Translations under genes and position numbers: made by a program
DNA from: Terriglobales bacterium
GTDB taxonomy: Bacteria > Acidobacteriota > Terriglobia > Terriglobales > Acidobacteriaceae
NCBI GenBank assembly: GCA_035517775.1
Contig: DATIYF010000017.1
Coordinates: forward strand, 14,743-78,742
Reading direction: 5' to 3'
Length of the DNA: 64,000 nucleotides
Shown: positions 1-64,000 of the stretch, piece after piece
Position numbering within the stretch: position 1 is the first letter of the stretch
How the letters are laid out: every line of letters begins with the position of its first letter
The notes under the pieces: generated by a model
The model's database searches: none
What the model was told of the DNA's origin: nothing
What the model saw: the letters and a program-made list of their open reading frames with translations, nothing else

Positions 1-1551
1 GTGGGAGTCAGCCGCAATGAGTTGCCGGCAGATGGAGGGCAGAGCGCCGAGAGAGATTCCCAGGACAACTTTGTCGAAATCCACCCCGCGGCGGAGCGTC
101 AGAGGCTGGTTTGACCAGCCCGACCAGGCGGATTCCAAATCAATCTTGGCCGCCTTGAGCTGATCGCCCTCTACGAGCTGATCCAAAAAAGGTTGATTGG
201 GCCAACAGGGCAGGCCGTTGATCCACTTCAGCGGCTGGTAGCCATCCGGATGTTGCGCCAGCACGCTCGGCTTCGCCGTCGCCTGCACATCCATCTCGAT
301 GGTTTCGATAAAGCGATCCTGAAGCGTGAGTTCCTTGACGCAATGAAAGAACTTGAAATTCACTCCCTGATCGCGAAGGGCAAGGTAGATGGGGCTGAAG
401 ATGGTATCTCCCATGCCGCTTTGCATCTTGTAAGAGTAGGAGCCGCAGTAGCCGAAGAACATCTGCAGCATGCCGCGCAGGGTGGTGCCGGCCTCCATGG
501 ACGCCCCTTTCGGGCGCACTCCAGGGCCGCCTGCCGTATCGCCATCCACGAAGGCGAAGCAGGCGTCGTAGAGTCCTTCGATCAGCGGCGACCAGGGCTC
601 AGAGCAGCCGTGGCGCTCGATCCATTTGGAGTAGTCTTCGCGGTTGATGCTTTCGAAGCCGGCGTTGAGCAGATCGTCGGCGAAGATGCCGCGCACATTG
701 GTCACGCCAAGATCGAGAATCTGCCAGGCGTGGCGAAGGTCGTCGTTGGTTGCGAGCAGATCTGCGATCGCTTCTCTCAGGCGCTTGAGAAAAAGACCGA
801 GCAGGTAGGCGATAAGCTTATCGCCGAGCCGCGCCAGCAGCCGGTGGTGCACCGGGCGCACGTGGCGCTCGCGGACGTGCGGGCTGGCGGCAATCACGCT
901 CACCCGCGCCAGTAAGGACTCCTGTTTCGTCTCCGTGGGCGGCGGTGCAGCCTCGAGGCCGAAGACTTTGCAGACGAAGCGATAGGCCTTGCCCAGCCAG
1001 ATCACAAACTTGTTGTTGCGCAACTCAATCTTCTCGAGGTTGGCCCCTCCTTTTTGCCGGATGGTTTCTTCGTGATTGAGCAGCCAGTCCAGCGCGTAAA
1101 GCAGTTGCTCCCAGACGTCGGGCATGGGATCGCCGGGCGTTCCCGGCCGCGGCGGGAAGCTGATATGCCAGGGCTTCCACGCCCCGCCCACGTTTTCCAT
1201 TGCGCTCGAATGGTCGAGGGGCGACATGGCCTCAGGAATGCACAGCTGAAACGGGCTGTCCGGTGTCAGATTGTGATCTTTCAAGTACTGGTAGCAATCG
1301 CGCAGCATTTGAAAGGCGGTGTTGTAGAAGCCGAACCAGACGTGGGGACCGTGCTCTTCAATGCGTTCGCCAATGTCGGCATTGCGTCCGCAGGCGCCCT
1401 TACCACCCAGCCGCCAGCCCAGTTGATAGATGGTGATTTCGTATTTCTCCTGCCAGGCGGGCTGCCTGGTCAGCGCCCAGGCGGTGGTCATGGAGCCGAC
1501 TCCGCCCCCCAGGATGGCAATCTTTTCTTTTTTAGCAGTAGAGGTTGGCAT
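1..1551 (-). CDS. FAD/NAD(P)-binding oxidoreductase, amine-oxidase/phytoene-desaturase-like (C-terminal part lies outside the window)
   Basis: Absent from the ORF track because it runs off the left edge. My reverse-complement translation from the ATG at 1551-1549 gives MPTSTAKKEKIAILGGGVGSMTTAWALTRQPAWQEKYEITIYQLGWRLGGKG..., with a GxGxxG Rossmann motif. It stays open in frame to position 1 (517 codons). It is colinear with and clearly paralogous to the product of 1569..3812. Confidence 0.8.
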   Translation of the reverse strand, partial: MPTSTAKKEKIAILGGGVGSMTTAWALTRQPAWQEKYEITIYQLGWRLGGKGACGRNADIGERIEEHGPHVWFGFYNTAFQMLRDCYQYLKDHNLTPDSPFQLCIPEAMSPLDHSSAMENVGGAWKPWHISFPPRPGTPGDPMPDVWEQLLYALDWLLNHEETIRQKGGANLEKIELRNNKFVIWLGKAYRFVCKVFGLEAAPPPTETKQESLLARVSVIAASPHVRERHVRPVHHRLLARLGDKLIAYLLGLFLKRLREAIADLLATNDDLRHAWQILDLGVTNVRGIFADDLLNAGFESINREDYSKWIERHGCSEPWSPLIEGLYDACFAFVDGDTAGGPGVRPKGASMEAGTTLRGMLQMFFGYCGSYSYKMQSGMGDTIFSPIYLALRDQGVNFKFFHCVKELTLQDRFIETIEMDVQATAKPSVLAQHPDGYQPLKWINGLPCWPNQPFLDQLVEGDQLKAAKIDLESAWSGWSNQPLTLRRGVDFDKVVLGISLGALPSICRQLIAADSH

Positions 1552-1568
1552 CGCCGCCTTCGGAAATC

Positions 1569-3812
1569 TTAACTGGCCCGCTCGCCCGCCCACATCGGTG
1601 TAGCGCTGGCCGTCGCAACGGTGGGCGGGGCATGGCGCGGACCCATCTCGTCGTAGCCCCCGAGTATCTCAAGGGGATAATCCGAGACGCCTTGCGCCGC
1701 CTGAATTCCTGACATTACCGCTGCCTCAACCGAGCCCGCGTCCAGCCCGTTCAGAGTCCAGTCGCCGGCCAGATAGAGATTGGCGAAGCCGGAATCGTCG
1801 GAGCGCAGGCGGCAAAACTTGCTGTTGACGGTGGAGAGAACGTAGCGCTCCGTAGGCTGCACATTGGCCCGCCAGTACTGCGAATCGAAGCGGGCTTCGC
1901 CCTGCGCGCCAGGCGGCGCTGCCAGAACGTTCCAGTCGAACTCTTTCTTGCCGGATGGAGAAACGGCGCTTGGCCACAAACTGACCAGGCTCGAGCGAAG
2001 GAAGTTCAGCGCCTGCTGCTTGACGCGGGCGGCCTCTTCACTGGCGGGCGGCAAAGGGCCCTCTGATTCTTCAAGCGGGCCAACGAAGTAGTGAACGCTT
2101 TCCACGCCCGCCGAAGGCGGCCAGCATTCCCGCAGCCGCACCTGGCTCATGTCGAGCCAGGTCGAGTACGGCTCGACAAAGGCTTCGGCGAGCGGCTGGC
2201 CCGTACTGCCGCACAACTGCTCCGAAGTGCGCGCGGCCCAGAGCTGGAAGAATTGCGTCTGCACGGTTTGCACGCCGTCAAGCATTCGCTTCCAGCGCGC
2301 GTTGCGCTCCAGGCTGGCGGTAATCGGGCGCAGCGCGGCAACGGATATGCCCAGGACCACCTTGTCGAAGTCTTCGCCCAGCCGGAGCACCCGGGTTTTC
2401 GCCGGGGCACCAGCCGCGGGCCACGACTCGAAATCAACGCCTTTGAGTTTGTCGCCCTCCTCCAGTTGGTCGTAAAGCGGCTCGACCGGCCAGCAACGCA
2501 AGCCGCCGATGGGATCGAGCAAAGGCCGGTACGCTCCCGGCCCGCCTTTTACCGTAGCCTGAACGTCCATTTCGATCGCGGCAACTTCGGCGCCCTCGGC
2601 CGACAGCACGAGATTCGTCGTCCGATGGAAGAAAACGAACTTCACCCCCAGATCGGCCAGCGCCAAATACAAGGGCGTAAATACGGTCTCGCCCATGCCC
2701 GCCTGCATTTTGTAGGAGAACGCGCCCGAATAGCCGGCGAACATGCGCAGCAAGGCGCTGACCGCCGTGCCCGCCGCCAGGTTGGCGCTGGCCGGCCGCT
2801 CATTGGGACGGTCGGGTGGCGCGGCTTTGCCTTTTTCATAGTGCGCGCCGGAGTCGTAGATGCCATGGACCGGCGCCGACCAATATTCGTAGCTGCCGTG
2901 CTTTTGCAGCCAATGAGAATAATCAATGTTCTCGATAGCGTTGAATCCTTTGAACAGCACATCGTCGGCCAGCAGGCCGTAAATCGCCGTCACCCCCAGA
3001 TCGAGCATTTCCCAGAGATGGCGGATTTCGTCGTGCTCCTCGAGCAGGTGCTTGATGTCCTGGTAAATGCGCTTGCGAAACTGGCCCAGAAGAAACTTCA
3101 TGAGCCACGCGCCGAGGCGGTAGAACCAGGAAGCGATTCCCGAAGGGCGGGCCCGCGGATCCAGTTGAGGAGCGCGCGCCAGACGGTGGGCCTTGTGCAG
3201 CAATGTGTCCTGGCGCTGCGCCGGTGGCAAAGGCTGGCCGCGTCGCGCTGCCAGCCAGGCGAAGCCGCGATCCAGCCAATGTGCCAGCGGGCGCGAGCCT
3301 TTCGCCGGCGTGGCGGCCGGGGTCAGCTCCTCGAGGTCTTCAAACCAGCCGAGCAGCAGGCCAAGTGCGTCCACCACGTGGGTCCATGGGTGCGGGTCGC
3401 CGGGCTGCAGGGGATTCCCCGGCCGGTCGGACAAAGAAACCACCCACTGCTTCCAACAGCCCCCGACATATTCCATGAATGTGCCATCGCGCTTGGCATG
3501 AAAGGCGTCGCTCCACGACTGAAAGGGACTGCCCGGAGTCAGGTTGTGTTGAGAGCAATAGTCGTAGGCCTCGGCGATCACCCGGAAGGCGTTGAAGTAA
3601 AATCCGAACCAGATGTGCGGCCCGTGCTCTTCGATTCGCCACGCCCCGTTAAAATGGCGCCTCGAAGAGGCGCCCTTGCCGCCCAGGCGCCAGCCGTTCT
3701 GATAGATGGTTATGTCGTAGCGGTCCTGCCAGTTGGGGACCCTGGTAAGAGCGTAGGCCGTCGCCAACGCGCCGACCCCTCCACCCAGGATCGCGACTCT
3801 TTCTTTCGGCAT
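1569..3812 (-). CDS. large FAD/NAD(P)-binding oxidoreductase, amine-oxidase/phytoene-desaturase-like (747 aa)
   Basis: N-terminal VAILGGGVGALATAYAL dinucleotide-binding motif. C-terminal FANLYLAGDWTLNGLDAGSVEAAVMSGIQAA is typical of the flavin amine-oxidase/desaturase fold. Long central insertion. Its stop lies 17 nt upstream of the paralog's start at 1551. Confidence 0.85.
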   Translation of the reverse strand: MPKERVAILGGGVGALATAYALTRVPNWQDRYDITIYQNGWRLGGKGASSRRHFNGAWRIEEHGPHIWFGFYFNAFRVIAEAYDYCSQHNLTPGSPFQSWSDAFHAKRDGTFMEYVGGCWKQWVVSLSDRPGNPLQPGDPHPWTHVVDALGLLLGWFEDLEELTPAATPAKGSRPLAHWLDRGFAWLAARRGQPLPPAQRQDTLLHKAHRLARAPQLDPRARPSGIASWFYRLGAWLMKFLLGQFRKRIYQDIKHLLEEHDEIRHLWEMLDLGVTAIYGLLADDVLFKGFNAIENIDYSHWLQKHGSYEYWSAPVHGIYDSGAHYEKGKAAPPDRPNERPASANLAAGTAVSALLRMFAGYSGAFSYKMQAGMGETVFTPLYLALADLGVKFVFFHRTTNLVLSAEGAEVAAIEMDVQATVKGGPGAYRPLLDPIGGLRCWPVEPLYDQLEEGDKLKGVDFESWPAAGAPAKTRVLRLGEDFDKVVLGISVAALRPITASLERNARWKRMLDGVQTVQTQFFQLWAARTSEQLCGSTGQPLAEAFVEPYSTWLDMSQVRLRECWPPSAGVESVHYFVGPLEESEGPLPPASEEAARVKQQALNFLRSSLVSLWPSAVSPSGKKEFDWNVLAAPPGAQGEARFDSQYWRANVQPTERYVLSTVNSKFCRLRSDDSGFANLYLAGDWTLNGLDAGSVEAAVMSGIQAAQGVSDYPLEILGGYDEMGPRHAPPTVATASATPMWAGERAS

Positions 3813-3945
3813 TTTGGGTTAACATATTCATGCCTCGAACTGGGGGGAGTCAATTACATTCCTCGCGAAACGTGTCCCCGATTTCGAGAGACACGGCAGA
3901 TGCCAGGGGATCAACCACCCAATCTAGCGGCGGCGTTGATCTGCT

Positions 3946-6900
3946 ATGAGCGCCCGGTCAGAGAGTTTCAAGCCATCCGAGCGATTTACCCTGCTGCGGC
4001 GCGTGGGCGCCGGCGGCATGGGCCTGGTCTATGAAGCTTACGATCAGGAACGCAAAGTGCGGGTTGCGCTCAAGACCCTGTCGCGCCTCGATCCCGAACG
4101 GCTCTATCTGTTCAAACAGGAATTCCGCGCGCTCGCCGACATCACTCACCCCAACCTGGCCAAGTTGTACGAGCTGATCTCGGAAGACGGCGAGTGGTAC
4201 TTCACGATGGAGTTTGTGGACGGGCGCAACCTGCTGGAATTCGCCTGGCAGCGGCCGCCGGAGGCAATTCCCACTCCCGGCCGCGACAGCGGGACTGACA
4301 CGACGCCCACTGCTTCCCTGAGCACGGTTCCCTTGGGGGTGGTGGCGCGGCCGAAACCCATGGGTCCACTCCGCCGCACCGAACGCCGCGCATCTTTCGA
4401 CTCGATTCGCAGTGTGCTCCGGCAAATGGTGGATGGCATCAATTTTCTGCACGGCGCGGGCAAGCTGCATCGCGACATCAAGCCTTCCAACATCATGGTC
4501 ACCGATGAGGGCCACGTGGTGCTGCTCGATTTCGGCCTGATCAGCGAGATTCTCCAAAATACCCCCAAGACGGGTTTCATTTCCGGCACCGTGGCCTACA
4601 TGCCCCCAGAGCAGGCAGTGGGTGCTCCCTTGACCGAAGCTGCCGATTGGTACGCCGCCGGATGCACGCTGTATGAGGTGCTCACCGGCCGGCTGCCGTT
4701 TGAGGGAGACGATGAGGCGATCATCAAGGCTAAGCTCGGCACGGACCCGCCTTCTCCCCAAAGCGTAATGCCGGGGATTCCTCCCGACCTTGCCCAGCTG
4801 GCGACCGACCTGCTTCGGCGCCTGCCCGAAGAGCGGCCGCCGGGAAGTGAGATTGTGCGGCGTGTGGGCGGTCCACCGGACGCCCAGGCAGAGCCGGAAC
4901 TTCGCCCTGCGCTGCAGACTTTGCTGGTCGGACGCGAGCACCATCTGGAACAGTTGCGCCGCTTTCTTTCGACCGCCGAATCCCGCAAGCCGGTGCTGAC
5001 CTTTGTTCACGGGCCTTCCGGCTTCGGCAAAACGGCTTTAATTGATGCATTTCTGGATGAATTGTCGCGCAACAACCGCGGGCTGGTGTTGCGGGGCCGC
5101 TGCTACGAGCAGGAATCGGTTCCCTACAAGGCCTTTGACAGCCTGGTGGATTCGCTGGTGCGCTATCTGCAAACTCTGCCCGAGGAAGAGCGCGAAACCG
5201 TGCTGCCCCATAACCGGCAGGCGCTGGCGCAGTTGTTTCCCGTGACCCAGCGCATCGTCCGCAGCGAGACTCCTTTGCCCGATTTGCGGCCTCCCGACCG
5301 GCTCGAGCTGCGGCGCATGGCTTTCGACGCGCTCTGGGAGCTGTTTCAGCGATTGGCATCGCGCCAGCCGCTGGTGCTTTTTATTGATGACCTCCACTGG
5401 GGCGATCTCGACAGCGCCCTGCTGCTGGCGGAAATTCTGCGCTCCAGCGGCCGCCTGCCGCTGCTGATCGTGTGCTGCTACCGCAGCGAGTATGCCCAAA
5501 CCAGCGCATGCCTGAAAGCCATTTGGGAGTCGCGCTTCGATGCTTCGGTGGAAAGGCGCGAGCTTGTGGTCGGCCCCCTGGATACCACCGACTCAGAGCG
5601 CCTTGCCCTCACCGTGCTCACGGGAGATATGCAGACCCGCAGGCAGCGGGCGCAGGCCATCGCCAGCGAAGCCAAGGGAAGCCCGTTCTTCGTGATGGAG
5701 CTGGCCAGTTACATTCGCGAAGAGCAGACCAACCTCGCCGGGGAAGGGAAGCCCGGCCCGCGAACCTCCGAGGTCGGTCTCGACCAGATGCTATGGCAGC
5801 GTGTCTGTCAACTGCCGGAGCAGGCCCGCGCTTTGCTGGAAGTGGTGGCGGTTTCCGGGCAGCCGCTGCGCCGGCGCGACGCCTGCCGCGCCGCCACTCA
5901 AGGTGTGGACGATCCATCAGTGATGAACGTGTTGCGCACCGCGCGCCTGGTTCGCAGCGCAGGCATGACGCGGGAAGACGAAATCGAAACCTACCACGAT
6001 CGCATCCGGGAATCCATCATGGCCTGCCTGGCGCCCCAGGTTCGGCGCGAACACCATCGCAAGCTGGCCCGCACGCTCGAAGAGGCGGGAGGCGATCCCG
6101 AACGGCTGGCCGTCCATTTCCATGAGGGCGGCGACGCGCGCAAGGCCGGACAATACTACCGCCTGGGCGCCGGCCGCGCCTCTCAGGCGCTGGCCTTCGA
6201 TCGCGCCTGCGGCCTGTATCAGAAGGCCCTGGAGCTGCTTGAACCCAGAGATGTCGCGCGCCACGAGCTTACGGTTCAACTGGCGGATGCCCTGGCCAAC
6301 GCCGGCCGGGGTCCGCAGGCGGCGCAGCAGTATCTGGCAGCCTGCGCCACGGCCCCGCCTCAGGAAATCGTCCCTTTAAAGCAGAAGGCGGCCTACCAGT
6401 TCTGCGCCAGCGGCCACGTGGACCAGGGCAAAGAAACCTTTCGCCAGGTGCTGGCGGCAGTGGGCACGAGTCTGCCACAGAGTCCACGAGCCGCCGTCGC
6501 CTCGTTGTTGTGGCATAAGTTCCGCCTGCAATTGCGCGGGCTCAACTTTCGCGAACAACCCGCCAGCGCCGTACCACCGGCCGTGCTCATTCGCCTGAAT
6601 GCGCTCTCCTTTGCCGCCACCGGGCTGGGCATGGTGGACCTGGTTGCCGGCGCCGACTTCGCCGCCCGCTTCCTGCTCCTCTCGCTGCAAGTGGGCGAAC
6701 TTGCCCACGTCTCGCGGGCCCTGGCCTGGCATGCCATGCAGTCAAGCGGATCCGGCGGTCCACTCGCCGAAACGAAGGGCATGCCGCTGTTGGCGCTTAC
6801 GCGCGCGGCCGCCGAACGCAGTGGTGATCCCTTAGCCCTGGCCTGGTCGCGGCTGGCGGCCGGTGTCGCTCATCTACAGTTTTGCAGATGGCGCTCCTCC

Positions 6901-7746
6901 ATCGAGATGCTGGAAGAGACCCTGACCTTCCTCCGCAAGGACTGCCGCGATGTCGCCTGGGAGATCGCTACTGCCCGCACCTGCCAACTGCTGTCTCTCA
7001 ATGGGCTGGGCGAGTACAGGCAGCTGGGCGAAAAATATCCTGCCCTGTTGAAGGATGCAACTGAACGCGGTGACGTGTACGCCGCCACCAATATTGGAAC
7101 CTGGATCGTGCCTCCGGGCCGGCTGGCGGCCGATGATCCACGCGGCGCGCGCGAAAGCATTCACGAATACGGATCGCGCTGGTCGCAGTCCGGCTTCCAC
7201 CTTCAGCATCTATGGGCCTTGATTTCCGAGACTTACGTAGACTTGTATGAGGGAGCGGGGCGCCAGGCGGTGCAGAGGCTGGAGCAGCAGTGGCCGGCCG
7301 CCAGCGGTTCGCTGCTGTTCCGCATTTATTTGCCGCGAACTTTCTCCTACCATGTGCGCGCCCGGGCTTACCTGCAAGCCGCCGAGACTGCCGCCGATCC
7401 CAAGCCCTTGCTGGCGCGCGTCCTGCACGACTGCCGCACCCTTGAACAGGAGAAAACCCGCTTTACCTTCGCTAAGGTTTTGCTGCTTCGGGCGGGGGTC
7501 GCTGCCGTCAGCCGCAACCAGGAAGCGGCCGTCGCCTTATTGCGCCAGGCCGAGCGGGCCTACCTGGATGTCGAAATGAACGCCTATCTGGCGGCCGCCC
7601 GCTATCATCTGGCCCGCCTGGTCGGCGGCGATGAGGGCCGCGAGTTCCAACGGCTCGCGGACGAATGGATGACGCAACAGAGCGTGCGAAACCCCCAGCG
7701 GATGGTGGCACTGCACGCCCCCGGTTTTTCGACTCTCGGCGGTTAG
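3946..7746 (+). CDS. Ser/Thr protein kinase fused to a P-loop AAA (STAND-like) ATPase and TPR/helical-repeat domain (1266 aa)
   Basis: Kinase motifs: GAGGMGLVY, VALK, HRDIKPSNIM, DFG, GTVAYMPPE. Then Walker A GPSGFGKT and Walker B LVLFIDDLHWGD, followed by a long helical repeat C-terminus. Transcribed divergently from 1569..3812. Confidence 0.9.
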   Translation: MSARSESFKPSERFTLLRRVGAGGMGLVYEAYDQERKVRVALKTLSRLDPERLYLFKQEFRALADITHPNLAKLYELISEDGEWYFTMEFVDGRNLLEFAWQRPPEAIPTPGRDSGTDTTPTASLSTVPLGVVARPKPMGPLRRTERRASFDSIRSVLRQMVDGINFLHGAGKLHRDIKPSNIMVTDEGHVVLLDFGLISEILQNTPKTGFISGTVAYMPPEQAVGAPLTEAADWYAAGCTLYEVLTGRLPFEGDDEAIIKAKLGTDPPSPQSVMPGIPPDLAQLATDLLRRLPEERPPGSEIVRRVGGPPDAQAEPELRPALQTLLVGREHHLEQLRRFLSTAESRKPVLTFVHGPSGFGKTALIDAFLDELSRNNRGLVLRGRCYEQESVPYKAFDSLVDSLVRYLQTLPEEERETVLPHNRQALAQLFPVTQRIVRSETPLPDLRPPDRLELRRMAFDALWELFQRLASRQPLVLFIDDLHWGDLDSALLLAEILRSSGRLPLLIVCCYRSEYAQTSACLKAIWESRFDASVERRELVVGPLDTTDSERLALTVLTGDMQTRRQRAQAIASEAKGSPFFVMELASYIREEQTNLAGEGKPGPRTSEVGLDQMLWQRVCQLPEQARALLEVVAVSGQPLRRRDACRAATQGVDDPSVMNVLRTARLVRSAGMTREDEIETYHDRIRESIMACLAPQVRREHHRKLARTLEEAGGDPERLAVHFHEGGDARKAGQYYRLGAGRASQALAFDRACGLYQKALELLEPRDVARHELTVQLADALANAGRGPQAAQQYLAACATAPPQEIVPLKQKAAYQFCASGHVDQGKETFRQVLAAVGTSLPQSPRAAVASLLWHKFRLQLRGLNFREQPASAVPPAVLIRLNALSFAATGLGMVDLVAGADFAARFLLLSLQVGELAHVSRALAWHAMQSSGSGGPLAETKGMPLLALTRAAAERSGDPLALAWSRLAAGVAHLQFCRWRSSIEMLEETLTFLRKDCRDVAWEIATARTCQLLSLNGLGEYRQLGEKYPALLKDATERGDVYAATNIGTWIVPPGRLAADDPRGARESIHEYGSRWSQSGFHLQHLWALISETYVDLYEGAGRQAVQRLEQQWPAASGSLLFRIYLPRTFSYHVRARAYLQAAETAADPKPLLARVLHDCRTLEQEKTRFTFAKVLLLRAGVAAVSRNQEAAVALLRQAERAYLDVEMNAYLAAARYHLARLVGGDEGREFQRLADEWMTQQSVRNPQRMVALHAPGFSTLGG

Positions 7747-8768
7747 CTGGCTGCCCGCAAGTCTGGGGAACTGCTCGGCGGCGCTTCGCCCGGTCCGACT
7801 GTCTGCACAGTCCAGGGTATTTCGATATTGGGATCATCGTCGGAGGTCAGCCGCCAGGGCAAATAGACCCGTACCGCGCCATAGGGCTCCTGCTCAATTC
7901 CCTTCCAGGTATATTTGCCCGGTAAAACGGGAAACAGGTTTTTGTCGGGCACTTCTAACGTGGCTGCGGGAAGATCCCACGCCATGGCATTGGCGACGTC
8001 CAGTTCGAAAAAAGTCCGGACCGGAATGCCAAAGAATCCGTTGGCAATGATATTGGGAATCAGCAATCGCCTGATGTCGTTGAACCGCGGGAAGTGACTG
8101 ATCTTGTTGACGGTAGCCGAGGCGGTGAAAGTCAACTTGAGCAGAGGCTGGCCGGTGAGCAGGGTTGCAACCTTGAAGGCATAATCGAAGGGCGGATCGC
8201 CCGCGCCGGTCAGGGTCACTCGCTCCCAGAACTTAGGATAGCCACTCAGCCGCCCGAAGATGGTCGGCATCAGCCGATTGAGATAAAGCCGGTACGGGTA
8301 AAGATACGGGCCTTTGTACTTGTACTGACCCCCGGGAACGGAGACCCGCGGAATTGCCGCCAGAAACTCACTGTAATTGAGGCCGAGAAAGGAATAGCGG
8401 TAAGACCGGGCGTTCTCGAATGTCCCGAAACCGAGCACAACCGGGTAAGAGCCATTATGAACCGCCTTCGGGTCCGTGAGCATACCGTTGGGCAGGATGG
8501 ATTGGGCATCCTCAGGTTTGACGTTTGCAATCAAAAATGTGGCGATGTAGTTGCCGGTCCAGCAGTGGCGGGCTTTGCAGGGCGATTGCGCTCCCACCTC
8601 GGGGTCCCAGCTGGAGAGCCCGGGGGGATAGTACTGCAGCGAGGGCTGCAGTGGTACCAAGGGGCCGACCAGCGGTGTTGGCCCCGAAGACGCCTGCGAA
8701 AGCAGAACGGGAGCAACCTGCCCAAGCAGGGCCCCGAGCGCTGACCATCGGCCTAAGCCTTGAAACAT
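7743..8768 (-). CDS. secreted hypothetical protein, possibly acetoacetate-decarboxylase-like beta-cone fold
   Basis: 341-aa ORF with a hydrophobic N-terminus (ALGALLGQVAPVLL). The motif FGRLSGYPKF resembles the GRE.wG.PK Schiff-base lysine motif of the ADC family. The family assignment is from memory only. Confidence 0.55.
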   Translation of the reverse strand: MFQGLGRWSALGALLGQVAPVLLSQASSGPTPLVGPLVPLQPSLQYYPPGLSSWDPEVGAQSPCKARHCWTGNYIATFLIANVKPEDAQSILPNGMLTDPKAVHNGSYPVVLGFGTFENARSYRYSFLGLNYSEFLAAIPRVSVPGGQYKYKGPYLYPYRLYLNRLMPTIFGRLSGYPKFWERVTLTGAGDPPFDYAFKVATLLTGQPLLKLTFTASATVNKISHFPRFNDIRRLLIPNIIANGFFGIPVRTFFELDVANAMAWDLPAATLEVPDKNLFPVLPGKYTWKGIEQEPYGAVRVYLPWRLTSDDDPNIEIPWTVQTVGPGEAPPSSSPDLRAAS

Positions 8769-9013
8769 CGCACCCTCTATCGCCGGCCCCGGAAGCCGGG
8801 TCTGAAAGTGTACCTACTCCGACCTGTCCTCGCAACGGAAAAGAGATTATTCGGAATTCCCGTCTCACTGTTAGACTGTAGGACTACCAATCCAGCACTA
8901 ATCCCGGTTCTGTAGCGGTCTCGTTCTGTGGGATGCCTCAGCCCCAAGACCGCCGTTTTCGTGAGGAAACGCAGTAATTTGCCGAAGAGTGCCGATCCGC
9001 TGCACGTCCCGGC

Positions 9014-12000
9014 ATGGCACGTACGATGAAAGTGAACTGCCAGCGTCCGCAACTGCTTCAGTGCGTTGTAGCGATGCCGATTGTCCTCTTAGCGCTCGCC
9101 GGCTCCAGCTACGCGCAGACGCCGACCACGGGGCAGCTCAGTGGAACTATCAGCGATCCGAGCGGCGCGCTGGTCATTGGGGCGCAGGTCTCGGTCACCA
9201 GCGCGGCTGGAGTCTCACGAGAAGTCTCAAGCGATTCAACCGGCGAATACCTGGTTCCGCTGCTTCCTCCCGGCACATATCAGGTGGAAGTGCAAAAGAG
9301 CGGGTTTGCCAATAGCGTAACTCCCGGCGTCGCAGTGCGGATCACAGCGATCACCAACCTCGACGTTCATTTGCAACTGGCGCAGCGAAAAGAGAACGTC
9401 GAGGTAACCTCCGAACCGCCGCTTGTGCACACTGACACTCCCGCCCGCGGCGCGGTCATCCAAAGCAGCGAGATTCGGCAATTGCCGCTGGTGACCCGCA
9501 ACTTCCAGCAACTCTTGACCCTCACGCCGGGGACTTCGAGCTCGGTGCCCAACTCCTCCGAACTGGGCCGCGGAGATTCCGTCTTCAACGTGAACGGCCA
9601 GCGCACGCTCGCGAACGCGGTAGTTATTAACGGGGTGGATGCAAGCTCCATCGGCACCGGCTCCACCCCCAACCTCGCCGTTCCCTCCGATGATTCGATT
9701 GAAGAGTTCATTGTTCAGACCAGCTTCTACGATGCTTCCCAGGGGCGCAATGCGGGCAGTGTGGTGGCCGCGGTCACCAAGTCGGGAACCAACACGCTGC
9801 ACGGCGATGCCTACGAATTTCTGCGCAATAGCGACCTGAATGGCAACAACTTCTTTCTCAATCGCGCCGGCATCGGCCGCCCGCCTTACCATCGCAATGA
9901 ATTTGGTGCAACCCTGGGCGGGCCGGTGGTCAAAAATCGCGCCTGGTTCTTCGTCTCTTACCAGGGAACGCGGGAGGTGAATGGAACCTCGCTCACCAAC
10001 TCTCTGGGTACGGTGTTCGTTCCCGCCGACCTTTCCAACGACCGCTCGACCGCCACGATGGAAGCTCTGGCGGCCAGCTACGGCATGCCGCCATGTCCCA
10101 ACCTCGGTTGCCTGGACCCGACTTCACTGACCTTGCTGCAGGCAAAGCTGCCCAACGGGCAGTTGGTGATTCCTTCGGCGCCGCATCCAATTCCCATTCC
10201 GGCCAGCGGGCCGGCCCCTCCCGTCCCCGTTCCCATCATTGCGATTTCCCGCTTTCGCGAAGATCAGTTCAACACCAATGCCGATCTTCAGCTTTCCTCC
10301 GCGAACCGGCTCTCGGCGAAATTCTTCTGGGCTAACAATCCTGAGCTACAGGGCCTCTACAATTCGTTCGGCACGGGCAACACGCTCCCCACTCCGGGCT
10401 TCGGTGCTTCGGCAAGCTTCAACCAGCGCGTTTTGGCGATCACCGACACCCACATCCTGAATCCCAGACTGTTGAACGATTTCCGTTTCGGCTACTCGGG
10501 AATTCCAACCAACTCGGTTCCGCAGGAGCCCTTCACCGCGGCCCAGCTCGGAATCAGCTCGCCGCTCGGCAATCTGTTTACCGGAATGCCGGAAATTTCG
10601 GTCTCCAATTACTTCGATCTCGGCGCCTCTCCTTTCTCCGACAATAAGGCGGCCGAAGGCGATTACACGGTGGGAGATACTTTGGCCTGGGTGAAAGGCC
10701 GGCACACGCTCAAGCTGGGCGCCGAGTACGAGCACCACAATGTTACTCTGACCTTCAACGCCTATACCCGTGGCCAAATGTTTTTCCTCGGCTTCTCTGG
10801 AGATCCCTTCGAAGATTTTCTGGGCGGTTTCTTTGACCTCTCCGGACTGAGCGTGATCGGCTCGGGAATCAACCACCGCGATAACTCCTCCTATGACCTG
10901 GCCGGATTTGCCACCGACGATTTTCGCCTGAGCCGGCGACTCACTCTTTCTCTGGGGCTCCGTTACGAATACTTCAGCCCCTATGTGGAAGCGCAGGGCC
11001 GAACTCTCGCCTTCGATCCCACCAAGTTGACGACCACGACGATCGCGGGAGCGCCCCCCGGCGACAACGTGGCGATCACCGGCGGCTTTGTGCAGGCGGA
11101 TAACGCCGCCCATCCCATTCCCGGGGTTCCCACTACCCGGTCGTCGCTGGTTCCACCCGACAAGAACAATTTTGCTCCCCGAATTGGCTTTGCCTGGCAG
11201 CCCCTTCCGGAGAAAACCCACGCGTTCGTTGTTCGCGGCGGCTACGGCGTCTATTACGACAAGCCCAATTCGCGCTACATCAACCTGCAGCTGCTGAACT
11301 TTCCCTACTACACTCTCGCCGAGGCATTCACTACGCCAATCGCCACTCCATTCGTAGAGGTCCCCCAGCCGAGCCAGTTTCCGCTCGCCTTCAACGATGC
11401 AACGATCTTTCCCTACGGTGGCCCTCCCGCGTTTCTGCCTGCGCCCGTAGCCGGCGGCGTGCAGCCGGTCTCCGCCAATGGCGTCTTCCCTGACATTCAT
11501 GACTTCCGCACTCCCTATGTGCAGCAATACAGCCTGGGGATCGAGAACGAATTCGCCAACCACTGGATGGCGGACGTGAGCTATGTCGGGTCGGCGGGAG
11601 AAAAGCTATTGCGCACCATGGACCTGAACCAGCCCTTCGCTCCGGTCTCGCTCACCCCCGGGCCGCTCAGCCCTGGCTTATCAAGCCTGGTGGTGACGGG
11701 CTTCGGCTTCCACCTGGTACAGAGCTCTTCCACGTCGCGTTACAACTCGCTGCAGGCCAGCCTGACCAAGCGCTTTGCCGCGGGTCTGCAATTTCTGGCT
11801 GCCTACACTTACAGCCACTCGATTGACGACTATTCCGGCGACCCCAGCGGCACCAGCGATGTGAGCGCGGTCCCGGGCAACCAGGTGATTCTGAACAATC
11901 GCGGCAACTCAGATTTTGACCGTCGCCACCGCTTCATCTTCAGCGGTACCTACGACCTGCCCAAGCTTTACCGCGGTGAGTTCAAGCCGGCAGCGGAAAT

Positions 12001-12457
12001 TGCCAACGGCTGGAAACTGGCCAGCATAGTTACCGTCCAGACCGGCACCCCCTACTCTGTGCTGACCGATGCCACCCCTTTCGTGCAGGCCCGCGCCGAC
12101 TACAACCCGGCCCAGCCCGGTTGCGACCCCAACCTGAGCGGCAGCGTCCTCGACCGCCTCGGCCAATATTTCAATACCTCATGCTTTGTTCCCGCCACCG
12201 CGGCCGGCGAGTTTGGCAACACCGGCCGGAACATCCTTTACGGGCCGGGCCAGAAAGACGTGGATATCGCGGTGCTTAAAGACTTTGCAGTCAGTGAACG
12301 AAGCTCGCTCGAGTTCCGCTCTGAGTTCTTCAACGCTCTCAACAACGTGAACTTCGCCAACCCCGTCAATCTCCTCTCCAATGCGAACGTGGGCGCAATC
12401 CTGGCCACGACTACCGGTCCACGCGCCATGCAGTTCGCCTTGAAGTTCAGTTTCTAA
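9014..12457 (+). CDS. TonB-dependent outer-membrane receptor with N-terminal carboxypeptidase-regulatory-like domain
   Basis: Signal peptide ending SSYAQT. CarboxypepD_reg-like segment GTISDPSGALVIGAQVSVT...STGEYLVPLLPPGTYQVEVQKSGF. Plug/barrel-sized 1147 aa. C-terminal ...FALKFSF with terminal Phe. Confidence 0.9.
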   Translation: MARTMKVNCQRPQLLQCVVAMPIVLLALAGSSYAQTPTTGQLSGTISDPSGALVIGAQVSVTSAAGVSREVSSDSTGEYLVPLLPPGTYQVEVQKSGFANSVTPGVAVRITAITNLDVHLQLAQRKENVEVTSEPPLVHTDTPARGAVIQSSEIRQLPLVTRNFQQLLTLTPGTSSSVPNSSELGRGDSVFNVNGQRTLANAVVINGVDASSIGTGSTPNLAVPSDDSIEEFIVQTSFYDASQGRNAGSVVAAVTKSGTNTLHGDAYEFLRNSDLNGNNFFLNRAGIGRPPYHRNEFGATLGGPVVKNRAWFFVSYQGTREVNGTSLTNSLGTVFVPADLSNDRSTATMEALAASYGMPPCPNLGCLDPTSLTLLQAKLPNGQLVIPSAPHPIPIPASGPAPPVPVPIIAISRFREDQFNTNADLQLSSANRLSAKFFWANNPELQGLYNSFGTGNTLPTPGFGASASFNQRVLAITDTHILNPRLLNDFRFGYSGIPTNSVPQEPFTAAQLGISSPLGNLFTGMPEISVSNYFDLGASPFSDNKAAEGDYTVGDTLAWVKGRHTLKLGAEYEHHNVTLTFNAYTRGQMFFLGFSGDPFEDFLGGFFDLSGLSVIGSGINHRDNSSYDLAGFATDDFRLSRRLTLSLGLRYEYFSPYVEAQGRTLAFDPTKLTTTTIAGAPPGDNVAITGGFVQADNAAHPIPGVPTTRSSLVPPDKNNFAPRIGFAWQPLPEKTHAFVVRGGYGVYYDKPNSRYINLQLLNFPYYTLAEAFTTPIATPFVEVPQPSQFPLAFNDATIFPYGGPPAFLPAPVAGGVQPVSANGVFPDIHDFRTPYVQQYSLGIENEFANHWMADVSYVGSAGEKLLRTMDLNQPFAPVSLTPGPLSPGLSSLVVTGFGFHLVQSSSTSRYNSLQASLTKRFAAGLQFLAAYTYSHSIDDYSGDPSGTSDVSAVPGNQVILNNRGNSDFDRRHRFIFSGTYDLPKLYRGEFKPAAEIANGWKLASIVTVQTGTPYSVLTDATPFVQARADYNPAQPGCDPNLSGSVLDRLGQYFNTSCFVPATAAGEFGNTGRNILYGPGQKDVDIAVLKDFAVSERSSLEFRSEFFNALNNVNFANPVNLLSNANVGAILATTTGPRAMQFALKFSF

Positions 12458-12462
12458 CGCCC

Positions 12463-12485
12463 GGCAGCAAGAAGTTATTGCTGCC
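12463..12485 (+). terminator. stem-loop just after the TonB-receptor stop (8-bp stem GGCAGCAA/TTGCTGCC, 7-nt loop), no U-tract
   Basis: Read directly: ggcagcaa-gaagtta-ttgctgcc, 6 nt after the stop codon. The lack of a T-run makes intrinsic termination uncertain. Confidence 0.3.
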
Positions 12486-12696
12486 AAGGGTGTCCTGCCC
12501 GGCGAGATTTCCGAAAGGGGAAATTTGGCATCCACCACCGCGTAGCCCGGCGCGCCGCTTGCCCTTTACCGGCAACACCCACCAGCCGCGTTCCGCGCGA
12601 GGTTGCAACTGGTAGCAACAAACCTGAAACAAAATCTGCAAATACTCTTGACCCAGAATGTGAGGCCGCTCTACGATTGAGGACTGCTTTCGTAAA

Positions 12697-12711
12697 TGCA
12701 ACTGAGTTGCA
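12697..12711. promoter_or_regulatory. perfect 7-1-7 palindrome TGCAACTgAGTTGCA upstream of the TetR gene (candidate autoregulatory operator)
   Basis: Seen in sequence. It lies downstream of a possible TTGACC(12648)-N18-TACGAT(12672) promoter. A related GTTGCAACTGGTAGCAAC lies at 12602..12619. It is followed by AACTAAG, which recurs at the downstream operon promoter. Confidence 0.35.
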
Positions 12712-12744
12712 ACTAAGAACCCAGAGAGTAACCAGGGGCAAACG

Positions 12745-13443
12745 GTGTTCCAATTGGGGATGGGGCGTGTACGGCCACACGGGATTGCCATGCGGGGAGT
12801 GAGCCTCGGCACAGGGTCAGGCGGGAACCGCAGAACGATTTCTGCGCGCAAGTTCCGGCCCGGCCGGCGTGACCGGCATGCTCGCGAGCAGGCGCTGGTT
12901 GCGGCGGCGGCCAAACTGTTTGCCTCTCAGGGTTACGACCTTACCACTACCCGCCAGATCGCGGCCCGGGCCGGTTGCGCCGAAGGCCTCATTCACCGTT
13001 ACTTCCATGGCAAGGCCGGCCTGCTGTTCGCCCTGATTCAGTCCCGGGTCTCCAAGGAAGTGGCCGGCCTGAGTGAACGGTTGCGGCGCGCCCCCAGCCT
13101 GGAGGAGGAATTGTTGCAACTGGTGGACTGGGAGATCGAGCGCATGTGGGACGATCGGGATTTCCTGCGGGTCATCATCCCTCGTGCCCTCCTCGACCGG
13201 AGTCAGGGCAAAATTCTCAATCGTGTGGGCACCTCTCGTCATGTTCCCGCCATTGCCGAACGCCTGCGGCAATTTCCCCAGTGCCGAAAGCTCTCTGCCG
13301 AGCGCCTGGAGGCGCTGGCCGAATTCATCAAAACCCTGGGCATGATGTATGGCTTCATGCATCCCATGGTCCTGCGCCAGGACCGCAAGCGGGCGCGCCG
13401 CTCGGCCGTCGCCATCACCAGAATTCTTGCCGCCAATCTCTGA
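12745..13443 (+). CDS. TetR/AcrR family transcriptional regulator
   Basis: HTH region AAAKLFASQGYDLTTTRQIAARAGCAEGLIHRYFHGKAGLL. The ORF-track start is GTG; in-frame ATGs at 12760 and 12790 are alternative starts. Confidence 0.85.
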   Translation: MFQLGMGRVRPHGIAMRGVSLGTGSGGNRRTISARKFRPGRRDRHAREQALVAAAAKLFASQGYDLTTTRQIAARAGCAEGLIHRYFHGKAGLLFALIQSRVSKEVAGLSERLRRAPSLEEELLQLVDWEIERMWDDRDFLRVIIPRALLDRSQGKILNRVGTSRHVPAIAERLRQFPQCRKLSAERLEALAEFIKTLGMMYGFMHPMVLRQDRKRARRSAVAITRILAANL

Positions 13444-13491
13444 TCAGAGAACCGTTTCTATTCCCGTACATCCCGGCCGCTAGGTTTTTGC

Positions 13492-13521
13492 TTGACAGTT
13501 AACATCGCGAGGTGCTAACTA
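13492..13521 (+). promoter_or_regulatory. candidate sigma70-type promoter with overlapping inverted repeat (candidate TetR operator) for the cytochrome-porin/cox operon
   Basis: TTGACA (13492-13497), 18-nt spacer, TAACTA (13516-13521). The inverted repeat AGTTAACA (13497-13504) / TGCTAACT (13513-13520) matches 7 of 8 positions and spans the spacer. GCTAACTAAG resembles GCAACTAAG next to the TetR-upstream palindrome. AGGAGG lies 8 nt before the ATG at 13648. Confidence 0.4.
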
Positions 13522-13647
13522 AGTGCACACGCGCTTACAAACGCTATCAGTTGCGTGTGCGCCTACATTCCCTTTCGCGTCTCGCACCGCATGTGGGGTT
13601 TTACTCGGGTTCACAATTTGGCTCAGATTCCGTGCTAGGAGGACTCC

Positions 13648-14985
13648 ATGACTTCGTCCCGGAGGAGTCTTGCAGCATTCGTGCTGCTTGCGTTTTTCAT
13701 TCTGGGGTCGTTTCAGAGTGCACACGCCTTTCCTGCTTTCGCTAGAAAGTATGGCCTTCGCTGTTCCGCCTGCCACGAGGCTTGGCCGATGCTCAACGCC
13801 TTCGGCCAGAAATTCAAAGACAATGGCTATCAGTTAATGGATGATCGGGATTCCCCGATCTGGCAAAACAACGGCTATTGGCCGGTGACCTTCCGCATCA
13901 CTCCCTATTGGCATCGGGATAGCACCGACAAGGTTTCAACCGACCAGGCCTCCACCGGCCAGCAGAAGGTAACCATCAATGGCTTTGACCTGAGCGGCCT
14001 CGATATCCTGAGCGGCGGCACCATCTACAAGAACATTTCTTTCCTGATGGTTCCTTCCGCCGATGAGACCGGCGCCTTTCACTTTGAATCAGTCAACGTC
14101 CGCTTCGACAACGTAGCCCACAGTTCCTGGCTGAATTTCAAGATGGGCAAATTCGAATTGGATAACCTGGTCTCGGAAAAGCGCGAGATAACCCTTTCCG
14201 GCAACGGCGCGAACTATCTGATCTATCACTTCATTCCTGCGACGTGTGCCGGCTGTGCGGATGATTCCAACGTCTTCGGGCAGGTTGGCGACAACCAGCT
14301 TGGTGTGGAGTGGCTGGGGCACTCGTACGACGACCGCACCCGAATTTCCGCCACCTTGATGAGCACCAACGACGGCAACGTGGACTTGCCAACGAACAGC
14401 TACGGGGGGTTCTTTGCCGCCAGCCAGGCGTTTGACGCGGGCAAGCTGGGCTTGCAGCGCGTCGGCTTCTACGCCATGGTGGGTCAGTCGCCGACTTACT
14501 ACTTAACGTCAGGCGGCACTCCGCTGGGCTTCGGTAGCCTGGGCAACAAGACGTTCACTCGGGAAGGCTTCGTCGGGCTCTTCTACCTGGGCAAGCTGGA
14601 TTTCCAGGTGGTCACCCAGCATGGCGAGGATGACGCATTTCTGGCAACCGGCACAGCCGCCAACACTGCGCTGCCCACGGGCGCCCGGAATGCCACCTGG
14701 AACGGTGGGCTGGTTGAGACGCACTATGTCTACAACCCGCAGCTGATCTTTATTCAGCGTTATGACTGGGTGCGCATGTCGCAACAAGCCACACCCGGCA
14801 CGCCCTCGACCCTGGGGAACATGGACCAGCTCACCTTCGGGTATCGCTATTACCCATTCATGACCAGCCGGGCCGGTCTTGCCTGGCACAACGAATATTC
14901 CTGGTTGCGTCAACGGGGAATGGCGCCAGACGGAACTGACCTAACCACCGGCACCCTGATGCTGGGACTCGACTTCGACTTCTAG
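13648..14985 (+). CDS. monoheme c-type cytochrome fused to an outer-membrane beta-barrel (Cyc2-like fused cytochrome-porin candidate)
   Basis: Signal peptide MTSSRRSLAAFVLLAFFILGSFQSAHA. Then FPAFARKYGLRCSACHEAWPMLNAFGQKFKDNGY, with the single CxxCH at nt 13762-13776. The remaining ~390 aa are rich in alternating amphipathic strands (VTFRITPYW, FHFESVNVRF, WLNFKMGKFEL, RISATLMST, FVGLFYLGKLDFQVV, LVETHYVY, LTFGYRYYP, AGLAWHNEYSW). It ends LMLGLDFDF with terminal Phe. Confidence 0.7.
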   Translation: MTSSRRSLAAFVLLAFFILGSFQSAHAFPAFARKYGLRCSACHEAWPMLNAFGQKFKDNGYQLMDDRDSPIWQNNGYWPVTFRITPYWHRDSTDKVSTDQASTGQQKVTINGFDLSGLDILSGGTIYKNISFLMVPSADETGAFHFESVNVRFDNVAHSSWLNFKMGKFELDNLVSEKREITLSGNGANYLIYHFIPATCAGCADDSNVFGQVGDNQLGVEWLGHSYDDRTRISATLMSTNDGNVDLPTNSYGGFFAASQAFDAGKLGLQRVGFYAMVGQSPTYYLTSGGTPLGFGSLGNKTFTREGFVGLFYLGKLDFQVVTQHGEDDAFLATGTAANTALPTGARNATWNGGLVETHYVYNPQLIFIQRYDWVRMSQQATPGTPSTLGNMDQLTFGYRYYPFMTSRAGLAWHNEYSWLRQRGMAPDGTDLTTGTLMLGLDFDF

Positions 14986-14992
14986 AGAGGGA

Positions 14993-15856
14993 ATGACGAT
15001 GCGCACAAAGCTACTCAAGTGGTCGCTGATGATGGGCGCAACCATGGTCCTCGCGCTGTCGGGCCATTCGCAAGCCCAGCTGACAACGGAAAACATAGCC
15101 TCTCGTCTTAACATGGAAGCCCATGCTGACGGTTTGACAGGCCACGCCAAGGCGGCGGAGATGGACTATCGCCGCTACTGCGTCGGCTGTCATGGACCGT
15201 TGGGAGACGGCAACGGCGAGAACGCGACGTGGCTCGATCCCAAGCCGCGCGACTTCCAACTCGGGATTTTCAAGTGCCGCTCCACTCCGACTGGCACGCT
15301 GCCCACCGATGAGGATCTGTTCGACACCATCGCCCGCGGCCTGGATCGCTCGAACATGCCTCCGTGGAACACCTTCACGAAGCAGATGCGGATTGATCTG
15401 GTGGCTTATGTGAAGCACTTCTCTCCCCGCTTTGCTACGGAAAAGCCGGGCGCGCCCATTCAAATTCCACCCGAGCCGGAAGTTACTGCCGACCGGGTCA
15501 AAGCGGGGCGGGAGTTGTTCAAGAAAATGGAGTGCTGGAAGTGCCACGGTGTGCAAGGCATGGCCAATGGTCCTTCTTCTGCCACGCTCACCGACGACCA
15601 GAACCGCCCGATTCTGCCTTACAACTTTACCGACGGCACCCGCCCCAAGTGCGGATCTACCGACCGCGATATCTACCGCATCTTCATGACCGGTCTGGAT
15701 GGGACGCCGATGCCATCGTTCTCCGACAACATCAAGCCCGACGAGGCTTGGGACCTGGTGTTCTACCTGCGAACCCTGCAGCCCGCCAACGGCATGAACA
15801 CCAAGGAGCGGGAGATCGCCAAGCAGCTTAACCTGCCGCCGGTAACGCCAGATTAA
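14993..15856 (+). CDS. diheme c-type cytochrome (periplasmic or membrane-anchored)
   Basis: N-terminal hydrophobic signal/anchor. Two CxxCH motifs: YCVGCHG (nt 15179-15193) and CWKCHG. Starts 7 nt after the upstream stop. Confidence 0.9.
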   Translation: MTMRTKLLKWSLMMGATMVLALSGHSQAQLTTENIASRLNMEAHADGLTGHAKAAEMDYRRYCVGCHGPLGDGNGENATWLDPKPRDFQLGIFKCRSTPTGTLPTDEDLFDTIARGLDRSNMPPWNTFTKQMRIDLVAYVKHFSPRFATEKPGAPIQIPPEPEVTADRVKAGRELFKKMECWKCHGVQGMANGPSSATLTDDQNRPILPYNFTDGTRPKCGSTDRDIYRIFMTGLDGTPMPSFSDNIKPDEAWDLVFYLRTLQPANGMNTKEREIAKQLNLPPVTPD

Positions 15857-15889
15857 TCAGAGACGAAACGGAAAACAGGAGAGAGCCCA

Positions 15890-16645
15890 ATGAAGAGAGC
15901 GTACAAGTACAAGCTGGCTGCCATGGTGCCGGCGCTGGCTCTGGTGGCGGTAGCCATTGCCCTGCTTGGCCCCAAAGTGAGTGCTGCTCCGGCCGGAGAA
16001 GGCAGCATTACCGGCATGGCCAAGCTGGATGGCAGTGCTCCGCACATGCGCGGCATAGACATGACCAAGGACCCCTGGTGCGCCAAGCAGCACGCTGATA
16101 ATCCCGCCCATCTGGAAAATGTGGTCGTGGGCAAGAACAGCGGCCTGGAGTATGTGGTGGTTTACATCTCTGAAGGCCTGAGTGGCGCCGAAGCTGGGGA
16201 AAAGCCCTCGCAGGTGCCGGTTTTCGATCAGAAGAACTGCATGTACACACCTCACGTGCTGGCGATGGATGTCGGCCAGCAGTTCAAGGTGATCACCAGT
16301 GACCAGACCGCGCACAACATCCATCCCGAGCCGAACCCGATGACCGGCAACATTCCCTGGAACCGGTCGCAGCCGCCGGGCGCGCCTCCCATCCTCACCA
16401 GCTGGAAGACCGAGGAGATGATTCAGGTGAAGTGCAACATTCATCCCTGGATGCACGGATGGTTTGCCGTGGTCAAAGGTCCTTATGGCACCACGGACGA
16501 TGACGGCAACTACACCATCAAAGATGTGCCGCCGGGAAGCTATACCCTGACGGCCTGGCAGGAAGAGTACGGGAAACAAACCGCTAAGGTGACAGTTGCA
16601 GCCGGTAAGCCTGCCACTGCGGACTTTACCTTCAAAGCAAAGTAA
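15890..16645 (+). CDS. type-1 (blue) copper cupredoxin with amicyanin-type ligand loop and C-terminal CarboxypepD_reg-like beta-sandwich
   Basis: N-terminal anchor/signal AAMVPALALVAVAIALL. Upstream His in QTAHNIHPEP. C-x2-H-x2-M loop CNIHPWM (nt 16433-16453), compare amicyanin CTPHPFM. C-terminal TTDDDGNYTIKDVPPGSYTLTAWQEEYG. AGGAGA Shine-Dalgarno. Confidence 0.8.
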   Translation: MKRAYKYKLAAMVPALALVAVAIALLGPKVSAAPAGEGSITGMAKLDGSAPHMRGIDMTKDPWCAKQHADNPAHLENVVVGKNSGLEYVVVYISEGLSGAEAGEKPSQVPVFDQKNCMYTPHVLAMDVGQQFKVITSDQTAHNIHPEPNPMTGNIPWNRSQPPGAPPILTSWKTEEMIQVKCNIHPWMHGWFAVVKGPYGTTDDDGNYTIKDVPPGSYTLTAWQEEYGKQTAKVTVAAGKPATADFTFKAK

Positions 16646-16664
16646 GACGGTGTGTCACCGGCGA

Positions 16665-16693
16665 AACTGGCGCAGCCCCCGCCTGCGCCAGTT
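16665..16693 (+). terminator. strong intra-operon stem-loop (11-bp perfect stem AACTGGCGCAG/CTGCGCCAGTT, loop CCCCCGC) between the cupredoxin gene and coxB
   Basis: Read directly. Not followed by a clean U-run (ttcgctgcttc). It could be an attenuator, processing site or mRNA-stability element rather than a full terminator. Confidence 0.35.
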
Positions 16694-16746
16694 CGCTGCT
16701 TCAAGTCGTATACACCAGACAGACAGCCAACTAGAGGCGAAACGCT

Positions 16747-17547
16747 ATGGCCAAGTTGTTTGCCGTGACCATCATCCTTATTGCTATCGCGTCAGCGGTT
16801 CCGATCGTACGCGGCACCTGGACTCAGCCGGTGGATATCTCCACTCATGGCCACTCCATTGACGAGCAGTTCCACGAAACCATGTGGGAGGCCGGGCTGG
16901 CCTTCCTGGCAGCGCAAATCGTCCTCGGACTTTTCATCTGGACCAGCGCCGGCCGGGGCCCCGATGCCCAAATCAAGCGCTTTCCCGGAGGGGCTACGGG
17001 TTTGGTTCTGGCCGCGGTTTTTCTGGTGGGGACGGAAGTGATCGCTTTGGGGATATTCGGCGTCAATGCCTGGGCCCAGGTCTATTTCGCGCCGCCCGGG
17101 CCGGACGCCATGCCCATTCAGGTGCAGGCCGGGCAATTCGCCTTCTACTTTCGCTATCCCGGCCCTGACGGGAAGTTCGGGCCCATTCACCCCGACAAGA
17201 TTGATGAGGCCAACCTGAATTTCTTCGGCCTGGACTATGACGAGCCTGCCACCAAGGATGACATTGTTACCGCCGAGATGGCCATTCCGGTGAACCGGGA
17301 AATTCATTTGCTGATGCACTCCAAGGACCTCGGGCATTCCTTCTATGTGCGCGAGCTGCGGGTGCAGCAGGATTTTGTGCCCGGCCTCGACGTCTCTCTG
17401 CACTTCACGGCCACCAAGGTCGGCAGGTACGAAATTGTCTGTACACAGCTTTGCGGGCTGGGGCATTACAACATGAAGACCTACCTGGAAGTGATGTCGC
17501 AGCAGGATTTCGACGGCTGGCTGAAAAAAGAAGCAGCCATGCAGTAG
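16747..17547 (+). CDS. coxB: cytochrome c oxidase subunit II (CuA subunit, no fused cytochrome c domain)
   Basis: TM helices followed by a cupredoxin domain with CuA ligands HSFYV...CTQLCGLGHYNM. The protein ends 25 aa after the CuA site and contains no CxxCH. Confidence 0.95.
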   Translation: MAKLFAVTIILIAIASAVPIVRGTWTQPVDISTHGHSIDEQFHETMWEAGLAFLAAQIVLGLFIWTSAGRGPDAQIKRFPGGATGLVLAAVFLVGTEVIALGIFGVNAWAQVYFAPPGPDAMPIQVQAGQFAFYFRYPGPDGKFGPIHPDKIDEANLNFFGLDYDEPATKDDIVTAEMAIPVNREIHLLMHSKDLGHSFYVRELRVQQDFVPGLDVSLHFTATKVGRYEIVCTQLCGLGHYNMKTYLEVMSQQDFDGWLKKEAAMQ

Positions 17548-17608
17548 TTACGGCCCTCGCCTGCTCACGCCGCAGGGCGAGGATTTCTGGTTCGCGAGGT
17601 GATGACAC

Positions 17609-19381
17609 ATGCACGATGTATCTGCCCCTGCGGTACACCACGGTCCACCGCAGAGCTTCATCAGCAAATACGTCTTCAGTCTCGACCATAAGGTGATCGG
17701 CAAGCAGTATTACGCCCTGGCCCTGGTTGCAGTCTTCACCGGCATGGTGCTTTCCTGGCTCATGCGGCTGCACCTCGGCTACCCCGACCTGAAGATTCCC
17801 GGCCTGCATCTGCTCTCCAAGATTGGCGCTCCGGGCGACGTCATGACGCCGGAGTATTACCTGCAGTTGATGACCATGCACGGCACCATCATGGTCTTCT
17901 TCGTGCTGACCACGGCGCCCTTCGCCGCCTTCGGCAACTTCTTCCTGCCCATCCAGGTGGGTGCCGAAGATATGCCCTTCCCGCGCTTCAACATGATGTC
18001 GTTCTGGGTCACCTTCGTGGCTTTTCTGGTTCTGATCGCCGCGTTTTTCGTGGGCGACGGCCCGCCGCTCTCCGGCTGGACCGCTTATGCGCCGCTTAGC
18101 GCCGTGGGCGCGGTGGCCGGCCCTGGACAAGGTTTGGGGCAGATTCTGTGGGCGGCTTCGATTGGCATCTTCTGTATCGGCCAGCTATTGGGCTCACTCA
18201 ACTTCATAACGACTACCCTCGACATGCGCACCAAAGGCATGAGCCTGATGCGCCTGCCGCTGAGCGCCTGGGCATGGTTCATCACCTCCTGCATGGGGCT
18301 TACCGCCTTCGCCGTGCTCATGCCGGCCTGCATTCTGCTTATTCTTGACCACGTGGCCGGCACCAGCTTCTTCATTCCCTCAGGCCTGGTGATCAATGAT
18401 CAGCTACAGCCCCATTCTGGCGGCTCTACGCTGCTCTGGCAGCACCTGTTCTGGTTTTTTGGACATCCCGAGGTCTATATCGCCATTGTGCCTGGCATGG
18501 GCATCGTCTCGCACGTGCTCATCACCAACATGCGCCGGCCGCTGCTCAGTTATAAGGTGATGATCGCCTCCATGACCTCCATCGCCTTCCTGAGTTACAT
18601 GGTTTATGGACATCACATGTTCGTCAGCGGGATGAACCCCACGTCGTCGCTGGTGTTTTCATTCCCCACGCTGGTCATCACCATCCCGGCGACCATTATT
18701 ACGCTCATCTGGATCGGCAGCCTGTACGGCTCGCGATTGCGCATCAACGCCGCTTCGCTGTTCGCCCTGGGCTTTATCTCCATGTTCGTGGCCGGGGGCG
18801 TAAGCGGCTTCTTTCTGGCCCAGCCCTCGATCGACATCATGCTGCACGCCACCTACTTCGTTGTCGGCCATTTCCACCTGGTGATGGCGGTGGCCGCCAT
18901 CTTCGGCATCTTCGCCGGGACTTACTTCTGGTTCCCCAAAATGACCGGCAGAATGATGAACGAAACCCTGGGCAAGATTCACTTCTGGTTCAGCTTCGTC
19001 GGCGCCTACTGCATCTTCATGCCCTTCCACTACCTGGGCATCATGGGCAACGTCCGCCGCTACGCGCAGTTCGTAGATGACTACATGCAACCGGTTCTGG
19101 GCGTACACAAGTTCATTACCATTGCCGCGCTCACCACGGGCGCCGCGCAGTTGATCTTCCTCTACAACCTGATTTACAGCCGCTTTTGGGGAGCAAAAGC
19201 TCCTGACAACCCCTGGGAGGGCACGTCGCTGGAATGGAGCACGACCTCGCCGCCGCCGTGGGATAACTTTGGCGGCAAGCATCTGGTGGTCCATCACGAT
19301 CCCTATCAGTACGGGATGAAAAGCTCAACCGGCGATTACATCATGCAGACCTCGCCGGAGCCTTCGCCGACTGGAGAGTAA
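17609..19381 (+). CDS. coxA: cytochrome c oxidase subunit I (A-type heme-copper oxidase)
   Basis: WFFGHPEVY (His-Tyr), YGHHMFVSG (CuB His pair), VVGHFHLVM (heme ligands). Polytopic membrane protein of 590 aa. Confidence 0.97.
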   Translation: MHDVSAPAVHHGPPQSFISKYVFSLDHKVIGKQYYALALVAVFTGMVLSWLMRLHLGYPDLKIPGLHLLSKIGAPGDVMTPEYYLQLMTMHGTIMVFFVLTTAPFAAFGNFFLPIQVGAEDMPFPRFNMMSFWVTFVAFLVLIAAFFVGDGPPLSGWTAYAPLSAVGAVAGPGQGLGQILWAASIGIFCIGQLLGSLNFITTTLDMRTKGMSLMRLPLSAWAWFITSCMGLTAFAVLMPACILLILDHVAGTSFFIPSGLVINDQLQPHSGGSTLLWQHLFWFFGHPEVYIAIVPGMGIVSHVLITNMRRPLLSYKVMIASMTSIAFLSYMVYGHHMFVSGMNPTSSLVFSFPTLVITIPATIITLIWIGSLYGSRLRINAASLFALGFISMFVAGGVSGFFLAQPSIDIMLHATYFVVGHFHLVMAVAAIFGIFAGTYFWFPKMTGRMMNETLGKIHFWFSFVGAYCIFMPFHYLGIMGNVRRYAQFVDDYMQPVLGVHKFITIAALTTGAAQLIFLYNLIYSRFWGAKAPDNPWEGTSLEWSTTSPPPWDNFGGKHLVVHHDPYQYGMKSSTGDYIMQTSPEPSPTGE

Positions 19382-19429
19382 CTGGCGGGGGAGTCATAAG
19401 TTAACGGGAATTGGGAAGAAGTCAGGGAC

Positions 19430-20101
19430 ATGGCTACTACAGTTCACGAACCACCGCAGATCAAATCGCCTCGGCGCTCGACAGCAGACTCCGGAGGCGG
19501 GGGCTGGCGCAACCTGGTTCCGGCCGGGGGAAATCTCCGCGCCGTGCGGGATGATTCTTCCCCAGCCTCACGCACCGGCATCTGGGTAGCGATCGCCGCC
19601 ATCACTATGACTTTTCTGGCCTTCACCAGTGCGCTGGTGGTACGCCAGGGGGCCTCGAATGACTGGCGGCACATGCAGCTGCCGGGAATCATTTACTTCA
19701 ATACCCTGGCTTTGTTGGCCAGCAGTTTCACGCTTGAGGCCGGCCGCCGCGGCTTTCGCGCCATGCAAGGCGACCTCAGCCGGCGTGCCGCGACCTTGCG
19801 TGCGCTCTATGCCACGCTCGGCCTGGGCCTGGTTTTTGTAGCCGGTCAATACATGGCCTGGCTGCAACTGAAGGCGGAAGGCTTATACCTTGCCACCAAT
19901 CCCAGCAGCTCTTTCTTTTATGTGTTTACGGCCGTGCACGGGCTGCACGTTCTGGGCGGGCTGGCCGGGCTGGTTTACGTGATCCGGAAGCTGAACAGAA
20001 ACCATCTGCATGGCAGCACGCTGAAGACGGCTTCCCACTACTGGCATTTTATGGATGTGCTCTGGCTGTACTTGCTTTTGGTGCTTTGGATGAAGCTCTA
20101 G
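19430..20101 (+). CDS. coxC: cytochrome c oxidase subunit III
   Basis: Five-helix subunit-III pattern: FYVFTAVHGLHVLGGL and HYWHFMDVLWLYLL. Confidence 0.88.
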   Translation: MATTVHEPPQIKSPRRSTADSGGGGWRNLVPAGGNLRAVRDDSSPASRTGIWVAIAAITMTFLAFTSALVVRQGASNDWRHMQLPGIIYFNTLALLASSFTLEAGRRGFRAMQGDLSRRAATLRALYATLGLGLVFVAGQYMAWLQLKAEGLYLATNPSSSFFYVFTAVHGLHVLGGLAGLVYVIRKLNRNHLHGSTLKTASHYWHFMDVLWLYLLLVLWMKL

Positions 20102-20118
20102 TCCATACAGGAGGCGCT

Positions 20119-20748
20119 GTGAGCGAAGCTAATCTGACCATGGAGGCACACGGTACCGGGCTGATGGAGGCCTCGCCGTTTGCCGTGCCGGCCAAGAAGC
20201 TGGCCATGTGGCTGTTCATCATCGCCGATGCGATGACCTTTGCCGCGGTTCTGATCGCCTACGGTTTTCTGCGCAACAGCACTCCTAGCTGGCCGGAGCC
20301 CTTCGAGTTCTCGCCCTCCATCATCAACGTGATGGTCATGACCTTCATCCTGATCAGCAGCAGCCTTACCATGCTGTTTGCCATCCGCGCCGCACAGGTC
20401 AGCGACAAGGCCCGGGCCTTTACATGGATTCTGATCACGGCCCTGGCCGGCGCGGTTTTCGCCCTGCTGCACATTCGCGAGTGGCTGGGCATGATCGGCC
20501 AGGGGGTGGGACTGTTTCACAATCCCTGGGGAACTCCGTTATTTGGCGCCGCCTTCTTTTGCGTCACCGGACTGCACTTGTTGCACGTCACCGGCGGAGT
20601 CATAGCTCTGGTGGCCGTGGGCTTGCGCTACCAGAGAGGCCGTTACAAGGCCGACGATATTGAAATTCTGGGTCTGTACTGGCACTTCGTGGATATTGTC
20701 TGGATGTTCGTGGTGCCGTTGGTCTATTTGCTGAGCATACACCGCTGA
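20119..20748 (+). CDS. second heme-copper oxidase subunit III family protein
   Basis: FFCVTGLHLLHVTGGV and LYWHFVDIVWMFVVPLVY. I place the start at the in-frame GTG 20119, preceded by AGGAGG (20109-20114), rather than the ORF-track start 20086 that overlaps coxC. Confidence 0.85.
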   Translation: MSEANLTMEAHGTGLMEASPFAVPAKKLAMWLFIIADAMTFAAVLIAYGFLRNSTPSWPEPFEFSPSIINVMVMTFILISSSLTMLFAIRAAQVSDKARAFTWILITALAGAVFALLHIREWLGMIGQGVGLFHNPWGTPLFGAAFFCVTGLHLLHVTGGVIALVAVGLRYQRGRYKADDIEILGLYWHFVDIVWMFVVPLVYLLSIHR

Positions 20749-20772
20749 CCGCCAACCGGAGGATGAACTGCT

Positions 20773-21090
20773 ATGACCCCTATGGAAGAACACGGGAACT
20801 TGACCACGGATGTTATTGTATATCTCGTTCTTTTAGGCATCGCCGGCCTGCAAATCATTCTGGCGTATAGCTATCACGGTGGCGGCGAGGGTCTGCTGGG
20901 GCGCCTGTTGATCGTGGCGGCCATCCAGGCGGTTGTAGCGGTCTTGTTTTTCATGCACCTGCGGTGGGAGAATCGGGCCATGTTGGTTTCGGTGGCGGTG
21001 GTGACGCTTTTCGTACTGATATCACTGCAGTACAGCTGGAGTGATAGCTTTCGCTTGCTGCACGGCGTGCCCTTCGCGCGCTTTCATTAA
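20773..21090 (+). CDS. cytochrome c oxidase subunit IV (prokaryotic small subunit)
   Basis: 105 aa with three hydrophobic helices (VIVYLVLLGIAGLQIILA, LLIVAAIQAVVAVLFFMHL, MLVSVAVVTLFVLISL). Position right after subunit III. GGAGGA Shine-Dalgarno. Confidence 0.75.
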   Translation: MTPMEEHGNLTTDVIVYLVLLGIAGLQIILAYSYHGGGEGLLGRLLIVAAIQAVVAVLFFMHLRWENRAMLVSVAVVTLFVLISLQYSWSDSFRLLHGVPFARFH

Positions 21091-21101
21091 ACTGATTGAA
21101 G

Positions 21102-21392
21102 ATGACTCGGCCCCGGAGCTCGATGTGGTTCGCCGCCTTTGCCGCGGGGGTGTTGCTGCTTTCCGCCTCTCTGCCTGCGTTTGGGCAGGGCTGCGCTCTC
21201 TGTTACACTCAGGCGGCCTCTTCGGGCGCGCGCATGATTCATGCCCTGCGTGACGGCATCCTGATTCTGGTGTTGCCGCCCACTTTAATGTCGGTGGGGG
21301 TGGCCTTCGTGGCCTATCGCAGGCGCGACTATTTTCACCGCCCGGAAAGTTCACAACCGGATTTCCCCACGGAGCTCCATGGCGACGACTGA
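21102..21392 (+). CDS. small membrane protein with signal peptide, CxxC motif and C-terminal TM helix
   Basis: MTRPRSSMWFAAFAAGVLLLSASLPAFGQGCALCYTQ...ILILVLPPTLMSVGVAFVAY. The ORF-track start 21096 is TTG; ATG at 21102 is preferred. It overlaps the ctaB start by 14 nt. Confidence 0.55.
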   Translation: MTRPRSSMWFAAFAAGVLLLSASLPAFGQGCALCYTQAASSGARMIHALRDGILILVLPPTLMSVGVAFVAYRRRDYFHRPESSQPDFPTELHGDD

Positions 21393-22281
21393 GACCATGA
21401 CATCTTTCGGGTACAGGCAGAGCTTGCCTTGCAGGCTGCGGGATTACTACACCCTGACCAAGCCGGAAGTGAACCTGCTGATTCTCATCACCACGTCAGC
21501 CGGGTATTACCTGGGAAGCCAGAGTGGCTTTCGTTTTGCAGGACTGATCAACACGCTGATCGGTACCCTGCTGGTAGCGAGCGGCACTGCCACTCTCAAT
21601 CAGTATATGGAGCGCGGCTACGACGCGCAGATGCGCCGCACCGCGAGCCGGCCGGTCGCTTCCGGACGGATGGCAGCGCTCGAAGCCTTCCTGTTTGGCG
21701 TGGTTCTGAGCGTAGCCGGCGGAATTTACCTGTGGGCCACGGTCAATTCGCTGGCCGCGGTGCTGGCCGTTTCCACCCTTCTATCCTATTTATTGGTGTA
21801 CACGCCGCTGAAGCGGGTCACTCCGCTCTGCACCCTGCTGGGGGCGATTCCTGGCGCTATGCCAACGCTGATCGGATGGGCCGGGGCCTCGGGCACTCTG
21901 AACCTGCAGGCATGGTTCCTGTTCGCGGTGCTGTTTCTGTGGCAGTTTCCGCACTTTCTCGCCATCGCCCTGATGTACCGTGAGGATTACGCCCGCGCCG
22001 GTTACAAGATGCTGCCCGGCTTCGATGCCGAAGGCCGCTTTACCCGCGCAGAGATCACTGCTTTCACCATCGCGCTCACCGCCGTCACGTTGTTGCCGGT
22101 CTTCGCTGCCGGCCCCAGCTTGACGTATCTGCTGGCCATGGGAGCGGCGGGTGCATTCTTTCTCTATTACAGCGCCCGGCTTTCGGTCACCGCGTCGCGG
22201 GGCTCGGCCAAACACCTGGTGCACGCGTCTGTGATCTATTTGCCGGTGGTGTTTCTGATTATGATTGTCTGCAGGCCCTGA
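21379..22281 (+). CDS. ctaB: protoheme IX farnesyltransferase (heme O synthase)
   Basis: UbiA-family polytopic protein. Motifs: LTKPEVNLLIL, NQYMERGYDAQMRRTASRP, and WQFPHFLAIALMYREDYARAGYKMLP typical of CyoE/CtaB. Confidence 0.93.
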   Translation: MATTETMTSFGYRQSLPCRLRDYYTLTKPEVNLLILITTSAGYYLGSQSGFRFAGLINTLIGTLLVASGTATLNQYMERGYDAQMRRTASRPVASGRMAALEAFLFGVVLSVAGGIYLWATVNSLAAVLAVSTLLSYLLVYTPLKRVTPLCTLLGAIPGAMPTLIGWAGASGTLNLQAWFLFAVLFLWQFPHFLAIALMYREDYARAGYKMLPGFDAEGRFTRAEITAFTIALTAVTLLPVFAAGPSLTYLLAMGAAGAFFLYYSARLSVTASRGSAKHLVHASVIYLPVVFLIMIVCRP

Positions 22282-22289
22282 AGTTCGTT

Positions 22290-23222
22290 GTGATGATGGT
22301 CCCGTCCCCTTCTCGATTGGCATCGCGAATCACTCTCAGCCGTCTGGATGCGCCGCGAATCCACAGCGCGCCATCACCGGTTGGAATTTGCGCTTTGACC
22401 TTCACCCTGAGCGCTTTGTTGCTGGTTGCGCCGGCGGCCTGGGGCAAAGTAAAAGAGCATTATGGCGATGGCTTCGTGGTTGACCTGAATCACCCGGCCA
22501 GCCAGGTGGTGGATTTTGTGCACGCCGTGACGGAAGACGGAATTATCCGCGGCACCTCCGACTCCCGCGGCGCCAGCGAGCTGTATGGCGCCAGTTCGGC
22601 CAAGACCTCCGACGCATTCCCCCGCTGGACCCAAGGCGGCACGGTTCTTTTCAAAGTTCGGCCCGGCGCCCTGGCGCCCGACCACTTTTATCAAAGCAAC
22701 GACCAGGGCACTGTCGTGGTGCGCTACGTGGTGCAGCCTCTAAGCGCCGATTCATGCCGCCTGCGCATTGACGCGATTTTTGAAGAAGATTCCCACCACC
22801 ACCACCATCCTTCCGACGGCCTGGTGGAGAACAATGAGTTCGAGGCGATCGCGGCGAAGATAAAAGAATTCGAGAATCTGGAGCAACAGCGGCGCGAAGC
22901 TGAGGCCCAGCAACAGATGCAAGATAAGGTGCAGGACCTTGACGCACAACTGCAGCAGGAAAACACACGCCTGGATGACCTGAACAAGAAGCAGGCGGAC
23001 CTGCGGCAGAAAATTCAGGCTACACAGGGCGGAAAACCTGGCCGCATTACCACGAGCGCAGAGTTGAAGACGGGACCCTACCAGGCCGCGAGCGTGGTGG
23101 AACAACTTTCTCAGGGCGATGCCGTGACCGTGCTGCAGGAGACGCCCTACTGGTACCGCGTGCAAAGCGCCAGCGGAAAGCGGGGCTGGGTGTATCGCCT
23201 GATGCTCGAGGTGGCGCAGTGA
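22290..23222 (+). CDS. secreted hypothetical protein: N-terminal alpha/beta domain, Gln-rich coiled coil, C-terminal bacterial SH3-like domain
   Basis: Signal-like ICALTFTLSALLLVAPAAWG. Natural HHHHH run (nt 22794-22808). Coiled coil EFENLEQQRREAEAQQQMQDKVQDLDAQLQQENTRLDDLNKKQADLRQK. SH3b-like GPYQAASVVEQLSQGDAVTVLQETPYWYRVQSASGKRGWVY. Starts 8 nt after the ctaB stop. Confidence 0.7.
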   Translation: MMMVPSPSRLASRITLSRLDAPRIHSAPSPVGICALTFTLSALLLVAPAAWGKVKEHYGDGFVVDLNHPASQVVDFVHAVTEDGIIRGTSDSRGASELYGASSAKTSDAFPRWTQGGTVLFKVRPGALAPDHFYQSNDQGTVVVRYVVQPLSADSCRLRIDAIFEEDSHHHHHPSDGLVENNEFEAIAAKIKEFENLEQQRREAEAQQQMQDKVQDLDAQLQQENTRLDDLNKKQADLRQKIQATQGGKPGRITTSAELKTGPYQAASVVEQLSQGDAVTVLQETPYWYRVQSASGKRGWVYRLMLEVAQ

Positions 23223-24376
23223 AGGCCATGCGAAGCGCGGGCATGCTGGCGGCGGTGCTGCTGCTCGGGCTCTTGTTGAATGCGCAAACCCCGAAGGGGG
23301 TGCAGCGGGAGTTTGCTTTTCCGATTACGGCGGTCGAGGCTGCGCTGAAACAGTTGGACGCTTACACCGGCGCCCGCCTGCCCACTCTGGATGGATTTAT
23401 CACGACCGAGCGGGCGCAACTGCCTCACTACCAGCGTCCTTATTACGAGTACAAGATCAACCTGACCATGGCGGGAGCGACTCGCACTGAGGTGCAGGTC
23501 AGGGCGGAAGTTTCGGCCTGGTTTGAAGATCCCCAGGGTCAGCAGTCCGGCTATCAGACGCTGGAATCCAATGGCCGCCTGGAGAGCGATTTGCTGGACC
23601 GTCTGGGCGAGTATCTGACCACGAATCAGTCAAAGCTGCTGGCCGACCCGTCTGCCCTGGTGAAGCAGATCGCTGCGGTTCGCCAGCAGGAAAGCGATGC
23701 GCAGCAGCAGATCGCCGAACTCGAGCAGCAATTGCAGCAGGCACAAACCGGCAGCGAGCATGCCGATCGTGCCGAACTGGTAACCGTGGCGCGCGGCCGG
23801 ATTGCAGTTCTGAAGTCGCCGGAAGAGCATTCGCCGGTTGTGCTGCACGCCCAGGCCCAGGATGAATTCGAGGTATTGGAACACCGCGGCGCCTGGTTGC
23901 GGGTGAACCTGCAAGACGCCAGTTCCGGCTGGGTGCGAAGTTCAGACGTGCGCCCCGCGGCGGCGGGGGATGATTCCTCATCTTCCGCGGACTCCGCCGG
24001 GTTCATGGTCATCCGAAAAAATGTCATGCCTTTTTCCGGCGATTGGCCGCGCCTGAAAGGTAAGCCCACGCTGTACGTTTGGGCGCGGCCGCTGGGTTCG
24101 AGCCTCAATGCGTCTCCGGCGGGACGTTTGCATTTTGCCCAGGCCCTGTTCCGGCAACGGTATCTGGAGGCCGTGCACAGTCCGCAACGGTCGTTTGAAG
24201 GCGTTGTGGTGATCTTTCTAGATGCTGGCGGCGGCGTGGCGGCGGCCAACCTGGAAGACATCGGGCAGTGGGTGGATGAGACCATCAAAGAGCCCGTCTT
24301 CCAGGCCCGGTGCTCTTTCGACCCCCGCAGCGAGTTCTTCGCCGCAGCGCGCGCGGAGGCGCAGCGAAAGCGCTGA
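23219..24376 (+). CDS. secreted hypothetical protein, paralogous architecture (N-domain, coiled coil, SH3-like) plus an extra C-terminal domain
   Basis: Signal peptide MLAAVLLLGLLLNAQT. Coiled coil VRQQESDAQQQIAELEQQLQQAQ. SH3-like SPVVLHAQAQDEFEVLEHRGAWLRVNLQDASSGWVRSSDV. The start overlaps the upstream stop by 4 nt. Confidence 0.7.
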   Translation: MKAMRSAGMLAAVLLLGLLLNAQTPKGVQREFAFPITAVEAALKQLDAYTGARLPTLDGFITTERAQLPHYQRPYYEYKINLTMAGATRTEVQVRAEVSAWFEDPQGQQSGYQTLESNGRLESDLLDRLGEYLTTNQSKLLADPSALVKQIAAVRQQESDAQQQIAELEQQLQQAQTGSEHADRAELVTVARGRIAVLKSPEEHSPVVLHAQAQDEFEVLEHRGAWLRVNLQDASSGWVRSSDVRPAAAGDDSSSSADSAGFMVIRKNVMPFSGDWPRLKGKPTLYVWARPLGSSLNASPAGRLHFAQALFRQRYLEAVHSPQRSFEGVVVIFLDAGGGVAAANLEDIGQWVDETIKEPVFQARCSFDPRSEFFAAARAEAQRKR

Positions 24377-24408
24377 TTGAGCGTGAAGTCCAGCCACTCG
24401 CCGGTGCA

Positions 24409-27006
24409 TCAATCGCCGCGCAACTCCTCGTGCAGGGCCTTCTCCAGGCGCTCCTTGTGTTCGGGCGAGAGCTTGCCGCCAGCCGAGGTGAGGTAGAACA
24501 CGTCAATTGCCATCTGCCCTTCGGTATCAATCAAGGCGATCTCGATGTTGCACTTCTGGTAGGAGAACCGCGAGCTGATGTGGTGCAGAAGGCCCATCCG
24601 GTCCTGGGCAATCACCTGCACCAGCGTACTGCCGGCCGAGCAGCCGTCGTCAAAGGTGATTGCAGTTTTGATCTTCACCCGAGTCACCCGGCTTCTCTCT
24701 TCCGAGCGCCGGCGGTCGTGCAGCATGCGGTCCAGGTCTGCTTCTCCCATGAGCACGTCCGCAATGCTGCGCTTGAAGCGCTCCCACTCCGGCAGGTTGA
24801 GCTCGAGGGTGCGAAAGCGGTCGGTGAAGTAGAAGGTATCCACCACCGTGCCGGCGGCATTGGAAAATGCATTGGCCTTCACGATGTTCATACCCCAGGC
24901 CGCCAGCACGCCGGCGACATTGGAGAACAGAAATGGCCGGTCGGTGGTGACCAGGGTCAGCTCAAACCAGTGCCTTCCGCGCTTCAGATCGAGCTGCACG
25001 GAGCACTCCGCCAGCCGGTCGGCCATGCCCAGATGGCGCAGCACATCCTCAGGAGGATACGAGCGCAGATAACGCGTGGGTAGGCCTTCGAGAAACGCCT
25101 TGATCTTCTTTCCGGCTACCGGCGCCAGAGTCTGCAGGCGCGCCAGGTTTTCGCCGTCCACGTCGGGATGCAGCCGTTGGTCCACGCTGCGGTTCAAGTA
25201 GTTTGCGGTCGAAATGTAGAGCTGCCAGACGTTCTCCGCCTTCCACGGGGTGAGCGCTTCGGGATTCACCGCCTTGATGTCGGCGTAAGTGAGCAGGCAG
25301 AGCATTTTCAGCCGCTCCGGCGTGCCCACTTTTTCGGCGAAGGCGCGTATGGTTTCAGGATCGAAGATGTCCCGGCGCAGGGCCATGGACATCTCCAGAT
25401 GATTGCCGATCAAAAACAGCACGGCGTCGCGATCCTGGGGCGGCAGGTCGAGGCGCTCCAGAGAATTTTCGGCGATCTGCAGGCTGGCCTGCACGTGGCT
25501 GCCGCCGGGCACGCCTTTTCCGACATCGTGCAGCAACAATGAGAGGTAGAGCAGCTCGGGCTGCTCCAGTTCATTCAGAATCTGCCCGTAGCGCTGATCC
25601 CACTCGGAAGGCGATTGGCTGGCGCGATGCAGGCTTTCAATGGTAAGAAAGGTGTGCTCATCTACGGTGAAGCGATGGTAGAAGTCGCGCACCACCAGAG
25701 AATCAATCAGTTTGAACTCGGGCAACAGCAGATTGAGCAGGCGCAGGGAGTGCATGGCGCGCAGCGCCTCGGCCGCGTGCGGCTCGATCAGAATCACCTG
25801 CAGGTATCGCCACAGCTCAGCGCCTTTCGGCGGAGCCGCCGCCAGGCCCGGCAAGACCTGCTCGATCCGGTACTCGGTAGTGGTGCTCAACTTCAGGCCA
25901 TGATGGGCCATAAAGTCAAACAGCCGCAGCAGGAGCTCGGGATCGTGCAGGGCCGCGGGCTGCTGCAGAAAAATCAACCCATCCACCACCGAGAAATCCG
26001 CATTCGAAAGGCGCGAGCGCCAGTTCTGGAATTGCCGGTACAGCGAAGAACGCGCCGCCGGAATTTCCTCCAGCAGCTGCAGGGAAGTGCGGTGAATGGC
26101 GCGCGCATGGCTGAAATACACGCGCATCCAGTCGGCGGCATCCATGGGGCCGGTCTCGGCCACGCCGATCTCGTTGGCGGCCGCCTCGTCCTGTGCTTCC
26201 CAGGTCAGCATGTTGTCGTCGCGCCCGTGGCGAAAATGCAGAAAACAGCGCACTGCCACCAGAAACTCGAGAGCCGGGTCAAACTGCCGCCGCACCGAAG
26301 CCGGCAGCAAGGTCATCGGGTCGGGCCAGTCGCGGAGCTTGTCCATAGCGGAAATCAGCGCCAGCCATCCCGCCACGTTGTAATCGCGCAGCCCGCCGGG
26401 CGTTTCTTTGACATTGGGCTCGAGGTGATAAATTGTGCCGCCATATTTTGCGTGCCGGTCGCGGGTAATCTCCGAGAGCCGCTGCACCATGGCCTGCGAC
26501 TCGCGCATGATCAGCCTGGGGATCAACTTGTCATGCAGGCGGGTGAACAGTTCCCGATCTCCGGCCAGGAAACGGCAATCCAGCAGAGAGATGGTGAACT
26601 CCACGTTCTCCGGATCAAAGCGGTCGCACTCGGAAAGCATGCGCGACACAGGGCTTACCTTCATGCGCAGGTCCCAGAGCTCCTGCGAGAAGCGGCGTAC
26701 CTTGTCTTTGAAGGCCTCTTCCGTGGCCAGGTCAGCAAAGAGGAACAGCAGATCTACGTCGGAATAAGGGAAAAGCCAGCCGCGGCCGAAACCGCCCATC
26801 GCCACCAGCGCGACGTCTTGCAACGGCGCCTCGCTCGGGGCGATCAACTCCTTCCATAGCTGAGCGAGGATGTTTTCTACCAGCGCGGTCCGTTGCGCCA
26901 CTGCGGCCAAGCCATGGCCGGTAGCGGCAAAGCCTTGCTGAATTCGTGAGGATTCTTCCAGGTACAGGTCGCGCAAGCCGCTGTTTAATGAAGATGCCGT
27001 AGTCAT
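24409..27006 (-). CDS. glnD: [protein-PII] uridylyltransferase / uridylyl-removing enzyme
   Basis: Nucleotidyltransferase motif [21 protein letters not shown] domain LLLHDVGKG. Two C-terminal ACT-like segments. 865 aa. Confidence 0.92.
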
Positions 27007-27177
27007 GCCGCCTGGTCGAGATTTTTCACTCTAATCGCCTGCCTGGGGCGGCGGAAATCGAAACTATTTATCGTTTCCATTAGGATAAATTATCGGCAGC
27101 GGGAACAAAAACCCCTCTGGCGGAAGGTGCTAGACCGTAAATCCAAGGGCGAGCGCATGATGCGGAGGCCAAGGGCC

Positions 27178-27804
27178 TTACCTCGCATCGCCTGCGGCCA
27201 GGCAGGTTCCCAGCCCCACGAGCACTAAACCAGTCGCCGCCCGCTGGCGCTTGCGCAGTTTTGCAGAGGCCCGCAGGCGCGCCCCGATAGGCGCCGCCAA
27301 GAGCGTGACGGCGAGGTCACACGAGGTGTTCAAGGCGACCGAGATCGAGCCCAGCACCAGAAACTGCGCCAGCACGCTCCCCTGGCCGCGGCTGACGAAT
27401 TGCGGAATGAACGCCAGAAAAAACAGTGCGGTCTTGGGATTCAGCGCTTCGGTCGCAATCCCTTGCCAGAAGGCGTGTGTGCGGGCAGGCAGGGCAATGG
27501 GTAGCTCGCCTTCCTCTCCCGCCTTTACGATCATGCGCACCCCGAGGTAGATCAAATACGCCGCTCCGGCATACTTGACCACCGCAAACGCCGCGGCCGA
27601 AGTGGCCAACAAAAGCGAGAGGCCGGTGGCTGCGGCGGCCACATGTACCAGCCCGCCAAAGAAGGTTCCCAGCGAGGAGAGAACGCCCTCCCGTCTTCCC
27701 CCGGCGAGGGTACGCGCCAGAACGTAGAGCATGCCGGGTCCCGGCGCAATGGCCAGCAGGGAAGCGGCCCCGAGAAAGAGCAGAAACCGATGCGCATCAA
27801 GCAT
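27178..27804 (-). CDS. LysE/RhtB family amino-acid exporter
   Basis: 208-aa six-helix membrane protein. The N-terminus FLLFLGAASLLAIAPGPGMLYV is typical of the LysE family. Confidence 0.85.
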   Translation of the reverse strand: MLDAHRFLLFLGAASLLAIAPGPGMLYVLARTLAGGRREGVLSSLGTFFGGLVHVAAAATGLSLLLATSAAAFAVVKYAGAAYLIYLGVRMIVKAGEEGELPIALPARTHAFWQGIATEALNPKTALFFLAFIPQFVSRGQGSVLAQFLVLGSISVALNTSCDLAVTLLAAPIGARLRASAKLRKRQRAATGLVLVGLGTCLAAGDAR

Positions 27805-27842
27805 AGAACGATTTTACACATGCCCGGGACCCGCAAGCCGGC

Positions 27843-28550
27843 GTGTATGATGAGAAGAAATCCATGGCAGCCGATTTGCCGCGCATTCGCGCAGTCATTT
27901 TCGATTACGGCAACGTTCTGTGCTTTCCACAAAGCGAGGCCGATGCGCGCCGTATGGCCGAAATCTGCGGCATGAGCCTGGCGCGCTTCAGCGAGCTCTA
28001 TTGGCGCTCGCGCCTGGCCTACGATCGCGCCGATCTCGACCGTGAAACCTACTGGGCCGGGGTCGCCCGGGAAGATGGCCGTACCTTCACCCCCGGTCAG
28101 GTGGACCAGCTCGTGGAAATTGACTGCACCGGCTGGGCGCACATCAATCCCGCGTCCATGCAGTGGGTGCAGCAGCTGCGCCGGGCTGGCCTTCAGTTGG
28201 TTCTGCTCTCGAACATGCCTGCCGAGATCAGCCGCTACCTGCTTACTCATCACGAGTGGCCGTCGCTGTTTCATCATCTTGTTTTTTCCTGTGATCTGCG
28301 GCGGGTGAAGCCCGAGCCCGAGAGTTATCAGGTTTGCCTCGAGAAGCTTCAGCTTGCCCCGCATGAAGTGCTGTTCCTGGACGATCGCGAGCAGAACGTT
28401 CAAGGCGCCGCGAAACTCGGCATGCACGCGCTTGTGTTCGACGATTTAAGCCGCGTGCTGGAGAAAGTGGCGCGGCGCTATCATCTACCAGTCCCCGACG
28501 CGGTGGCTTCCTCGGCCATGCCCGCCGAGCCGCTGCTGGATGAACCGTGA
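27843..28550 (+). CDS. HAD-superfamily hydrolase (subfamily IA)
   Basis: Motif I VIFDYGNVL, LLSNM, and the late acidic motif FLDDREQNVQGA. Confidence 0.8.
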   Translation: MYDEKKSMAADLPRIRAVIFDYGNVLCFPQSEADARRMAEICGMSLARFSELYWRSRLAYDRADLDRETYWAGVAREDGRTFTPGQVDQLVEIDCTGWAHINPASMQWVQQLRRAGLQLVLLSNMPAEISRYLLTHHEWPSLFHHLVFSCDLRRVKPEPESYQVCLEKLQLAPHEVLFLDDREQNVQGAAKLGMHALVFDDLSRVLEKVARRYHLPVPDAVASSAMPAEPLLDEP

Positions 28551-29389
28551 ACCGCCGCCAGCGCGCTCCTGGTCAATCAAGACCGGCGCGCCGCGCCGGC
28601 CTGGCGCGCGCCCTCTCCAAGCTGGGCTACTGTTCCCGCTCGCAGGCGCGCGATCTGATTCTGGCCGGCAGAGTCCGCGTCAATCGGGCCGTACGCCGCG
28701 ATCCTGAGTCGCCGGTGCATACCGCCGATCACATTGAAGTGGACCGGCGCCCACTTGCCCCGGAACCAAAGATCTACCTCATGCTTAACAAGCCTCGCGG
28801 CCTGGTGACCACCGCGTCCGACGAGCAGGGGCGCGAGACCGTATATTCCTGCCTGCCGCCGGGTTCGCCCTGGATAGCGCCGGTCGGCCGGCTGGATAAA
28901 GCCAGCGAAGGCCTGCTGCTTCTCACCAACGACTCCGGCTGGTCTGCCCGCGTGCTTGCTCCAGAGACGCATCTCGAAAAGACCTATCACGTGCAGATTG
29001 CCGCCCAGCCGGGCGAGGCCTTGATGCGGGCGCTGGTGGAAGGAGTTCAAACTCCGCAGGGCGATTTTCTTCGCGCGAAGACGGCCCGCATTCTGCGCTG
29101 TGGCAAACGCAATGCCTGGCTCGAGCTGGTTTTGGAGGAAGGCAGGAACCGTCACATCCGCCGCATAATGGAGAGTCTTGGAGTGGAAGTGCTGCGCCTG
29201 CTTCGGGTTTCGATCGGGCCGCTGGTATTGGGGAATCTTGCTAAAGGGGCCGTGCGTGCATTAACGCCGGCAGAGAAATCTGCGCTTGACGGCGCGATGT
29301 CCCAAGCCGAGGAACGCCGCCCTCTGCTACCGAATCTACGAAGCGGAAACCTCGGCCCCCGGCTGCATGAAGCTCGCCTTGGCGAGTGA
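28547..29389 (+). CDS. pseudouridine synthase, RsuA/RluB family, with N-terminal S4 domain
   Basis: S4-like LARALSKLGYCSRSQARDLILAGRVRVN. Catalytic GRLDKASEGLLLLTND. 4-nt overlap with the upstream HAD gene. Confidence 0.85.
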   Translation: MNRRQRAPGQSRPARRAGLARALSKLGYCSRSQARDLILAGRVRVNRAVRRDPESPVHTADHIEVDRRPLAPEPKIYLMLNKPRGLVTTASDEQGRETVYSCLPPGSPWIAPVGRLDKASEGLLLLTNDSGWSARVLAPETHLEKTYHVQIAAQPGEALMRALVEGVQTPQGDFLRAKTARILRCGKRNAWLELVLEEGRNRHIRRIMESLGVEVLRLLRVSIGPLVLGNLAKGAVRALTPAEKSALDGAMSQAEERRPLLPNLRSGNLGPRLHEARLGE

Positions 29390-29920
29390 TTCGGCCGCCA
29401 GTTCCAGGTGCCGCAAGTCTTCCAGCGAGAACTCCGAACCGGAAGACGAAAGGTCAAGCCCTTTGCGGCAGACCTGAATGACGCCCAGCACGCTGCCTTG
29501 AGCGTCGAGCACCGGCGCCGACATCAGGCGCTGGATGGGCGGCTGCTCCCACTTGGCGTTTTCCTCGGGATTGCCCAGCTTCACGCTTTCAAACACGCTG
29601 GCGTGCTTCACCTTGAGGAAGCTGTTATAAAGCTCAACCTTCTTGGCGGACGCCGTGTGCGCGGCGATCGCCGAAGAGCTGGAAAGCGGAATCGCCCCCG
29701 CGGTGGCGAGTTCGGCCGGAAACAGGAAGCGCAGCAGTCCATTCTCCAGGCGCAACAAGGCCACCTCGGTCTGCCGCACGCGGAAGAGCCGCGAAAGTTC
29801 AATGCACACCGTGACCGCGCTGGTCTCGGTTTTCACCACACGCTCCAGTTCCTTCCAGTCTGGAGCGGGCGCGGCCGCCTCGCCGGCGGCCCCATCGGAA
29901 GCTGATTTCCATACACTCAT
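29336..29920 (-). CDS. GAF-domain protein
   Basis: 194-aa ORF. The pattern ...VALLRLENGLLRFLFPAELATAGAIPLSS...MSAPVLDAQGSVLGVIQVCRKG resembles a GAF fold. Its 3' end overlaps the convergent pseudouridine synthase ORF by 54 nt. Confidence 0.65.
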   Translation of the reverse strand: MSVWKSASDGAAGEAAAPAPDWKELERVVKTETSAVTVCIELSRLFRVRQTEVALLRLENGLLRFLFPAELATAGAIPLSSSSAIAAHTASAKKVELYNSFLKVKHASVFESVKLGNPEENAKWEQPPIQRLMSAPVLDAQGSVLGVIQVCRKGLDLSSSGSEFSLEDLRHLELAAESLAKASFMQPGAEVSAS

Positions 29921-29945
29921 CTTGGCTCTCTCTGTGGTCTCGAGG

Positions 29946-30338
29946 TCAGCTCGGGTTCTTCAAGGCGGAAAGAATGCTCCTGATCATCTGCAGCAGGTTG
30001 GCCGCTCCCGCTTCCACTCCCAGCTGCGACTTCTCCAGATAACCGGCGGCGCCGCTCTCCTTGAGCTTCGCCTCATTGCTCTGCGGCAGACTGCTCATCA
30101 CGATGACCGGAATCCCGGCGGTGCGCGGGTCCTGCTTCAGCGCCTGCAACAGCTGCAGGCCGGAGATTTTCGGCAGCATCATGTCCAGAACAATCACGCT
30201 GGGAGTCTTGCTTTGCGCCACTCGCAGGCCTTCTTCTCCATCGGCAGCAGAAAAAACTGTATATCCAAACCGCGCAATGGCCATCTCCGTCGCGCGGCGG
30301 ACGAACTTGCTGTCGTCAATGAGAAGCACGGTGCTCAT
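29946..30338 (-). CDS. single-domain response regulator (CheY-like receiver)
   Basis: VLLIDDS, phospho-acceptor context VIVLDMMLPK, conserved VIVMSS. 130 aa with no output domain. Confidence 0.9.
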   Translation of the reverse strand: MSTVLLIDDSKFVRRATEMAIARFGYTVFSAADGEEGLRVAQSKTPSVIVLDMMLPKISGLQLLQALKQDPRTAGIPVIVMSSLPQSNEAKLKESGAAGYLEKSQLGVEAGAANLLQMIRSILSALKNPS

Positions 30339-30478
30339 GGGAATGCTTGAAGTGCTTGCGAGCGAGTGGGGGCCGACGGACGCTGGCTTCTATGCTGGGC
30401 CTGAGGCAGAATGGCATCAAGTTACCAAGGGCGGCGAACCTCCGGGAAGCAAAACTCCGCCCTTGGCGAGGATGGGGC

Positions 30479-30856
30479 TCAGTCGCGGGTGAGGGGAAAA
30501 TTCTTCTCGCGCCAGCCGCGAATGCCGCCATCCATGGAGAGTACGTTGCGATAGCCCATTTTCTGCAGATTGTCGGCCGCCAGGGCTGAGCGGAAGCCGC
30601 CGCCGCAGTACAGCACCAGCGGCGTATCCAGGTTGGGCACGCGGGTTTCGATGTCGCGCTCGATGATCCCCTTGCCCAGGTGAATGGCCCCCGGCAGGTG
30701 ATCAGCGGCATATTCGCTTTCTTCGCGCACATCCACCAGGGTGAATTTATCTTTGCGGTCGAGCCTGTCCTTCACTTCATCGACGTTGGTCTCGCGAATT
30801 CGCTGCTTCGCATCCTCAACAATCTGCAAAAACCGCGGGGAGTGCTGATGCGCCAA
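30479..30856 (-). CDS. rhodanese-like sulfurtransferase domain protein
   Basis: Active-site loop LYCGGGFRS (CxxxxR[ST]). Single rhodanese domain, 125 aa. Confidence 0.85.
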   Translation of the reverse strand: MAHQHSPRFLQIVEDAKQRIRETNVDEVKDRLDRKDKFTLVDVREESEYAADHLPGAIHLGKGIIERDIETRVPNLDTPLVLYCGGGFRSALAADNLQKMGYRNVLSMDGGIRGWREKNFPLTRD

Positions 30857-30974
30857 GGTCCCTCCTTTGGACGTCGAGCGCTGTGTACAAAGCTGCAGCG
30901 CCAGACGAATATAGCCTACCGCAACTGGAGATGACCGTTGCGTGCTAGACTCGGTCTCTCCGCTCTGCGATCAC

Positions 30975-32387
30975 ATGTCTGATCTTCATTTCCTCTCCGC
31001 AGTCGCCATGGCGGAGAAAATTCGCCTCAGGCAGCTCTCTCCCGTTGAACTCATCGAGGCCCATCTGGCTCGAATCGAGCAACTCAATTCCAGGCTCAAC
31101 GCCTACGTGCATGTAGATGCAGAGGGCGGCCGCCGCCAGGCGCTTGCCGCTCAGGAAGCAGTCGCGCGAGCGGCGAATCTGGGCCCCTTGCACGGCGTTC
31201 CGCTGAGCATCAAAGCTTCGATTGACGTGGCCGGCCTGCGCTGCGAAACCGGCACGCGCCTGCGCGCGGGTAATGTCGCGGCGCAAGATGCGCCGCTGGT
31301 TTCGCGCCTGCGGCAGGCGGGCGCTATCATCCTTGGCGTCACCAACACTCCCGAAATGCTGATGGCCTGGGAGACCGACAATCTTCTCTACGGCCGGAGC
31401 AACAATCCCTGGGATCTCGCGCGCACTCCGGGCGGCTCCAGCGGCGGCGAATCGGCGGCCATCGCTTCCGGCTGTTCGGCCGGAGGAGTCGGCAGCGATG
31501 GCGGTGGCTCCATTCGCGTTCCTGCGCACTTCACCGGCATCTGCGGTCTCAAGCCGACTCCGGGCCGCATTCCCGCAACCGGGCACTTTCCGCCCTGCGC
31601 CGGCGCTTTCGCCGGGATTGGCGTGGTCGGGCCCATGGCGCGCACCGTTGCCGACCTGAAGGCTCTCTTCGCGGCGATGCAAGGCCCGGATGATGGCGAT
31701 CCTTCCGCCGCGCCCCTGCCCCTGCGCTGGCCTTCCCAGAGCGAAATAAGAAACATAACGGTCGGATACTTTGAAGACGACGGCCGCACCCCGGTAACCC
31801 CTGAGACCCGCACAGCGGTGCACGCGGCGGCAGAAGCCTTGCGGCACGCCGGCTTCCAGGTCGAACCCTTTCGCCCGGAGACTCTGGAAGAGGCCCGTCA
31901 GCTATGGTGGAAATTCTTCGGCACCGTCGGCGGTATGCTACTGCGTCCCATGTTCCAGGGCCATGAGCCGGAGATGAGCCCGCTTCTCGATCAGTTTCTG
32001 GATTGGACGGCGGCCGAGCCGGCCCACACGGGCGAAAGCCTTCTCGATGCGTGGACCCAGCGCGACTTGCTGCGCATCCAGACTCTGACTCAGATGCGTG
32101 ACCATGCAGTTCTGCTTTGTCCGGTGGCGGCGATTCCCGCCTTCCGCCACGGTGAGCGCAGTTGGGTGATCGAGGGAAAGACCGTGACCTACCTTGACGC
32201 CTGGAGCTATACGGAATGGTTCAACCTGTTGGGGTTTCCGGCAGCCGTCGTGCCCGTTGGGCAATCGACCGAAGGGTTGCCAATCGGAGTGCAGATCGCC
32301 GGCCGCCCCTGGCAGGAAGAGGTTGTGCTCGAAATTGCGGCCGTAATAGAAAAGGAGTGCGGCCCCTGGTGCCGGCCTCCAATCTGA
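30975..32387 (+). CDS. amidase (amidase-signature family)
   Basis: GGSSGGESAAIASG signature and catalytic-Lys context PLSIKASIDVAG. ATG 30975 (MSDLHFLSAVAMAEKIR) is preferred over the GTG 30942 of the ORF track. Confidence 0.88.
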   Translation: MSDLHFLSAVAMAEKIRLRQLSPVELIEAHLARIEQLNSRLNAYVHVDAEGGRRQALAAQEAVARAANLGPLHGVPLSIKASIDVAGLRCETGTRLRAGNVAAQDAPLVSRLRQAGAIILGVTNTPEMLMAWETDNLLYGRSNNPWDLARTPGGSSGGESAAIASGCSAGGVGSDGGGSIRVPAHFTGICGLKPTPGRIPATGHFPPCAGAFAGIGVVGPMARTVADLKALFAAMQGPDDGDPSAAPLPLRWPSQSEIRNITVGYFEDDGRTPVTPETRTAVHAAAEALRHAGFQVEPFRPETLEEARQLWWKFFGTVGGMLLRPMFQGHEPEMSPLLDQFLDWTAAEPAHTGESLLDAWTQRDLLRIQTLTQMRDHAVLLCPVAAIPAFRHGERSWVIEGKTVTYLDAWSYTEWFNLLGFPAAVVPVGQSTEGLPIGVQIAGRPWQEEVVLEIAAVIEKECGPWCRPPI

Positions 32388-32495
32388 TCGCGCTGTGCAC
32401 TGGCGTAGTGTTTTTATACTATTCCGCCAGCCCTGTACTGGCGTTAGCCTTGTAGCCCTCCAGGCGATGGCACTCTGGTTGTCTTCGCTCCGGCC

Positions 32496-35450
32496 GTGGG
32501 GTTCATGAGCGAAATATATAAATCCAAAGGATTTCTTCGCCGGCGCGGGCTGCCCGGGCTGATTGTTTTTCTCTTTCTTTCGGCCATTTATCTGTACGCC
32601 TTCCCGCAGCCCAACCTTATCTATCCAATCGTCGTCTTGTTGCACGTCGCGGCCGGAGTAGTGGCGACGATTCTTCTACTCATTTATCTCGTCAGGCTCT
32701 TGAGGGAATGCGGCCTGCTGGCTCGGCTGGGCTGGCTGCTTTTGCTGGCGGGCGGGATTACCGGCGGCATCCTGATCAAAACCGGCGCCCTGCGGGCCGA
32801 CTGGAACCTTCTGTACGCCCACATCGTCATCTGCCTCGCGGCAGTTGGCTTTTTGTTCGCCGAGTGGGCCGGCCGCCGCGGCTGGCTGGCGCCGGGCCTG
32901 GTCCGAGCCGCTCTCCGAACCGTCCTCTGCATGGTGTTCCTTGCAGGGCTGGGCGCCGGCGCGCAGTATTTCCGCAAGGCGCGCTGGCTGAACAGCGCCA
33001 TCATTCACAATCCACCCGATTCGCCCGCTACCATGGATGGCGAAGGCGATGGCCCCAAAGGCCCCTTCTTCCCCAGTTCCGCCCAGGTCTATGGCGGGCA
33101 GAAAATTCCCAGCCAGTTCTTCATGCAGTCCGATTCCTGCAAGCGCTGCCACCAGGACATTTACAACCAGTGGTTCAGCTCCGCCCACCACTTTTCTTCT
33201 TTCAACAATCAGTGGTACCGCAAGGCGGTGGAGTACATGCAAGCCACCGTGGGCACCCGGCCCTCCAAGTGGTGCGGCGGCTGCCATGACCCGGCAGTGC
33301 TTTACGCCGGCAAAATGGATACTCCCATCAAGTACTTCGTGCACAGCCCCGAGGCGCAAGCCGGTCTGGGCTGCATGATGTGCCACTCGATCGCCCGCGT
33401 GAAGAGCACCATGGGCCAGGCGGATTTCTACCTCGAATATCCCGAGCTGCACGCCCTGGCCGCCAGCAAAAATCCCGTGGTACGCTTCATGCACGATTTT
33501 CTGGTCAAGCTGAATCCTGAGCCGCACCGCCGGGTGTTCCTCAAGCCCTTCATGCGCGATCAGACCGCCCAGTTCTGTGCCAGCTGCCACAAAGTCCATC
33601 TCGATGTGCCGGTGAATCATTACCGCTGGGTCCGGGGCTTCAACGAATACGACAACTGGCAGGCCAGCGGCGTTTCCGGGTTCGGCGCGCGTTCGTTCTA
33701 CTATCCCGCGCATCCCATGCAGTGCGCCGATTGCCATATGCCCCTGGTCCGCTCCAGTGATTTCGGCAACATCAACGGCTTCATTCACTCCCACCGTTTT
33801 CCGGCGGCCAACACCGCCGTTCCCACGGCCAATGAAGACTGGAAGCAACTGAAGGTGGAAGAGGATTTCCTGAAGAATGACATCCTGAGCGTGGATATCT
33901 TCGCGCTCTCTCCCGAGCCCACTCCCCTCAAAGTGAAGGCCAACGCCTACAGCCCCTCGGAACTCTCCACCACGTTCGGTGTAGGCGAAGAATCCGAATC
34001 GAAGATCACTCCCGTAAATGTGGGTGAGATTGCCCCGATCACCGCTCCCCTTGACCGCGTTCAGCCCATCGTGCGCCGTGGGGATAACGTCCGCGTAGAT
34101 GTCGTCGTGCGCACCAAGAAAATCGGACACTTCTTCCCCGGCGGCACGGTGGATGCCTTCGACGTATGGCTTGAACTCAAGGGCACCGACGACAAAGGCC
34201 AGACCGTTTTCTGGAGCGGCGAGGTGGAAGATAACGGCCACGGTCCGGTCGAGCCCGGCGCCCACTTCTACAAATCGCTGCAGGTGGATGCCCACGGCAA
34301 TCCCATCAACAAGCGCAACGCCTGGGCCACGCGCTCGGTCGTGTACGTGCACCTCATCCCGCCCGGCGCGGCCGATACCGTGCACTACCGCATGCACATT
34401 CCGGAAAAAGCCGGCGACAAGATCACCCTTCACGCGCGTCTCTGCTACCGCAAGTTTTCCTGGTGGAACACGCAGTTCGCCTTCGCCGGGGTTCCCGATC
34501 CCAACCAGACTCCGAGGCCGGAAGTCACGCCGAACTTCGACGACAGCAAGTTTGTCTTTACCGGGCCGCTGCAAGGCTTATCTGCCAAGGAGCAGAAAAT
34601 TCCCGATCTTCCCATCGTCGCGTTGGGCGAAGATACGGTTACGTTGAACGTTGCTCCGCAAAATGCTCCGGCGCCGCAGCCCAAGGTGGTGATGACCAAA
34701 GAAGACTGGCATCGCTGGAACGACTACGGCATTGGCCTGCTGCTTCAGGGTGATCTCAAGGCGGCGCAGGCGGCCTTCGTGAAAGCCACGCAAGCCGACC
34801 CCAACAATCCCGATGGCTGGGTGAACATTGGCCGGGCCATGGTGCAGGAAGGCGATATGGAGCACGCCCGCGCCGCCCTGCAAAGAGCCTTAGCTCTGAG
34901 CCCCAATCTCGCCCGCGCCCATTATTTCTATTCGCGGGTTCTGCTCAGCGAGGGCCGCTATGACCAGACGGCCGCCGAGTTGCGCACGGTGCTGGCGCAA
35001 TATCCTTATGACCGCGTGGTCCTGAACGACCTGGGCCACGTTCTGTTCTTGCAGCGCAAGTACGCCGAGGCCGTGCAGACCCTGAACCGCGTACTGGCCA
35101 TTGATCCCGAAGACCTGGAGGCGCATTACAACCTGATGCTCTGCTACAAGGGGCTGGGCGATGAGAAGGACTCTCAGGCTCACGAAGTCCGCTATTTACG
35201 CTTCAAGGCCAACGAAGCAGCGCAGGCGATCACCGGTCCTTATCGCCAGACCCATCCCTTCGATAACAACGAGCGGCAGGCCATTCATGAGCACCTTTCC
35301 GTGCCGTTGCCGATTCTTGCCTCCGCCTATACCGAGCAGATGGAAAAACCTGCGCCCATGCCCTCGTATTCACGTACCACCCACGCGCCTCATAAGCGCC
35401 GCAATCCGGCATACTCGAAGATCATCCTGCCTTCCGGGGCCTCCAGGTAA
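32496..35450 (+). CDS. membrane-anchored pentaheme c-type cytochrome with C-terminal TPR domain
   Basis: About 5 N-terminal TM helices. Five CxxCH motifs (CKRCH, CGGCH, CMMCH, CASCH, CADCH). C-terminal TPR repeats (AHYFYSRVLLSEGRYDQTAAELRTVLAQYP..., AHYNLMLCYKGLGD). Confidence 0.85.
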   Translation: MGFMSEIYKSKGFLRRRGLPGLIVFLFLSAIYLYAFPQPNLIYPIVVLLHVAAGVVATILLLIYLVRLLRECGLLARLGWLLLLAGGITGGILIKTGALRADWNLLYAHIVICLAAVGFLFAEWAGRRGWLAPGLVRAALRTVLCMVFLAGLGAGAQYFRKARWLNSAIIHNPPDSPATMDGEGDGPKGPFFPSSAQVYGGQKIPSQFFMQSDSCKRCHQDIYNQWFSSAHHFSSFNNQWYRKAVEYMQATVGTRPSKWCGGCHDPAVLYAGKMDTPIKYFVHSPEAQAGLGCMMCHSIARVKSTMGQADFYLEYPELHALAASKNPVVRFMHDFLVKLNPEPHRRVFLKPFMRDQTAQFCASCHKVHLDVPVNHYRWVRGFNEYDNWQASGVSGFGARSFYYPAHPMQCADCHMPLVRSSDFGNINGFIHSHRFPAANTAVPTANEDWKQLKVEEDFLKNDILSVDIFALSPEPTPLKVKANAYSPSELSTTFGVGEESESKITPVNVGEIAPITAPLDRVQPIVRRGDNVRVDVVVRTKKIGHFFPGGTVDAFDVWLELKGTDDKGQTVFWSGEVEDNGHGPVEPGAHFYKSLQVDAHGNPINKRNAWATRSVVYVHLIPPGAADTVHYRMHIPEKAGDKITLHARLCYRKFSWWNTQFAFAGVPDPNQTPRPEVTPNFDDSKFVFTGPLQGLSAKEQKIPDLPIVALGEDTVTLNVAPQNAPAPQPKVVMTKEDWHRWNDYGIGLLLQGDLKAAQAAFVKATQADPNNPDGWVNIGRAMVQEGDMEHARAALQRALALSPNLARAHYFYSRVLLSEGRYDQTAAELRTVLAQYPYDRVVLNDLGHVLFLQRKYAEAVQTLNRVLAIDPEDLEAHYNLMLCYKGLGDEKDSQAHEVRYLRFKANEAAQAITGPYRQTHPFDNNERQAIHEHLSVPLPILASAYTEQMEKPAPMPSYSRTTHAPHKRRNPAYSKIILPSGASR

Positions 35451-37141
35451 TGCGCAAAACCGCACTCTGCTTTCTAGCCCTGCTGCTCGCGGCGCCGCTT
35501 GCTTTCGCGGGTGAAATCCAGTTTCGCGAGATCACCACTCAGGCCGGCATTCACTATCGCCACAACACTGGCGCCTTCGGCAAAAAGTATCTCCCCGAAA
35601 CCATGGGCCCGGGCTGCGCTTTCATTGACTACGACAATGATGGCTGGCCCGACATTCTGATGGTCAACGGCGAGAATTGGCCCGGCCATCCCGGCCCCCT
35701 CACCACGCTCAAGCTCTACCACAACAACCACGACGGCACCTTTACCGACGTCACTGCCAAAGCCGGCCTTGCGGTTCCGATGTTCGGTCTCGGCGTGGCC
35801 ATAGGCGATTACGATAACGACGGCTTCGACGATATTTTCGTCACCGCCGTCGGCCAGAGCCATCTCTTTCACAACAACGGCAATGGCACATTTACCGACG
35901 TCACCAAAGCCGCCGGACTGTGGGGGCCGAACGAATTTTCCACCAGCGCCGCCTGGCTGGATTACGACCGCGATGGCAAGCTTGACCTCATCGTCGCCAA
36001 CTACGTGCAGTGGTCCATGAAGGGAGATCTCTTCTGCACTCTCGACGGCACGCACAAATCCTATTGCACTCCTGAATCCTACAAAGGCACGTCGGTGCGC
36101 CTGTGGCACAACCTGGGTGGGGGAAAATTTGAAGACGTCACCGCCAAAGCCGGACTCTACGACCCTACCTCCAAAAGCCTGGGCATCACCATTCTCGATT
36201 ACAACAATGACGGCTGGCCCGATATTTTCATCGCCAATGACACCCAGCCCAACAAGCTCTACGTAAACGAAAAAGACGGCGCTTTCGAGGAAACCGCGGT
36301 CTCGGCCGGGGTCGGCTTCAGTGAAGATGGCGTGGCCCGGGCCGGCATGGGGGTGGATGCGGCCGACTACGACCGCTCCGGCCACCCCAGCCTTATCATT
36401 ACCAACTTCGCCAACCAGATGCTCTCGCTCTACCACAACGAAGGCAACGGGTTGTTCGTGGATGAAGCTCCGCAGTCGGAAGTGGGCCGCGCTACGCTGG
36501 TCACCCTGGGCTTCGGCTGCTTTTTCTTCGATTACGATAACGACGGCTGGCCCGATATTTTCGTCGCCGACGGACACATCGAAAACCAGATTGAAGAAGT
36601 GCAGAAGCGGGTGAAATACGCCGAGCCGCCGCATGTGTTTCGTAATCTCGGCGGCGGCAAGTTCGCCGAGGTCACCGATTCGCTGGGGGCGGCTTTCGCC
36701 TCTCCGAAAGTGGCGCGGGGCGCCGCTTACGCCGATATTGACAATGACGGTTTTCTCGATATTCTGCTCACCACCAACGGCGGCCCGGCGCATCTCTTCC
36801 ACAGCGAAGGCGGAACCGATCGCAGCCTGCGCATCAAGCTGGCGGGCACGAAATCGAATCGGGATGGCATTGACTCCCTGGTGCACGTGGTGGCCGGCAA
36901 AGATGGCGAGTCGAAGATGCTGCGCAGCGGCTCCAGTTATCTCTCCCAAAATGAGCTGGTGTTGACCTTCGGCCTGGGCACGCACGCCAAGGCCGACAGC
37001 GTGGAGGTTTACTGGTCGAGCGGCCACGTGGATAAACTTTCCAATGTTGATGCCGGCCAAACCGTCACCATCGAGGAAGGGAAGGGCATCGTTTCTTTGC
37101 GGCCCTACAGCACGCCCTGGTCATTTGCCGATAAGAAATAG
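35450..37141 (+). CDS. secreted FG-GAP/VCBS-repeat beta-propeller protein with UnbV/ASPIC C-terminal domain (CRTAC1-like)
   Basis: Signal peptide ALLLAAPLAFAGE. Seven DYDNDGWPDI-type repeats. ASPIC-like LRIKLAGTKSNRDGIDSLVHV...SGSSYLSQNELVLTFGLG. The start overlaps the upstream stop (TAATG). Confidence 0.88.
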   Translation: MRKTALCFLALLLAAPLAFAGEIQFREITTQAGIHYRHNTGAFGKKYLPETMGPGCAFIDYDNDGWPDILMVNGENWPGHPGPLTTLKLYHNNHDGTFTDVTAKAGLAVPMFGLGVAIGDYDNDGFDDIFVTAVGQSHLFHNNGNGTFTDVTKAAGLWGPNEFSTSAAWLDYDRDGKLDLIVANYVQWSMKGDLFCTLDGTHKSYCTPESYKGTSVRLWHNLGGGKFEDVTAKAGLYDPTSKSLGITILDYNNDGWPDIFIANDTQPNKLYVNEKDGAFEETAVSAGVGFSEDGVARAGMGVDAADYDRSGHPSLIITNFANQMLSLYHNEGNGLFVDEAPQSEVGRATLVTLGFGCFFFDYDNDGWPDIFVADGHIENQIEEVQKRVKYAEPPHVFRNLGGGKFAEVTDSLGAAFASPKVARGAAYADIDNDGFLDILLTTNGGPAHLFHSEGGTDRSLRIKLAGTKSNRDGIDSLVHVVAGKDGESKMLRSGSSYLSQNELVLTFGLGTHAKADSVEVYWSSGHVDKLSNVDAGQTVTIEEGKGIVSLRPYSTPWSFADKK

Positions 37142-37167
37142 CCCGCGGGCGGTATGGCGCAGAAAAG

Positions 37168-37196
37168 CTCTGTGCCCTCCGCGCCCTCTGTGGTTA
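37168..37196 (-). repeat. copy of dispersed AACCAC-(CRRAGG)n intergenic repeat
   Basis: The reverse complement reads aaccacagagggcgcggagggcacagag. It lies between the stop at 37141 and the likely true start at 37211 of the next gene. Confidence 0.6.
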
Positions 37197-37210
37197 AATT
37201 CCTTCTGCCA

Positions 37211-40200
37211 ATGATTTCCCGAAGCGCTCTGCTGATCGTCATTCTGTCGCTCGCCGGTATTTTTGCCGCTGGCCCGCAAGCCGCCAAGCCCGCCGACCCC
37301 GCCGAGGCCGCCCGCCTTAACAACCTGGGCACGGCTTACATGAACCAGCAGCTTTTCGAGAAGGCGCTGAAAGCTTTCCAGGACGCTGCTGCGGCCGACC
37401 CAAAGCTGGAAATTGCGCAACTGAACCAGGGAATCGCTCTGCTCAATCTAGGCAAGATCGAGCCGGCCAAGGCGATTCTTGAGGCCGCTGTCAAAGCTTC
37501 TCCCGGCGATCCGCACGCCTGGTACAACCTGGCCATGCTTTACAAAAACACCAGCGCCACAGAGGCCGCGGAGAGCGCCTTCCAGCGCGTACTCGCCATT
37601 GACCCCAATGACGCTGACACCTGGTACTTCCTGGGAACCGTCTTTTCCCAGCTGCGCCAGTTTCCCCAGGCGATTGACGGCTTCCATCATGCCCTCGCCT
37701 TGAATCCGCTGCACGCCTCTGCCGAGTTCGGTCTCGCTCGCGCCTTGCAGCAATCCGGCGACGCCACCCAGGCTCGCGAGCATCTGCAACGCTTCCAGCA
37801 CATCACGCAAGACAAATTGGGTTCGCCCATCAGCCTGGCCTACGGCGAGCAAGGCAAGTATTCGCTCGCCGAGCAATCGCCCCTGGCGCCGCAGAGAGTC
37901 CTGCCCGAGATTCCTGTCAAGTTCATAGATGTCACGCGTGAGAGCGGACTGGCGACTGCAGCAGCTCCTTCCTCAGGTTTTGACTTTACCTACCTCGGCC
38001 CCGGCGCCTGCTTCCTGGATTATGACGGCGACGGCTCGATTGATATTTTTCTTCCCGGCGGCGGGTCGCAGGGAGGCATGTCTCTCTATCGCAATCTGGG
38101 CAACGGCAAGTTCGAAGATGTGACCAGGCAGGCCGGACTCGATCCTTCCCTTCATGGCCTGGGATGCGCTGCCGGCGACTATGACAACGACGGCTTTCCC
38201 GACCTTGCCGTAACTGCAGAAAGCCGCATTTTTCTCTTTCACAACGAAAAAAATGGCAGCTTCAAGGATGTTTCCGGGCAAGCGGGGGTAATTCCTGCCG
38301 GCGCGTCTTCCGCGAAATCTGAAGTCGAAGCTGTCGGCGTTACATTTGTTGACTACGACCATGATGGCGATCTCGATTTATATGTGACCAGGTCCGCCCC
38401 AGCTAAGTACCGGGCGTCCTCGGGCCACACGGGTTACAACATCATGTGGCGCAACAACGGCAATGGCACGTTCACCGACGTGACCGATTCCGCCGGCTTG
38501 TCGGGCAACAGTTCGAGCGTCGCCGCCGTGGGCACGGACTTCAACAACGACCGCGCGGTTGATCTGGTGGTGACGGGTTGGCCCAAGGGAACTACGCTCT
38601 TCGAGAATCCGCGCGAGGGCACTTTCAGGCAGGCGGAGCTCTGGCCTGCCCACTCGCCCTCGCAAGCCCGGGGCGTTGCTCTGCTTGATTTCGATCACGA
38701 TGGCTGGATGGACCTTGCCATCACCAGCGAAGACGCGCCCGCTCTCACTCTTTGGCGTAACCACCAGGGCACGAGCTTCGAGCCGGCAAGCCTGCCCGAT
38801 CCCCACTGGCTCCGCGCCTTTGGAGTTGCCGCTTTCGACTACGACAATGACGGCTGGGTGGATCTTGTCGCGGTTGGCGAGACGAAGGAAGGCAAAGGCG
38901 AAGCCCACCTGTTCCGAAATCTCGGCCGCGGCGGATTCAAAGACGTCACTGCCGAGGTCGGCCTCGACAAGATCAAATTGCAGGACCCTCGCGCCATCAT
39001 CACCGGCGACTTGGACAATGACGGCGCCACCGATCTGCTCATCACGCAGAGCCGGGGTCCGACCGTGCTTCTGCGCAACCAAGGCGGCAACAAGAACCAC
39101 TGGCTTCGCCTGGCGCTGACAGGCCTCAACGACAACAAGAGCGCCATCGGCACGAAAGTGGAAGTCTTCTCCGACGGCATTCGGCAGAAGTTTGAGGTCG
39201 CCGGTTCCTCCGGCTATCTCGGCGCGAACTCGCCGTATTTGACCATCGGCCTCGGCCAGGCCAGCCAGGCTGAGATCCTCCGCATGCTCTGGCCCTCCGG
39301 CGTTCTGGAAGATGAAGTCGAAGTCGCCGGCCTGCGCCAACAGTCTTTCACTGAACTCGACCGCCGCGGCAGCTCCTGCCCCACATTATTTGCCTGGAAC
39401 GGCGAGCGCTACGAGCTCGTCGGCGACATGTTGGGCGCCGGCGTCGTGGGTCACTGGATCGGCCCCCACCAGCGCGACATTCCCCGCCCCGTCGAATACA
39501 TGAAGATCAATCGTGGCGCCATCCGCGAGAAAAATGGAAAGCTCAGCTTCCGCTTCATGGAGCCTCTCGAAGAAGCTGTTTATCTCGACCAGGTAAACCT
39601 GCTCGCCGTGGACCATCCTGCCGGCCTCGACGTCTATCCCAACGAATACTTCGCCGACAATCCGCCTTATCCGGAATTCAAAGTCATTCTCAGCCGCAAT
39701 GCCCGTCCCCCCGCGGGTGCCTGGGATGGCGCCGGCCACAACGTCTTGCCTGACCTTCTTGCCCATCGCTACATCGGCGGCTTCGACCTGTTGCCCTTCA
39801 AGGGATTCACCAAACTCCACAGTCTTGAGCTCGATCTCGGCCAGCCTTACGATCGCGGCCCGCTCTGGCTGCTCATGCACGGCGAAATCGAATACTTCAC
39901 CGCCACGGGAATGTATGCCGCCTGGCAATCCGGCCTCGAGCCCATCTCGCCCTATGTGGAAGCGCTAGGCGCAGATGGAAAATGGCGGAAGGTCGTCAAC
40001 GACCTCGGTTTCCCCGCCGGCGGACCACGCACCATGACCGCCGACCTTACCGGCAAGCTGCCGCGCGGCACGCGGCGCATCCGCATCTGGACCAATCTGC
40101 AGATTTACTGGGATAGCATTCTGATTGACCGCGCCAGCCAGAAGCTGCCCGTTCGCCTGACCCCGCTTCCGCTCACCCACGCCCAGCTTGACTTTCACGG

Positions 40201-40663
40201 TTTCCCGCTGAAAATCGAAGGCCACCCTCCCGGCAATGTCAAATACATTTATGAGCAGGCCAGCGCCACCGGCCCCTACACCCGCCCGGCAGGACTCTAC
40301 ACTCGCTATGGCAATGTGCTGCCGCTTCTGACCGCCCGCGACGACCGCATGGCCGTTTTCGGCTCCGGGGATGAAGTTGCCTTGGAGTTCGATCCTGCAC
40401 ATCTTCCCGCGCTGCCCAGCGGCTGGGTGCGCGACTACTTCTTCGCCGCCCACGGATATGAAAAAGATATGGACTTCTACGCCGCCGAGGGAGAAACCGT
40501 GCGCCCGCTGCCCTTCCGCAAGATGACCGGTTATCCTTATCCCGCGCGCGAGAGCTTTCCGCTCACGAGTTCTTACCTCGACTATGTTCTTAACTACAAC
40601 ACCCGCTACATGTCGGGCAAAGAGGCGCGAGGATACTCCTTCGACTATCCTTCCGCAAAATAG
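37211..40663 (+). CDS. secreted TPR + FG-GAP/VCBS repeat + UnbV/ASPIC protein with large C-terminal extension
   Basis: Start moved to ATG 37211 (MISRSALLIVILSLAGIFAAGPQA is a signal peptide), because the ORF-track N-terminus (37154) is encoded by the intergenic repeat. TPR repeats, DYDNDGFPDL-type repeats, ASPIC-like LRLALTGLNDNKSAIGTKVEVF, then ~470 aa of unassigned domain. Confidence 0.85.
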   Translation: MISRSALLIVILSLAGIFAAGPQAAKPADPAEAARLNNLGTAYMNQQLFEKALKAFQDAAAADPKLEIAQLNQGIALLNLGKIEPAKAILEAAVKASPGDPHAWYNLAMLYKNTSATEAAESAFQRVLAIDPNDADTWYFLGTVFSQLRQFPQAIDGFHHALALNPLHASAEFGLARALQQSGDATQAREHLQRFQHITQDKLGSPISLAYGEQGKYSLAEQSPLAPQRVLPEIPVKFIDVTRESGLATAAAPSSGFDFTYLGPGACFLDYDGDGSIDIFLPGGGSQGGMSLYRNLGNGKFEDVTRQAGLDPSLHGLGCAAGDYDNDGFPDLAVTAESRIFLFHNEKNGSFKDVSGQAGVIPAGASSAKSEVEAVGVTFVDYDHDGDLDLYVTRSAPAKYRASSGHTGYNIMWRNNGNGTFTDVTDSAGLSGNSSSVAAVGTDFNNDRAVDLVVTGWPKGTTLFENPREGTFRQAELWPAHSPSQARGVALLDFDHDGWMDLAITSEDAPALTLWRNHQGTSFEPASLPDPHWLRAFGVAAFDYDNDGWVDLVAVGETKEGKGEAHLFRNLGRGGFKDVTAEVGLDKIKLQDPRAIITGDLDNDGATDLLITQSRGPTVLLRNQGGNKNHWLRLALTGLNDNKSAIGTKVEVFSDGIRQKFEVAGSSGYLGANSPYLTIGLGQASQAEILRMLWPSGVLEDEVEVAGLRQQSFTELDRRGSSCPTLFAWNGERYELVGDMLGAGVVGHWIGPHQRDIPRPVEYMKINRGAIREKNGKLSFRFMEPLEEAVYLDQVNLLAVDHPAGLDVYPNEYFADNPPYPEFKVILSRNARPPAGAWDGAGHNVLPDLLAHRYIGGFDLLPFKGFTKLHSLELDLGQPYDRGPLWLLMHGEIEYFTATGMYAAWQSGLEPISPYVEALGADGKWRKVVNDLGFPAGGPRTMTADLTGKLPRGTRRIRIWTNLQIYWDSILIDRASQKLPVRLTPLPLTHAQLDFHGFPLKIEGHPPGNVKYIYEQASATGPYTRPAGLYTRYGNVLPLLTARDDRMAVFGSGDEVALEFDPAHLPALPSGWVRDYFFAAHGYEKDMDFYAAEGETVRPLPFRKMTGYPYPARESFPLTSSYLDYVLNYNTRYMSGKEARGYSFDYPSAK

Positions 40664-40664
40664 G

Positions 40665-40678
40665 CCTTCCTTGTGGTT
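40665..40678 (-). repeat. weak, truncated copy of the AACCAC-(CRRAGG)n repeat just after the stop codon
   Basis: The reverse complement reads aaccacaaggaagg. Confidence 0.35.
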
Positions 40679-40750
40679 CCTTCATTCTTTCTTACGGAAT
40701 CGTTTTAACATTGACAATTTCCCGTCCCCCATAATCCAATAACCGGACGC

Positions 40751-42103
40751 ATGGAAACCCAAACCGCGTCGTCCCCGGCTCCGCGCCTTCGCCGTTCGCT
40801 CACTCTTTCGGATCTCATTCTCTACGGCGTCATCGTCATTCAGCCGGTGGCGCCCATGTCGGTCTTCGGCGTGCTCAGCGAGCGCGGCCGCGGCCACGTG
40901 GTCACCACCATTCTGATTGCAATGATCGCCATGCTCTTCACCGCCATCAGTTACGGCCGCATGGCGCGCGTCTATCCCAGCGCCGGCTCCGCCTTCACTT
41001 ACGTCGGCCAGGAGATCAACCCCGCCCTCGGCTACGTCACCGGCTGGAGCATGGTCATGGATTACATGCTCAACCCCCTGATCTGCATCATCTGGTGCAG
41101 CGGCCAGGCGCACGTTTTCGCGCCCGGCATTCCCTACTGGGGCTGGGCGATCTTCTTCGGGGTGGTCTTCACCGCTCTCAATATTCAGGGAGTCAAGACC
41201 TCGGCCCGCGTAAACTCGGGGCTGGCGGTGGGCATGGGCGTGGTCATCACCATCTTCTTTGTCGCCGCCGCGCGCTACATTTTTGGCCATCCTCATGACG
41301 GTGCGGCTTTTTTCACGCGCCCTTTTTACGATCCCCAGATGTTCGACGCTCGCGCCGTGCTCGGCGGTACGTCACTTGCCGTCCTCACCTACATCGGTTT
41401 CGATGGCATCTCTACTCTCTCCGAAGAGGCGGAGAACCCTCGCCGCAACATTCTGCTCGCCACTGTGCTCACCTGCCTGACCATCGGAATTCTTTCCGCC
41501 ATCGAGGTCTACGTCGCACAGCTTCTGTGGCCGGCCTCGCAACCCTTCCCGAACGTGGATACCGCCTTTACCTTCGTGGCCGGGCGCGCCTGGCCGCCGC
41601 TGTTCGCCATCGTCGGCTTCACGCTGCTGGTGGCCAACTTCGGCTCGGGCATGGGCGCGCAACTCGGCGCGGCCCGCCTGCTCTATGGCATGGGCCGCAG
41701 CGGCGCCCTGCCGCGCTCATTTTTCGGAGTGGTGGACCCTAAACGGCATGTGCCCCGCAACAATGTGATCTTCGTTGGCGCTATCGCTCTGGCGGGGGCG
41801 TTTCTCATCACTTACGGCCTGGGGGCTGAGATGCTCAACTTCGGCGCGCTCATCGCCTTCATGGGGGTCAACGCCGCTGCTTTCGTCCACTACTTTCTTC
41901 GTGGCGCGGAAAAGAAAATTACCCACCTCGTGCCGCCGGTCGCCGGATTTCTCATTTGCCTGCTGCTCTGGCTGAACCTCAGCCGTCCCGCTAAAATCGC
42001 CGGCGTCATCTGGATGGCCGCGGGCATCGCCTTCGGCGCCTGGAAGACTCGCGGCTTCCGCGGCGATCTGGTGAATTTCGATTTGCCGCCTGAAGAAGTC
42101 TGA
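40751..42103 (+). CDS. APC-superfamily amino acid/polyamine permease
   Basis: 450 aa with ~12 TM helices. N-terminal LTLSDLILYGVIVIQPVAPM is typical of APC transporters. Confidence 0.88.
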   Translation: METQTASSPAPRLRRSLTLSDLILYGVIVIQPVAPMSVFGVLSERGRGHVVTTILIAMIAMLFTAISYGRMARVYPSAGSAFTYVGQEINPALGYVTGWSMVMDYMLNPLICIIWCSGQAHVFAPGIPYWGWAIFFGVVFTALNIQGVKTSARVNSGLAVGMGVVITIFFVAAARYIFGHPHDGAAFFTRPFYDPQMFDARAVLGGTSLAVLTYIGFDGISTLSEEAENPRRNILLATVLTCLTIGILSAIEVYVAQLLWPASQPFPNVDTAFTFVAGRAWPPLFAIVGFTLLVANFGSGMGAQLGAARLLYGMGRSGALPRSFFGVVDPKRHVPRNNVIFVGAIALAGAFLITYGLGAEMLNFGALIAFMGVNAAAFVHYFLRGAEKKITHLVPPVAGFLICLLLWLNLSRPAKIAGVIWMAAGIAFGAWKTRGFRGDLVNFDLPPEEV

Positions 42104-42240
42104 CCCGGGAGGGCGCGGCCGGGAGGGCCCGACTTCAGCCGGGCCAACAACAAACCCCGAACAAGCTGTCATTCCGAGCGCAGCAGAAATCTGCTTTCCT
42201 TGCGCAAATGCCACTTCAATCGCCAATCAGCGATCCTCTC

Positions 42241-44979
42241 TCACTCCACATTCCACCCGCTTACCTCGACCACTGGCTTCGCCCCGCGTAGCGCAGCAGC
42301 GCTATAGGTTGCCGTGATCACCCGCTTCTCTCCCGGCAGCAGCGAGAAATAATTGTCCTGCCAGATCACGGGCAAAATCTCTTCTCCCTTCTTGCCCGTC
42401 ATCCACAAGTAGGTGGTTTGGTTTCCGCTGGCGAGCGGCAGCATGCTCTCATCGGCGCCCCGATCCACTTTCAGCCGCACCAGAAACGCCAGGCTCGCGC
42501 CCGGGTTCTCTACCGTCACCTGCGTGACCCCATCATCCCCCTGCCGTTCCGTGCGGCTGCTGACCTTCAACTTCACCTTGGGCAGCTGCGAGAGCGCCGT
42601 AAAATCCGCGTAAGCAGTAACCGGCGTCATGTACCAGGTGGATTTCGCCCAATCCAGTGTCTCCGGCTTAGTGGAGAGCCAGTAGAAATTCGATCCCACC
42701 AGCTTGCCGCTCGCGTCGTTCAGCCGCAGCGCCAGAAAATAGGTGGAACTCAAATCCGCAATCTCCGGCAAAACGAAAATCCTGCTGCTGCTGTCGGCCG
42801 GCGCGTCGAGCTCCGCCTCCCTGGAAAACTTCTCCGTCATATCCAGGTTGTAAACCTTTGCCGTCAGCTTCAATTCTTTGGCGTCTTCGTACTGGCTGCT
42901 CACCACCCAGATGGCATGATCGTCGTAACCATAGAGCGGATGCAGTGCCTCCATTGCCTTCTTCGCGCCGAAATAGCCCCCGCCCGGCCGCAGATAGAAG
43001 TCATACAAATGCCAGATCAGCGACGGCCAGGCATTGTTCAGCATCCACTGGATTACGCCCGTCGAGGTGTACTTGTTGCGGCTGTAGGCCTCGTACATGG
43101 CGCGCACGCCTTCGTAAGTCATCGCCTGCGACTTCATGGCGAAATCCGGCGCGCTCTGCGCCTGGCCGTAGCGGGCGTTCAGGGCATCAGCAAAGACGTG
43201 GATGTCTTTGAAGGCTCCCCCGCCGGCATGAAAGTTCCACCAGTCGTCAATCGGCCACAGGTGCTCCTTGCCCAGCATTGTCTCCAGGCTTTCGACCGGC
43301 GGCACCGCCGGCCCCATGCTGGTTTCGGTATTAAAGCCATAGCCGCCGCCGCACCCGCCCAGGTTGCAGGTATCCTGCGGATGCGAGCCCATCGCATCCT
43401 CTTCCCAATAGTCCGGCGGCACGTAGCCGTAGGGTCCGGTCATCTTCACCCCACTGTTTCCTGTCACCGAGGTAGGCTTGGCCGTGGCCGAGGAAATCGT
43501 CGGGTTCGGCCACATCAGTTCTTTCTCCACGTTCAAATACGTCTGCTCCACATCCGGCGGCGGCGGATTGTCGCTTCCGTTCAGCCATACCAGCAGGCTG
43601 GGATGACCACGCAGCCGGTAAATCTGGTCCCGCAGCGACTGCTCCGCAATCTTGAAATCGGCCGGCTTCCAGTTCGGCCAGTGCTCCCAGTGCGAGCAGC
43701 AGACCCAGCCCGCCATCACCAGAATTCCTTCGCGGTCGGCAGTGTTGAAAAATTCCTTCCGCTCCAGGGTGCCCTCCAGGCGAATCGTGTTCAGTCCCAT
43801 GTCCTCCACGTAGCGGAATTCCTCCTGCATGCGCCGGGAGTTTTCACGCAGCAGCATGTCCGGCGCCCATCCCCCGCCGCGGATCAGAATCTTCTTCCCG
43901 TTGATGGAGAACAGCCGGTGGGTGTTGGCATCGAGCTCTGAGGTGATTTCCCGAATGCCGAATTGCGTCTCGGAGCGGTCCGAGACCGCGCCCTCCGCAT
44001 CCACTTCCAGGTTGAGCCTGTAAAGCTCCGGCTTGCCCATCTGCGCCGGCCACCACAGCCGCGGATGGCTTACATTGAGCTGAGGAAATTGCTCCGGCGT
44101 AAAGCTCACATCCTTCGCCTCGCCGGGCGCCAGCGCGATCTCCTGCGAGAACTGAATGTCGCCAAGCGCGCCTTTCAGGGTGCCTTTCACGGTCTGGTCC
44201 GTACCGTTCTTGAGCAGCGCGGTGACCGTCAGGTGCGCCTCATCATTCGCCGGTGAATCCACCTTGGAAATCACCGCCGGATAGCGCAGCGCCACTGGCC
44301 CGCTGGCCACGATCTCGACCGCCCGCCACAGTCCCATGTTCTTGTCCGGCGGCGCCGGGTTCCAATCCACAAAATTGGTCGCAAGATCATCAGGCAGCGG
44401 TGAAAATACCTCGACTGCGAGCACATTGGCTTTTCCAACGGTCACAATATCGGTGATGTTGAATTCATACGTGCGCCAGGCCCCCGCGGCCTCGCCGATG
44501 TTCGCGATCTGCTTCCCGTTCAGCCAGATGTTGGCCCTATAGTTGATTCCGCCAAAGTCAAGCCAGATCACCTTGCCGTGGTCGCTTGCCGGCAGCTCGA
44601 ACCTCTTCCGGTACCACCACGGCACCATGAACGGGCTGTCCTGGGCCATGGCGATGTTCGAAAAATTGGCCCCGATGGGATAGGTCACGCCGGGGAAGGA
44701 GCGCAAATTCATGCCGAAGTCAGGGTCGGGATAAACCTTGTCTTTCACCAGCGCCGCCAGCACGGTGGTGGGTACGCTGGCGGGATACCATCCCTCGGGC
44801 TGAAATGCGGCCGTCGAAATCGTCTCGCCTTTCTGCTCCACTTTGCAGGAAGACTGCAACTCCCACCCCTCGCCCAAGTTCAAAGAAGCCGCTGCCTGGG
44901 CGTGTTGGGCCGGTCTCTGGGCAAGGGCAGGGAAGCAAGCAAGAATCAGAAACAGCAGCGGCAGTTTGCGTTTGAGCAT
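42241..44979 (-). CDS. glycoside hydrolase family 2 protein (exo-beta-D-glucosaminidase / beta-mannosidase-like)
   Basis: Signal peptide. GH2 sugar-binding-domain motifs WWYRKRFELP and NIWLNGKQI. TIM-barrel segment NTIRLEG...WLNGSDN. 912 aa. Confidence 0.85.
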   Translation of the reverse strand: MLKRKLPLLFLILACFPALAQRPAQHAQAAASLNLGEGWELQSSCKVEQKGETISTAAFQPEGWYPASVPTTVLAALVKDKVYPDPDFGMNLRSFPGVTYPIGANFSNIAMAQDSPFMVPWWYRKRFELPASDHGKVIWLDFGGINYRANIWLNGKQIANIGEAAGAWRTYEFNITDIVTVGKANVLAVEVFSPLPDDLATNFVDWNPAPPDKNMGLWRAVEIVASGPVALRYPAVISKVDSPANDEAHLTVTALLKNGTDQTVKGTLKGALGDIQFSQEIALAPGEAKDVSFTPEQFPQLNVSHPRLWWPAQMGKPELYRLNLEVDAEGAVSDRSETQFGIREITSELDANTHRLFSINGKKILIRGGGWAPDMLLRENSRRMQEEFRYVEDMGLNTIRLEGTLERKEFFNTADREGILVMAGWVCCSHWEHWPNWKPADFKIAEQSLRDQIYRLRGHPSLLVWLNGSDNPPPPDVEQTYLNVEKELMWPNPTISSATAKPTSVTGNSGVKMTGPYGYVPPDYWEEDAMGSHPQDTCNLGGCGGGYGFNTETSMGPAVPPVESLETMLGKEHLWPIDDWWNFHAGGGAFKDIHVFADALNARYGQAQSAPDFAMKSQAMTYEGVRAMYEAYSRNKYTSTGVIQWMLNNAWPSLIWHLYDFYLRPGGGYFGAKKAMEALHPLYGYDDHAIWVVSSQYEDAKELKLTAKVYNLDMTEKFSREAELDAPADSSSRIFVLPEIADLSSTYFLALRLNDASGKLVGSNFYWLSTKPETLDWAKSTWYMTPVTAYADFTALSQLPKVKLKVSSRTERQGDDGVTQVTVENPGASLAFLVRLKVDRGADESMLPLASGNQTTYLWMTGKKGEEILPVIWQDNYFSLLPGEKRVITATYSAAALRGAKPVVEVSGWNVE

Positions 44980-45378
44980 AAGTGCATTCCTTGAAAGCTC
45001 GGTCTGGTTGTTCCTGACCTGGCGTCTGGTGGTCTTAGAAGGCCAGAATCATCAATTAATTCGTTTTAATGATTCGTTTCAATTTACAAGACCGCTTGCG
45101 CCTTTTCCAAGTGTAATTGCGAATCTTCTCGCCGGGCGGTCACATTGTTGCCGGGCACGATGAATTTCGCTATCCCCAACCTTCGATAGCGGTTTGAGCA
45201 AAATGGGTCGTATCAGAGCATGGCCTTCAGCCATGCCGGGGAAGAGCAAGAAAACAATTCCCGCGCCCGTATGGCGTAGCCATCACGGCAAGCCGAGGCA
45301 CGGGCAGGGCGCCTTTTCCGCCCGCCGCCGTAGTTTATAATCAACAGTTCTCCCGCCAACTCCTGGAGTGACGCAAAG

Positions 45379-47358
45379 ATGATCCGATTCCTGCAAACCC
45401 CCGGGCCGCTCAAGAAAATCATCCTTGGCGGAATTTTGCTGGTCATCTGTGGCGCCATGGTCATCACCCTGGTGCCCGGAGGGTTGGATTTCGGCTTCAG
45501 CGGCCCGGGCAAGGGCGTCCTCGCCCAGGTGGCCGGCCAAGACATCACCACCCAGGAAGTGGATAAACAGGCCCGGCAAATGTTGCAGCAGCAATTGCCG
45601 CGCGGTGGAGAGCAGGCCGCGGCCCTGCTGCCTTTCTTCGCCTCCCGCGCCGCCGAGAACATGATCAACGAAAAGGCCATCGTCGCGGAAGCCCAGCGTA
45701 TGGGTCTGCGCGCCACCGATGAAGACGTGCGCGACGAGCTGCAGCACGGCCAATATGCCGCCGCCTTCTTTCCCGGCGGCAAATTCATCGGCCAGGATGA
45801 ATATGAGGCCCGCTTGCAGCAGTACGACCTCACCGTTCCCCAGTTCGAAGAGGAAGTGAAAGAAGACATTCTCTTCACTAAGCTGCGCGACCTGGTCACC
45901 GGCGGCGCCGTCGTCACCAATGCCGAAATCCACCAGGCATTCCAGAAGCAGAACACCAAGGTGAAGTTCGAATATGCCGTCCTGAAAAAAGACGACGTTC
46001 TCAACGGCATTCACCCTGCCGAGCCAGAGCTGAAGGCCTTCTACGACCAGAATAAAGCCTCCTACAACAACTCCATTCCCGAGAAGCGCAAGATCGAATA
46101 CGCCATCTTCGATTTCAGCAAGCTGCAGGATCAGGTTACCGTCTCGCACGCCGACCTGCTCGAGTACTACGACGAGCACCGCGATGAGTACCGCGTCCCC
46201 GAGCAGGTCAATGTCAGCCACATTCTGATCAAGACCCCGCTGCCCGGTCCGGACGGCAAAGTCGATCCCCAGGGCCTGGACGCGGCCCGCAAAAAGGCCG
46301 ATGACCTTCTGCAACAGCTCAAAGCCGGCGGCAACTTTGCCGATCTGGCCAAGAAATATTCCGAAGACACCGATAGCGCCAAAAACGGCGGCTCCCTGGG
46401 CTGGATTCAGCGCGGCCGCTTTCCTTCGCCCGATCTTGAAAGCGCCGCCTTCTCTCTGCCCAAAGGCGCCACCAGCGGCGTCATCAACACCGGCTACGGC
46501 TTCGACATCATTCATGTGAATGATAAGCAGGACGCCCACATGAAAACCCTGGAAGAAGTCTCCAGCGAAATCGAGCCCGTGCTCAAGCAGCAGAAAGCCA
46601 CGCAGATGGCCCAAAGCCAGGCCAACGCGCTGGTCACGCAGTCGCAGAACGGCAGCCTGGAAAAAGCGGCGGCCGCCAAGGGCCTGTCCCTCATCACCAC
46701 CTCCTTCGTGGCCCGCAATGACGCCCTGCCGGGCATCGGCGACTCCCGCCCGCTCATGGATGCCATCTTCACCGAGCCCCTCAACACCCCCAACGACGTT
46801 CAGTTGAGCTCGGGCTTCGCCGTTTTTCAGGTGCTTCAGATTCAGCCGCCCTCGACGCCCACCTTCGATGAAATTCAGTCCCGCGTTGAGCAGCAATTCA
46901 AAAACCAGCGCGCCGCCTCTCTCCTCACCCAGAAAACCCAGGAGCTTTCCGACCGCGCCAAAGCGGAGCACGATCTCAAGAAGGCCGCCAAGGAGCTCGG
47001 GGCCACGGTGAAGACCAGCGACTTCGTGCTGCCCACCGACCAGGTGCCTGATATCGGCGCCATGTCCGGCTCCGCCGCCGTCGCCTTCAACCTCAAGCCC
47101 GGCGAAATCAGCGGCCCCCTCGATAATGGCGATAGCGGCGCCGTGCTCTCCCTGCTCGACCGCCAGGAGCCCAGCGATCAGGACTATGCCGCCAAGAAAG
47201 ATCAGATTCGCGCATCCCTCTTGCAGAACAAGCAGGGGGAACTCTTTGAGATGTTTCTCTCTGATCTGCGCACTCGTATGGAGAAGTCCGGCAAGATCAA
47301 AATCAATCAGGATGAAATGAAAAACCTCACTCGCCCGCGGGGCGAAGAGGGCGAATAG
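45379..47358 (+). CDS. membrane-anchored periplasmic chaperone / peptidyl-prolyl isomerase, PpiD-like
   Basis: N-terminal TM ILGGILLVICGAMVITLV. Parvulin core VSHILIK...GGSLGWIQRGRF...GYGFDIIHV. SurA-like flanking domains. Confidence 0.85.
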   Translation: MIRFLQTPGPLKKIILGGILLVICGAMVITLVPGGLDFGFSGPGKGVLAQVAGQDITTQEVDKQARQMLQQQLPRGGEQAAALLPFFASRAAENMINEKAIVAEAQRMGLRATDEDVRDELQHGQYAAAFFPGGKFIGQDEYEARLQQYDLTVPQFEEEVKEDILFTKLRDLVTGGAVVTNAEIHQAFQKQNTKVKFEYAVLKKDDVLNGIHPAEPELKAFYDQNKASYNNSIPEKRKIEYAIFDFSKLQDQVTVSHADLLEYYDEHRDEYRVPEQVNVSHILIKTPLPGPDGKVDPQGLDAARKKADDLLQQLKAGGNFADLAKKYSEDTDSAKNGGSLGWIQRGRFPSPDLESAAFSLPKGATSGVINTGYGFDIIHVNDKQDAHMKTLEEVSSEIEPVLKQQKATQMAQSQANALVTQSQNGSLEKAAAAKGLSLITTSFVARNDALPGIGDSRPLMDAIFTEPLNTPNDVQLSSGFAVFQVLQIQPPSTPTFDEIQSRVEQQFKNQRAASLLTQKTQELSDRAKAEHDLKKAAKELGATVKTSDFVLPTDQVPDIGAMSGSAAVAFNLKPGEISGPLDNGDSGAVLSLLDRQEPSDQDYAAKKDQIRASLLQNKQGELFEMFLSDLRTRMEKSGKIKINQDEMKNLTRPRGEEGE

Positions 47359-47397
47359 CAGGCTGCCCTCACAAACGGAGTTTCTTCAGGAACGTAC

Positions 47398-48930
47398 ATG
47401 CCCTTCCCCCGCGCTACCGGCATTCTGCTGCACCCCATTTCCTTGCCGGCGCGGGGCGACATTGGCGATCTCGGCCCCGCCGCCTACGAATTCGTTGACT
47501 TCCTGGCCGCCGCCCGTCAGGGCCTGTGGCAGGTGCTTCCCCTCGGCCCTCCCGCCAACGGAAATTCCCCTTACTCCTCCACCTCCGCGTTTGCCGGCAA
47601 TCCCATGCTCATCAGCCTGGATCGCCTGGCCGAGCGCGGCTGGCTGGCGCCCTCGCGCTTGCAGAATCTCCCGCGGGAAGTCGGCCCCATTGACTATCCG
47701 GCGCTCTCCGAACACAAACTGCCTTTACTCTCCGAAGCTGCCGGCCATTTTCTTGCGAACGCCTCCCCCGGACAGCGCCGCCGCTTCGAGGATTTCTGCC
47801 GCCAGAACGCCTGGTGGCTCGATGATTTTGTTCTGTTTGATGCCATCCGCGCCCGCCGTCCCGGCGTGCGCTGGAGCCAGTGGCCTGCCGGCATTGCCCG
47901 CCGCGAGCCCGCCGCCCTCGAAGCCGCCTGCGCCGAAAACGCCTCCGAGCTGGCCCTTCGCCGCGTCCTGCAATTTTTCTTCTATGAGCAATGGCGCGCC
48001 CTGCGCCTGTACTGCGCTGAGCGCTCCATTCGCGTGGTCGGCGATATCGCTATTTTCGTGGATTACGATAGCGCCGACGTCTGGGCCCACCGCGAGCTCT
48101 TCCGCCTGCGCCACGATCTTGAGCCCGAGGTGGTCTCTGGCGTGCCCCCTGACGCCTTCAGCGCCACCGGCCAGCGTTGGGGCAATCCTCTCTACGACTG
48201 GCAGGCCATGCGCGCGCGCGGCTACGAATGGTGGATTCAGCGCCTGCGCTGGGCCACCCAGACCTGCGACTTCATCCGCCTCGATCACTTCCGTGGCTTC
48301 GCCCAGTTCTGGGAGATTCCCGCCCACGAGCCCACCGCCATCCACGGTCGCTGGGTGGATGGGCCAAAAGACGACCTCTTCAACAAACTGCGCGAAGCCT
48401 TAGGCGGCCTGCCCTTCTTTGCGGAAGACCTCGGCATGATCACCCCCGATGTCTATGAACTCCGCGACCGCCACCATATTCCCGGCATGGCGGTCTTGCA
48501 GTTCGGCTTCGGTGATCCCGGCGCCCACATCTATCTGCCCCACCGCCTTACTCCCAACTGCGTCATCTATACCGGCACCCACGATAATGACACCACTCTC
48601 GGCTGGTGGAATTCCGGCGCCACCGAGTATGAGCGCCGCGCCGTGGAGGCCTGCGTTGGACGCGGAGAAGATGGGGTGCACTGGGCTCTCATTCGCCTGG
48701 CCCAGAATTCTGTTGCCAGCCTGGCGGTAGTGCCCTTGCAGGATGTTCTCGGTCTGGGCAGCGAAGCCCGCCTGAATACTCCCAGCACTCATTTCGGAAA
48801 TTATCTCTGGCGCTATCAGCCCGGCTCGCTCAAGCCCGAGCTCGCGCGGCGTCTGGCCGATCTGGCCGAAGTGACCGACCGCCTGCCGCAGCCTGTCCCC
48901 ATTCCCCCCGCCGAAGATTTCGCGGCCTGA
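47398..48930 (+). CDS. malQ: 4-alpha-glucanotransferase (amylomaltase, GH77)
   Basis: RATGILLHPISLP N-terminus, IRLDHFRGF, YTGTHDNDT. Confidence 0.93.
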   Translation: MPFPRATGILLHPISLPARGDIGDLGPAAYEFVDFLAAARQGLWQVLPLGPPANGNSPYSSTSAFAGNPMLISLDRLAERGWLAPSRLQNLPREVGPIDYPALSEHKLPLLSEAAGHFLANASPGQRRRFEDFCRQNAWWLDDFVLFDAIRARRPGVRWSQWPAGIARREPAALEAACAENASELALRRVLQFFFYEQWRALRLYCAERSIRVVGDIAIFVDYDSADVWAHRELFRLRHDLEPEVVSGVPPDAFSATGQRWGNPLYDWQAMRARGYEWWIQRLRWATQTCDFIRLDHFRGFAQFWEIPAHEPTAIHGRWVDGPKDDLFNKLREALGGLPFFAEDLGMITPDVYELRDRHHIPGMAVLQFGFGDPGAHIYLPHRLTPNCVIYTGTHDNDTTLGWWNSGATEYERRAVEACVGRGEDGVHWALIRLAQNSVASLAVVPLQDVLGLGSEARLNTPSTHFGNYLWRYQPGSLKPELARRLADLAEVTDRLPQPVPIPPAEDFAA

Positions 48931-48972
48931 ACCTTATCGCAGGTGTGGGGACAGCCGCCCCCGGCTTGTCCA

Positions 48973-48989
48973 GTGGAGCGAAGCTCCAC
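48973..48989. repeat. GC-rich hairpin GTGGAGC-gaa-GCTCCAC followed by GGTGGC (REP-like; related copy at 59041)
   Basis: Read directly. It shares gaagc.ccacg...ccacggtggc with 59041..59072. Confidence 0.45.
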
Positions 48990-49006
48990 GGTGGCAGGGG
49001 CGCATC

Positions 49007-49035
49007 AAAAAAGCCGGAACCTTGCGGCTCCGGCT
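49007..49035 (-). terminator. rho-independent terminator for the XRE-family gene
   Basis: On the minus strand: AGCCGGA-gccgcaaggt-TCCGGCT followed by TTTTTT (complement of the A-run at 49007-49012), 55 nt downstream of the stop at 49090. Confidence 0.55.
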
Positions 49036-49089
49036 CAAGTTGGCAGTTTGCCCGGAAAAAAATCGCGTGGCGCGGACGCCCTCGCCTGA

Positions 49090-49629
49090 TTACGCACTCC
49101 TTCTCGGCCGCACCGTCAAATCCCGCACCTGCGTCAGCACGCTCGACATCTGCAAGGCGCTCAGCTGCGAGACGAACGGCAGCAGTTCGGCAATGAACTG
49201 GTCTTTCATCAGGTCGCGCACTTCTTCCTGCCGGCCGCGCTCGCCGCCGCTCAGCAGGTCAGGCACGCTCACTTCCAGCGCCCGCGCCAGCCGTTCCAGG
49301 GAAGAAAGCGTGGGCGTCGCTTTCTCGTTCTCGATTTTGGAAACGTAGGTCCGGGGCACGGCCATGCGCGTCGCCAGTTGCCGTTGGCTCAGGCCGTTGC
49401 GCAGGCGCAGCGACCGGATCGCCGCCGCCAGGTTCAAATGCCCCCGGCTGCCGCCGCTCAGCGTGACCAGCTGCGGCTCGGGCACGGCCTCCACCATCTC
49501 GGGCTCGTCCTCGTCCAAAGCCGTGTGGCACCGGCGGCAAAGATTATTGGTTGTTCGGAATTGAACCAGCAGGCAACGGTCGCAACGAACCACTTCCCTT
49601 GAATCTACCGGGGCAAGCGTGGTGGCCAT
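49090..49629 (-). CDS. XRE-family HTH transcriptional regulator with N-terminal zinc-ribbon
   Basis: CDRC...CRRCH four-Cys ribbon. HTH LSQRQLATRMAVPRTYVSKIENEKATPTLSSLERLARAL. Confidence 0.8.
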   Translation of the reverse strand: MATTLAPVDSREVVRCDRCLLVQFRTTNNLCRRCHTALDEDEPEMVEAVPEPQLVTLSGGSRGHLNLAAAIRSLRLRNGLSQRQLATRMAVPRTYVSKIENEKATPTLSSLERLARALEVSVPDLLSGGERGRQEEVRDLMKDQFIAELLPFVSQLSALQMSSVLTQVRDLTVRPRRSA

Positions 49630-49665
49630 CTAGGTTTGGGAGTTGCCAGAGCGGAGGCGTCTCCT

Positions 49666-49693
49666 GGAACTTCAAAAACCTGCACGAAGTTCC
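49666..49693. promoter_or_regulatory. inverted repeat GGAACTTC-N12-GAAGTTCC in the divergent XRE/HD intergenic region (candidate operator)
   Basis: Read directly. A second inverted repeat ATTCTGG-N8-CCAGAAT lies at 49740..49761. Confidence 0.35.
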
Positions 49694-49820
49694 AACCTGC
49701 AGCGTAATCTGCGGTACGATGCCTGTGGATGTCAAGGAAATTCTGGCGCGAAACCCAGAATATTCCGGCTACAACACCGGCATCTACCGGAGAAAACCGG
49801 GAGAAAACGGGTAAAACTTC

Positions 49821-50426
49821 ATGCCCACTCGCCAGGACGCCTGGGGTTTACTAACTGAGTTCACTCAGTCGGAAAGTTTGCGCAAGCACGCCCTTGCCGT
49901 CGAGGCTTGCATGCGCGCCTGCGCCCGCAAGTTTTCCGCCGACGAAGATCTTTGGGGCGTGGTCGGACTTATTCATGACTTCGACTATGAGAAATGGCCC
50001 AGCCTCGAAGATCACCCTTACAAGGGCAATGAGATTCTGGCGCAGCGCGGCTACTCCGAGGAAATTCGCCGCGGCATCCTGTCCCACGCCGAGTACACCG
50101 GCGTCTCTCGCGACACGCCGATGGAAAAGGCCCTCTTCGCCTGCGACGAGCTCGCCGGCTTCATCACCGCCGTTGCCCTGGTAAAACCCGGCAAGTCCCT
50201 GGCCGAGGTGGATGCGAAATCTGTGCGCAAAAAGATGAAAGACAAGGCCTTCGCCCGCAGCGTCCACCGCGAAGACATCGTGAACGGGGCCGCCGCTCTG
50301 GGCGTGGATCTCGAAGAGCACATTGCCTTCTGCATCGAGGCCATGAAAGGAATTGCGGAGACGCTCGGTCTGGATGGCCGTGCCGCGAAATCCGATGCCA
50401 ACCGCGAACTGGGACCTCACTCCTGA
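49821..50426 (+). CDS. HD/HDIG-domain metal-dependent phosphohydrolase
   Basis: H...HD pattern: KHALAVE...GLIHDFDYEKW, later ILSHAEYTG and DELAGF. Confidence 0.85.
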   Translation: MPTRQDAWGLLTEFTQSESLRKHALAVEACMRACARKFSADEDLWGVVGLIHDFDYEKWPSLEDHPYKGNEILAQRGYSEEIRRGILSHAEYTGVSRDTPMEKALFACDELAGFITAVALVKPGKSLAEVDAKSVRKKMKDKAFARSVHREDIVNGAAALGVDLEEHIAFCIEAMKGIAETLGLDGRAAKSDANRELGPHS

Positions 50427-50451
50427 GAACCGGCTGTCTAAGGCCTGAAAA

Positions 50452-50497
50452 CCTTCGTGTGCCTTCGCGCCCTTCGTGGTCCGTGAATTGACGAAGC
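50452..50497 (-). repeat. 46-nt repeat (left flank of VapBC), member of the AACCAC-(CGAAGG)n family
   Basis: ccttcgtgtgccttcgcgcccttcgtggtccgtgaattgacgaagc. By my alignment, 39/46 identical to 51253..51298 in direct orientation. Confidence 0.7.
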
Positions 50498-50551
50498 TAC
50501 CGGCCTCCATGCCATTGAGCATAAGTAAGGAATCCGTGATAAAGTAAGGAT

Positions 50552-50800
50552 ATGGCGATCTTGGAGAAGCAAGCCAAAATTACCAGTAAAGGGCAAATCA
50601 CCGTGCCTCGCGAAGTCCGGCGCATCCTGGGCGTCACCAGCGGGGACCGCCTTGTATTTGAAAGCGACGGAAGAAGCGTCCGCGTGCGTCCGGTTCGTAG
50701 CAAACCTGCTTTCCATAAGTATCGCGGCATCGGTAATCCGCGAATCGGCTCCGGAAAGAAAGCAATCTCCCGCTGGCTGCGGCAGATGCGCGGCCAATGA
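50552..50800 (+). CDS. vapB: AbrB/SpoVT-type antitoxin (VapB-like)
   Basis: ITSKGQITVPREVRRILGVTSGDRLVF looped-hinge-helix motif. 82 aa. 4-nt overlap with the PIN gene. Confidence 0.85.
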   Translation: MAILEKQAKITSKGQITVPREVRRILGVTSGDRLVFESDGRSVRVRPVRSKPAFHKYRGIGNPRIGSGKKAISRWLRQMRGQ

Positions 50801-51219
50801 CTACCGCGCTTGATACCAACGTCATCATCGCTCTATGGGACAAGGATCCCGCTCTGAGCCTCCGCGCACAGATAGCCCTCGAAGCCGCATTTCGCCGCGG
50901 TCCTCTGACGATCGCAGCGCCCGTCTTTGCCGAATTGATTGCCGCCCCGGGCCGGACAGAATTCTTTGTCGATTCGTTCTTGGAAGAAACCGGCATTGCC
51001 GTGGATTGGGTGCTGGACGAGCCCGTCTGGCGCTCTGCCGGGCGTGCTTTCCAGGCTTATGCCGAGCGTCGCCGCAAGCAACGCGATGCGGGCGCCCGGC
51101 GCATCCTGGCGGATTTCATGATCGGAGCCCACGCATTCTCGCGTGGCTTTCGCCTGCTGACGCTGGATGAGCACCTGTATGAGACCGCATTTCCTTCTCT
51201 TACAATCGCGACCATATGA
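50797..51219 (+). CDS. vapC: PIN-domain ribonuclease toxin (VapC)
   Basis: N-terminal LDTNVIIALW acidic motif and later DFMIGAHA. 140 aa. Confidence 0.88.
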   Translation: MTTALDTNVIIALWDKDPALSLRAQIALEAAFRRGPLTIAAPVFAELIAAPGRTEFFVDSFLEETGIAVDWVLDEPVWRSAGRAFQAYAERRRKQRDAGARRILADFMIGAHAFSRGFRLLTLDEHLYETAFPSLTIATI

Positions 51220-51252
51220 CGCGGCCGCCGGCTGAGAACGGAGAAGCGGCAG

Positions 51253-51298
51253 CCTTGGTGTGCCTTCGTGCCCTTCGCGCTCCGCGAATTGACGACGT
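51253..51298 (-). repeat. 46-nt repeat (right flank of VapBC)
   Basis: ccttggtgtgccttcgtgcccttcgcgctccgcgaattgacgacgt; direct repeat of 50452..50497. Confidence 0.7.
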
Positions 51299-51338
51299 TG
51301 CCGGCCGCCGTGCAATCAAGGAATCATCCAGGGGAACA

Positions 51339-52922
51339 TCACCTTAGCACTTCGCCCAACTTCCCGTGGGCTATCAAATCACACACCCGCGCCATGTCCC
51401 CGTACATGACTCTATCTTTTTCCACGGTGGCGCAGACCGCTCGAATCGCCGCGTGCGCCGCCTGTCCGCGCTTCGAAGTCTTGAGCGGCAGCAGAAAATC
51501 CAACGCCTGCGCCGCCGCCATGGCTTCAATTGCCAGCACGTTCCGCGTGTTCTCCACAATGCGCCGCAGCTTCAGCGCCGCCGTCATGCCCATGGAAACG
51601 TAATCTTCCTTATTGCCCGAGGTGGTGATCGAATCCACCGACGCAGGGTGCGCCAGCACCTTGTTCTCGCTCGCCAGCGCCGCCGCGGTCACCTGCGGCA
51701 TCATGAAGCCCGAATTCAGCCCCGCGTCCGGCGCCAAAAATGGCGGCAGACCTTCATTCAGCGCCGGGTTCACCAGTCGCTCGATCCGCCGCTCAGAAAT
51801 TCCCGCCAGCGCGCTCAAAGCGATCCCAAGAAAGTCCAGCGCAAAGGCCACCGGCTCGCCGTGAAAATTCCCGCCCGACAGCACCTCGCCTTCGCCCTGG
51901 CTCTGACCGGCAAACACCAGCGGATTATCCACTGCCGAGTTCGCTTCGGTCTCCATCACGCCGCGGCAGTGGGCCAACGTGTCGCGCACCGCGCCGTGCA
52001 CCTGGGGAATGCAGCGCAGCGAGTACGCGTCCTGCACCCGCCCGCACTCGGCATGAGACTTGCGAATCTCGCTCCCTTCCAGCATCTTGCGCAGGTTCGC
52101 GGCGGTCGCCAGTTGCCCGCTGTGCGGCCGCGATCTATGAATCCTCTCATCAAAGGCCACGTCCGTTCCGCGCAGCGCGTCCAGAGTCAGCCCGCCAATT
52201 ACGTCGGCGGAGTCCACCAGTGTTTCCGCTGCCAGCAGCGCCAGCGTTCCCACCGCCAGCATGCCCTGCGTTCCGTTGATCAATGAGACCGCTTCCTTGG
52301 CCTCAAGCACGAGCGCCCTGATCTGGGCCTGATGCAGGGCTTCCACCCCCGGCCTGCGTGCGCCCTTTTCGTCGAGGCATTCGCCCTCTCCGATCAGCAC
52401 CAGCGCCAGATGCGCCAGCGGCGCCAGGTCTCCGCTTGCCCCCACGCTCCCTTGCGAGGGGACGAAAGGCGTCACTCCGCGATTCAGCAACTCGCACAGC
52501 GTATCAATCACCATCGCGCGCACGCCGGAGTAACCCTTCGCCAGCGAATTCGCCCGCAGCAGCATCATGGCTCGGGTCTCAGCCGCCGGCAGCGGCTCTC
52601 CCACCCCCACCGCGTGCGAGCGCAGCAGGTTCACCTGCAGCTCGCGAATCTGCTCGCCGGCAATGCGCACGTCGCTCAACTTGCCTACGCCGGTAGTGAT
52701 TGCGTAGGAAACCTTGTTGCCGGCGACCATGGCGTCCACCACCGCGCGTGCTCGCTCCACCGCTTCGCGTGCATCCGGAGCCAGCAACACCGCGCGCCGC
52801 TCGGTCGCCACTTCGCGCACCGCTTCCAGCGTCAGATCGTTGCCGTTGATGTGAAGCGCCTTCAAAGCTTTGCCGTCACGTTTTTGCCTCGGTGTCCTTT
52901 GCGCCTCTGTGGTTGGGATCAA
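51339..52922 (-). CDS. hutH: histidine ammonia-lyase
   Basis: MIO-forming GSVGASGDLAPLAHL. The selectivity motif LLRSHAVGVG (Ser-His) is as in HALs rather than TAL/PAL. Confidence 0.92.
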   Translation of the reverse strand: MIPTTEAQRTPRQKRDGKALKALHINGNDLTLEAVREVATERRAVLLAPDAREAVERARAVVDAMVAGNKVSYAITTGVGKLSDVRIAGEQIRELQVNLLRSHAVGVGEPLPAAETRAMMLLRANSLAKGYSGVRAMVIDTLCELLNRGVTPFVPSQGSVGASGDLAPLAHLALVLIGEGECLDEKGARRPGVEALHQAQIRALVLEAKEAVSLINGTQGMLAVGTLALLAAETLVDSADVIGGLTLDALRGTDVAFDERIHRSRPHSGQLATAANLRKMLEGSEIRKSHAECGRVQDAYSLRCIPQVHGAVRDTLAHCRGVMETEANSAVDNPLVFAGQSQGEGEVLSGGNFHGEPVAFALDFLGIALSALAGISERRIERLVNPALNEGLPPFLAPDAGLNSGFMMPQVTAAALASENKVLAHPASVDSITTSGNKEDYVSMGMTAALKLRRIVENTRNVLAIEAMAAAQALDFLLPLKTSKRGQAAHAAIRAVCATVEKDRVMYGDMARVCDLIAHGKLGEVLR

Positions 52923-53108
52923 CTGAGGCAGAGATCACCTGACCACGGAGGGCGGCAAACGAAACCGGGAAGCGCCCTGTTTCAGAATTCAGCGGCGGTT
53001 GTCAATCGAATTTCTGGCCGCTTCTAAGCTCTCCCAAAATGGGAAATCCCGCTAACTCCAACTCGTCAGACTACTTACGCCATTTTCCCAAACTGGGCAA
53101 ATCCACAG

Positions 53109-53126
53109 ATGTTCCGTGCGGAACAT
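53109..53126 (-). terminator. hairpin ATGTTCCG-tg-CGGAACAT downstream of the thioesterase gene
   Basis: Perfect 8-bp arms read directly, 22 nt below the stop at 53148. Only a weak T-run follows on the minus strand. Confidence 0.3.
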
Positions 53127-53147
53127 TAAGCGCGTTTCTGCCCCGCT

Positions 53148-53582
53148 CTACCGCCCCACTGCCTCGCGAAACACGCTCATGTACTTCTCTGGCAGGGGAG
53201 CGCTCTTCATCTGCGCGTTGGTCACGATGTGTGTGGTCTCGCCCTCAGCCAGCACCGCGCCGTCGCTCGCGCGCACCAGTTCATAGCCAAAATGCACCAC
53301 CGTTTCGCGCACGTTTTTCAGGCGTGTGCGCACAAGCACCTCATCGTCATAGCGCACCGGCGCCTTGTAGCGGCAGCGCGCCTCCACCACCACGATATAG
53401 CAGCCATCCTGCTGCTCCATGTCGCGGTAGGAAAAGCCCAGCTGGCGCAGCAGCTCCACCCGCCCAATCTCAAACCAGATGAAGTGGTTGGCATGATAGA
53501 CCACGCCCATCTGGTCGGTCTCAGCGTAGCGCACCCGCACCCGGCTCTCTGAAATCATAGGCGAGTGGTTGCCGCCGCTCAC
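53148..53582 (-). CDS. acyl-CoA thioesterase, 4HBT/YbgC family
   Basis: VRVRYAETDQMGVVYHANHF hotdog active-site motif. The GTG start overlaps the upstream stop (GTGA). Confidence 0.85.
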   Translation of the reverse strand: MSGGNHSPMISESRVRVRYAETDQMGVVYHANHFIWFEIGRVELLRQLGFSYRDMEQQDGCYIVVVEARCRYKAPVRYDDEVLVRTRLKNVRETVVHFGYELVRASDGAVLAEGETTHIVTNAQMKSAPLPEKYMSVFREAVGR

Positions 53583-54361
53583 TGGCCACTCCAGCGCGGC
53601 TTGCGCTTTTCCAGAAAGGAAGTGATGCCCTCGCGAAAATCTTCCGTGGCGCGGATGGCGGCGTTCTCGCGCACCGCGGCTTCGATCTGCGCATCGAGCT
53701 CAGCGCGTGCGTGCTCGGTGAGCAGGCGCTTGGTCAGCCGCAATGAGGCCGGGCTGCTCTCCATGATCTGCGCCGCGAGTTCATGCGCGCGCGCCATCAA
53801 CCTCTCCGCCGGCACGATTTCGTTGATCAGGCCCAGGCGCAGCGCCTCCTCGGCGGCGAAGAGCCTGCCGGTCAGCAGCAGGTCGCGGGCCTGCTTCTCC
53901 CCCACCTGGCGCAGCAGGAAGGTCGAAACGATGGCGGGCACGAACCCGATGCGCACCTCAGTGTATCCAAACCTGGCTTCGGGCACGGCCAGCGTGAAGT
54001 CGCACAGCAGCGCCAGGCCGGTGCCGCCGGCGATGGCTGGGCCATTGACCGCGGCGATTGTGACCTTCGGGAACTCATAGAGCGAGCGGAACAACTGCAC
54101 CATGGTGCGCGAGTCTTTGAGGTTCTGCTCGGGGGTGCGGCCCACCAGGGCCTTCAGGTTCTCCAGGTCCATGCCAGAGCAGAAGGCCTTGCCCGCGCCG
54201 GTGAGCAAAAGCACCTGCGCCGGCGAGCGCTCGACTTCGGCTAGCGCACGCAACAAGTCTTCGATCAGCTCATAGCTGATGGCGTTGCGCTTCTCGGGGC
54301 GGTTGAGGGTGATCGTCGCGAGCGCGCTGTCGTAGGTGAGTTGGAGAGTCCTGTAGTCCAT
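53579..54361 (-). CDS. enoyl-CoA hydratase (methylglutaconyl-CoA hydratase-like)
   Basis: Crotonase motifs RPEKRNAIS, LLLTGAGKAFCSGMDL, AAVNGPAIAGG. The start is set at ATG 54361 (MDYRTLQL); the ORF-track TTG 54403 lies in a REP-like hairpin. Confidence 0.88.
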   Translation of the reverse strand: MDYRTLQLTYDSALATITLNRPEKRNAISYELIEDLLRALAEVERSPAQVLLLTGAGKAFCSGMDLENLKALVGRTPEQNLKDSRTMVQLFRSLYEFPKVTIAAVNGPAIAGGTGLALLCDFTLAVPEARFGYTEVRIGFVPAIVSTFLLRQVGEKQARDLLLTGRLFAAEEALRLGLINEIVPAERLMARAHELAAQIMESSPASLRLTKRLLTEHARAELDAQIEAAVRENAAIRATEDFREGITSFLEKRKPRWSGQ

Positions 54362-54391
54362 TGTCGTATCGAGCCAGCTGTTGCAACGAAC

Positions 54392-54461
54392 GAGACGTTG
54401 CAAGCAACGTCTCTACAAACTGTGCCTGGGCAAAGCCCGTAGAGACGTAGCTTGCTACGTC
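54392..54461. repeat. two tandem related palindromic hairpins (GAGACGTTGC-aa-GCAACGTCTC and GACGTAGC-tt-GCTACGTC)
   Basis: Read directly at 54392..54413 and 54444..54461. Both are built on AGAGACGT.GC. They lie between the HMG-CoA lyase stop and the hydratase start. Confidence 0.6.
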
Positions 54462-54543
54462 CCGGCCGCGCCGTGCTGGATCTCAGTCTCCATTTTCGAG
54501 GCCGGTTCTCTTCGCAGGCGTTGCCGGCAACGTGTCTCCAGGT

Positions 54544-55422
54544 TCAGTCGGCGGCATGGGAACGAGTGTACCGCGCCCCGATCTCGGCGGTGGCACGCAG
54601 CAACGTATCGAGCGGCTTCAATGTGGGCAAGGCCGCATGGCGCTGCTGCAGCGCTTCAAGCACGCGCTCGGTGGCAAGGTTTCCAACCAGCGCATCCTGC
54701 GCAAAGGGGCAGCCGCCCAGCCCGCCCAGCGCGGAATCGAAGCGGCGGCAGCCGGCGTCGTAAGCCGCCAGAACTTTCTCCGCCGCCTGCTCGGGCCGGC
54801 TGTGAAGGTGCACGCCGATCTCCAGGTAACCATAGTTCGCCAGCACCGCCGCAACCAGCTCGCCGACCTGCGGCGGCCCCGCCAGGCCGACGGTATCGGC
54901 GAGAGAAATCATCTTGATGCCGTAGCCTTCGAGCAGTCCGACGGCCTCGACCACTTCTTCCGCGCTCCAGGCATCGCCGTAGGGATTGCCGAAGGCCATA
55001 GAAATATAAACCACTGTGTCGAGGCCAGCCCCCTCGCCCTTTTGCGCGATCTTTTCCAGTTCGTCAATGGCCTCATCGAGGGTCTGGTGTTGATTGTTGC
55101 GCAAAAAAGTTGGCGAGACCGAGTAGGGAAAGCCGAGCGTGCGCACAGCCTGAGTGTTGATGGCGCGCTGCGCGCCCTTTTCGTTGACCACGATTCCGAT
55201 GATCTCGACATCATCGGGCGGGTCGAGCTCGCTCAGCACCTCTTCCGAGTCGGCCATCTGCGGAACCGCTTTAGGAGAGACGAAAGAGACGGCATCAATG
55301 TGCTTGAAACCCGCGCTGATCAAGGCTTTCAGGTAGTCGGCCTTGAGCGAGGCTGGGATCTGGCCCTCCAGCCCCTGCCAGGCATCGCGCGGACACTCGA
55401 TCAGTTTGACAGCGTCAGACAT
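54544..55422 (-). CDS. hydroxymethylglutaryl-CoA lyase
   Basis: IECPRDAWQG N-terminal motif, later MAFGNPYGD, and GGLGGCPFA near the C-terminus. Confidence 0.9.
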   Translation of the reverse strand: MSDAVKLIECPRDAWQGLEGQIPASLKADYLKALISAGFKHIDAVSFVSPKAVPQMADSEEVLSELDPPDDVEIIGIVVNEKGAQRAINTQAVRTLGFPYSVSPTFLRNNQHQTLDEAIDELEKIAQKGEGAGLDTVVYISMAFGNPYGDAWSAEEVVEAVGLLEGYGIKMISLADTVGLAGPPQVGELVAAVLANYGYLEIGVHLHSRPEQAAEKVLAAYDAGCRRFDSALGGLGGCPFAQDALVGNLATERVLEALQQRHAALPTLKPLDTLLRATAEIGARYTRSHAAD

Positions 55423-55429
55423 TATTCTT

Positions 55430-55554
55430 CACCACCGGGACACGGGAGGCACGGAGAAAGTCACAAGACTCTCCTCCGCGCACCAGTCTCGAGACATTGA
55501 AGTTGATGAGGAGGCTCATGAAGCAGCTTGCTTGGTGTCTCCGCGCCTTCGTGG
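55430..55554. repeat. inverted pair of AACCAC-(CRRAGG)n-family repeat units
   Basis: 55430..55460 reads caccaccgggacacgggaggcacggagaaag. 55534..55554 reads ggtgtctccgcgccttcgtgg, the opposite orientation. They sit in the intergenic region between MCC-beta and HMG-CoA lyase. Confidence 0.5.
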
Positions 55555-55561
55555 GCCAAGA

Positions 55562-57262
55562 TCATGTTTGCAGCACTCCGACTTTGAACTCGGGGACGTC
55601 GGGGTTGAGGGCGGCCGCTTCCAGAGCCTGAGTAATGGCGGCGCGGGTCTCCAGGGGATCAATGATCTTGTCAATCCACAGGCGGGCGGCGCCGTAGCGC
55701 GGGTCGGTTTGCTCGTCGTAAGTTTTTTTAACCGACTCGTAGAGCTCTTTCCTTTCTTCTTCGCTGAGTGTCTTACCGCCGCGCTCGAGCTGGCGAACCT
55801 TGATCTCGAGCAGCGTGCCGGCGGCGGAATCGCCGCTCATGACGGCGTAGCGGGCGGTGGGCCAGGCGAAGACGAAGCGCGGATCGTAAGCCTTGCCGCA
55901 CATGGCGTAGTGCCCCGCGCCAAACGATCCGCCAATGATGACGGTGATCTTGGGCACCACCGAATTGGAAACCGCGTTCACCATTTTTGCGCCGGCCTTG
56001 ATGATGCCGCTCCATTCGGCGTCGCGGCCCACCATGAAGCCGTTCACGTCGTGAAAGAAAACCAGGGGGACCAGGTTCTGGTTGCAGTCCATGATGAAGC
56101 GGGCGGCCTTCTCGGCGGATTCGGTGTAGATGACGCCGCCAAATTCCAGGCGCTTGTGGCCTTCGTGATCGGTCTGCTGGGCGTGCAGCTTCTGGTTGGC
56201 GACAATGCCCACGGCGAAGCCGCCGATGCGGGCGTAGCCGCAGATGAGAGTCTTGCCGTATTCGGGCTTGTATTCGTCGAAGTGGCTGCCATCCACGATG
56301 CGGGTGAGAATTTCCTTCATGTCGTAAGGGCGGGCGGAAGAGGAATCATAGACGCCGTAAATTTCCTCGGCGGCGAACTTGGGGTCCACGGGCTTGCGCC
56401 GGTCCCAGGGCGACTGGCGGCGGTATCCCCATTTTTCGACGATGGCGCGCAGCCGCTGAATGCAAGCTTGGTCGCCGGTTTCGTGGAAATCCACGGTGCC
56501 GCTGATGGCGGAGTGCATGGCGGCGCCGCCCAGTTCTTCGGCGGAAACTTTTTGCCCAATGGCGGCCTGCACCAGAGCCGGCCCGGCGAGAAACAGGCCG
56601 CTGCCATCGGTCATGAGGATGTGATCGCACATCACCGGCAGGTAACCGCCGCCGGCGACGCACATGCCCATGATGGCGGCAACCTGCGAAATTCCCATGG
56701 CCGACATGACGGCGTTGTTGCGGAAGACGCGGCCAAAGTCATCGGTATCGGGAAAGACGTCTTCCTGCAGGGGAAGAAAGACGCCGGCAGAATCCACGAG
56801 GTAAATCGTGGGGATGCGGTTTTCGATGGCGATATTCTGCGCGCGGATGACCTTCTTCGAGGTCATGGGAAAAAAGGCGCCGGCTTTGACCGTAGCGTCA
56901 TTGGCGATGATCATGACCAGGCGGGTAAAGATCCGGGCCAGGCCGGTGATGACGCCGGCGGCGGGAGCGCCGCCCCAGTCTTCGTACATGCCGTGCGCGG
57001 CGTAGAGGCCAAGCTCGAAGAACGTTCCGGGATCGGCCAGCAGCTCGATGCGCTCGCGGGCAGTGAGGCGGCCTTTGCCGTGCTGGCTCTCGATGGCCTT
57101 GGGGCCGCCGCCCTCGCGAATCTTTTCTTCTTCGTTGCGCACCTGCGAGACCAGGTCGGCCAGGAAGCGCATGTTGGCCTCGAAGCGGGCGGAGGTGGGG
57201 TCCACGCGCGATTCGAGGACCGGGGAAGGCGCGGGCGGATTAGGTTCAGTGCGTTCGGCCAT
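55562..57262 (-). CDS. acyl-CoA carboxylase carboxyltransferase (beta) subunit, methylcrotonoyl-CoA carboxylase-like
   Basis: Two carboxyltransferase halves: GGGPKAIESQHGKGRLTARERI... and ...GGSFGAGHYAMCG. Start at ATG 57262 (MAERTEPN) rather than the ORF-track 57283. Confidence 0.92.
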   Translation of the reverse strand: MAERTEPNPPAPSPVLESRVDPTSARFEANMRFLADLVSQVRNEEEKIREGGGPKAIESQHGKGRLTARERIELLADPGTFFELGLYAAHGMYEDWGGAPAAGVITGLARIFTRLVMIIANDATVKAGAFFPMTSKKVIRAQNIAIENRIPTIYLVDSAGVFLPLQEDVFPDTDDFGRVFRNNAVMSAMGISQVAAIMGMCVAGGGYLPVMCDHILMTDGSGLFLAGPALVQAAIGQKVSAEELGGAAMHSAISGTVDFHETGDQACIQRLRAIVEKWGYRRQSPWDRRKPVDPKFAAEEIYGVYDSSSARPYDMKEILTRIVDGSHFDEYKPEYGKTLICGYARIGGFAVGIVANQKLHAQQTDHEGHKRLEFGGVIYTESAEKAARFIMDCNQNLVPLVFFHDVNGFMVGRDAEWSGIIKAGAKMVNAVSNSVVPKITVIIGGSFGAGHYAMCGKAYDPRFVFAWPTARYAVMSGDSAAGTLLEIKVRQLERGGKTLSEEERKELYESVKKTYDEQTDPRYGAARLWIDKIIDPLETRAAITQALEAAALNPDVPEFKVGVLQT

Positions 57263-57438
57263 GAGCGGTCGCCGGGGAACCAATTACGGTATATCAGGGC
57301 CGAGAGGGCGCGCAATTGGGATGTTGGGGGGCGATTTGAGAGTCCTCGCTTTAACGGGGTGCCCGATGGCACGATGGGCGTTTGATCTAGAAGCGCAAAC
57401 GACCGCGCGAATCCTCAGCCGATTCGATGACAAAAGCG

Positions 57439-57714
57439 TCAGATCTTCTTGGCGGTGTCCTTGCACGCTCCATAGAATTCCTCCCGTGTGAATCCGGTTT
57501 GCCTGATCATGCGCTTCAGAAGTGTCTGGTCAAATTCAGCATAATCGTCAACTGGAACTAGTCTTCTTTGATTTGTGGGACTTGACGGAAGCGCAGCATC
57601 CGCTGGCCGCTCCCAGCACTCGTGATCACCATGGCGTACCGGCGTGAATCCGAGTTCAGTCAGGATGGCAATTACTTGAGTGCGTTTTAAGGGCGGGTAT
57701 CTTCGCTTCCCCAT
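57439..57714 (-). CDS. HicA-like toxin (YcfA/HicA family) with C-terminal extension
   Basis: LKRTQVIAILTELGFTPVRHGDHECWERP resembles the HicA dsRBD-like motif (L.. .V...L...GF...R..GSH). 91 aa. AT-richer than its neighbours. Confidence 0.6.
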   Translation of the reverse strand: MGKRRYPPLKRTQVIAILTELGFTPVRHGDHECWERPADAALPSSPTNQRRLVPVDDYAEFDQTLLKRMIRQTGFTREEFYGACKDTAKKI

Positions 57715-57717
57715 GCC

Positions 57718-58191
57718 TCAGCATCGAGAAAGCTTTATCGCGCCTAGACTCGTAATGTGGTGGTCGGAGCGTTTATCGTGCTTCGAGAATAAGCTTCGTA
57801 AACGACAAACAATCGTGTGCAGGTAATATCTTGCCCAACTTGACCACGGAGCCGGACGCGGAATAAGCCCCTCGCTCGATTCCTTCGAGAGGACTGTAGC
57901 AATGTACCAATACACATCTTCTTGGAGCCTTGCGATGGCTTCTTCAGGCGTGTCGCCTCTCGTGATGATGTCGAGGTCTAGGCACTCTGCATAGATATTT
58001 TTCTGCTTCCGATACCAGAAGCATCGAAGGGGAAGAATCTGACCATGTGAGCACTGCAAGATTGGCGTACCGATCAGATAGTCGCCACACTGCGGGCAGC
58101 GCCTTACGGTACGCAGGAGCGTGCGCAACTCTTCTTCGGAAGCGGCTCGCTTCCCATCTACGCTTGGAAGTGTGCTTGAGGATGCCATCAC
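57718..58191 (-). CDS. HicB-like antitoxin with N-terminal zinc-ribbon-like segment
   Basis: YAECLDLDIITRGDTPEEAIARLQEDVYWYI resembles the HicB N-terminal fold. CPQCGDY...CSHG lies upstream. Its stop is 3 nt before the HicA-like start. Confidence 0.55.
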   Translation of the reverse strand: MMASSSTLPSVDGKRAASEEELRTLLRTVRRCPQCGDYLIGTPILQCSHGQILPLRCFWYRKQKNIYAECLDLDIITRGDTPEEAIARLQEDVYWYIATVLSKESSEGLIPRPAPWSSWARYYLHTIVCRLRSLFSKHDKRSDHHITSLGAIKLSRC

Positions 58192-58474
58192 GTCAACTCG
58201 GGCCAGGGGGAAGTTCCATCAAGGCGCGCTAGCGAACAAAGTTTAGCACCATTGTCAAGGACGGTCTTCGTCACCTGCAACGTCTATCTTAATAGACGGG
58301 GTTACCAAGGGGAAGGTTGCAAACATCGAACGGCTGGAAATCTGTGCTGATACGGGAATATGTCCCTTGACGTGCTACCGCGACTTTAGCGCTAGACTCG
58401 ATATTCCGCCGTAGCCCGCCCCCCATCGCCATACAAGATATGTGTCGTGTAGAGCTGGCATGTGGCGGTGCCCT

Positions 58475-58894
58475 TCACCCGGCGGTGGGAAGGCCGCGCG
58501 GCTTCACATGGCCGCGGATGAATTGGACGATTTCGTCCATGGCGGTGCCGGGCTGGAAGATGGCGGCGACGCCGGCCTGCTTGAGTCCGGCGATATCCTG
58601 GTCGGGAATGATGCCGCCGACGATGACCATCACGTCCTCCATTTTGTTCTGGCGAAGCAGATCCATGACCCGGGGGACGATGGCGTTGTGGGCGCCAGAG
58701 AGAATGGAGAGGCCGATGACGTGGACGTCTTCCTGCAGGGCGGCGCTGACCACCATCTCGGGGGTCTGGCGCAGGCCGGTGTAGATGACTTCCATGCCGG
58801 CATCGCGCAGGGCGCGGGCGATGACCTTGGCGCCGCGGTCGTGGCCGTCGAGACCGGGCTTGGCCACCAGCACGCGGATCTTCGGGGCGGACAT
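58475..58894 (-). CDS. cobalamin-binding domain subunit of an acyl-CoA mutase (methylmalonyl-/isobutyryl-CoA mutase small subunit type)
   Basis: [35 protein letters not shown] carries the DxHxxG B12-binding motif. 139 aa. Confidence 0.9.
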
Positions 58895-58903
58895 CAGGAA
58901 TCA

Positions 58904-59022
58904 TTTAACCACAGCGGGTGAGCTTTTAACCACGGAGACACGGAGGAAAGGCTTTAACCACGAAGGGCACGAAGGTACACGAAGGAAGAACCTTTTAGCC
59001 ACGGAGGCACGGCGGCGGGGCC
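58904..59022 (+). repeat. cluster of four tandem degenerate TTTAACCAC-(CRRAGG)n units
   Basis: tttaaccacagcggg..., ttttaaccacggagacacggaggaaagg, tttaaccacgaagggcacgaaggtacacgaaggaag, ttttagccacggaggcacggcggcgggg. The third unit matches the reverse complement of 50452..50480 at 27/29 positions by my alignment. Confidence 0.7.
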
Positions 59023-59040
59023 TTGAGTAGGGAGTAATAC

Positions 59041-59058
59041 GTGGCGCTGAAGCGCCAC
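59041..59058. repeat. GC-rich hairpin GTGGCGC-tgaa-GCGCCAC followed by ...CCACGGTGGC (REP-like, related to 48973)
   Basis: Read directly. Confidence 0.45.
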
Positions 59059-59190
59059 GCTTCCACGGTGGCCGGGACTTCCGTCTGGGGCCTAAACTTC
59101 CTGGCGGAGAAGGCGTCTGCGCCTAATAGCACGAAGCGAGCCAGTCACCACCAGGCTTCAAGCAGCAAGGGCACGAAGGAAACGAGGAGG

Positions 59191-59790
59191 CTACATGGTT
59201 TTGACGTCGAGGCTTCTCCACAGATACCAGCAGGCCACGCTGCGATAGGGTTCCCAGCATTTGGCGATTTTTTCCATTTGCGCGGGCCTGGGCAGCTTGC
59301 GTTTGCGGTAGTGCTTGCGGATAGCGCTCTGCACGCCGAAATCGCCGGTGGGCAGCACATTCGGGCGGCGCAGGGTGAAGATGAGAAACATGTGGGCGGT
59401 CCAGACGCCGACGCCTTTGACCTGGGTGAGGTGCTGGATGACCTCGTCGTCGGACATCTGGGACAGGCGGGAGAAGTCGAGCTCGCCGCGGGCGGCGCGC
59501 TCGGCCATATCTTTCAGGTATGACGATTTTTGCTTGGAGAGGCCGACGGAGCGGAGCTGCGCGTCAGAGAGCTTGAGAATGCCTTCAGGCAGGACCGGGT
59601 CGCCGGCGAGGACGGTGAAGCGGTTGAAGATGGTCACTGCGGCCTTGCCGTTGAGCTGCTGGTAGACAATGGCCTCGGCCAGGCTGTGGAACTCGGGCGG
59701 GCCGTACTCGATTTTGTAAGGGCCGACGCGCTCGATGATGGCGCGCAGAATGGGGTCAGACTTTTTGAGATGAAGAATGGCTTTCCGCAT
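59191..59790 (-). CDS. DNA-3-methyladenine glycosylase II / HhH-GPD family base-excision glycosylase
   Basis: HhH motif LTQVKGVGVWTAHMFLIF and catalytic-Asp context VLPTGDFGVQ. Start at ATG 59790 (MRKAILHLKK) rather than the ORF-track 59889. Confidence 0.85.
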   Translation of the reverse strand: MRKAILHLKKSDPILRAIIERVGPYKIEYGPPEFHSLAEAIVYQQLNGKAAVTIFNRFTVLAGDPVLPEGILKLSDAQLRSVGLSKQKSSYLKDMAERAARGELDFSRLSQMSDDEVIQHLTQVKGVGVWTAHMFLIFTLRRPNVLPTGDFGVQSAIRKHYRKRKLPRPAQMEKIAKCWEPYRSVACWYLWRSLDVKTM

Positions 59791-59922
59791 GCGAAGGTTT
59801 GACGAAAGTCCAAGAGCGAGGATAGCACGGCGCGGGGCGGCGCGCCGGTGGTGGGAAGGGCGAGGCTGAAGGCGCGTTGGCCTTGCCAAGCAAGTCAGTT
59901 TGATGTTGGCTGCGCGCGTGCC

Positions 59923-60237
59923 TTATGCCCGCCACTTATTGACATAAGGCAGCACGAACAAGTACAGGCCGGTCAGCAGGAGGAAGGCAAGGATGCCTAC
60001 TGCCGACAGGCCCAGCCTCTTGTTGTATTTCCCCTCAACCACGGTAATGCCGTTGACGATAACCGCCAGGGTGAAAACGATGGACAGCCAGCGGTGGCTC
60101 TGCCGAATCCATTTGCTCCAGTTCAATTGAACCTCCTCCGCCAGTGACGAATGCCAAAATGCTCTGCCAGTGGTTCCGGCAAAGCTTCGCAAGTCACTTA
60201 CATATTCGGCACGGATTGTAATCGGCAAGCCGCACAT
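59923..60237 (-). CDS. small hypothetical membrane protein (two TM helices)
   Basis: WLSIVFTLAVIVNGITVV and LSAVGILAFLLLTGLYLFVL. The start codon is uncertain. Confidence 0.45.
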   Translation of the reverse strand: MCGLPITIRAEYVSDLRSFAGTTGRAFWHSSLAEEVQLNWSKWIRQSHRWLSIVFTLAVIVNGITVVEGKYNKRLGLSAVGILAFLLLTGLYLFVLPYVNKWRA

Positions 60238-60317
60238 TGCAAGCAGCTTTCAGGGTGGCAGAATCTCCTGGAGATGGCAGTCACATTCAAGTGTCCATCA
60301 GAGTTATGCAGGGACAG

Positions 60318-61337
60318 CTAAGAGAGGTAGTGCACGGTCTGCTCGATCAGGCTGGCGGTGCCCTGGTAAGGATCGCCGGGGCGGTCCCACTCCATCGACA
60401 AGTAGCCCTTGTAGCCGTGCTGTTTGAGATAGCCGAAGGTCCTGGCCATATCCACGTGAACGGTTTGGCCGTTATCGGCGACTTCGGCGTCCTTCACATG
60501 GCAGATGCAATAAGCGTGGGCGAACATGGCGTCAATTCCGCGATAGGCGTAGTCGGGGTCGTGATGGGCGAGGGTATTGCAGAAATCGGGCAGGGCGTGC
60601 AGCCAGGGGCTGTTGATTTTTTCGATGAGCTGAACCAGAAAAAACGGGTCTTCGCTGAGAGGATTATCGTTTTCGAGATTGACGACGACGTTTCTGGCGG
60701 CGGCGTAGCTGACGACTTGCTGAAGAGTTTGCGCCGTGAGAGCGAGATCGGGCTTGGCCTCGCCCGCGGGAGGAATGTTGGTGCGGATGCTGGGCGAGCC
60801 GATGGCCAGAGCGACATCCACCCACTGCTTGCCGAAGGCGACGGCCTGGCGGCGCTCGGCGGCGTCGGCGGAGTAGGGGCTGTGCTCGCCATCCACGGCG
60901 ATGTTGGCGGCTTTGACGCCGGCGCCGGCGGCGGCGAACCGGAACTGCTCGAGGTACTCGGGATCGAGCGAGGCGAAGTGCGCGCTCCAGGGCTCAATCT
61001 TGTTGACGTTGAATTTTGCCGGGATCTGCGCGGCGAAATCTTTGAGGTCCATGGGGCGGGAGGCGGAGGAGTCAGGGCCAACGATGAAATTCCGAAACGG
61101 ATAGGAGGCGACGGCGATGCGCTGGCGGGGCGCGGAAGGGAATTGCAGGTTGGGGCCGGCGGAGGATGCGGCCTGCGCCGAACCGGAGGCCAGCCATGCT
61201 CCTGCTGCCGCGCCGGCACAGTGCCCCAAGAAACGTCTGCGAGTGACGCCTGCCACGAAGGCCAGTGTAGCAAAGCGGGCGGAGGCGGGGACCGGAAAAG
61301 CAAACAGCAAAACTCTGGTCGTGGGACTTCGGGTCAA
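60318..61337 (-). CDS. Tat-exported sugar phosphate isomerase/epimerase (xylose-isomerase-like TIM barrel)
   Basis: Twin-arginine signal TRRRFLGHCAGAAAGAWLASGSAQA. TIM-barrel family pattern VVNLENDNP...HVKD...YLSMEWD. Confidence 0.8.
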   Translation of the reverse strand: MTRSPTTRVLLFAFPVPASARFATLAFVAGVTRRRFLGHCAGAAAGAWLASGSAQAASSAGPNLQFPSAPRQRIAVASYPFRNFIVGPDSSASRPMDLKDFAAQIPAKFNVNKIEPWSAHFASLDPEYLEQFRFAAAGAGVKAANIAVDGEHSPYSADAAERRQAVAFGKQWVDVALAIGSPSIRTNIPPAGEAKPDLALTAQTLQQVVSYAAARNVVVNLENDNPLSEDPFFLVQLIEKINSPWLHALPDFCNTLAHHDPDYAYRGIDAMFAHAYCICHVKDAEVADNGQTVHVDMARTFGYLKQHGYKGYLSMEWDRPGDPYQGTASLIEQTVHYLS

Positions 61338-61372
61338 GTGCGGCGCGGCGCGTCCCGATATAATTTGAGGCA

Positions 61373-62545
61373 GTGGCTACGGTTGAAATTGCCAAACGCG
61401 CGGCGACGCGCCCTACCTGGGCTGAAGTTTCTCTCGGCAACCTGAAGCACAACTTCCGCGCGGTGCAAAAGCATGCGGGCAAGGCCGTGGAAGTGTGCGC
61501 CGTGGTGAAGGCCGACGCCTACGGCCACGGTGCGGTGCAATGCGCGCGGGCGCTGGAGGAAGAAGGCGCGCGCTGGCAAGGCGTGACCTCGCTGGACGAA
61601 GCGATTCCGCTGCGCGAGGCGGGCATTCGCGGCCGCCTGCTGCTGATGACCGGCTTCTGGCGCGGGGAAGAAGAAGAGATTGTGCGGCTGGGCCTGACGC
61701 CAACGGTGTGGGAGCCGGGCCAGATCGAGCTGCTGGAGAGAGCGGCCGGGGCGCTGGGCGTGGCCAGTCATGCCATCCATCTGAAGGTGGATACGGGCAT
61801 GGGGCGGCTGGGCGCGGTGGTTGAGGACGTGCCAAAGATCATCGCCGCGTTGCAGGCGGCCCCGCATCTTGTTGTCGAGGGCCTGGCCACGCACCTGGCA
61901 TCTTCCGAGGTACTGGATGCGCCTTCGGTGCCGCAGCAGCTGGCGTGCTTTGAAGAGGCGCGGAAGCTTCTGGGGCAAGCGGGCTATGCTCCACCGCTGA
62001 TTCACGCCGCCAACACTTCGGCGGTGATTTCGCGGCGCGAAGCGCTATACCACATGGTGCGTCCGGGGCTGGCGCTGTATGGCTATTACCTGCCGTTTGA
62101 GCGCGCGGGCAGGGAAGTGAGCGGCAAGGAGCTGCGGTTGCCGGTGAAGCCGGTGCTGACCTGGAAGACCCGGATTCTTTCGCTGCGCGAGGTGCGGGCC
62201 AACCAGGCGTTAGGCTATGGGGGAACCTACGTTACGAAAGCTCCGGCGCGGATTGCGATTCTGCCCGTGGGTTACGCCGATGGATTGAATCGCGGCTTGT
62301 CATCGCGCGGGCGAGTGATCGTGCGCGAACACTATGCGCCGATTGTGGGCCGCATCTCGATGGACCTCACGCTTGCGGATGTGACCGGCCTGCCCGGAGT
62401 CGCGGTGGGAGATGAGGTGATTCTGCTGGGCTCGCACGACGGCCTGAGCATGGATGCGCGCGAGCACGCCTCGCTGGCCAATACCGTGGCGTATGAAATT
62501 CTGTGCGCAATTTCGAAGCGGGTGCCAAGGAAGTACGGCAGTTAG
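61373..62545 (+). CDS. alr: alanine racemase
   Basis: PLP-lysine motif AVVKADAYGHGA, later PVGYADG and RISMD. GTG start. Confidence 0.93.
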   Translation: MATVEIAKRAATRPTWAEVSLGNLKHNFRAVQKHAGKAVEVCAVVKADAYGHGAVQCARALEEEGARWQGVTSLDEAIPLREAGIRGRLLLMTGFWRGEEEEIVRLGLTPTVWEPGQIELLERAAGALGVASHAIHLKVDTGMGRLGAVVEDVPKIIAALQAAPHLVVEGLATHLASSEVLDAPSVPQQLACFEEARKLLGQAGYAPPLIHAANTSAVISRREALYHMVRPGLALYGYYLPFERAGREVSGKELRLPVKPVLTWKTRILSLREVRANQALGYGGTYVTKAPARIAILPVGYADGLNRGLSSRGRVIVREHYAPIVGRISMDLTLADVTGLPGVAVGDEVILLGSHDGLSMDAREHASLANTVAYEILCAISKRVPRKYGS

Positions 62546-62592
62546 CAATGGGCAATTGGCGCCCGGCCGGGCGTTCACACTGAGGCGCCACA

Positions 62593-63300
62593 TTACCATC
62601 CCATCCGGGTCATCCGTCCGAGGATAATTGTGCTGTAGTTGTTCATGCGCTCGGGACGCCGCTTCAACGGAGCCGGCAGAACTGCCGCGAGCCGCGCCGC
62701 CGGCTCGCGGCCAATATCCCGTGCTGGGGCAAGCCCGTAATAACGGCACGCCGCGTCCGCGCCATAAATGCCAGGACCCCACTCGACCACGTTGAGGTAA
62801 AGCTCCAGAATGCGCCGCTTGCCGAGAATTAATTCGGCCACCGGCACCAGCGACGCCTCGGCACCCTTGCGCAGGAACGAACGGCCGGTTCCGAAAAACA
62901 GGTTTTTTACCAGTTGCTGCGTAAGCGTGGAAGCTCCACGCATGCGATCGCCTTCCATATCCTCCTGGGCCGCGGTCTGGATCTGGCCCCAGTCGAAGCC
63001 ATGGTGCTGGTAGAAGCGCGAGTCCTCGGCGGCGATGACGGCGTGCTGCAGGTGAGGCGAGATTTGCCTGAGCGGAACGAATTCGTAATGCTCGCGATAG
63101 GGCTTGTGGTGAATCCAGGCCTGCAGGCGGCGTTGCATGTGTACCGCGGTGGTCGGAGGATCAACCCACCGGACCGTCACCAGCATCAGCGCTGCCAGCA
63201 ACCAGAGCAGCGCCGCGCCGATGACGAGCCATCGGATCAGACGCCGGAGCAGACCCTTCCGCCTTGGGGATTGGACAGGTATGGCGGGGAGTTCAGGCAC
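62593..63300 (-). CDS. mtgA: monofunctional biosynthetic peptidoglycan transglycosylase
   Basis: N-terminal TM helix. GT51 motifs AAEDSRFYQHHGFD, GASTLTQQLVKN, RILELYLNVVEWG. Confidence 0.92.
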   Translation of the reverse strand: MPELPAIPVQSPRRKGLLRRLIRWLVIGAALLWLLAALMLVTVRWVDPPTTAVHMQRRLQAWIHHKPYREHYEFVPLRQISPHLQHAVIAAEDSRFYQHHGFDWGQIQTAAQEDMEGDRMRGASTLTQQLVKNLFFGTGRSFLRKGAEASLVPVAELILGKRRILELYLNVVEWGPGIYGADAACRYYGLAPARDIGREPAARLAAVLPAPLKRRPERMNNYSTIILGRMTRMGW

Positions 63301-63497
63301 AATTCAGGATAATAGGATGCCCCGGTTTCTTTTTCGCGAAAAGCAAACCCGAGGGCGAGGCCGGTTCAAGCCCGAATTTGCTTGAGTGGTCAGGAAGAAA
63401 GTGCTTTCTGGTGTTGGTTCGCGTTTTCGTGCCGTCCATTCCGGCTTGATCTCGACTCGTCGCTCGCGCCGGAAAGAACAGCGGGTCCCTCCACTAC

Positions 63498-63525
63498 GCA
63501 GATCATCGCCTTGGCGATGATCTGC
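63498..63525. repeat. near-perfect 28-nt palindrome GCAGATCATCGCC-tt-GGCGATGATCTGC in a 446-nt intergenic region
   Basis: Read directly. Immediately followed by gcggtcgggatgacag (63527..63542), whose reverse complement ctgtcatcccgaccgc resembles ctgtcattccgagcgc at 42166..42181. Confidence 0.55.
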
Positions 63526-63746
63526 TGCGGTCGGGATGACAGAATTGGGGAATATGGCATTCCCGCTCAAGCCAAAACCGAGCTTGAGTGGGCCACTGGC
63601 CCAGCTGAGCCCCTGTTTCCGCCGAAGCGATGTTCTTCCCCTTTCGCCCGTTCGGGGCGGAATGCTGAGGGCTCAATGCTTGGTGCTGCATTTCAACGCC
63701 AACCGGTCATCATGCCAACCGCGCTCTTGTTATATTCGTCAACAGC

Positions 63747-64000
63747 ATGCCTTCCCGCTACGCGCAATGGATGTACGACTGGGAGACGCGGCTCACCTCG
63801 GTGGACAACAACCGGGTGGTGCGTCCGCTGGAGTGGGGCGTGGAGTGGGCGCGCGGCTGGCCTTGCCGCAACGGCTATGCCGCCGGCCACGTAGGCGAAG
63901 ATGCGGAGGAATTTCTTCGCGAGTACAACCAGCGCATCGTGGCCGCGAGCGACGAGTTTTACTCCTATGCCCGGCCAACCGACTTCCGCCTGGAGCGGCG
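63747..64000 (+). CDS. hypothetical protein, N-terminal fragment (continues beyond the window)
   Basis: ATG at 63747, open to the window end: MPSRYAQWMYDWETRLTSVDNNRVVRPLEWGVEW... I did not recognise a diagnostic motif. Confidence 0.45.
   Translation, partial: MPSRYAQWMYDWETRLTSVDNNRVVRPLEWGVEWARGWPCRNGYAAGHVGEDAEEFLREYNQRIVAASDEFYSYARPTDFRLER

What the first reader, a model, noticed from the sequence alone, without database searches (positions are those of the whole stretch)
13648..22281. rus-operon-like string: fused cytochrome-porin, diheme cytochrome c, cupredoxin, aa3-type oxidase, heme O synthase
Seen: ten co-directional genes with gaps of 7, 33, 101, 61, 48, 17, 24 and 11 nt and one 14-nt overlap. 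In order they are:
- a 445-aa monoheme beta-barrel candidate;
- a diheme cytochrome c (CVGCH, CWKCH);
- a type-1 copper protein (CNIHPWM);
- CoxB with a CuA site (CTQLCGLGHYNM) but no fused cytochrome c domain;
- CoxA (GHPEVY, HHMF, GHFHLVM);
- two subunit III paralogs;
- subunit IV;
- a small CxxC membrane protein;
- CtaB.
Established: the Acidithiobacillus ferrooxidans rus operon is cyc2-cyc1-orf-coxB-coxA-coxC-coxD-rus. It wires extracellular Fe(II) to O2 through an outer-membrane monoheme cytochrome-porin, a periplasmic diheme c4, a cupredoxin and an aa3 oxidase.
Inference: this locus encodes an analogous outer-membrane-to-oxidase electron-uptake conduit for Fe(II) or another extracellular donor. 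The genome looks acidobacterial, and I know of no characterised system of this kind in that phylum. The parts list differs from rus: the cupredoxin sits before cox with an amicyanin-type loop and a CarboxypepD_reg tail, there is an extra subunit III, and SH3 proteins are appended. So it does not look like a simple transferred rus operon.
Basis: partly seen in the sequence, partly recalled or inferred. Interest (0 to 1): 0.85.

Follow-up and report, generated by a model that had tools for sequence, protein, structure and literature searches.

The report
Cyc2-type cytochrome-porin plus oxidase operon
A soil acidobacterium (Terriglobales) carries a gene string, conserved across hundreds of related genomes, that links an outer-membrane haem-porin of the iron-oxidase (Cyc2) family through two periplasmic electron carriers to its own oxygen-reducing enzyme, so these abundant "sugar-eating" soil bacteria may also respire iron(II) or another external reductant.

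Summary
All ten co-directional genes, their spacings and the quoted motifs are present at 13648-22281.

- Gene 1 meets the published sequence definition of the Cyc2 fused cytochrome-porin family. Its barrel is predicted only at low confidence.
- Gene 2 is a dihaem cytochrome c, 43% identical to Kuenenia Kustc0457. It is not a c4/Cyc1 type.
- Gene 3 is a genuine amicyanin-like cupredoxin.
- The oxidase is A1-type with a CuA subunit II that has no fused cytochrome c. Its subunit I lacks the K-channel lysine.

The nine-gene core is kept in order in 60 of 67 Terriglobia genome loci with enough sequence. The first three genes are adjacent in 75 of 75. The string also occurs in the sister order Acidoferrales, and at least 595 species genomes carry gene-1 relatives.

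It is analogous to the Acidithiobacillus rus operon but not orthologous. Only the Cyc2 haem domain is specifically related.

The most likely function is an electron-uptake branch from extracellular Fe(II), or another reductant, to O2. This is inferred, not shown. Surveys already flag cyc2 in Acidobacteriota MAGs, but I found no description of this operon. Verdict: a new variant of a known kind.

The parts
12745..13443 (+). TetR-family regulator upstream of the string
   Evidence: Pfam TetR_N, E=3e-15. A homologue sits just upstream of gene 1 in 21 of the 80 related loci.
13492..13572 (+). Promoter-like TTGACA...TAACTA followed by an 8-bp inverted repeat GCACACGC/GCGTGTGC (candidate TetR operator). 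An AGGAGG ribosome-binding site lies 7 nt before the ATG of gene 1.
   Evidence: Read from the sequence. Inverted repeat found. Related palindromes (TAAGTGCG/CGCACTTA) occur upstream of gene 1 in several TetR-linked loci. A function is inferred only.
13648..14985 (+). Gene 1: Cyc2-family fused monohaem cytochrome-porin (445 aa), predicted outer membrane
   Evidence: - Signal-peptide-like N-terminus ending AHA|F.
- AFPAFARKY-GLR-CSACH-EAW-PML matches the AxPxFAR[Q/K][T/Y]...CxxCH...PxL definition.
- The motif is kept in 27 distant full-length relatives.
- hhalign of the family profile against A. ferrooxidans Cyc2 gives 97-98% probability, driven by the haem domain.
- AF2 model: about 15 strands over residues 122-444, pLDDT 49.
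- Foldseek top hits are all outer-membrane porins.
- C-terminal ...LDFDF.
14993..15856 (+). Gene 2: periplasmic dihaem class I cytochrome c (287 aa), Kustc0457 type
   Evidence: - Two CxxCH; Pfam Cytochrom_C and Cytochrome_CBB3.
- E=4e-55 and 43% identity over 204 aa to PDB 6H5L chain B.
- Weak NCBIfam cytochrome579 match, 48.6 bits against a 280 cut-off.
- No BLAST match to Cyc1.
15890..16645 (+). Gene 3: N-terminally anchored or secreted cupredoxin (type-1 Cu, amicyanin-like loop) combined with a CarboxypepD_reg beta-sandwich (251 aa)
   Evidence: - AF2 pLDDT 77.
- Foldseek top hits are amicyanin, Nitrosopumilus purple cupredoxin 5FC9 and plastocyanin, target TM-scores 0.57-0.73.
- Profile search hits 5FC9 at E=0.007.
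- H142, C182, H185 and M188 are invariant in both ortholog sets (H145 is invariant in A3 and nearly invariant in A2).
- Pfam CarboxypepD_reg over residues 200-248.
16747..17547 (+). CoxB: oxidase subunit II with a CuA site and no cytochrome c domain
   Evidence: Pfam COX2; TIGR02866 CoxB 103 bits. CTQLCGLGHYNM is present and there is no CxxCH.
17609..19381 (+). CoxA: A1-type haem-copper oxidase subunit I lacking the K-channel lysine
   Evidence: - COX1 426 bits.
- GHPEVY, GHHMF, GHFH and EDMPFPRFN are present.
- The canonical PTGIK is PATII (Ile364) here, and hydrophobic in all 63 orthologues.
19430..20101 (+). Subunit III paralogue a
   Evidence: Pfam COX3, E=3e-13. Conserved in 67 loci.
20119..20748 (+). 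Subunit III paralogue b (start uncertain: 20086, 20119 or 20140)
   Evidence: Pfam COX3, E=6e-12; CyoC/CtaE-like. Conserved in 67 loci.
20773..21090 (+). Subunit IV (COX4_pro)
   Evidence: Pfam COX4_pro, 38 bits.
21102..21392 (+). Gene 9: small membrane protein with a conserved G-C-A-L-C-Y-T-Q-A-A motif; function unknown (possibly an assembly factor)
   Evidence: No Pfam or NCBIfam family. Present after subunit IV in 66 loci with the CxxC block nearly invariant.
21379..22281 (+). CtaB, heme O synthase
   Evidence: TIGR01473, 266 bits, above cut-off. Directly downstream in 42 loci.
22290..24376 (+). Two SH3-domain, coiled-coil proteins (22290-23222 and 23219-24376) that travel with the cluster
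   Evidence: Pfam SH3_3 and SH3_16. Homologues lie next to the cluster in most loci, usually divergent upstream. A similarly sized divergent gene pair (about 300 and 430-470 aa, no Pfam hit) also lies upstream in Acidoferrales; its homology to the SH3 pair was not tested. Function unknown.

Best explanation
The locus encodes a self-contained respiratory branch that is typical of the class Terriglobia.

Proposed route of electrons:
1. A Cyc2-family monohaem cytochrome fused to an outer-membrane porin (gene 1) takes electrons from a dissolved extracellular reductant. This is most likely Fe(II), which is stable in the acidic, redox-fluctuating soils and peats where these bacteria live.
2. Electrons pass to a periplasmic His/Met dihaem cytochrome c (gene 2).
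3. They then pass to a membrane-proximal type-1-copper cupredoxin (gene 3).
4. One or both carriers reduce the CuA centre of an A1-type aa3 oxidase whose subunit II has no cytochrome c of its own.
5. The oxidase reduces O2.

Because no bc1 or 'uphill' module is attached, the expected benefit is extra proton-motive force or Fe(II) detoxification in a heterotroph, not autotrophy.

Shown: the identities of the parts, their order, and their strict co-conservation.
Inferred: cellular locations, the direction of flow, the order of the carriers, and the donor.
For: - Gene 1 fulfils the published Cyc2 criteria: length, single CxxCH, AxPxFAR[K][Y] and PxL.
- The gene 1 family profile matches A. ferrooxidans Cyc2 at 97-98% probability. 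Its model resembles only outer-membrane porins.
- Gene 2 is a close relative (E=4e-55) of a dihaem cytochrome known to wire electrons into a partner enzyme.
- Gene 3 is a cupredoxin with invariant Cu ligands.
- CoxB has CuA but no haem c, so it needs external donors.
- Genes 1-3 are adjacent in 75 of 75 loci. The nine-gene core is in order in 60 of 67 loci, and it is present in the sister order Acidoferrales.
- In two genomes genes 1-3 stay together without cox genes (L049, L054), which suggests they form a unit.
- In cultured Terriglobia the known A-type oxidases are caa3 enzymes in superoperons with bc1 or ACIII (PMC8407424). No complex III gene flanks this cluster.
- The gene order cyc2-like, dihaem c, cupredoxin, coxB, coxA, coxC, coxD ... 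ctaB mirrors the experimentally characterised rus operon.
Against: - There are no functional or expression data.
- The similarity to tested Cyc2 proteins is confined to about 60 N-terminal residues. The barrel alone scores like shuffled sequence.
- The barrel model has low confidence (pLDDT 49).
- Keffer et al. warn that divergent Cyc2 homologues occur in non-iron-oxidisers and are of uncertain function.
- The rest of the window looks heterotrophic: glycoside hydrolases and an amino-acid permease.
- ctaB in the string, and the wide distribution, would also fit a main housekeeping oxidase.
- I could not establish whether carriers have other cytochrome c oxidases, or whether any cultured strain has the operon.
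Confidence: 0.5

Rival explanations
1. Housekeeping oxidase. The aa3 enzyme is the ordinary aerobic terminal oxidase of these lineages. Genes 2 and 3 shuttle electrons from bc1 or ACIII encoded elsewhere. Gene 1 has an accessory role, for example outer-membrane passage of copper, iron or haem needed for assembly, or a redox-sensing porin.
For: - ctaB is part of the string, or lies next to it, in most loci.
- The operon is extremely widespread in a class known as aerobic heterotrophs: at least 595 species genomes.
- CoxA keeps the D-channel and the A1 glutamate of pumping oxidases.
- The window is otherwise heterotrophic.
Against: - In 75 of 75 loci the first gene is a haem-carrying Cyc2-type porin, tightly spaced (7 nt) with the dihaem cytochrome. 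An accessory porin would not need a conserved c-type haem motif.
- Known Terriglobia housekeeping oxidases are caa3 enzymes linked to complex III genes, which is not the case here.
- The rus operon of A. ferrooxidans is also followed by ctaB, so the ctaB linkage does not discriminate.
Confidence: 0.2
2. Outward or bidirectional extracellular electron transfer. Under O2 limitation, the periplasmic carriers pass respiratory electrons out through gene 1 to soluble Fe(III) or oxidised humic substances. The oxidase is used when O2 returns.
For: - Acidophilic Terriglobia (A. capsulatum, Ca. Acidoferrum) are linked to Fe(III) reduction in acid soils (PMC7980381).
- The same string occurs in Acidoferrales.
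- A monohaem porin is in principle reversible (inference).
Against: - The tight genetic coupling is to an O2 reductase, not to a quinol dehydrogenase.
- His/Met class I haems and type-1 Cu are usually high-potential carriers suited to the downhill end of a chain (established biochemistry; not measured here).
- The three tested members of the Cyc2 family (A. ferrooxidans Cyc2, Leptospirillum Cyt572, Cyc2 PV-1) were shown to oxidise iron.
Confidence: 0.1
3. Same conduit, different donor. The module oxidises reduced natural organic matter (hydroquinones), Mn(II), Cu(I) or a cathode-like mineral surface rather than Fe(II).
For: - Many carriers come from peat, fen, palsa and soil MAGs (record titles).
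- Cyc2 homologues exist in an electrode-oxidising bacterium (Tenderia).
- Keffer et al. allow additional functions.
Against: Keffer et al. argue from structure that a monohaem Cyc2 handles dissolved Fe2+. There is no evidence for any other substrate.
Confidence: 0.15

Closest known systems
Acidithiobacillus ferrooxidans rus operon (cyc2-cyc1-cup/acoP-coxBACD-rus, then ctaT-ctaB-ctaA)
   Same: - Same order of functional types: Cyc2-family outer-membrane cytochrome-porin, dihaem cytochrome c, cupredoxin, then CuA subunit II without haem c, subunit I, III and IV, with ctaB nearby.
- Both CoxA proteins lack the K-channel lysine.
   Different: - Only the Cyc2 haem domain is specifically related: 40% identity over 53 aa, with no barrel signal.
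- Gene 2 is not c4/Cyc1.
- Gene 3 shows no sequence relation to AcoP or rusticyanin (hhalign probability below 4%).
- No rusticyanin in the window.
- CoxA is 32% and CoxB 25% identical.
- There are two subunit III genes, a CxxC mini-protein and SH3 proteins.
- The host is a heterotrophic Terriglobales lineage, not an obligate acidophilic lithotroph.
Cyc2 fused cytochrome-porin family (Cyc2 PV-1, A. ferrooxidans Cyc2, Leptospirillum Cyt572; Keffer 2021, McAllister 2020)
   Same: Signal peptide, single N-terminal CxxCH, AxPxFAR[Q/K][T/Y] and PxL motifs, about 440 aa, and a porin-like remainder.
   Different: Cluster assignment (1, 2 or 3) could not be made without the FeGenie HMMs. The protein is distant from every tested member. 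An SSN study places acidobacterial homologues near Cyt572, the cluster whose function is called most uncertain.
Leptospirillum Cyt572 -> Cyt579 -> cbb3 chain
   Same: An outer-membrane Cyc2-type protein followed by a soluble class I cytochrome. The C-terminal domain of gene 2 gives a weak match to the cytochrome579 model (E=8e-13).
   Different: The match is far below the family cut-off (48.6 against 280 bits). The Leptospirillum genes are not clustered and end in a cbb3 oxidase.
Kustc0457, the dihaem cytochrome c of the Kuenenia stuttgartiensis Kustc0458/7 HAO-like nitrite reductase complex (PDB 6H5L chain B)
   Same: 43% identity over 204 aa, covering both haem domains. It is a dedicated electron-wiring subunit (PMC8042395).
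   Different: The partner here is not an octahaem HAO. The context is an oxidase operon in an aerobe.
bc1-A1 caa3 and ACIII-A2 caa3 'superoperons' of cultured Terriglobia (Trojan 2021)
   Same: Family A haem-copper oxidases of the same class of bacteria. This one carries the A1 GHPEVY motif.
   Different: - No adjacent complex III genes.
- Subunit II lacks the fused cytochrome c.
- Preceded by an outer-membrane cytochrome-porin, a dihaem c and a cupredoxin.
- The K-channel lysine is absent.
Amicyanin and plastocyanin-type cupredoxins
   Same: Same fold, and the C-x2-H-x2-M ligand loop with an upstream HN(I/V)H histidine.
   Different: The cupredoxin is combined with, and apparently inserted into, a CarboxypepD_reg beta-sandwich. 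It carries an N-terminal hydrophobic helix and two further invariant cysteines (C64, C117).

Membership tests
Cyc2 fused cytochrome-porin family | Single CxxCH haem-binding motif near the N-terminus, after a signal peptide | tested here: met
   One CSACH at residues 39-43, after MTSSRRSLAAFVLLAFFILGSFQSAHA. The signal peptide was judged by eye, not with SignalP.
Cyc2 fused cytochrome-porin family | AxPxFAR[Q/K][T/Y] motif upstream of CxxCH and PxL four residues downstream (Keffer 2021) | tested here: met
   A27-F-P-A-F-A-R-K-Y35, then GLR, then CSACH, then EAW, then P47-M-L49. In 27 distant full-length relatives the motif is kept with occasional substitutions and P, F and CxxCH are invariant.
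Cyc2 fused cytochrome-porin family | Length of at least 365 aa | tested here: met
   445 aa.
Cyc2 fused cytochrome-porin family | Beta-barrel porin of about 16 strands fused to the cytochrome | tested here: inconclusive
   The AF2 model has mean pLDDT 49, with about 15 strands over residues 122-444. All top Foldseek hits are outer-membrane porins (OmpT, OprB, PorB, OprO), but query TM-scores are only 0.3-0.4. There is a C-terminal aromatic residue. No PDB sequence match.
Cyc2 fused cytochrome-porin family | Detectable homology to a functionally tested member | tested here: met
   - BLASTP against A. ferrooxidans Cyc2: 40% over 53 aa, E=1e-8.
- Family profile against AfCyc2: probability 97-98%.
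- The signal comes from the haem domain only. The barrel alone scores like shuffled sequence.
Cyc2 fused cytochrome-porin family | FeGenie Cyc2 HMM score and cluster (1, 2 or 3) assignment | not testable with these tools
Cyc2 fused cytochrome-porin family | Fe(II) oxidase activity | not testable with these tools
   Needs biochemistry.
rus operon (Acidithiobacillus type) | c4-type dihaem Cyc1 after cyc2 | tested here: not met
   Gene 2 has no significant BLASTP hit to Cyc1. The profile match covers only one generic class I domain (probability 93%). Its best PDB relative is Kustc0457.
rus operon (Acidithiobacillus type) | AcoP/cup cupredoxin between cyc1 and coxB | tested here: not met
   A cupredoxin sits in the same position, but hhalign against AcoP gives probability 0.2%. 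It is analogous, not orthologous.
rus operon (Acidithiobacillus type) | Rusticyanin gene | tested here: not met
   tblastn of rusticyanin against the whole window finds no hit. hhalign of gene 3 against rusticyanin gives probability 3%.
rus operon (Acidithiobacillus type) | rus-type CoxBACD | tested here: not met
   CoxA is 32% and CoxB 25% identical; CoxC is barely detectable. CoxA scores higher against canonical aa3 structures (E=1e-100 to 1e-105).
Leptospirillum cytochrome 579 | NCBIfam NF033864 at or above its cut-off | tested here: not met
   48.6 bits against a cut-off of 280.
Family A (A1) haem-copper cytochrome c oxidase | Six metal-ligand histidines, the cross-linked Tyr and the helix VI glutamate (GHPEVY) in subunit I; a CuA site in subunit II | tested here: met
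   MHGT, GHPEVY, GHHMF and GHFH are all present and conserved in 63 orthologues. CuA motif H...CxxxCxxxHxxM is present. The meaning of the A1 motif is from my own knowledge of the Pereira/Sousa classification.
Family A (A1) haem-copper cytochrome c oxidase | Canonical K-channel lysine (PTGIK in helix VIII) | tested here: not met
   The sequence is PATII in the window. The position is I, V, M or L in all 63 orthologues.
Type-1 copper cupredoxin | Cupredoxin fold with His, Cys, His and Met ligands | tested here: met
   AF2 pLDDT 77. Foldseek finds amicyanin, plastocyanin and 5FC9 at probability 1.00. H142, C182, H185 and M188 are invariant. Copper binding itself was not tested.

The most novel reading that the evidence does not exclude
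The dominant uncultured soil and peat Acidobacteria (Terriglobales and Acidoferrales, at least 595 species-level genomes) possess a so far undescribed aerobic Fe(II)-oxidising (lithoheterotrophic) respiratory branch. It is built from a Cyc2-type porin-cytochrome, a Kustc0457-type dihaem cytochrome, a cupredoxin embedded in a CarboxypepD_reg sandwich, and a variant A1 oxidase without the K-channel lysine. If so, some of the most abundant soil 'heterotrophs' would contribute to iron oxidation in acidic soils.
Probability: 0.35. Interest if true: 0.85.

Novelty: new variant of a known kind. Interest (0 to 1): 0.66.

Why it matters
Terriglobia are among the most abundant bacteria in acidic soils and peatlands, and they are treated as polysaccharide-degrading heterotrophs.

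If this conserved operon lets them pass electrons from Fe(II), or from reduced organic matter, to O2, three things follow:
- Part of the iron oxidation at oxic-anoxic interfaces in soils would be theirs.
- Counts of 'iron oxidisers' based on the cyc2 marker gene would need a different interpretation.
- It would give a second, independently assembled example of the rus-type outer-membrane-to-oxidase wiring, useful for asking which parts are essential.

The locus also offers concrete proteins to test: one monohaem porin, one dihaem cytochrome and one cupredoxin.

Tried and rejected
- **Barrel homology:** profile comparison of the barrel part alone with the A. ferrooxidans Cyc2 barrel gave no signal above shuffled controls. 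Barrel homology therefore cannot be claimed from sequence.
- **PDB sequence searches with gene 1:** the single sequence and a 28-member profile found nothing.
- **Structure of gene 1:** only close homologues (at least 64% identity) were allowed in the alignment, and the model was poor.
- **Promoter and terminator scans:** not above shuffles.
- **Rfam:** no match in the window.
- **Search for carriers among cultured strains:**
  - The best 80 genome loci and the best 120 protein hits of two searches are all MAGs or metagenomes.
  - Cluster look-ups gave no isolate names.
  - A look-up of P0093 gave only metagenome assemblies.
  - The question stays open.
- **Expression data:** the supplement of the sulfate-reducing acidobacterium paper turned out to concern a Bryobacterales-type MAG (Sulfopaludibacter), not Terriglobales.
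- **Literature:** searches found cyc2 listed for Acidobacteriota MAGs in surveys but no description of this operon.
- **Rejected reading:** a horizontally transferred rus operon, because identities are low and the middle components are non-orthologous.

Full report
**1. Observation**

This holds if gene 7 starts at GTG 20119 and gene 9 at ATG 21102. Every quoted motif is present.

Pfam and NCBIfam recognise the following:
- two cytochrome c domains in gene 2;
- a CarboxypepD_reg segment in gene 3;
- COX2, COX1, COX3 twice and COX4_pro;
- a heme O synthase above its curated cut-off.

Genes 1 and 9 match no family.

Gene 1 is 100% identical to a hypothetical protein of an NCBI 'Terriglobales bacterium' MAG. 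The acidobacterial guess is therefore right.

The rest of the window is ordinary heterotroph content. It includes a TonB-dependent-type barrel, GlnD, glycoside hydrolases, an amino-acid permease and histidine ammonia-lyase. There is no second oxidase, no complex III and no rusticyanin.

**2. Gene 1**

Keffer et al. (PMC8406198) define the Cyc2 family by four features. These are a signal peptide, a single CxxCH, an AxPxFAR[Q/K][T/Y] motif just upstream with PxL four residues downstream, and a porin making up the rest, with length of at least 365 aa.

Gene 1 reads ...AHA-FPAFARKY-GLR-CSACH-EAW-PML..., so all the sequence criteria are met.

A search of 1.84 billion cluster representatives found 2311 relatives. 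All 27 full-length distant ones (27-68% identity) keep the motif with occasional substitutions (P, F and CxxCH are invariant) and most end in an aromatic residue, as outer-membrane barrels do.

To compare with a tested member I fetched a complete rus operon from a metagenome contig, using rusticyanin as bait. The bait sequence was verified against PDB 1CUR. The locus is L084.
- BLASTP of gene 1 against A. ferrooxidans Cyc2 gives 40% identity over the first 53 residues (E=1e-8).
- A family profile gives 97-98% probability.
- The barrel part alone scores no better than shuffled sequence. This agrees with the family's known lack of porin conservation.

The AlphaFold model, built from close homologues only, is poor (pLDDT 49). 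It does show about 15 strands over residues 122-444. All its best Foldseek matches are outer-membrane porins, including PorB and OprO, the same templates reported for Cyt572 and Cyc2.

Conclusion: gene 1 is a member of the Cyc2 family by the published sequence definition. The barrel is likely but not firmly shown. The cluster assignment was not testable.

**3. Genes 2 and 3**

Gene 2 matches PDB 6H5L chain B at E=4e-55, with 43% identity over 204 aa. That chain is Kustc0457, the dihaem cytochrome that forms a stable complex with the HAO-like nitrite reductase Kustc0458 and extends its haem circuit (PMC8042395).
- It has no BLAST similarity to Cyc1.
- Its match to the Leptospirillum cytochrome 579 model is far below cut-off.

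Gene 3 was not recognised as a cupredoxin by Pfam. Three other lines of evidence show that it is one:
- A profile of 36 orthologues hits the Nitrosopumilus purple cupredoxin 5FC9 (E=0.007).
- A model with pLDDT 77 matches amicyanin, 5FC9, plastocyanin and pseudoazurin at probability 1.00.
- H142, C182, H185 and M188 are invariant in both orthologue sets; H145 is invariant in one and nearly invariant in the other.

The loop CNIHPWM and the upstream AHNIHP mirror amicyanin's CTPHPFM and PHNVHF (amicyanin sequence from my own knowledge).

The N-terminal strand (residues 38-47) and the C-terminal residues 199-249 together look like a CarboxypepD_reg sandwich into which the cupredoxin is inserted (inference).

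Gene 3 shows no sequence relation to AcoP or rusticyanin.

**4. The oxidase**

CoxB has a complete CuA motif and no CxxCH, so it depends on separate donors.

CoxA carries all the metal ligands, the GHPEVY glutamate and tyrosine of A1-type enzymes, and a D-channel motif. However, the K-channel lysine (PTGIK in canonical enzymes, as seen in the alignment to mycobacterial CtaD) is replaced by a hydrophobic residue. This is so in the window (Ile364) and in all 63 orthologues. The A. ferrooxidans rus CoxA also lacks it. Losses of the canonical K-channel within family A have been discussed before (PMC8239418).

CoxA is only 32% identical to the rus CoxA and scores higher against canonical aa3 structures. 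The shared loss is therefore probably independent.

**5. Conservation**

The best 80 are all MAGs. Nearly all are labelled Terriglobia or Terriglobales, including Ca. Sulfotelmatobacter.

| Feature | Count |
|---|---|
| Genes 1-3 adjacent | 75 of 75 loci with room |
| Nine-gene core (gene 1 to gene 9) complete and in order | 60 of 67 loci with at least 8.5 kb downstream |
| ctaB directly downstream | 42 loci |

- Most of the seven exceptions to the nine-gene order are loci where only the short subunit IV gene was not detected.
- Where ctaB is not directly downstream, a ctaB-like gene often lies upstream on the other strand.
- The two SH3-domain proteins accompany the cluster almost everywhere, usually divergently.

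The clade at 46-50% identity belongs to Ca. Acidoferrales/Acidiferrales. Two of its long contigs show the same string, with a divergent upstream gene pair of similar size (no Pfam hit; homology to the SH3 pair not tested) and a two-component system.

So the module is old and stable within the class Terriglobia. It is not a recent transfer.

**6. Mechanism**

What is shown is the parts list and its co-inheritance.

The most economical reading is a chain from the outer-membrane Cyc2-type haem, via the dihaem cytochrome and the cupredoxin, to CuA and O2. This is the logic established for the rus system. Supporting points:
- The oxidase's lack of its own cytochrome c.
- The absence of complex III genes. 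Cultured Terriglobia have their caa3 oxidases in superoperons with bc1 or ACIII (PMC8407424).
- Two genomes in which genes 1-3 persist without cox genes (L049, L054).

Fe(II) is the favoured donor for two reasons. Every tested Cyc2 oxidises Fe2+. Fe2+ also persists at the low pH of these habitats, and high-potential carriers such as His/Met haems and type-1 copper fit that couple at pH 4-5. The second reason is an inference from general electrochemistry.

Without an 'uphill' branch, the expected outcome is supplementary energy or detoxification.

Rivals are a housekeeping oxidase with an accessory porin, outward or bidirectional electron transfer, and other donors. None is excluded.

**7. Comparison and novelty**

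The locus works like the rus operon but is not a member of it. Cyc1, AcoP, rusticyanin and rus-type Cox all fail the test.

Gene 1 is a Cyc2-family member by sequence definition. Gene 2 belongs with Kustc0457-type dihaem cytochromes. Gene 3 is an amicyanin-like cupredoxin in an unusual fusion.

What was already known:
- cyc2 hits occur in Acidobacteriota MAGs (PMC13594681).
- Acidobacterial sequences neighbour Cyt572 in a similarity network.
- Acidoferrales have been called iron cyclers.

Within the searchable library I found no description of this conserved operon, its carriers or its variant oxidase.

I rate it a new variant of a known kind. It is of real interest because of the abundance of the carriers, but it rests on inference until function is tested.

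Noticed in passing
window 18698-18700 (CoxA residue 364): The K-channel lysine of family A oxidases (PTGIK) is replaced by Ile (PATII). The position is hydrophobic in all 63 orthologues, while the D-channel and GHPEVY are intact. The A. ferrooxidans rus CoxA also lacks the lysine (PTGFI).
   Followed up: partly
window 13492-13572: Between the TetR gene and gene 1 there is a TTGACA/TAACTA promoter-like pair and an 8-bp inverted repeat, GCACACGC...GCGTGTGC. Several other TetR-linked loci have palindromes with a similar core (TAAGTGCG/CGCACTTA) upstream of gene 1. This is a candidate operator.
   Followed up: partly
L049 10001-14300 and L054 1339-4700: Two independent assemblies have gene 1, gene 2 and gene 3 followed directly by ctaB, with no cox genes in the locus held. 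The three upstream genes can therefore exist as a unit without the adjacent oxidase.
   Followed up: partly
L003, L004, L007, L015, L019, L042, L043, L073, L074, L077 (about +3.1 to +4.0 kb from the gene 1 start; e.g. L004 13104-13973): About a dozen genomes carry an extra gene of about 290 aa between gene 3 and coxB. It has a glycine-rich membrane segment, and its C-terminal half resembles a STAS (anti-sigma-antagonist-like) domain by eye; no domain search was run on it.
   Followed up: no
window 15890-16645 (gene 3): The cupredoxin appears to be inserted into a CarboxypepD_reg beta-sandwich, with strand 38-47 before it and residues 199-249 after it. Two further cysteines (C64, C117) are invariant, which suggests a disulfide or an extra metal site.
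   Followed up: partly
window 21102-21392 (gene 9): A small protein with a hydrophobic N-terminus, a nearly invariant GCALCYTQAA block and one transmembrane helix follows subunit IV in 66 loci. It matches no Pfam or NCBIfam family.
   Followed up: partly
window 32496-40663: A 984-aa protein with five CxxCH motifs (Cytochrome_C554-like) and a TPR tail is followed by two FG-GAP/UnbV_ASPIC proteins. This is a separate multihaem locus, unrelated to the finding.
   Followed up: no
L021, L064; protein P0379: Contigs or proteins labelled Candidatus Binatia, Candidatus Eisenbacteria and Verrucomicrobiae carry copies 62-70% identical to the window's genes, with the same synteny in L021 and L064. This indicates mis-binning or recent transfer.
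   Followed up: no
L099 7214-9361; L100 17980-20145: In Acidoferrales the cluster is flanked by an OmpR-type response regulator and a HAMP-HisKA sensor kinase, instead of the TetR regulator seen in the window.
   Followed up: no

Follow-up and report, generated by a model that had tools for sequence, protein, structure and literature searches.

In the window, by which we mean the whole analyzed stretch of 64,000 nucleotides from a soil Terriglobales bacterium (Acidobacteriota), we identified an operon that opens with a gene for a Cyc2-family fused monoheme cytochrome–porin and continues with genes for a diheme cytochrome c, a cupredoxin-like protein and an aa3-type cytochrome c oxidase (Table 1). 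The first protein carries the signature of the Cyc2 family, is homologous to reference Cyc2 proteins in profile comparisons and adopts a porin fold in its structural model. Together with the genes for the two carriers, its gene forms a module that recurs across distant loci and is usually linked to an oxidase operon. By analogy with characterized Cyc2 proteins, we think it probable that this cytochrome–porin feeds extracellular electrons, most likely from Fe(II), through the carriers and the oxidase to O2. Acidobacterial cyc2 genes have been reported previously, and the protein itself joins a known family; the new part is its genomic context, namely the conserved module and its adjacency to oxidase genes.

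Table 1. Features of the cytochrome–porin gene and the surrounding operon (positions in the window)
Feature	Position	Strand	Basis
TetR-family regulator, true start codon uncertain	12745..13443	+	Pfam TetR_N, E 3e-15
Inverted repeat, 13-nt arms 20 nt apart	13520..13565	.	In the 204-nt TetR–cyc2 gap
Shine–Dalgarno-like AGGAGG	13637..13642	+	5 nt upstream of the cyc2-like ATG, read from the sequence
Cyc2-family fused monoheme cytochrome–porin, 445 aa	13648..14985, stop codon included	+	ORF, translation, motif, profiles, model
Signal peptide, residues 1-27, A-H-A end	13648..13728	+	Sequence features, inspection only
Cytochrome domain, residues 27-78	13726..13881	+	Match to published Cyc2 consensus, family invariance
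Outer-membrane beta-barrel, residues 79-445, ...LGLDFDF end	13882..14982	+	AF2 model, Foldseek
Periplasmic diheme c-type cytochrome, 287 aa, CVGCH and CWKCH	14993..15856	+	Pfam Cytochrom_C / Cytochrome_CBB3, two domains
Membrane-anchored cupredoxin-like protein with C-terminal CarboxypepD_reg (Ig-like) domain, 251 aa	15890..16645	+	AF2 and Foldseek
Cytochrome c oxidase subunit II (CoxB)	16747..17547	+	Pfam COX2, NCBIfam CoxB
Cytochrome c oxidase subunit I (CoxA)	17609..19381	+	Pfam COX1, E 2e-127
Two subunit-III-like genes	19430-20101 and 20086-20748	+	Pfam COX3, both
Prokaryotic oxidase subunit IV	20773..21090	+	Pfam COX4_pro, E 2e-9
UbiA-family prenyltransferase	21379..22281	+	Pfam UbiA, E 3e-52

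Signature and predicted fold of the cytochrome–porin

The open reading frame starts with an ATG, and its product is 100% identical to the NCBI entry 'hypothetical protein VLV49_02800 [Terriglobales bacterium]'. The N-terminus, MTSSRRSLAAFVLLAFFILGSFQSAHA followed directly by FPAFARKY, displays a basic n-region, a hydrophobic core and an A-H-A site; A25 and A27 of this predicted signal peptide are conserved in an alignment with close relatives, and its core corresponds to a helix at residues 4–20 in the AF2 model. The cytochrome domain that follows comprises A27-x-P-x-F-A-R-K-Y35, then C39SACH43 (nt 13762–13776), which lies 12 residues past A27 and is the sole CxxCH in the protein, and finally P47-M-L49 and N50-x-F-G-x-x-F-K-D-x-G-Y61, the stretch after CSACH reading WPMLNAFGQKFKDNGY at residues 46–61.

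Published practice (Keffer et al. 2021; FeGenie) calls a protein Cyc2 if it has a signal peptide and a single CXXCH with PXFAR[Q/K][T/Y] upstream and PXL four residues downstream of it, and runs to 365 aa or more; the longer form A-X-P-X-F-A-R-[Q/K]-[T/Y] ahead of CXXCH has been described as unique to Cyc2 (Keffer et al. 2021). The N-terminus of the window protein, AFPAFARKYGLRCSACHEAWPML, is an exact fit to the order AXPXFAR[Q/K][T/Y], CXXCH, then PXL. Thus, A27-F-P-A-F-A-R-K-Y35 is separated by three residues from C39, the PXL is found in H43-E-A-W-P47-M-L49, with P47 invariant and L49 nearly so, and the length is 445 aa; the complete string, AFPAFARKY-GLR-CSACH-EAW-PML, matches the consensus of Keffer et al. 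2021. The signature given in the preliminary description (FAR....C..CH / LN.FG..FK) was essentially right, agreeing both with the published motif and with the consensus strings of the groups compared below. Its signal peptide, only CxxCH and barrel ending in LGLDFDF were likewise confirmed by translation, motif count and model.

The AF2 model of the 445-aa protein (pLDDT 84.4, pTM 0.82) is most reliable in the barrel, where residues mostly have pLDDT >90; the low confidence of the cytochrome domain (pLDDT 33–66) is expected because the model was built without heme. The nearly invariant H225 is a candidate for the distal heme ligand. The C-terminal residue is Phe, which is typical of outer-membrane β-barrel proteins. 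In Foldseek searches, the model retrieved PorB (E 6e-13), OprP (2o4v, 1.5e-11), OprO (4rjw/4rjx), Omp32 and OmpF, with the porin matches spanning E 6e-13 to 1e-10, target-normalised TM 0.55–0.73 and sequence identities of 9–13%. These 16-stranded porins are the closest structural matches to the barrel but lack a heme domain. DSSP delineates 18–19 strands in the model, these being secondary-structure elements rather than barrel strands, against the canonical 16 of the best matches. OprP, OprO and PorB have also been named as templates for Cyc2 (Keffer et al. 2021) and for Cyt572.

Searching the sequences of the PDB with either the protein or the family profile turned up no relative of known structure. 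Scans against Pfam and NCBIfam, which covered the protein and 31 relatives, gave no cytochrome assignment, and sporadic family members matched generic porin models (BBP2, OMP_b-brl and Porin_O_P), as might be anticipated for a plain diffusion porin in which the N-terminal CxxCH is a coincidence and carries no heme. Yet C39, C42 and H43, together with their flanks, show no variation among 33 close relatives, 31 diverse ones (28–66% identity) or a set of 128 relatives, which argues that the CxxCH did not arise by chance. Across relatives with identities as low as 28%, about 20 residues around them stay invariant or nearly so, whereas the barrel has diverged. This segment is, moreover, the published Cyc2 signature, and the gene is accompanied by two redox carriers in all loci examined. 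On these three grounds, we rejected the plain-porin reading, to which we assign hardly any probability. The best match to a non-cytochrome porin family with a chance CxxCH, and the inner-membrane or soluble topology, that had been named in advance as contrary outcomes were not found, and the sequence criteria, the profile links to reference Cyc2 and the porin fold together support membership in the Cyc2 family.

A search with the family profile recovered 3035 cluster representatives at E<=1e-3, and a look-up of the members for 10 distant representatives returned 'hypothetical protein' throughout. There is an annotation gap, in which the window protein and thousands of its close relatives are labeled 'hypothetical' and are missed by Pfam and NCBIfam. 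As a separate observation, the alignment of close relatives places two extra cysteines, C200 and C203 ('CAGC'), in an insertion unique to the window protein; this pair is no heme site.

Relationship to reference Cyc2 groups

Reference Cyc2 genes were collected by scanning species-representative genomes for DNA-encoded P-x-FAR[QK]T-x3-CxxCH, a motif that excludes FARKY-type genes; no Leptospirillum is among the matches listed. The spacing FAR[KQ][YT]+3+CxxCH is identical in at least 100 motif-bearing genes, including those of Acidithiobacillus, Gallionella, Sideroxydans and Zetaproteobacteria, and the consensus strings reveal a cytochrome-domain signature common to the window family and to the Gallionellaceae/Zetaproteobacteria and Acidithiobacillus-type groups. 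Full-length hhalign comparisons linked the window family to the Gallionellaceae/Zetaproteobacteria group (probability 99.5%, E 3e-23, 360 columns) and to the Acidithiobacillus/Thiomonas group (98.8%, E 8e-17, 288 columns), with the two reference groups matching each other at 99.8% (E 2e-29). Since the search motif served to collect the reference genes, the N-terminal part of this match is partly circular, but the HMM alignments continue past that motif to profile positions ~135–165. Once the cytochrome domain was left out, the family's barrel matched the references marginally (E 1e-3 and 0.07), as against E 1e-10 between the two reference groups; we set aside the barrel-only comparison as too weak for a stand-alone proof of barrel homology.

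Our clustering separates the window family, as a third group of sequences, from both the Gallionellaceae/Zetaproteobacteria and the Acidithiobacillus group. Because its barrel has diverged very far from the barrels of these two reference clusters, the family probably corresponds to the published 'Cluster 3', which already includes Acidobacteriota Cyc2 sequences. A protein of that cluster, Leptospirillum Cyt572 (McAllister 2020; Keffer 2021), has in common with the window protein a signal peptide, a single CXXCH, FAR[Q/K][T/Y], PXL and a porin barrel, with PorB as the best structural template in both cases. The network neighbors of Cyt572 are from Acidobacteria and Nitrospira, and the window host belongs to Acidobacteriota; a weak cytochrome 579-like match in the neighboring cytochrome of the window is a further likeness to the Cyt572 system. 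In contrast, Cyt572 is larger (residue numbering reaching at least 553, versus 445 residues) and is not clustered with its partners, whereas the window gene shares one operon with its partners and an oxidase.

Cluster 1 Cyc2 proteins (Mariprofundus Cyc2PV-1 and those of Gallionellaceae) display the full-length profile match and the same cytochrome-domain consensus, and their size range is alike (407–472 aa for the extracted Gallionellaceae/Zetaproteobacteria genes, 445 aa here). Nevertheless, they and the window family are separate sequence clusters with ~16% identity, and they have FARQT where the window family has FARKY. The published models for the Cluster 1 organisms differ too, in sending electrons via Cyc1 to cbb3 oxidases.

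A rus-like operon and a conserved module tied to oxidases

From the cytochrome–porin gene to the UbiA-family gene, the intergenic gaps are 7 nt (between the cyc2 stop codon and the diheme cytochrome gene), 33, 101, 61 and 48 nt, followed by small gaps or overlaps, and no terminator signal rises above shuffle controls. Chain B of PDB 6h5l is closely related to the diheme cytochrome (E 4e-55), whose NCBIfam match to cytochrome 579 is weak (48.6 bits, cut-off 280); the CVGCH and CWKCH heme motifs are both kept in distant loci. In the 251-aa product of the next gene, Pfam recognizes the C-terminal domain only. The AF2 model of this protein (pLDDT 78) retrieved, via Foldseek, the purple cupredoxin 5fc9 (E 4e-5), Cupredoxin_1 4hcf, amicyanin and CuA domains. 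We identified H142/H145, C182, H185 and M188 as candidate type-1 copper ligands, with an amicyanin-like C-x2-H-x2-M loop; these residues do not vary among 54 relatives or in the distant loci, and some relatives are named 'plastocyanin' in JGI records. A description of this neighbor as merely a 'carboxypeptidase regulatory' protein was rejected, since its larger part is a cupredoxin, with that domain at residues ~60–197. CoxB contains the CuA motif C-x3-C-x3-H-x2-M (CTQLCGLGHYNM in translation) and no fused cytochrome c domain. The UbiA-family gene is found in the same position in two related loci (L001 and L003), and this position suggests that it encodes heme O synthase (CtaB).

The organization parallels that of the rus operon of A. 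ferrooxidans, cyc2-cyc1-cup-coxBACD: an outer-membrane cytochrome, a diheme cytochrome, a cupredoxin and an aa3 oxidase come in the same order, with cyc2 first and the oxidase genes downstream on the same strand. The individual components have to be distinguished in this comparison. First, Acidithiobacillus Cyc2 has the same protein architecture and N-terminal signature as the window protein, and BLASTP aligned an Acidithiobacillus sp. homologue at 45% identity over 38 residues (E 6e-8), but the overall identity is ~17% and the barrels are hardly alignable. Second, BLASTP of the window diheme cytochrome against an Acidithiobacillus c4-type cytochrome aligned the heme motif alone; as judged from sequence, the window protein is an analogue of the c4-type Cyc1 and not an orthologue. 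Third, the cupredoxin-fold protein with its conserved H/C/H/M set lies between the diheme cytochrome and coxB, the position of Cup/AcoP in the rus operon, but unlike the latter it has a membrane anchor and a fused CarboxypepD_reg domain. No rusticyanin gene is found in the operon, in that there is no further cupredoxin gene between 13648 and 24376. The hosts also differ, the rus operon being that of an extreme acidophilic autotroph and the window operon that of a Terriglobales bacterium.

The three-gene module of Cyc2-like protein, diheme cytochrome c and cupredoxin/CarboxypepD_reg protein is present in all 10 of the loci examined, at 35–100% identity, and the homology of the two partners across loci was confirmed by comparison. 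In eight of the ten, it abuts a same-strand heme-copper oxidase operon. The oxidase is of the aa3 type in the window and in L001, L003, L129 and L130, and of the cbb3 type in the distant relatives L125, L127 and L128, where the module lies near genes for a P-type ATPase and the assembly proteins FixS/DsbD_2. Cyc2 is the most widely used genetic marker of microbial iron oxidation; the constancy of the two carriers and the usual presence of an oxidase operon provide stronger circumstantial evidence for respiratory electron entry than a lone cyc2 match would.

The tie to two types of oxidase operon and, in the cbb3 version, to P-type ATPase and FixS/DsbD_2 genes could also be read as a sign that the module supplies metal to the oxidase or assists its assembly, with the cytochrome–porin importing or reducing copper or iron and the cupredoxin serving as a copper chaperone for CuA/CuB. 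Consistent with this, the copper chaperone CupA (4f2e, E 6e-3) is among the structures that the cupredoxin model resembles. We consider such a role quite improbable: the 6h5l chain B-related diheme cytochrome c is invariant in the module, and copper delivery would not need one. Further, blue copper sites for electron transfer have just such an H/C/H/M set in an amicyanin-type loop, and we know of no copper importer with a cytochrome–porin architecture.

Proposed electron path, likely reductant and upstream region

In the respiratory role that we favor, the cytochrome–porin would be released from its Sec signal peptide by cleavage and come to lie in the outer membrane, with the ~50-residue domain holding one covalent c-type heme at or inside the periplasmic mouth of the porin-type barrel. 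By analogy with characterized Cyc2, a small dissolved reductant would enter the pore and reduce the heme; Fe2+ is the likeliest candidate, and it is stable in the acidic, periodically anoxic soils inhabited by Terriglobales. The electron would then pass to the putatively co-transcribed diheme cytochrome c and membrane-anchored cupredoxin, probably in that order, and on to the CuA site of the aa3-type oxidase, where reduction of O2 would contribute to the proton-motive force. The MtoAB, PioAB and MtrCAB systems have broadly the same task, electron transfer between metals and the periplasm across the outer membrane, but they consist of separate proteins, in which a 26-strand barrel encloses a decaheme wire, and solid minerals are within their reach. 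In contrast, the window protein combines one heme and a small barrel in a single chain and is therefore expected to act only on dissolved species.

The same family and oxidase wiring might instead handle another small reductant such as Mn(II), Cu(I) or a reduced humic or quinone compound, or else, at low O2, let electrons exit outward to Fe(III) or humics, an alternative that we regard as unlikely but deserving of attention. A part in the Mn(II) lithotrophy of 'Ca. Manganitrophus' has been proposed for Cyc2 homologues, which are also present in nitrifying Nitrospira and in organisms not known for iron oxidation; the function of Cluster 3 is regarded in the Cyc2 literature as the least certain. 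The barrel, too, is far from those of iron oxidizers, yet the mean column identity within the window family is 72%, a combination that would fit a different pore specificity. Against a partner other than Fe(II), every biochemically tested member of the family (A. ferrooxidans Cyc2, Cyt572 and Cyc2PV-1) oxidizes Fe(II), and the window contains no pointer to manganese or humic metabolism. The tight linkage to two types of O2-reducing oxidase favors an inward path of electrons to O2 over an outward one. Whichever substrate it admits, the well-conserved barrel of the window clade could reveal the pore features that set substrate specificity.

Entry of electrons from Fe(II) into this chain provides a concrete hypothesis of how Acidobacteriota, a phylum that is dominant in soil and includes cultivable members, might oxidize iron or another metal. 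Terriglobales are described as organoheterotrophs, which speaks against it. A tentative extension, which we hold to be possible though somewhat doubtful, starts from a three-gene electron-entry module hard-wired to the aa3 or cbb3 operons of Terriglobales and related bacteria. If a chain fed by Fe(II), Mn(II) or reduced humics does operate, some of the most abundant soil 'heterotrophs' would be facultative lithotrophs, able to respire on dissolved reduced metals where oxic and anoxic zones of acidic soils and peat meet, and would represent a large, unrecognized biological sink for Fe(II).

A scan for consensus promoters and terminators did no better on the sequence than on shuffles. Upstream of the operon, the TetR-family regulator gene adjoins the cluster in L001 and L003 as well as in the window, and the inverted repeat in the gap between it and the cytochrome–porin gene is, from its sequence, a candidate operator or 5'-leader hairpin.

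The Cyc2-like protein and its family

The Cyc2-like open reading frame, preceded at 5 nt by AGGAGG in a window of 61% G+C, codes for a protein whose N-terminus (MTSSRRSLAAFVLLAFFILGSFQSAHA) shows the recognizable parts of a Sec signal peptide, with residues 4–20 helical in the structure model. The sole CxxCH (CSACH, residues 39–43) lies 12 residues past A27, the last signal-peptide residue, and is followed by WPMLNAFGQKFKDNGY. Translation, motif count and model helix thus confirm the preliminary description of a signal peptide with a lone CxxCH within 12 residues, while the ...LGLDFDF terminus following a β-rich part is borne out by the translation and by the all-β model of residues 80–445. 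The identical NCBI record is named ‘hypothetical protein VLV49_02800 [Terriglobales bacterium]’. A 6-residue insertion, aligned as ATCAGC, is found in this protein alone (0/32 aligned close relatives) and brings in cysteines C200 and C203, which may form a loop disulfide.

The Cyc2 criteria of Keffer et al. 2021 include a signal peptide with a single CXXCH, AXPXFAR[Q/K][T/Y] immediately before it (held to be unique to Cyc2), PXL four residues after it, and a porin part poorly conserved in sequence, the whole chain spanning 365 aa or more. Our protein reads A27-F-P-A-F-A-R-K-Y35, GLR, C39-S-A-C-H43, EAW, P47-M-L49, and shows every one of their sequence features; the Cyc2-type layout with a FAR....C..CH signature, proposed from the sequence at the outset, hence agrees with this motif set.

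At 90% identity, relatives of the protein fall into over 5,400 clusters, a lower bound. The best 120 of these are 64–100% identical to it, have absent or ‘hypothetical’ protein labels, and come from Terriglobales wherever the organism is named. Against 1.84 billion cluster representatives, the family profile gave 3,035 matches at E ≤ 1e-3, 688 at ≤ 1e-10 and 229 at ≤ 1e-30. Every full-length representative, the most distant at 28% identity, retains A-x-P-x-F-A-[RK]-x-[YT]-x3-C-x2-C-H-x3-P-x-L-N-x-[FV]-G-x2-[FY]-[RK]-D-x-G-[YF], outside which the chain is divergent; a chance CxxCH was accordingly rejected. Within the close family, mean column identity is 72%, and conservation of the barrel is unusually high for a porin.

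With 128 relatives as input, AlphaFold2 confidently predicts a barrel for residues 80–445 (mean pLDDT of the model 84.4, pTM 0.82), with low confidence for the heme domain (residues 21–76, modelled without heme). Foldseek matches of the model in the PDB, namely PorB (E 6e-13), OprP 2o4v (1.5e-11), OprO 4rjw/4rjx, Omp32 and OmpF, include the templates published for Cyc2 (OprO/OprP) and for the Leptospirillum Cyc2-type protein Cyt572 (PorB). PDB sequence searches with the protein and the family profile found no solved relative. Of the 16-strand barrel first proposed, the barrel itself is thus upheld by the prediction and the porin matches; as to the count, DSSP gives 18–19 strand elements, not all of which need belong to the barrel wall. 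Architecture, signature and fold together make it very likely that this is a Cyc2-family fused cytochrome–porin, as the preliminary description had it.

Relationship to the Cyc2 genes of iron oxidisers

Reference genes were collected with a DNA pattern for P-x-FAR[QK]T-x3-CxxCH from one genome per bacterial species, yielding at least 120 loci. These include Acidithiobacillus sp. (L011, L105), Thiomonas (L115), Sideroxydans (L041), Gallionella (L065, L067, L099, L112) and other Gallionellaceae, and Zetaproteobacteria/Mariprofundaceae (L014, L023, L027, L082). From them, we took 83 full-length ORFs of 381–713 aa with one CxxCH each. In full-length profile–profile comparisons, the window family matched the Gallionellaceae/Zetaproteobacteria group at 99.5% (E 3e-23, 360 columns) and the Acidithiobacillus/Thiomonas group at 98.8% (E 8e-17, 288 columns), compared to 99.8% (E 2e-29, 368 columns) between the two reference groups, the N-terminal score being partly circular because the references were picked by motif. 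The HMM alignments reach profile positions ~135–165, past the selection motif. With the barrel only, the window family matched the two groups marginally (E 1e-3 and 0.07), against E 1e-10 between the groups. Thus, the proposed homology to the Cyc2 of iron oxidisers holds on full-length profiles, with the barrel alone marginal. In pairwise BLASTP with the Acidithiobacillus sp. homologue, the alignment was confined to the heme region, 38 residues long (45% identity, E 6e-8).

Clustered by average linkage, 114 sequences fell into three groups: the window family, Gallionellaceae/Zetaproteobacteria, and Acidithiobacillus plus others. The window protein is 16–17% identical to both reference groups, slightly below the 17–23% published between Cyc2 clusters. 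Since Acidobacteriota Cyc2 has been assigned to Cluster 3 in the literature, and the network neighbours of Cyt572 are Acidobacteria and Nitrospira sequences, the window family probably belongs to Cluster 3.

A second, FARQT type of Cyc2-like gene was observed in Acidobacteriota genomes (L040, L070, L104, L029 and L053; Terriglobales, Acidobacteriaceae, Bryobacterales, Acidobacteriota). Of these, L029 and L053 are full-length and group with sequences of the Acidithiobacillus/Burkholderiales type, while L040, L070 and L104 are partial copies that have the FARQT signature in common. Two or more separate Cyc2 lineages thus appear to exist in this phylum.

The gene module and its oxidases

Genes 3′ of the Cyc2-like gene are on the same strand and tightly spaced; a consensus terminator scan gave no signal exceeding shuffles.

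Features of the window and their positions
Feature	Position	Strand	Remark
Outer-membrane protein, 1147 aa	9014-12457	+	CarboxypepD_reg + Plug + OMP_b-brl_4; TonB-dependent-receptor-like; two genes upstream of Cyc2-like gene
TetR-family gene	12745-13443		upstream of Cyc2-like gene, 204-nt gap
Inverted repeat, 13 nt	13520-13565		TAAGTGCACACGC / GCGTGTGCGCCTA, arms 20 nt apart, in the gap
Cyc2-like gene	13648-14985	+	445 codons, ATG start
ATCAGC insertion	14239-14259		residues 198-204
Diheme cytochrome c	14993-15856	+	two class-I cytochrome domains
251-aa protein	15890-16645	+	downstream of diheme cytochrome
coxB	16747-17547	+	CuA motif
coxA, two coxC-like genes, COX4_pro gene		+	in that order after coxB
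98-aa ORF, then UbiA-family gene		+	after COX4_pro gene; presumably heme O synthase (UbiA)
SH3-domain proteins, secreted	22290-23222; 23219-24376	+	right behind oxidase cluster
Multiheme protein, 984 aa	32496-35450	+	five CxxCH; weak Cytochrome_C554 match; C-terminal TPR repeats
Two large FG-GAP/ASPIC-UnbV proteins	35450-37141; 37154-40663		after multiheme protein

The diheme cytochrome closely matches (E 4e-55) chain B of PDB 6h5l, an entry from the anammox bacterium Kuenenia stuttgartiensis superposed as a HAO structure; in this complex, chain B is the redox partner that carries two hemes. The second domain of the window's cytochrome stayed below threshold against the Leptospirillum cytochrome 579 model (48.6 bits, cut-off 280).

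The 251-aa protein is labelled ‘carboxypeptidase regulatory-like’ in databases, and Pfam recovers its C-terminal Ig-like domain alone, missing the cupredoxin part. Across 54 relatives, H142, H145, C182, H185 and M188 do not vary, and the C-N-I-H-P-W-M loop is of amicyanin length. The AlphaFold2 model (pLDDT 78) matches Nitrosopumilus purple cupredoxin (E 4e-5), Cupredoxin_1, amicyanin, CuA domains and plastocyanin, and some JGI records name relatives ‘plastocyanin’. Ligand residues, model matches and these records together identify it as, by prediction, mostly a cupredoxin. A predicted N-terminal helix (residues 6–25) would be a membrane anchor or signal.

We compared the window with nine loci of relatives at 35–73% identity. 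The Cyc2-like, diheme cytochrome and cupredoxin/CarboxypepD_reg genes are neighbours in 10/10 loci, one with an extra intervening gene, and the partner proteins are homologous between loci, with heme and copper ligands kept in the alignments. First, the window, L001, L003, L129 and L130 (≥58% identity) share the order cyc2-like, diheme cytochrome, cupredoxin, coxB, coxA, coxC, coxC, coxD, with a STAS gene before coxB in L001 and L003. Second, in L125, L127 and L128 (35–38% identity; about 6230–13900 in each) the module is joined to a cbb3-type oxidase in place of aa3, as cupredoxin, cyc2-like, diheme cytochrome, small ORF, ccoN, FixO–cytochrome fusion, FixS, DsbD_2; further upstream are genes for a LysR regulator and a P-type ATPase. 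Third, L126 and the contig of the relative P0313 carry the module without a neighbouring oxidase. This joining to two kinds of oxidase argues that the module serves electron delivery to an O2 reductase, not assembly of one particular enzyme.

Proposed electron route and surrounding genes

The operon would constitute a full electron route to O2 that starts at the outer membrane, a mechanism that we favour with some reserve. Terriglobales are not known as iron oxidisers. The rus operon of A. ferrooxidans (cyc2-cyc1-cup-coxBACD) has a parallel arrangement of genes. Because every Cyc2-family member tested oxidises Fe(II), and the one-heme small-pore design fits dissolved ions, Fe(II) is by analogy the most likely donor; Mn(II) or organic reductants could take its place. 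The function of Cluster 3 is regarded as the least secure among Cyc2. The L105 locus of one Acidithiobacillus sp. genome (2982–7663) has, downstream of its Cyc2 homologue, two diheme c4-type cytochromes, then a short-chain dehydrogenase and a Rieske-like protein (called from sequence motifs), surroundings more like a pet operon than the rus operon.

Earlier studies have reported cyc2 genes in MAGs of Acidobacteriota obtained from mine tailings, clay till and hot springs; the hot-spring study assigned them to Cluster 3. The literature searched held no description of the conserved three-gene module, of its cupredoxin masked by the ‘carboxypeptidase regulatory’ label, or of systematic joining to aa3 or cbb3 operons.

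The inverted repeat in the TetR–cyc2 gap could be a TetR operator or a leader hairpin. In L130, homologues of the SH3-domain pair (34% identity, E 4e-42) directly precede the cyc2-like gene, and genes of similar size occupy this position in L001, L003 and L129; the pair is a recurrent neighbour of the module. The genes at 32496–40663 may represent a second, unrelated multiheme system.

Follow-up and report, generated by a model that had tools for sequence, protein, structure and literature searches.

We describe a set of three tightly packed plus-strand genes (positions 32496-40663 of the window, the whole 64,000-nucleotide stretch of DNA analyzed here), whose ORFs all lie where a sequence-only reading had placed them. 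The best reading of this set, to which we give a probability of about 0.45, somewhat short of even odds, is that it forms one operon for a quinone-linked, periplasm-facing redox complex of the cell envelope. The reading builds on the domain anatomy of the proteins, the invariance of the heme motifs, the deep conservation of the gene pair formed by the cytochrome and its propeller, and the co-diversification of these partners. The pairing of a membrane pentaheme cytochrome with CRTAC1 propellers is phylum-wide and undescribed in the literature searched; being both conserved and undescribed, it offers a first testable lead to the role of bacterial CRTAC1 proteins. The features referred to below are, in window coordinates:

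32390-32411 (+), terminator-like hairpin followed by a T-run, just 3' of the upstream amidase gene (consensus scan, pattern match only)
32496-35450 (+), gene 1 (CYT), inner-membrane pentaheme c-type cytochrome with beta-sandwich and TPR arm (ORF, Pfam, AlphaFold2)
32532-32990 (+), five-helix membrane domain, aa 13-165, with positive-inside loops, N-terminus in the cytoplasm and C-terminus in the periplasm
32643-32645 (+), His50, candidate ligand of a b heme, 8 residues from the periplasmic end of TM2 (98% of 54 relatives; invariant in A4)
32820-32822 (+), His109, candidate ligand of a b heme, 9 residues from the periplasmic end of TM4 (96% of 54 relatives; invariant in A4)
33138-33737 (+), heme-c motifs CKRCH (33138-33152), CGGCH (33273-33287), CMMCH (33372-33386), CASCH (33576-33590) and CADCH (33723-33737)
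33885-34655 (+), Ig-like beta-sandwich, aa 464-720, from the secondary structure of the model; carries the near-invariant G544-H545 (GHxFPxG)
34698-35276 (+), TPR arm, aa 735-927, then a disordered tail (Pfam TPR families; helical repeats in the model)
35450-37141 (+), gene 2 (PROP), secreted seven-blade FG-GAP propeller with UnbV_ASPIC, CRTAC1 family, 563 aa
37154-40663 (+), gene 3 (P3), TPR, seven-blade FG-GAP propeller, ASPIC and C-terminal domain
39356-40660 (+), CT3, the C-terminal domain of gene 3, 435-440 aa (aa 730-1169), all-beta by AlphaFold2 model

The three-gene set is far beyond chance. In 66 relatives, with identities as low as 24%, the ten heme-motif cysteines and five histidines of gene 1 never vary. 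Genes 1 and 2 overlap by 1 nt at a TAATG that joins the stop of the cytochrome to the start of the propeller (35448-35452, +; the sequence reads ccaggTAATGcgc), and 12-69 nt separate gene 2 from gene 3. The terminator-like hairpin behind the amidase gene suggests separate transcription of the cytochrome operon. Antisense ORFs of the three-gene region gave no Pfam match, and no Rfam family was matched in 30000-42500. The source organism is a soil acidobacterium; neighboring genes include an amidase, a permease and GH2, and elsewhere GH16, with no consistent hint of a substrate found among them.

The cytochrome family comprises 3219 clusters at 50% identity and occurs in 104 of 301 sampled Acidobacteriota genomes (79 of 186 genera). 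A propeller gene lies beside the cytochrome at 124 of the 131 usable loci, even at about 30% identity, and it lies within 300 bp downstream at 18/20, 16/19, and 9/20 loci in tiers of 50-73%, 37-46%, and 29-35% identity, respectively; among further orthologs this holds for 57 of 72, with 11 more at 450-620 bp. The synteny spans three paralogous tiers and about 60 families of the phylum, a Bacteroidota-labelled contig carries the pair in convergent orientation, and some relatives (L013, L051, and L143) have no propeller neighbor. The conserved core is the cytochrome-propeller pair only, the third gene being found beside the cytochrome at 52 of 131 usable loci, at several of them upstream or on the other strand. 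The sequence-only reading had proposed a redox-linked extracytoplasmic machine of all three proteins: the coupling of cytochrome and propeller is well supported and reaches far beyond close relatives, while the third gene drops out as a core component. Synteny confined to close relatives and heme motifs that vary among orthologs would have spoken against that reading, and neither was seen. The roles that it gave as examples, processing an extracellular substrate oxidatively or passing electrons to bound ligands, are speculative. In the propeller tree, the partners from tiers A and B, gene 2 included, form one clade with 100/100 support that excludes 13 of the 15 other paralogs from the same genome, and the tier C partners form a second clade; by this phylogeny, the partner propellers are a dedicated clade that has diversified with the cytochrome.

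Gene 1 encodes 984 aa from a GTG start (981 aa from an alternative ATG at 32505) and gave a confident AlphaFold2 model (pLDDT 89.6, pTM 0.88). Its anatomy, with about five TM helices, five CxxCH motifs, and C-terminal TPRs, had been read correctly from the sequence: hydropathy and the model place helices at residues 13-35, 42-71, 74-96, 100-127, and 135-165; the motifs (CKRCH215, CGGCH260, CMMCH293, CASCH361, and CADCH410), all five invariant across orthologs, belong to an alpha-helical heme domain at aa about 200-460; and Pfam finds TPR repeats at aa 740-900 in addition to Cytochrome_C554 at aa 214-298 (E 1.3e-7). The best Foldseek match of the model, the pentaheme cytochrome c552 5ZE8 (E 1.6e-8, TMt 0.62), spans the heme and sandwich domains, and a profile search recovered the same protein at E 2.1e-10, with c554 and MccSep weaker. 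Fold model and profile match together identify the periplasmic core as a PHC-type pentaheme cytochrome.

A PHC fold also opens the possibility that the cytochrome itself is the enzyme, with one c heme as its active site, as in MccSep, where heme 2 is the catalytic center (10.1101/2025.11.18.688581). The propellers would then do no more than capture the substrate, present it or serve as its scaffold, or else fix the enzyme in the envelope. We consider this unlikely while granting it real weight. Outside the motifs, H231, H344, and H433 are invariant and H545 is 98% conserved, so that four (near-)invariant histidines face five hemes and one heme may be without a His distal ligand; the model itself contains no hemes. 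Y385, D386, K366, M415, and N374, near the motifs of hemes 4 and 5, are likewise (near-)invariant, which counts in favor of this view. Yet no cysteine outside the heme motifs is conserved in the family alignment, and the MccSep chemistry, with its heme-ligating Cys239 and Sec/Cys325, is therefore absent. A cytochrome acting as the enzyme would, moreover, leave a dedicated, co-diversifying propeller clade unexplained.

The membrane domain provides the proposed link to quinone. His50 and His109, whose conservation was scored among the 54 relatives having the TM domain, lie at equal depth near the periplasmic side in the model, and they likely form a heme-b site near that face. This periplasmic-side pair is the only one in 96 of 101 tier A proteins; tiers B and C carry a second pair, at +18 and +14, which gives the deeper paralogs two DUF4405-like pairs, and the gene 1 clade, judged by this distribution, has lost the cytoplasmic-side pair. 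Binding of heme b by DUF4405 has been demonstrated (10.1101/2024.03.13.584918). Pfam matched DUF4405 weakly in 3 of 12 relatives (best E 7.1e-5) and not in the TM domain of gene 1 itself, where 2 of the 4 His are kept; no sequence match of gene 1 to the NapC/NirT or HydC/FdnI families was found. Because the proteins of one clade of relatives are held in the membrane by just one anchor and lack the His pair, a quinone link is not universal.

The propeller of gene 2 bears out the earlier description of a secreted 563-aa protein with seven FG-GAP repeats and an ASPIC domain: it has a Sec-type signal peptide (aa 1-20, ..APLAFA/GE), 6 FG-GAP_3 stretches in Pfam (E 1.2e-53), seven DxDxDG loops counted by eye, and UnbV_ASPIC at aa 473-540 (E 2.6e-16). 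Conserved residues are LPE-MG, H38, Y185, M300, H376, and R423, and no cofactor site is evident in the propeller. Gene 3 reads 1169 aa from its first ATG and 1150 aa from the ATG at 37211, the latter being likely the true start because it yields a clean signal peptide and agrees with homolog N-termini. A signal peptide or anchor is followed by TPRs (43-220), seven FG-GAP repeats (aa 256-656), and ASPIC (aa 664-733; Pfam span 664-719). The 1150-aa length, the TPRs, the FG-GAP repeats, and ASPIC had been named by the sequence-only reading; its C-terminal domain of ~470 aa shrinks to about 440 and stays unassigned, CT3 matching nothing in Pfam or among PDB sequences. CT3 is single copy in its genome and has the invariant residues S741 C742 P743, E807, D812, H889, W944, Y985 W986, R1051, K1104, and D1107. 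The AlphaFold2 model of gene 3 (pLDDT 80.2) finds murine CRTAC1 9ETN as its top Foldseek hit (E 1.4e-22, TMt 0.70).

In the quinone-linked complex that we favor, gene 1 would be the membrane-bound electron-transfer subunit. A single b-type heme probably sits in its five-helix domain, flanked by His50 and His109 close to the periplasmic face, where it would exchange electrons with the menaquinone pool; five c-type hemes would follow in the PHC-type domain, to which the Ig-like sandwich adds one further conserved His. Gene 2, a calcium-type propeller and the dedicated partner of the cytochrome, is probably held by the TPR arm; it would probably bind the substrate close to the hemes and may help convert it. 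Gene 3, a second TPR-propeller unit with a beta-domain, would be an optional accessory, and electrons would flow between quinol/quinone and a periplasmic substrate, in one direction or the other. Physical contact, the b heme, the quinone link, and a catalytic or substrate-binding role of the propeller are the parts that we infer. The TPR is taken as the docking part because TPR-only genes, although the same 4.47-Mb genome has just 27 such ORFs, lie no more than 1.5 kb from 10 of its 17 propeller genes, and an additional propeller gene carries a fused TPR.

The operon is, as had been noted, the second extracytoplasmic redox module of the 64 kb, the other being cytochrome c, COX2, and COX1 at 14993-19381. 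That neighbor, the weak matches of the membrane multiheme cytochrome to MtrC/MtrF-domain and GSU2203/ExtKL-type proteins, and another ASPIC gene of the genome that adjoins 16-heme and 4-heme ORFs (contig C119) would be in keeping with a conduit that passes electrons to or from insoluble or polymeric partners outside the cell (Fe/Mn minerals, humic quinones), with propellers and TPR bridging the periplasm. We hold a conduit to be improbable, since genes for a beta-barrel or a cytochrome of the outer membrane are missing from the operon and its immediate surroundings, both in this genome and across the 141 loci surveyed, and an envelope span by five hemes and a propeller fits no known design.

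A still smaller chance falls to a non-respiratory role, in which the propeller is the target of the cytochrome, to be matured or modified by oxidative formation of a cofactor or cross-link as with MauG, or the cytochrome is the redox sensor of a TPR/propeller envelope scaffold. TPR-propeller pairs without a cytochrome are the commoner kind in this genome, so the cytochrome could have been added to a machine that is not redox-based. In source databases, the gene 1 homologs carry only the names of TPR proteins (TadD and PilF, for example), which would also fit, but these names are drawn from the TPR part alone; a five-heme chain with a conserved membrane His pair exceeds the usual needs of a maturation enzyme or sensor, and the Pfam search found no signaling domain in gene 1. 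Mere inheritance of gene order without functional coupling is strongly disfavored and barely credible: in close relatives the housekeeping genes on the flanks (amidase, permease, SurA-like) share the synteny, but beyond the order the flanks differ fully while the pair is kept down to about 30% identity and throughout the three paralogous tiers, its stop and start frequently overlapping, and the propellers have clade-specific relationships to the cytochrome tiers.

Compared with known systems, the core of gene 1 shares with the PHC type (Thermochromatium tepidum c552, 5ZE8) an alpha-helical N-domain that bears five c-heme motifs and precedes an Ig-like beta-sandwich. The PHC family was proposed to comprise ExtKL/MccSep, Gsu2801, and the cable-bacteria sPHC/lPHC (PMC11976967); its known members are soluble and 400-450 aa long, whereas the gene 1 core is fused to a five-helix His-pair domain and a TPR arm and paired with a propeller. 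MccSep (GSU2937-2936, ExtKL; PDB 9wt8/9wt9), a multiheme selenoprotein polysulfide reductase of Geobacter sulfurreducens (10.1101/2025.11.18.688581), has the same plan of five-heme cap and Ig-like stem, with weak similarity to gene 1 around heme 1 (NCBIfam NF040886 E 1.4e-5; profile E 5.6e-3). In contrast to gene 1, MccSep is a soluble homotetramer without TM domain, TPR arm, or propeller partner, and conserved counterparts of its two Cys/Sec residues were not found in the gene 1 family. CbcL, ImcH, and CymA/NapC-NirT of Geobacter and Shewanella are inner-membrane b/c-type multiheme quinol oxidoreductases. Like these and the DUF4405 cytochromes (10.1101/2024.03.13.584918), whose four-His pattern recurs in relatives of gene 1, gene 1 fuses a conserved TM His domain to periplasmic c hemes; it is paired with a CRTAC1 propeller in place of a periplasmic cytochrome relay. 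Genes 2 and 3 are related to human CRTAC1 (cartilage acidic protein 1). They share the FG-GAP propeller and UnbV_ASPIC architecture of the murine protein (9ETN), yet no EGF-like domain was found in either, a cytochrome gene accompanies them, and gene 3 has TPRs and a novel 440-aa beta domain in addition. Other periplasmic redox enzymes that combine beta-propellers and c hemes are quinohemoprotein amine and alcohol dehydrogenases and cytochrome cd1. In Planctomycetota, Syntrophobacter, and Paludibaculum, a CRTAC1-family gene has a heme-protein gene on either side, and these gene sets, non-anammox homologs of hydrazine synthase, thereby provide a precedent for combining such a propeller with c hemes (PMC12758564). 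The subunits of hydrazine synthase have no homology to the gene 1 protein and may serve as a working analogy, in which the propeller would hold substrate or cofactor while the c hemes carry the electrons.

The operon comprises three plus-strand genes, as follows.

32496-35450, + strand: gene 1, pentaheme cytochrome of 984 aa, with an alternative ATG three codons downstream
Gene 1, aa 13-35, 42-71, 74-96, 100-127 and 135-165: five hydrophobic TM helices in the AlphaFold2 model
Gene 1, aa 215, 260, 293, 361 and 410: CxxCH motifs
Gene 1, aa 464-720: model strands of a beta-rich stretch without Pfam match
Gene 1, aa 740-900: TPR repeats
35450-37141, + strand: gene 2, secreted FG-GAP/ASPIC propeller of 563 aa, with a Sec signal peptide and seven DxDxDG loops
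37154-40663, + strand: gene 3, beginning 12 nt after the gene 2 stop

The stop of gene 1 and the start of gene 2 overlap in TAATG, and the true start of gene 3 is more likely the ATG at 37211, which would give a protein of 1150 aa with a clean signal peptide. Pfam FG-GAP_3 (E 1.2e-53 in gene 2 and 8.1e-51 in the other propeller protein) and UnbV_ASPIC (E 2.6e-16 and 1e-12, respectively) match above cut-offs, and gene 3 combines TPR repeats, a second seven-blade FG-GAP propeller, an ASPIC domain and a 440-aa C-terminal domain, here called CT3. The sequence-only reading of the three ORFs is borne out in all material points; the C-terminal domain of gene 3, which it had left unassigned, is indeed present without assignment, but measures ~440 aa and not ~470. 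After the TPR arm, gene 1 carries a moderately conserved His-rich motif followed by a disordered tail (aa 928-984, 35277-35447; consensus RRxHPxxNxExxxxHxH, with H920, H931 and H933 conserved at 52-66%). Antisense ORFs and Rfam gave no match at the locus. The other redox module of the window, to which the sequence-only reading alluded, spans 13648-19381 and holds a 445-aa ORF without Pfam match, a cytochrome c, a CarboxypepD_reg-containing protein, COX2 and COX1.

The operon's neighbours are ordinary: an amidase upstream, and an amino-acid permease, a GH2 hydrolase and a SurA-like chaperone downstream. We rejected the amidase as a component of the system, since it is cytoplasmic and of the generic amidase-signature type, and since a terminator-like hairpin directly 3' of its gene separates it from the operon. 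The amidase gene (30942-32387) sits beside the cytochrome operon in 33 of 92 loci of tier A, one of three paralogous groups of gene 1 relatives (A, B and C) and the one that includes the window's own protein, and in none of tiers B and C. It takes three arrangements there (same strand upstream, divergent, and 3' of the propeller), and the linkage, seen only within Terriglobales-like genomes, may be functional or mere lineage synteny. A TTGACA/CATAAT pair at 40711-40735, upstream of the permease, was discarded as a sigma-70 promoter on account of its 13-nt spacer.

Relatives of the cytochrome are numerous. A word-based search returned at least 7983 homologs among 8000 candidates, the named ones being Terriglobales/Acidobacteriia 'tetratricopeptide repeat protein', and an exhaustive search with gene 1 aa 1-740 gave 3219 clusters at 50% identity with E <= 1e-3, 778 of them reaching E <= 1e-30. 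In an even sample of the Acidobacteriota, a relative is present in 104 of 301 genomes and 79 of 186 genera. Three outside labels, taken from cluster names, are Bacteroidota (42% identity), candidate division KSB1 (45%) and Thermoanaerobaculia; the best 80 loci of a search of genome contigs for related loci were all close orthologs. Orthologs of 60-70% identity also occur in MAGs of 4.4-5.7 Mb labelled Verrucomicrobiia, Saccharimonadales, Binatia or Dormiibacterota (loci L074, L096, L097, L100 and L111). These labels look wrong, especially that of the 5.7-Mb Saccharimonadales genome, or else the contigs look mis-binned, and MAGs with implausible labels were left out of the other-phylum count. 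The only annotations that the family carries are 'TPR repeat protein' and 'TadD'; we rejected the TadD/PilF pilus or secretion annotation, which stems from the TPR repeats alone.

Synteny beyond close relatives had been set beforehand as a test of the redox-linked extracytoplasmic machine proposed from the sequence. The survey took in 60 loci drawn from all three tiers plus 80 ortholog loci of species-representative genomes; their ORFs were scored against pieces of the window's three proteins, and propellers were counted in loci with enough flank to judge (n=131). The propeller adjoins the cytochrome across tiers A to C, its gene often overlapping the cytochrome stop, and the flanking genes are entirely different from order to order.

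Cytochrome tiers, their propeller neighbours and their membrane histidine pairs (P-side, periplasmic side)
Tier A: 50-73% identity, ~950-1000 aa; propeller <=300 bp downstream 18/20, anywhere in flank 18/20; P-side pair only 96/101, both pairs 1/101, none 4/101
Tier B: 37-46% identity; propeller <=300 bp downstream 16/19, anywhere in flank 19/19; P-side pair only 0/19, both pairs 17/19, none 2/19
Tier C: 29-35% identity, ~700-770 aa; propeller <=300 bp downstream 9/20 and directly upstream in 4 more, anywhere in flank 17/20; P-side pair only 0/16, both pairs 9/16, none 7/16
Further orthologs: propeller <=300 bp downstream 57/72 and at 450-620 bp in 11 more, anywhere in flank 70/72

The TPR-propeller-CT3 gene adjoins the pair in only 52 of 131 loci, sometimes upstream or on the opposite strand. 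One distant relative lies inside a polysaccharide-synthesis cluster, without a propeller, and on a Bacteroidota-labelled contig (L142:7159-12466) cytochrome and propeller are convergent. The surroundings on that contig are a carbohydrate context: the start of the cytochrome gene shares 4 nt with a GH16 glycoside hydrolase gene, and further along come genes for a TPR protein, a LacI regulator and a ThuA/GSDH/CBM6 protein bearing a type-IX secretion tail. Two propeller genes bracket the cytochrome in a group of 'gp2'/Acidoferrales-type MAGs (L086, L090, L092, L093, L095, L096, L099-L101, L104 and L105), with a 450-620-bp gap before the downstream propeller that could hold a small unscored ORF.

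The propellers have a history that parallels that of the cytochromes. The window's own genome carries 17 ASPIC genes in 4.5 Mb, and in a maximum-likelihood tree the partner propellers of tiers A and B form one clade (100/100) that includes the window's gene 2 and leaves out 13 of the 15 further own-genome paralogs that the tree contains; those of tier C form a separate clade (100/100), and shuffled labels cluster far less than the observed ones. The phylogeny indicates that the pair was duplicated and inherited as a unit. One own-genome paralog within the cytochrome-partner clade (contig C95:9052-10758) has a TAT-like signal and no adjoining cytochrome or TPR gene. Elsewhere in the genome (C119:543-10564), a minus-strand ASPIC/propeller gene at 7802-9529, also with a TAT-like signal and of a clade other than gene 2's, sits immediately upstream of a 571-aa ORF with 16 CxxCH motifs; the cluster, completed by a 438-aa ORF, a 377-aa ORF with 4 CxxCH motifs and two additional exported ORFs, may be related to the HZS-like/CRTAC1 clusters of PMC12758564. 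A further ASPIC gene (25036-26871 in C46:25036-33223) lies 2.4 kb from two adjoining multiheme ORFs with 8 and 7 CxxCH, an opposite-strand membrane gene standing between.

A TPR-only gene lies within 1.5 kb of 10 of the 17 own-genome propeller genes, and gene 3 is itself a TPR-propeller fusion. Given that the whole 4.47-Mb genome has only 27 TPR-only ORFs, this proximity suggests that TPR-propeller is the general unit, to whose TPR arm gene 1 would add a redox module. The AlphaFold2 model of gene 3 (pLDDT 80.2) has as its top Foldseek match murine CRTAC1 (9ETN, E 1.4e-22, TMt 0.70), followed by integrin alpha chains and fungal FG-GAP lectins, the search with the whole model being dominated by its CRTAC1, integrin and TPR parts. 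CT3, all-beta in the model, is a single-copy domain in the own genome with many invariant residues, and found no match in Pfam (single sequence and 9 members) or, by profile search, in the PDB.

Conservation of the heme motifs had likewise been named in advance as a test, and in alignments of 61 and 66 relatives every Cys and His of the gene 1 CxxCH motifs is invariant, motif 1 being Cx4CH in some. Equally invariant are H231, H344 and H433; K366, N374, Y385, D386 and M415 are so or nearly so, and H545 of the beta domain (motif GHxFPxG) is 98% conserved. With four conserved distal histidines for five hemes, one heme may be bound by a different ligand or lack one, and a tally of conserved His thus allows that gene 1 may hold an open c heme. 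Its AlphaFold2 model, built without hemes (pLDDT 89.6, pTM 0.88), best matches 5ZE8, the pentaheme cytochrome c552 of Thermochromatium tepidum, in a Foldseek search of the PDB (E 1.6e-8, TMt 0.62, 552 columns), the other top matches being TPR proteins. The profile of aa 171-740 also finds 5ZE8 (E 2.1e-10), ahead of cytochrome c554 (2e-4) and MccSep (5.6e-3). These structure and profile matches place the predicted periplasmic core in the 'PHC' fold (PMC11976967). The NCBIfam ExtKL match is sub-threshold, as is that to the Pfam MtrC/MtrF domain (23.9 versus 30 bits). MccSep, the one characterised enzyme of this fold, carries out polysulfide reduction at heme 2, where it uses a Cys ligand together with a selenocysteine (10.1101/2025.11.18.688581). 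In gene 1, no Cys is conserved beyond the five motifs (C72, C113, C145, C650 and C883 each <=30%), and the ORF has no in-frame UGA; heme-ligating C239 and the catalytic Sec/Cys U325 of MccSep have no conserved counterparts, and MccSep-type polysulfide chemistry is therefore excluded.

In the membrane domain, H50, G54, G90 and H109 are conserved at 96-98% among 54 relatives with a multi-helix N-terminus. The positive-inside rule and the model put H50 (TM2) and H109 (TM4) 8-9 residues from the periplasmic helix ends, at the equal depth expected of a bis-His heme-b site. Tiers B and C have a second His pair, +18 and +14 residues along the same helices and near the cytoplasmic face, both pairs being found in 26 of 35 proteins of the two tiers; tier C proteins without a His pair have a single anchor only. 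Pfam DUF4405 (PF14358), a domain with four conserved His shown to bind heme b (10.1101/2024.03.13.584918), does not match the window's TM domain and weakly matches those of 3 of 12 relatives (best E 7.1e-5, short of curated quality). The window's gene 1 has only the P-side pair, hence one candidate heme-b site and not two, and from the distribution of pairs over the tiers its clade looks like a derived form that retained the P-side site alone.

Anatomy, conservation and co-inheritance of the cytochrome-propeller system are seen directly, and the best-supported reading of the operon is a periplasm-facing redox complex, in which partner contact, b heme, quinone coupling, flow direction and substrate are inferred. 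Electrons would pass between the quinone pool and the five-c-heme chain, the putative contact to the pool being a b heme on the periplasmic side of the membrane domain; the TPR arm would hold the cognate propeller, which would bind, or help to convert, the substrate, and gene 3 would be accessory. In its fullest form, to which we give a probability of roughly 0.3, the pair may be a widespread, undescribed respiratory-type enzyme of soil bacteria whose CRTAC1-family propeller, substrate binding or catalytic, is linked to the quinone pool by five c hemes and a b heme. In that view, the deeper paralogs with two putative heme-b sites could carry electrons across the membrane, and the window's clade, having lost the cytoplasmic-side site, would be confined to the periplasmic quinol site. 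A rival makes the cytochrome by itself the catalyst and has the propeller present the substrate. The operon could also be an electron conduit to external acceptors, but an outer-membrane component was found neither at the operon nor in 141 loci, among which no outer-membrane barrel gene recurs. A maturation or sensing role for the system is a further rival. That the adjacency was merely inherited is strongly disfavoured, the pair persisting across tiers amid changing flanks.

CRTAC1/ASPIC-UnbV propellers are abundant in Acidobacteriota, and their human homolog serves as a disease biomarker; to our knowledge, none of the bacterial proteins has an assigned function. Conserved and translationally coupled, the pairing with a membrane multiheme cytochrome gives this unannotated family a concrete redox hypothesis in dominant soil bacteria, and the split between one- and two-heme-b clades predicts a measurable biochemical difference. 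If the respiratory-enzyme reading is true, it would for the first time set the CRTAC1/ASPIC superfamily as a whole, with human CRTAC1 among its members, in a biochemical context. The feature is real and its parts are ordinary; the system that they form is widespread and conserved, and full-text searches of the literature found the cytochrome-propeller pairing nowhere described. The nearest published case is a CRTAC1-family gene between hydrazine-synthase-like heme-protein genes of non-anammox bacteria (PMC12758564).

Porin-cytochrome conduits for extracellular electrons (MtrCAB/PCC type) have genes for an outer-membrane beta-barrel and an outer cytochrome, whereas the neighbours here are amidase, permease, GH2 and SurA-like genes. 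NapC/NirT proteins (CymA) have a single N-terminal TM helix and a tetraheme domain, in contrast to the five TM helices of gene 1, which matches that family neither in Pfam nor in NCBIfam. Genes 2 and 3 share with the CRTAC1/ASPIC-UnbV family the order of an FG-GAP/VCBS propeller followed by UnbV_ASPIC. Animal CRTAC1 has in addition a C-terminal EGF-like calcium-binding domain. This domain is absent from genes 2 and 3, neither of whose proteins has a Pfam EGF match, and the bacterial family name does not need it. DUF4405-type heme-b cytochromes have four TM His in two bis-His sites, the window's gene 1 having the P-side pair only. MccSep is a soluble homotetramer; gene 1 has its five TM helices, and with 5ZE8-like PHC-type cytochromes it shares both five c-heme motifs in an alpha-helical N-terminal domain and, after the heme domain, an Ig-like beta-sandwich, formed in gene 1 by the aa 464-720 strands.
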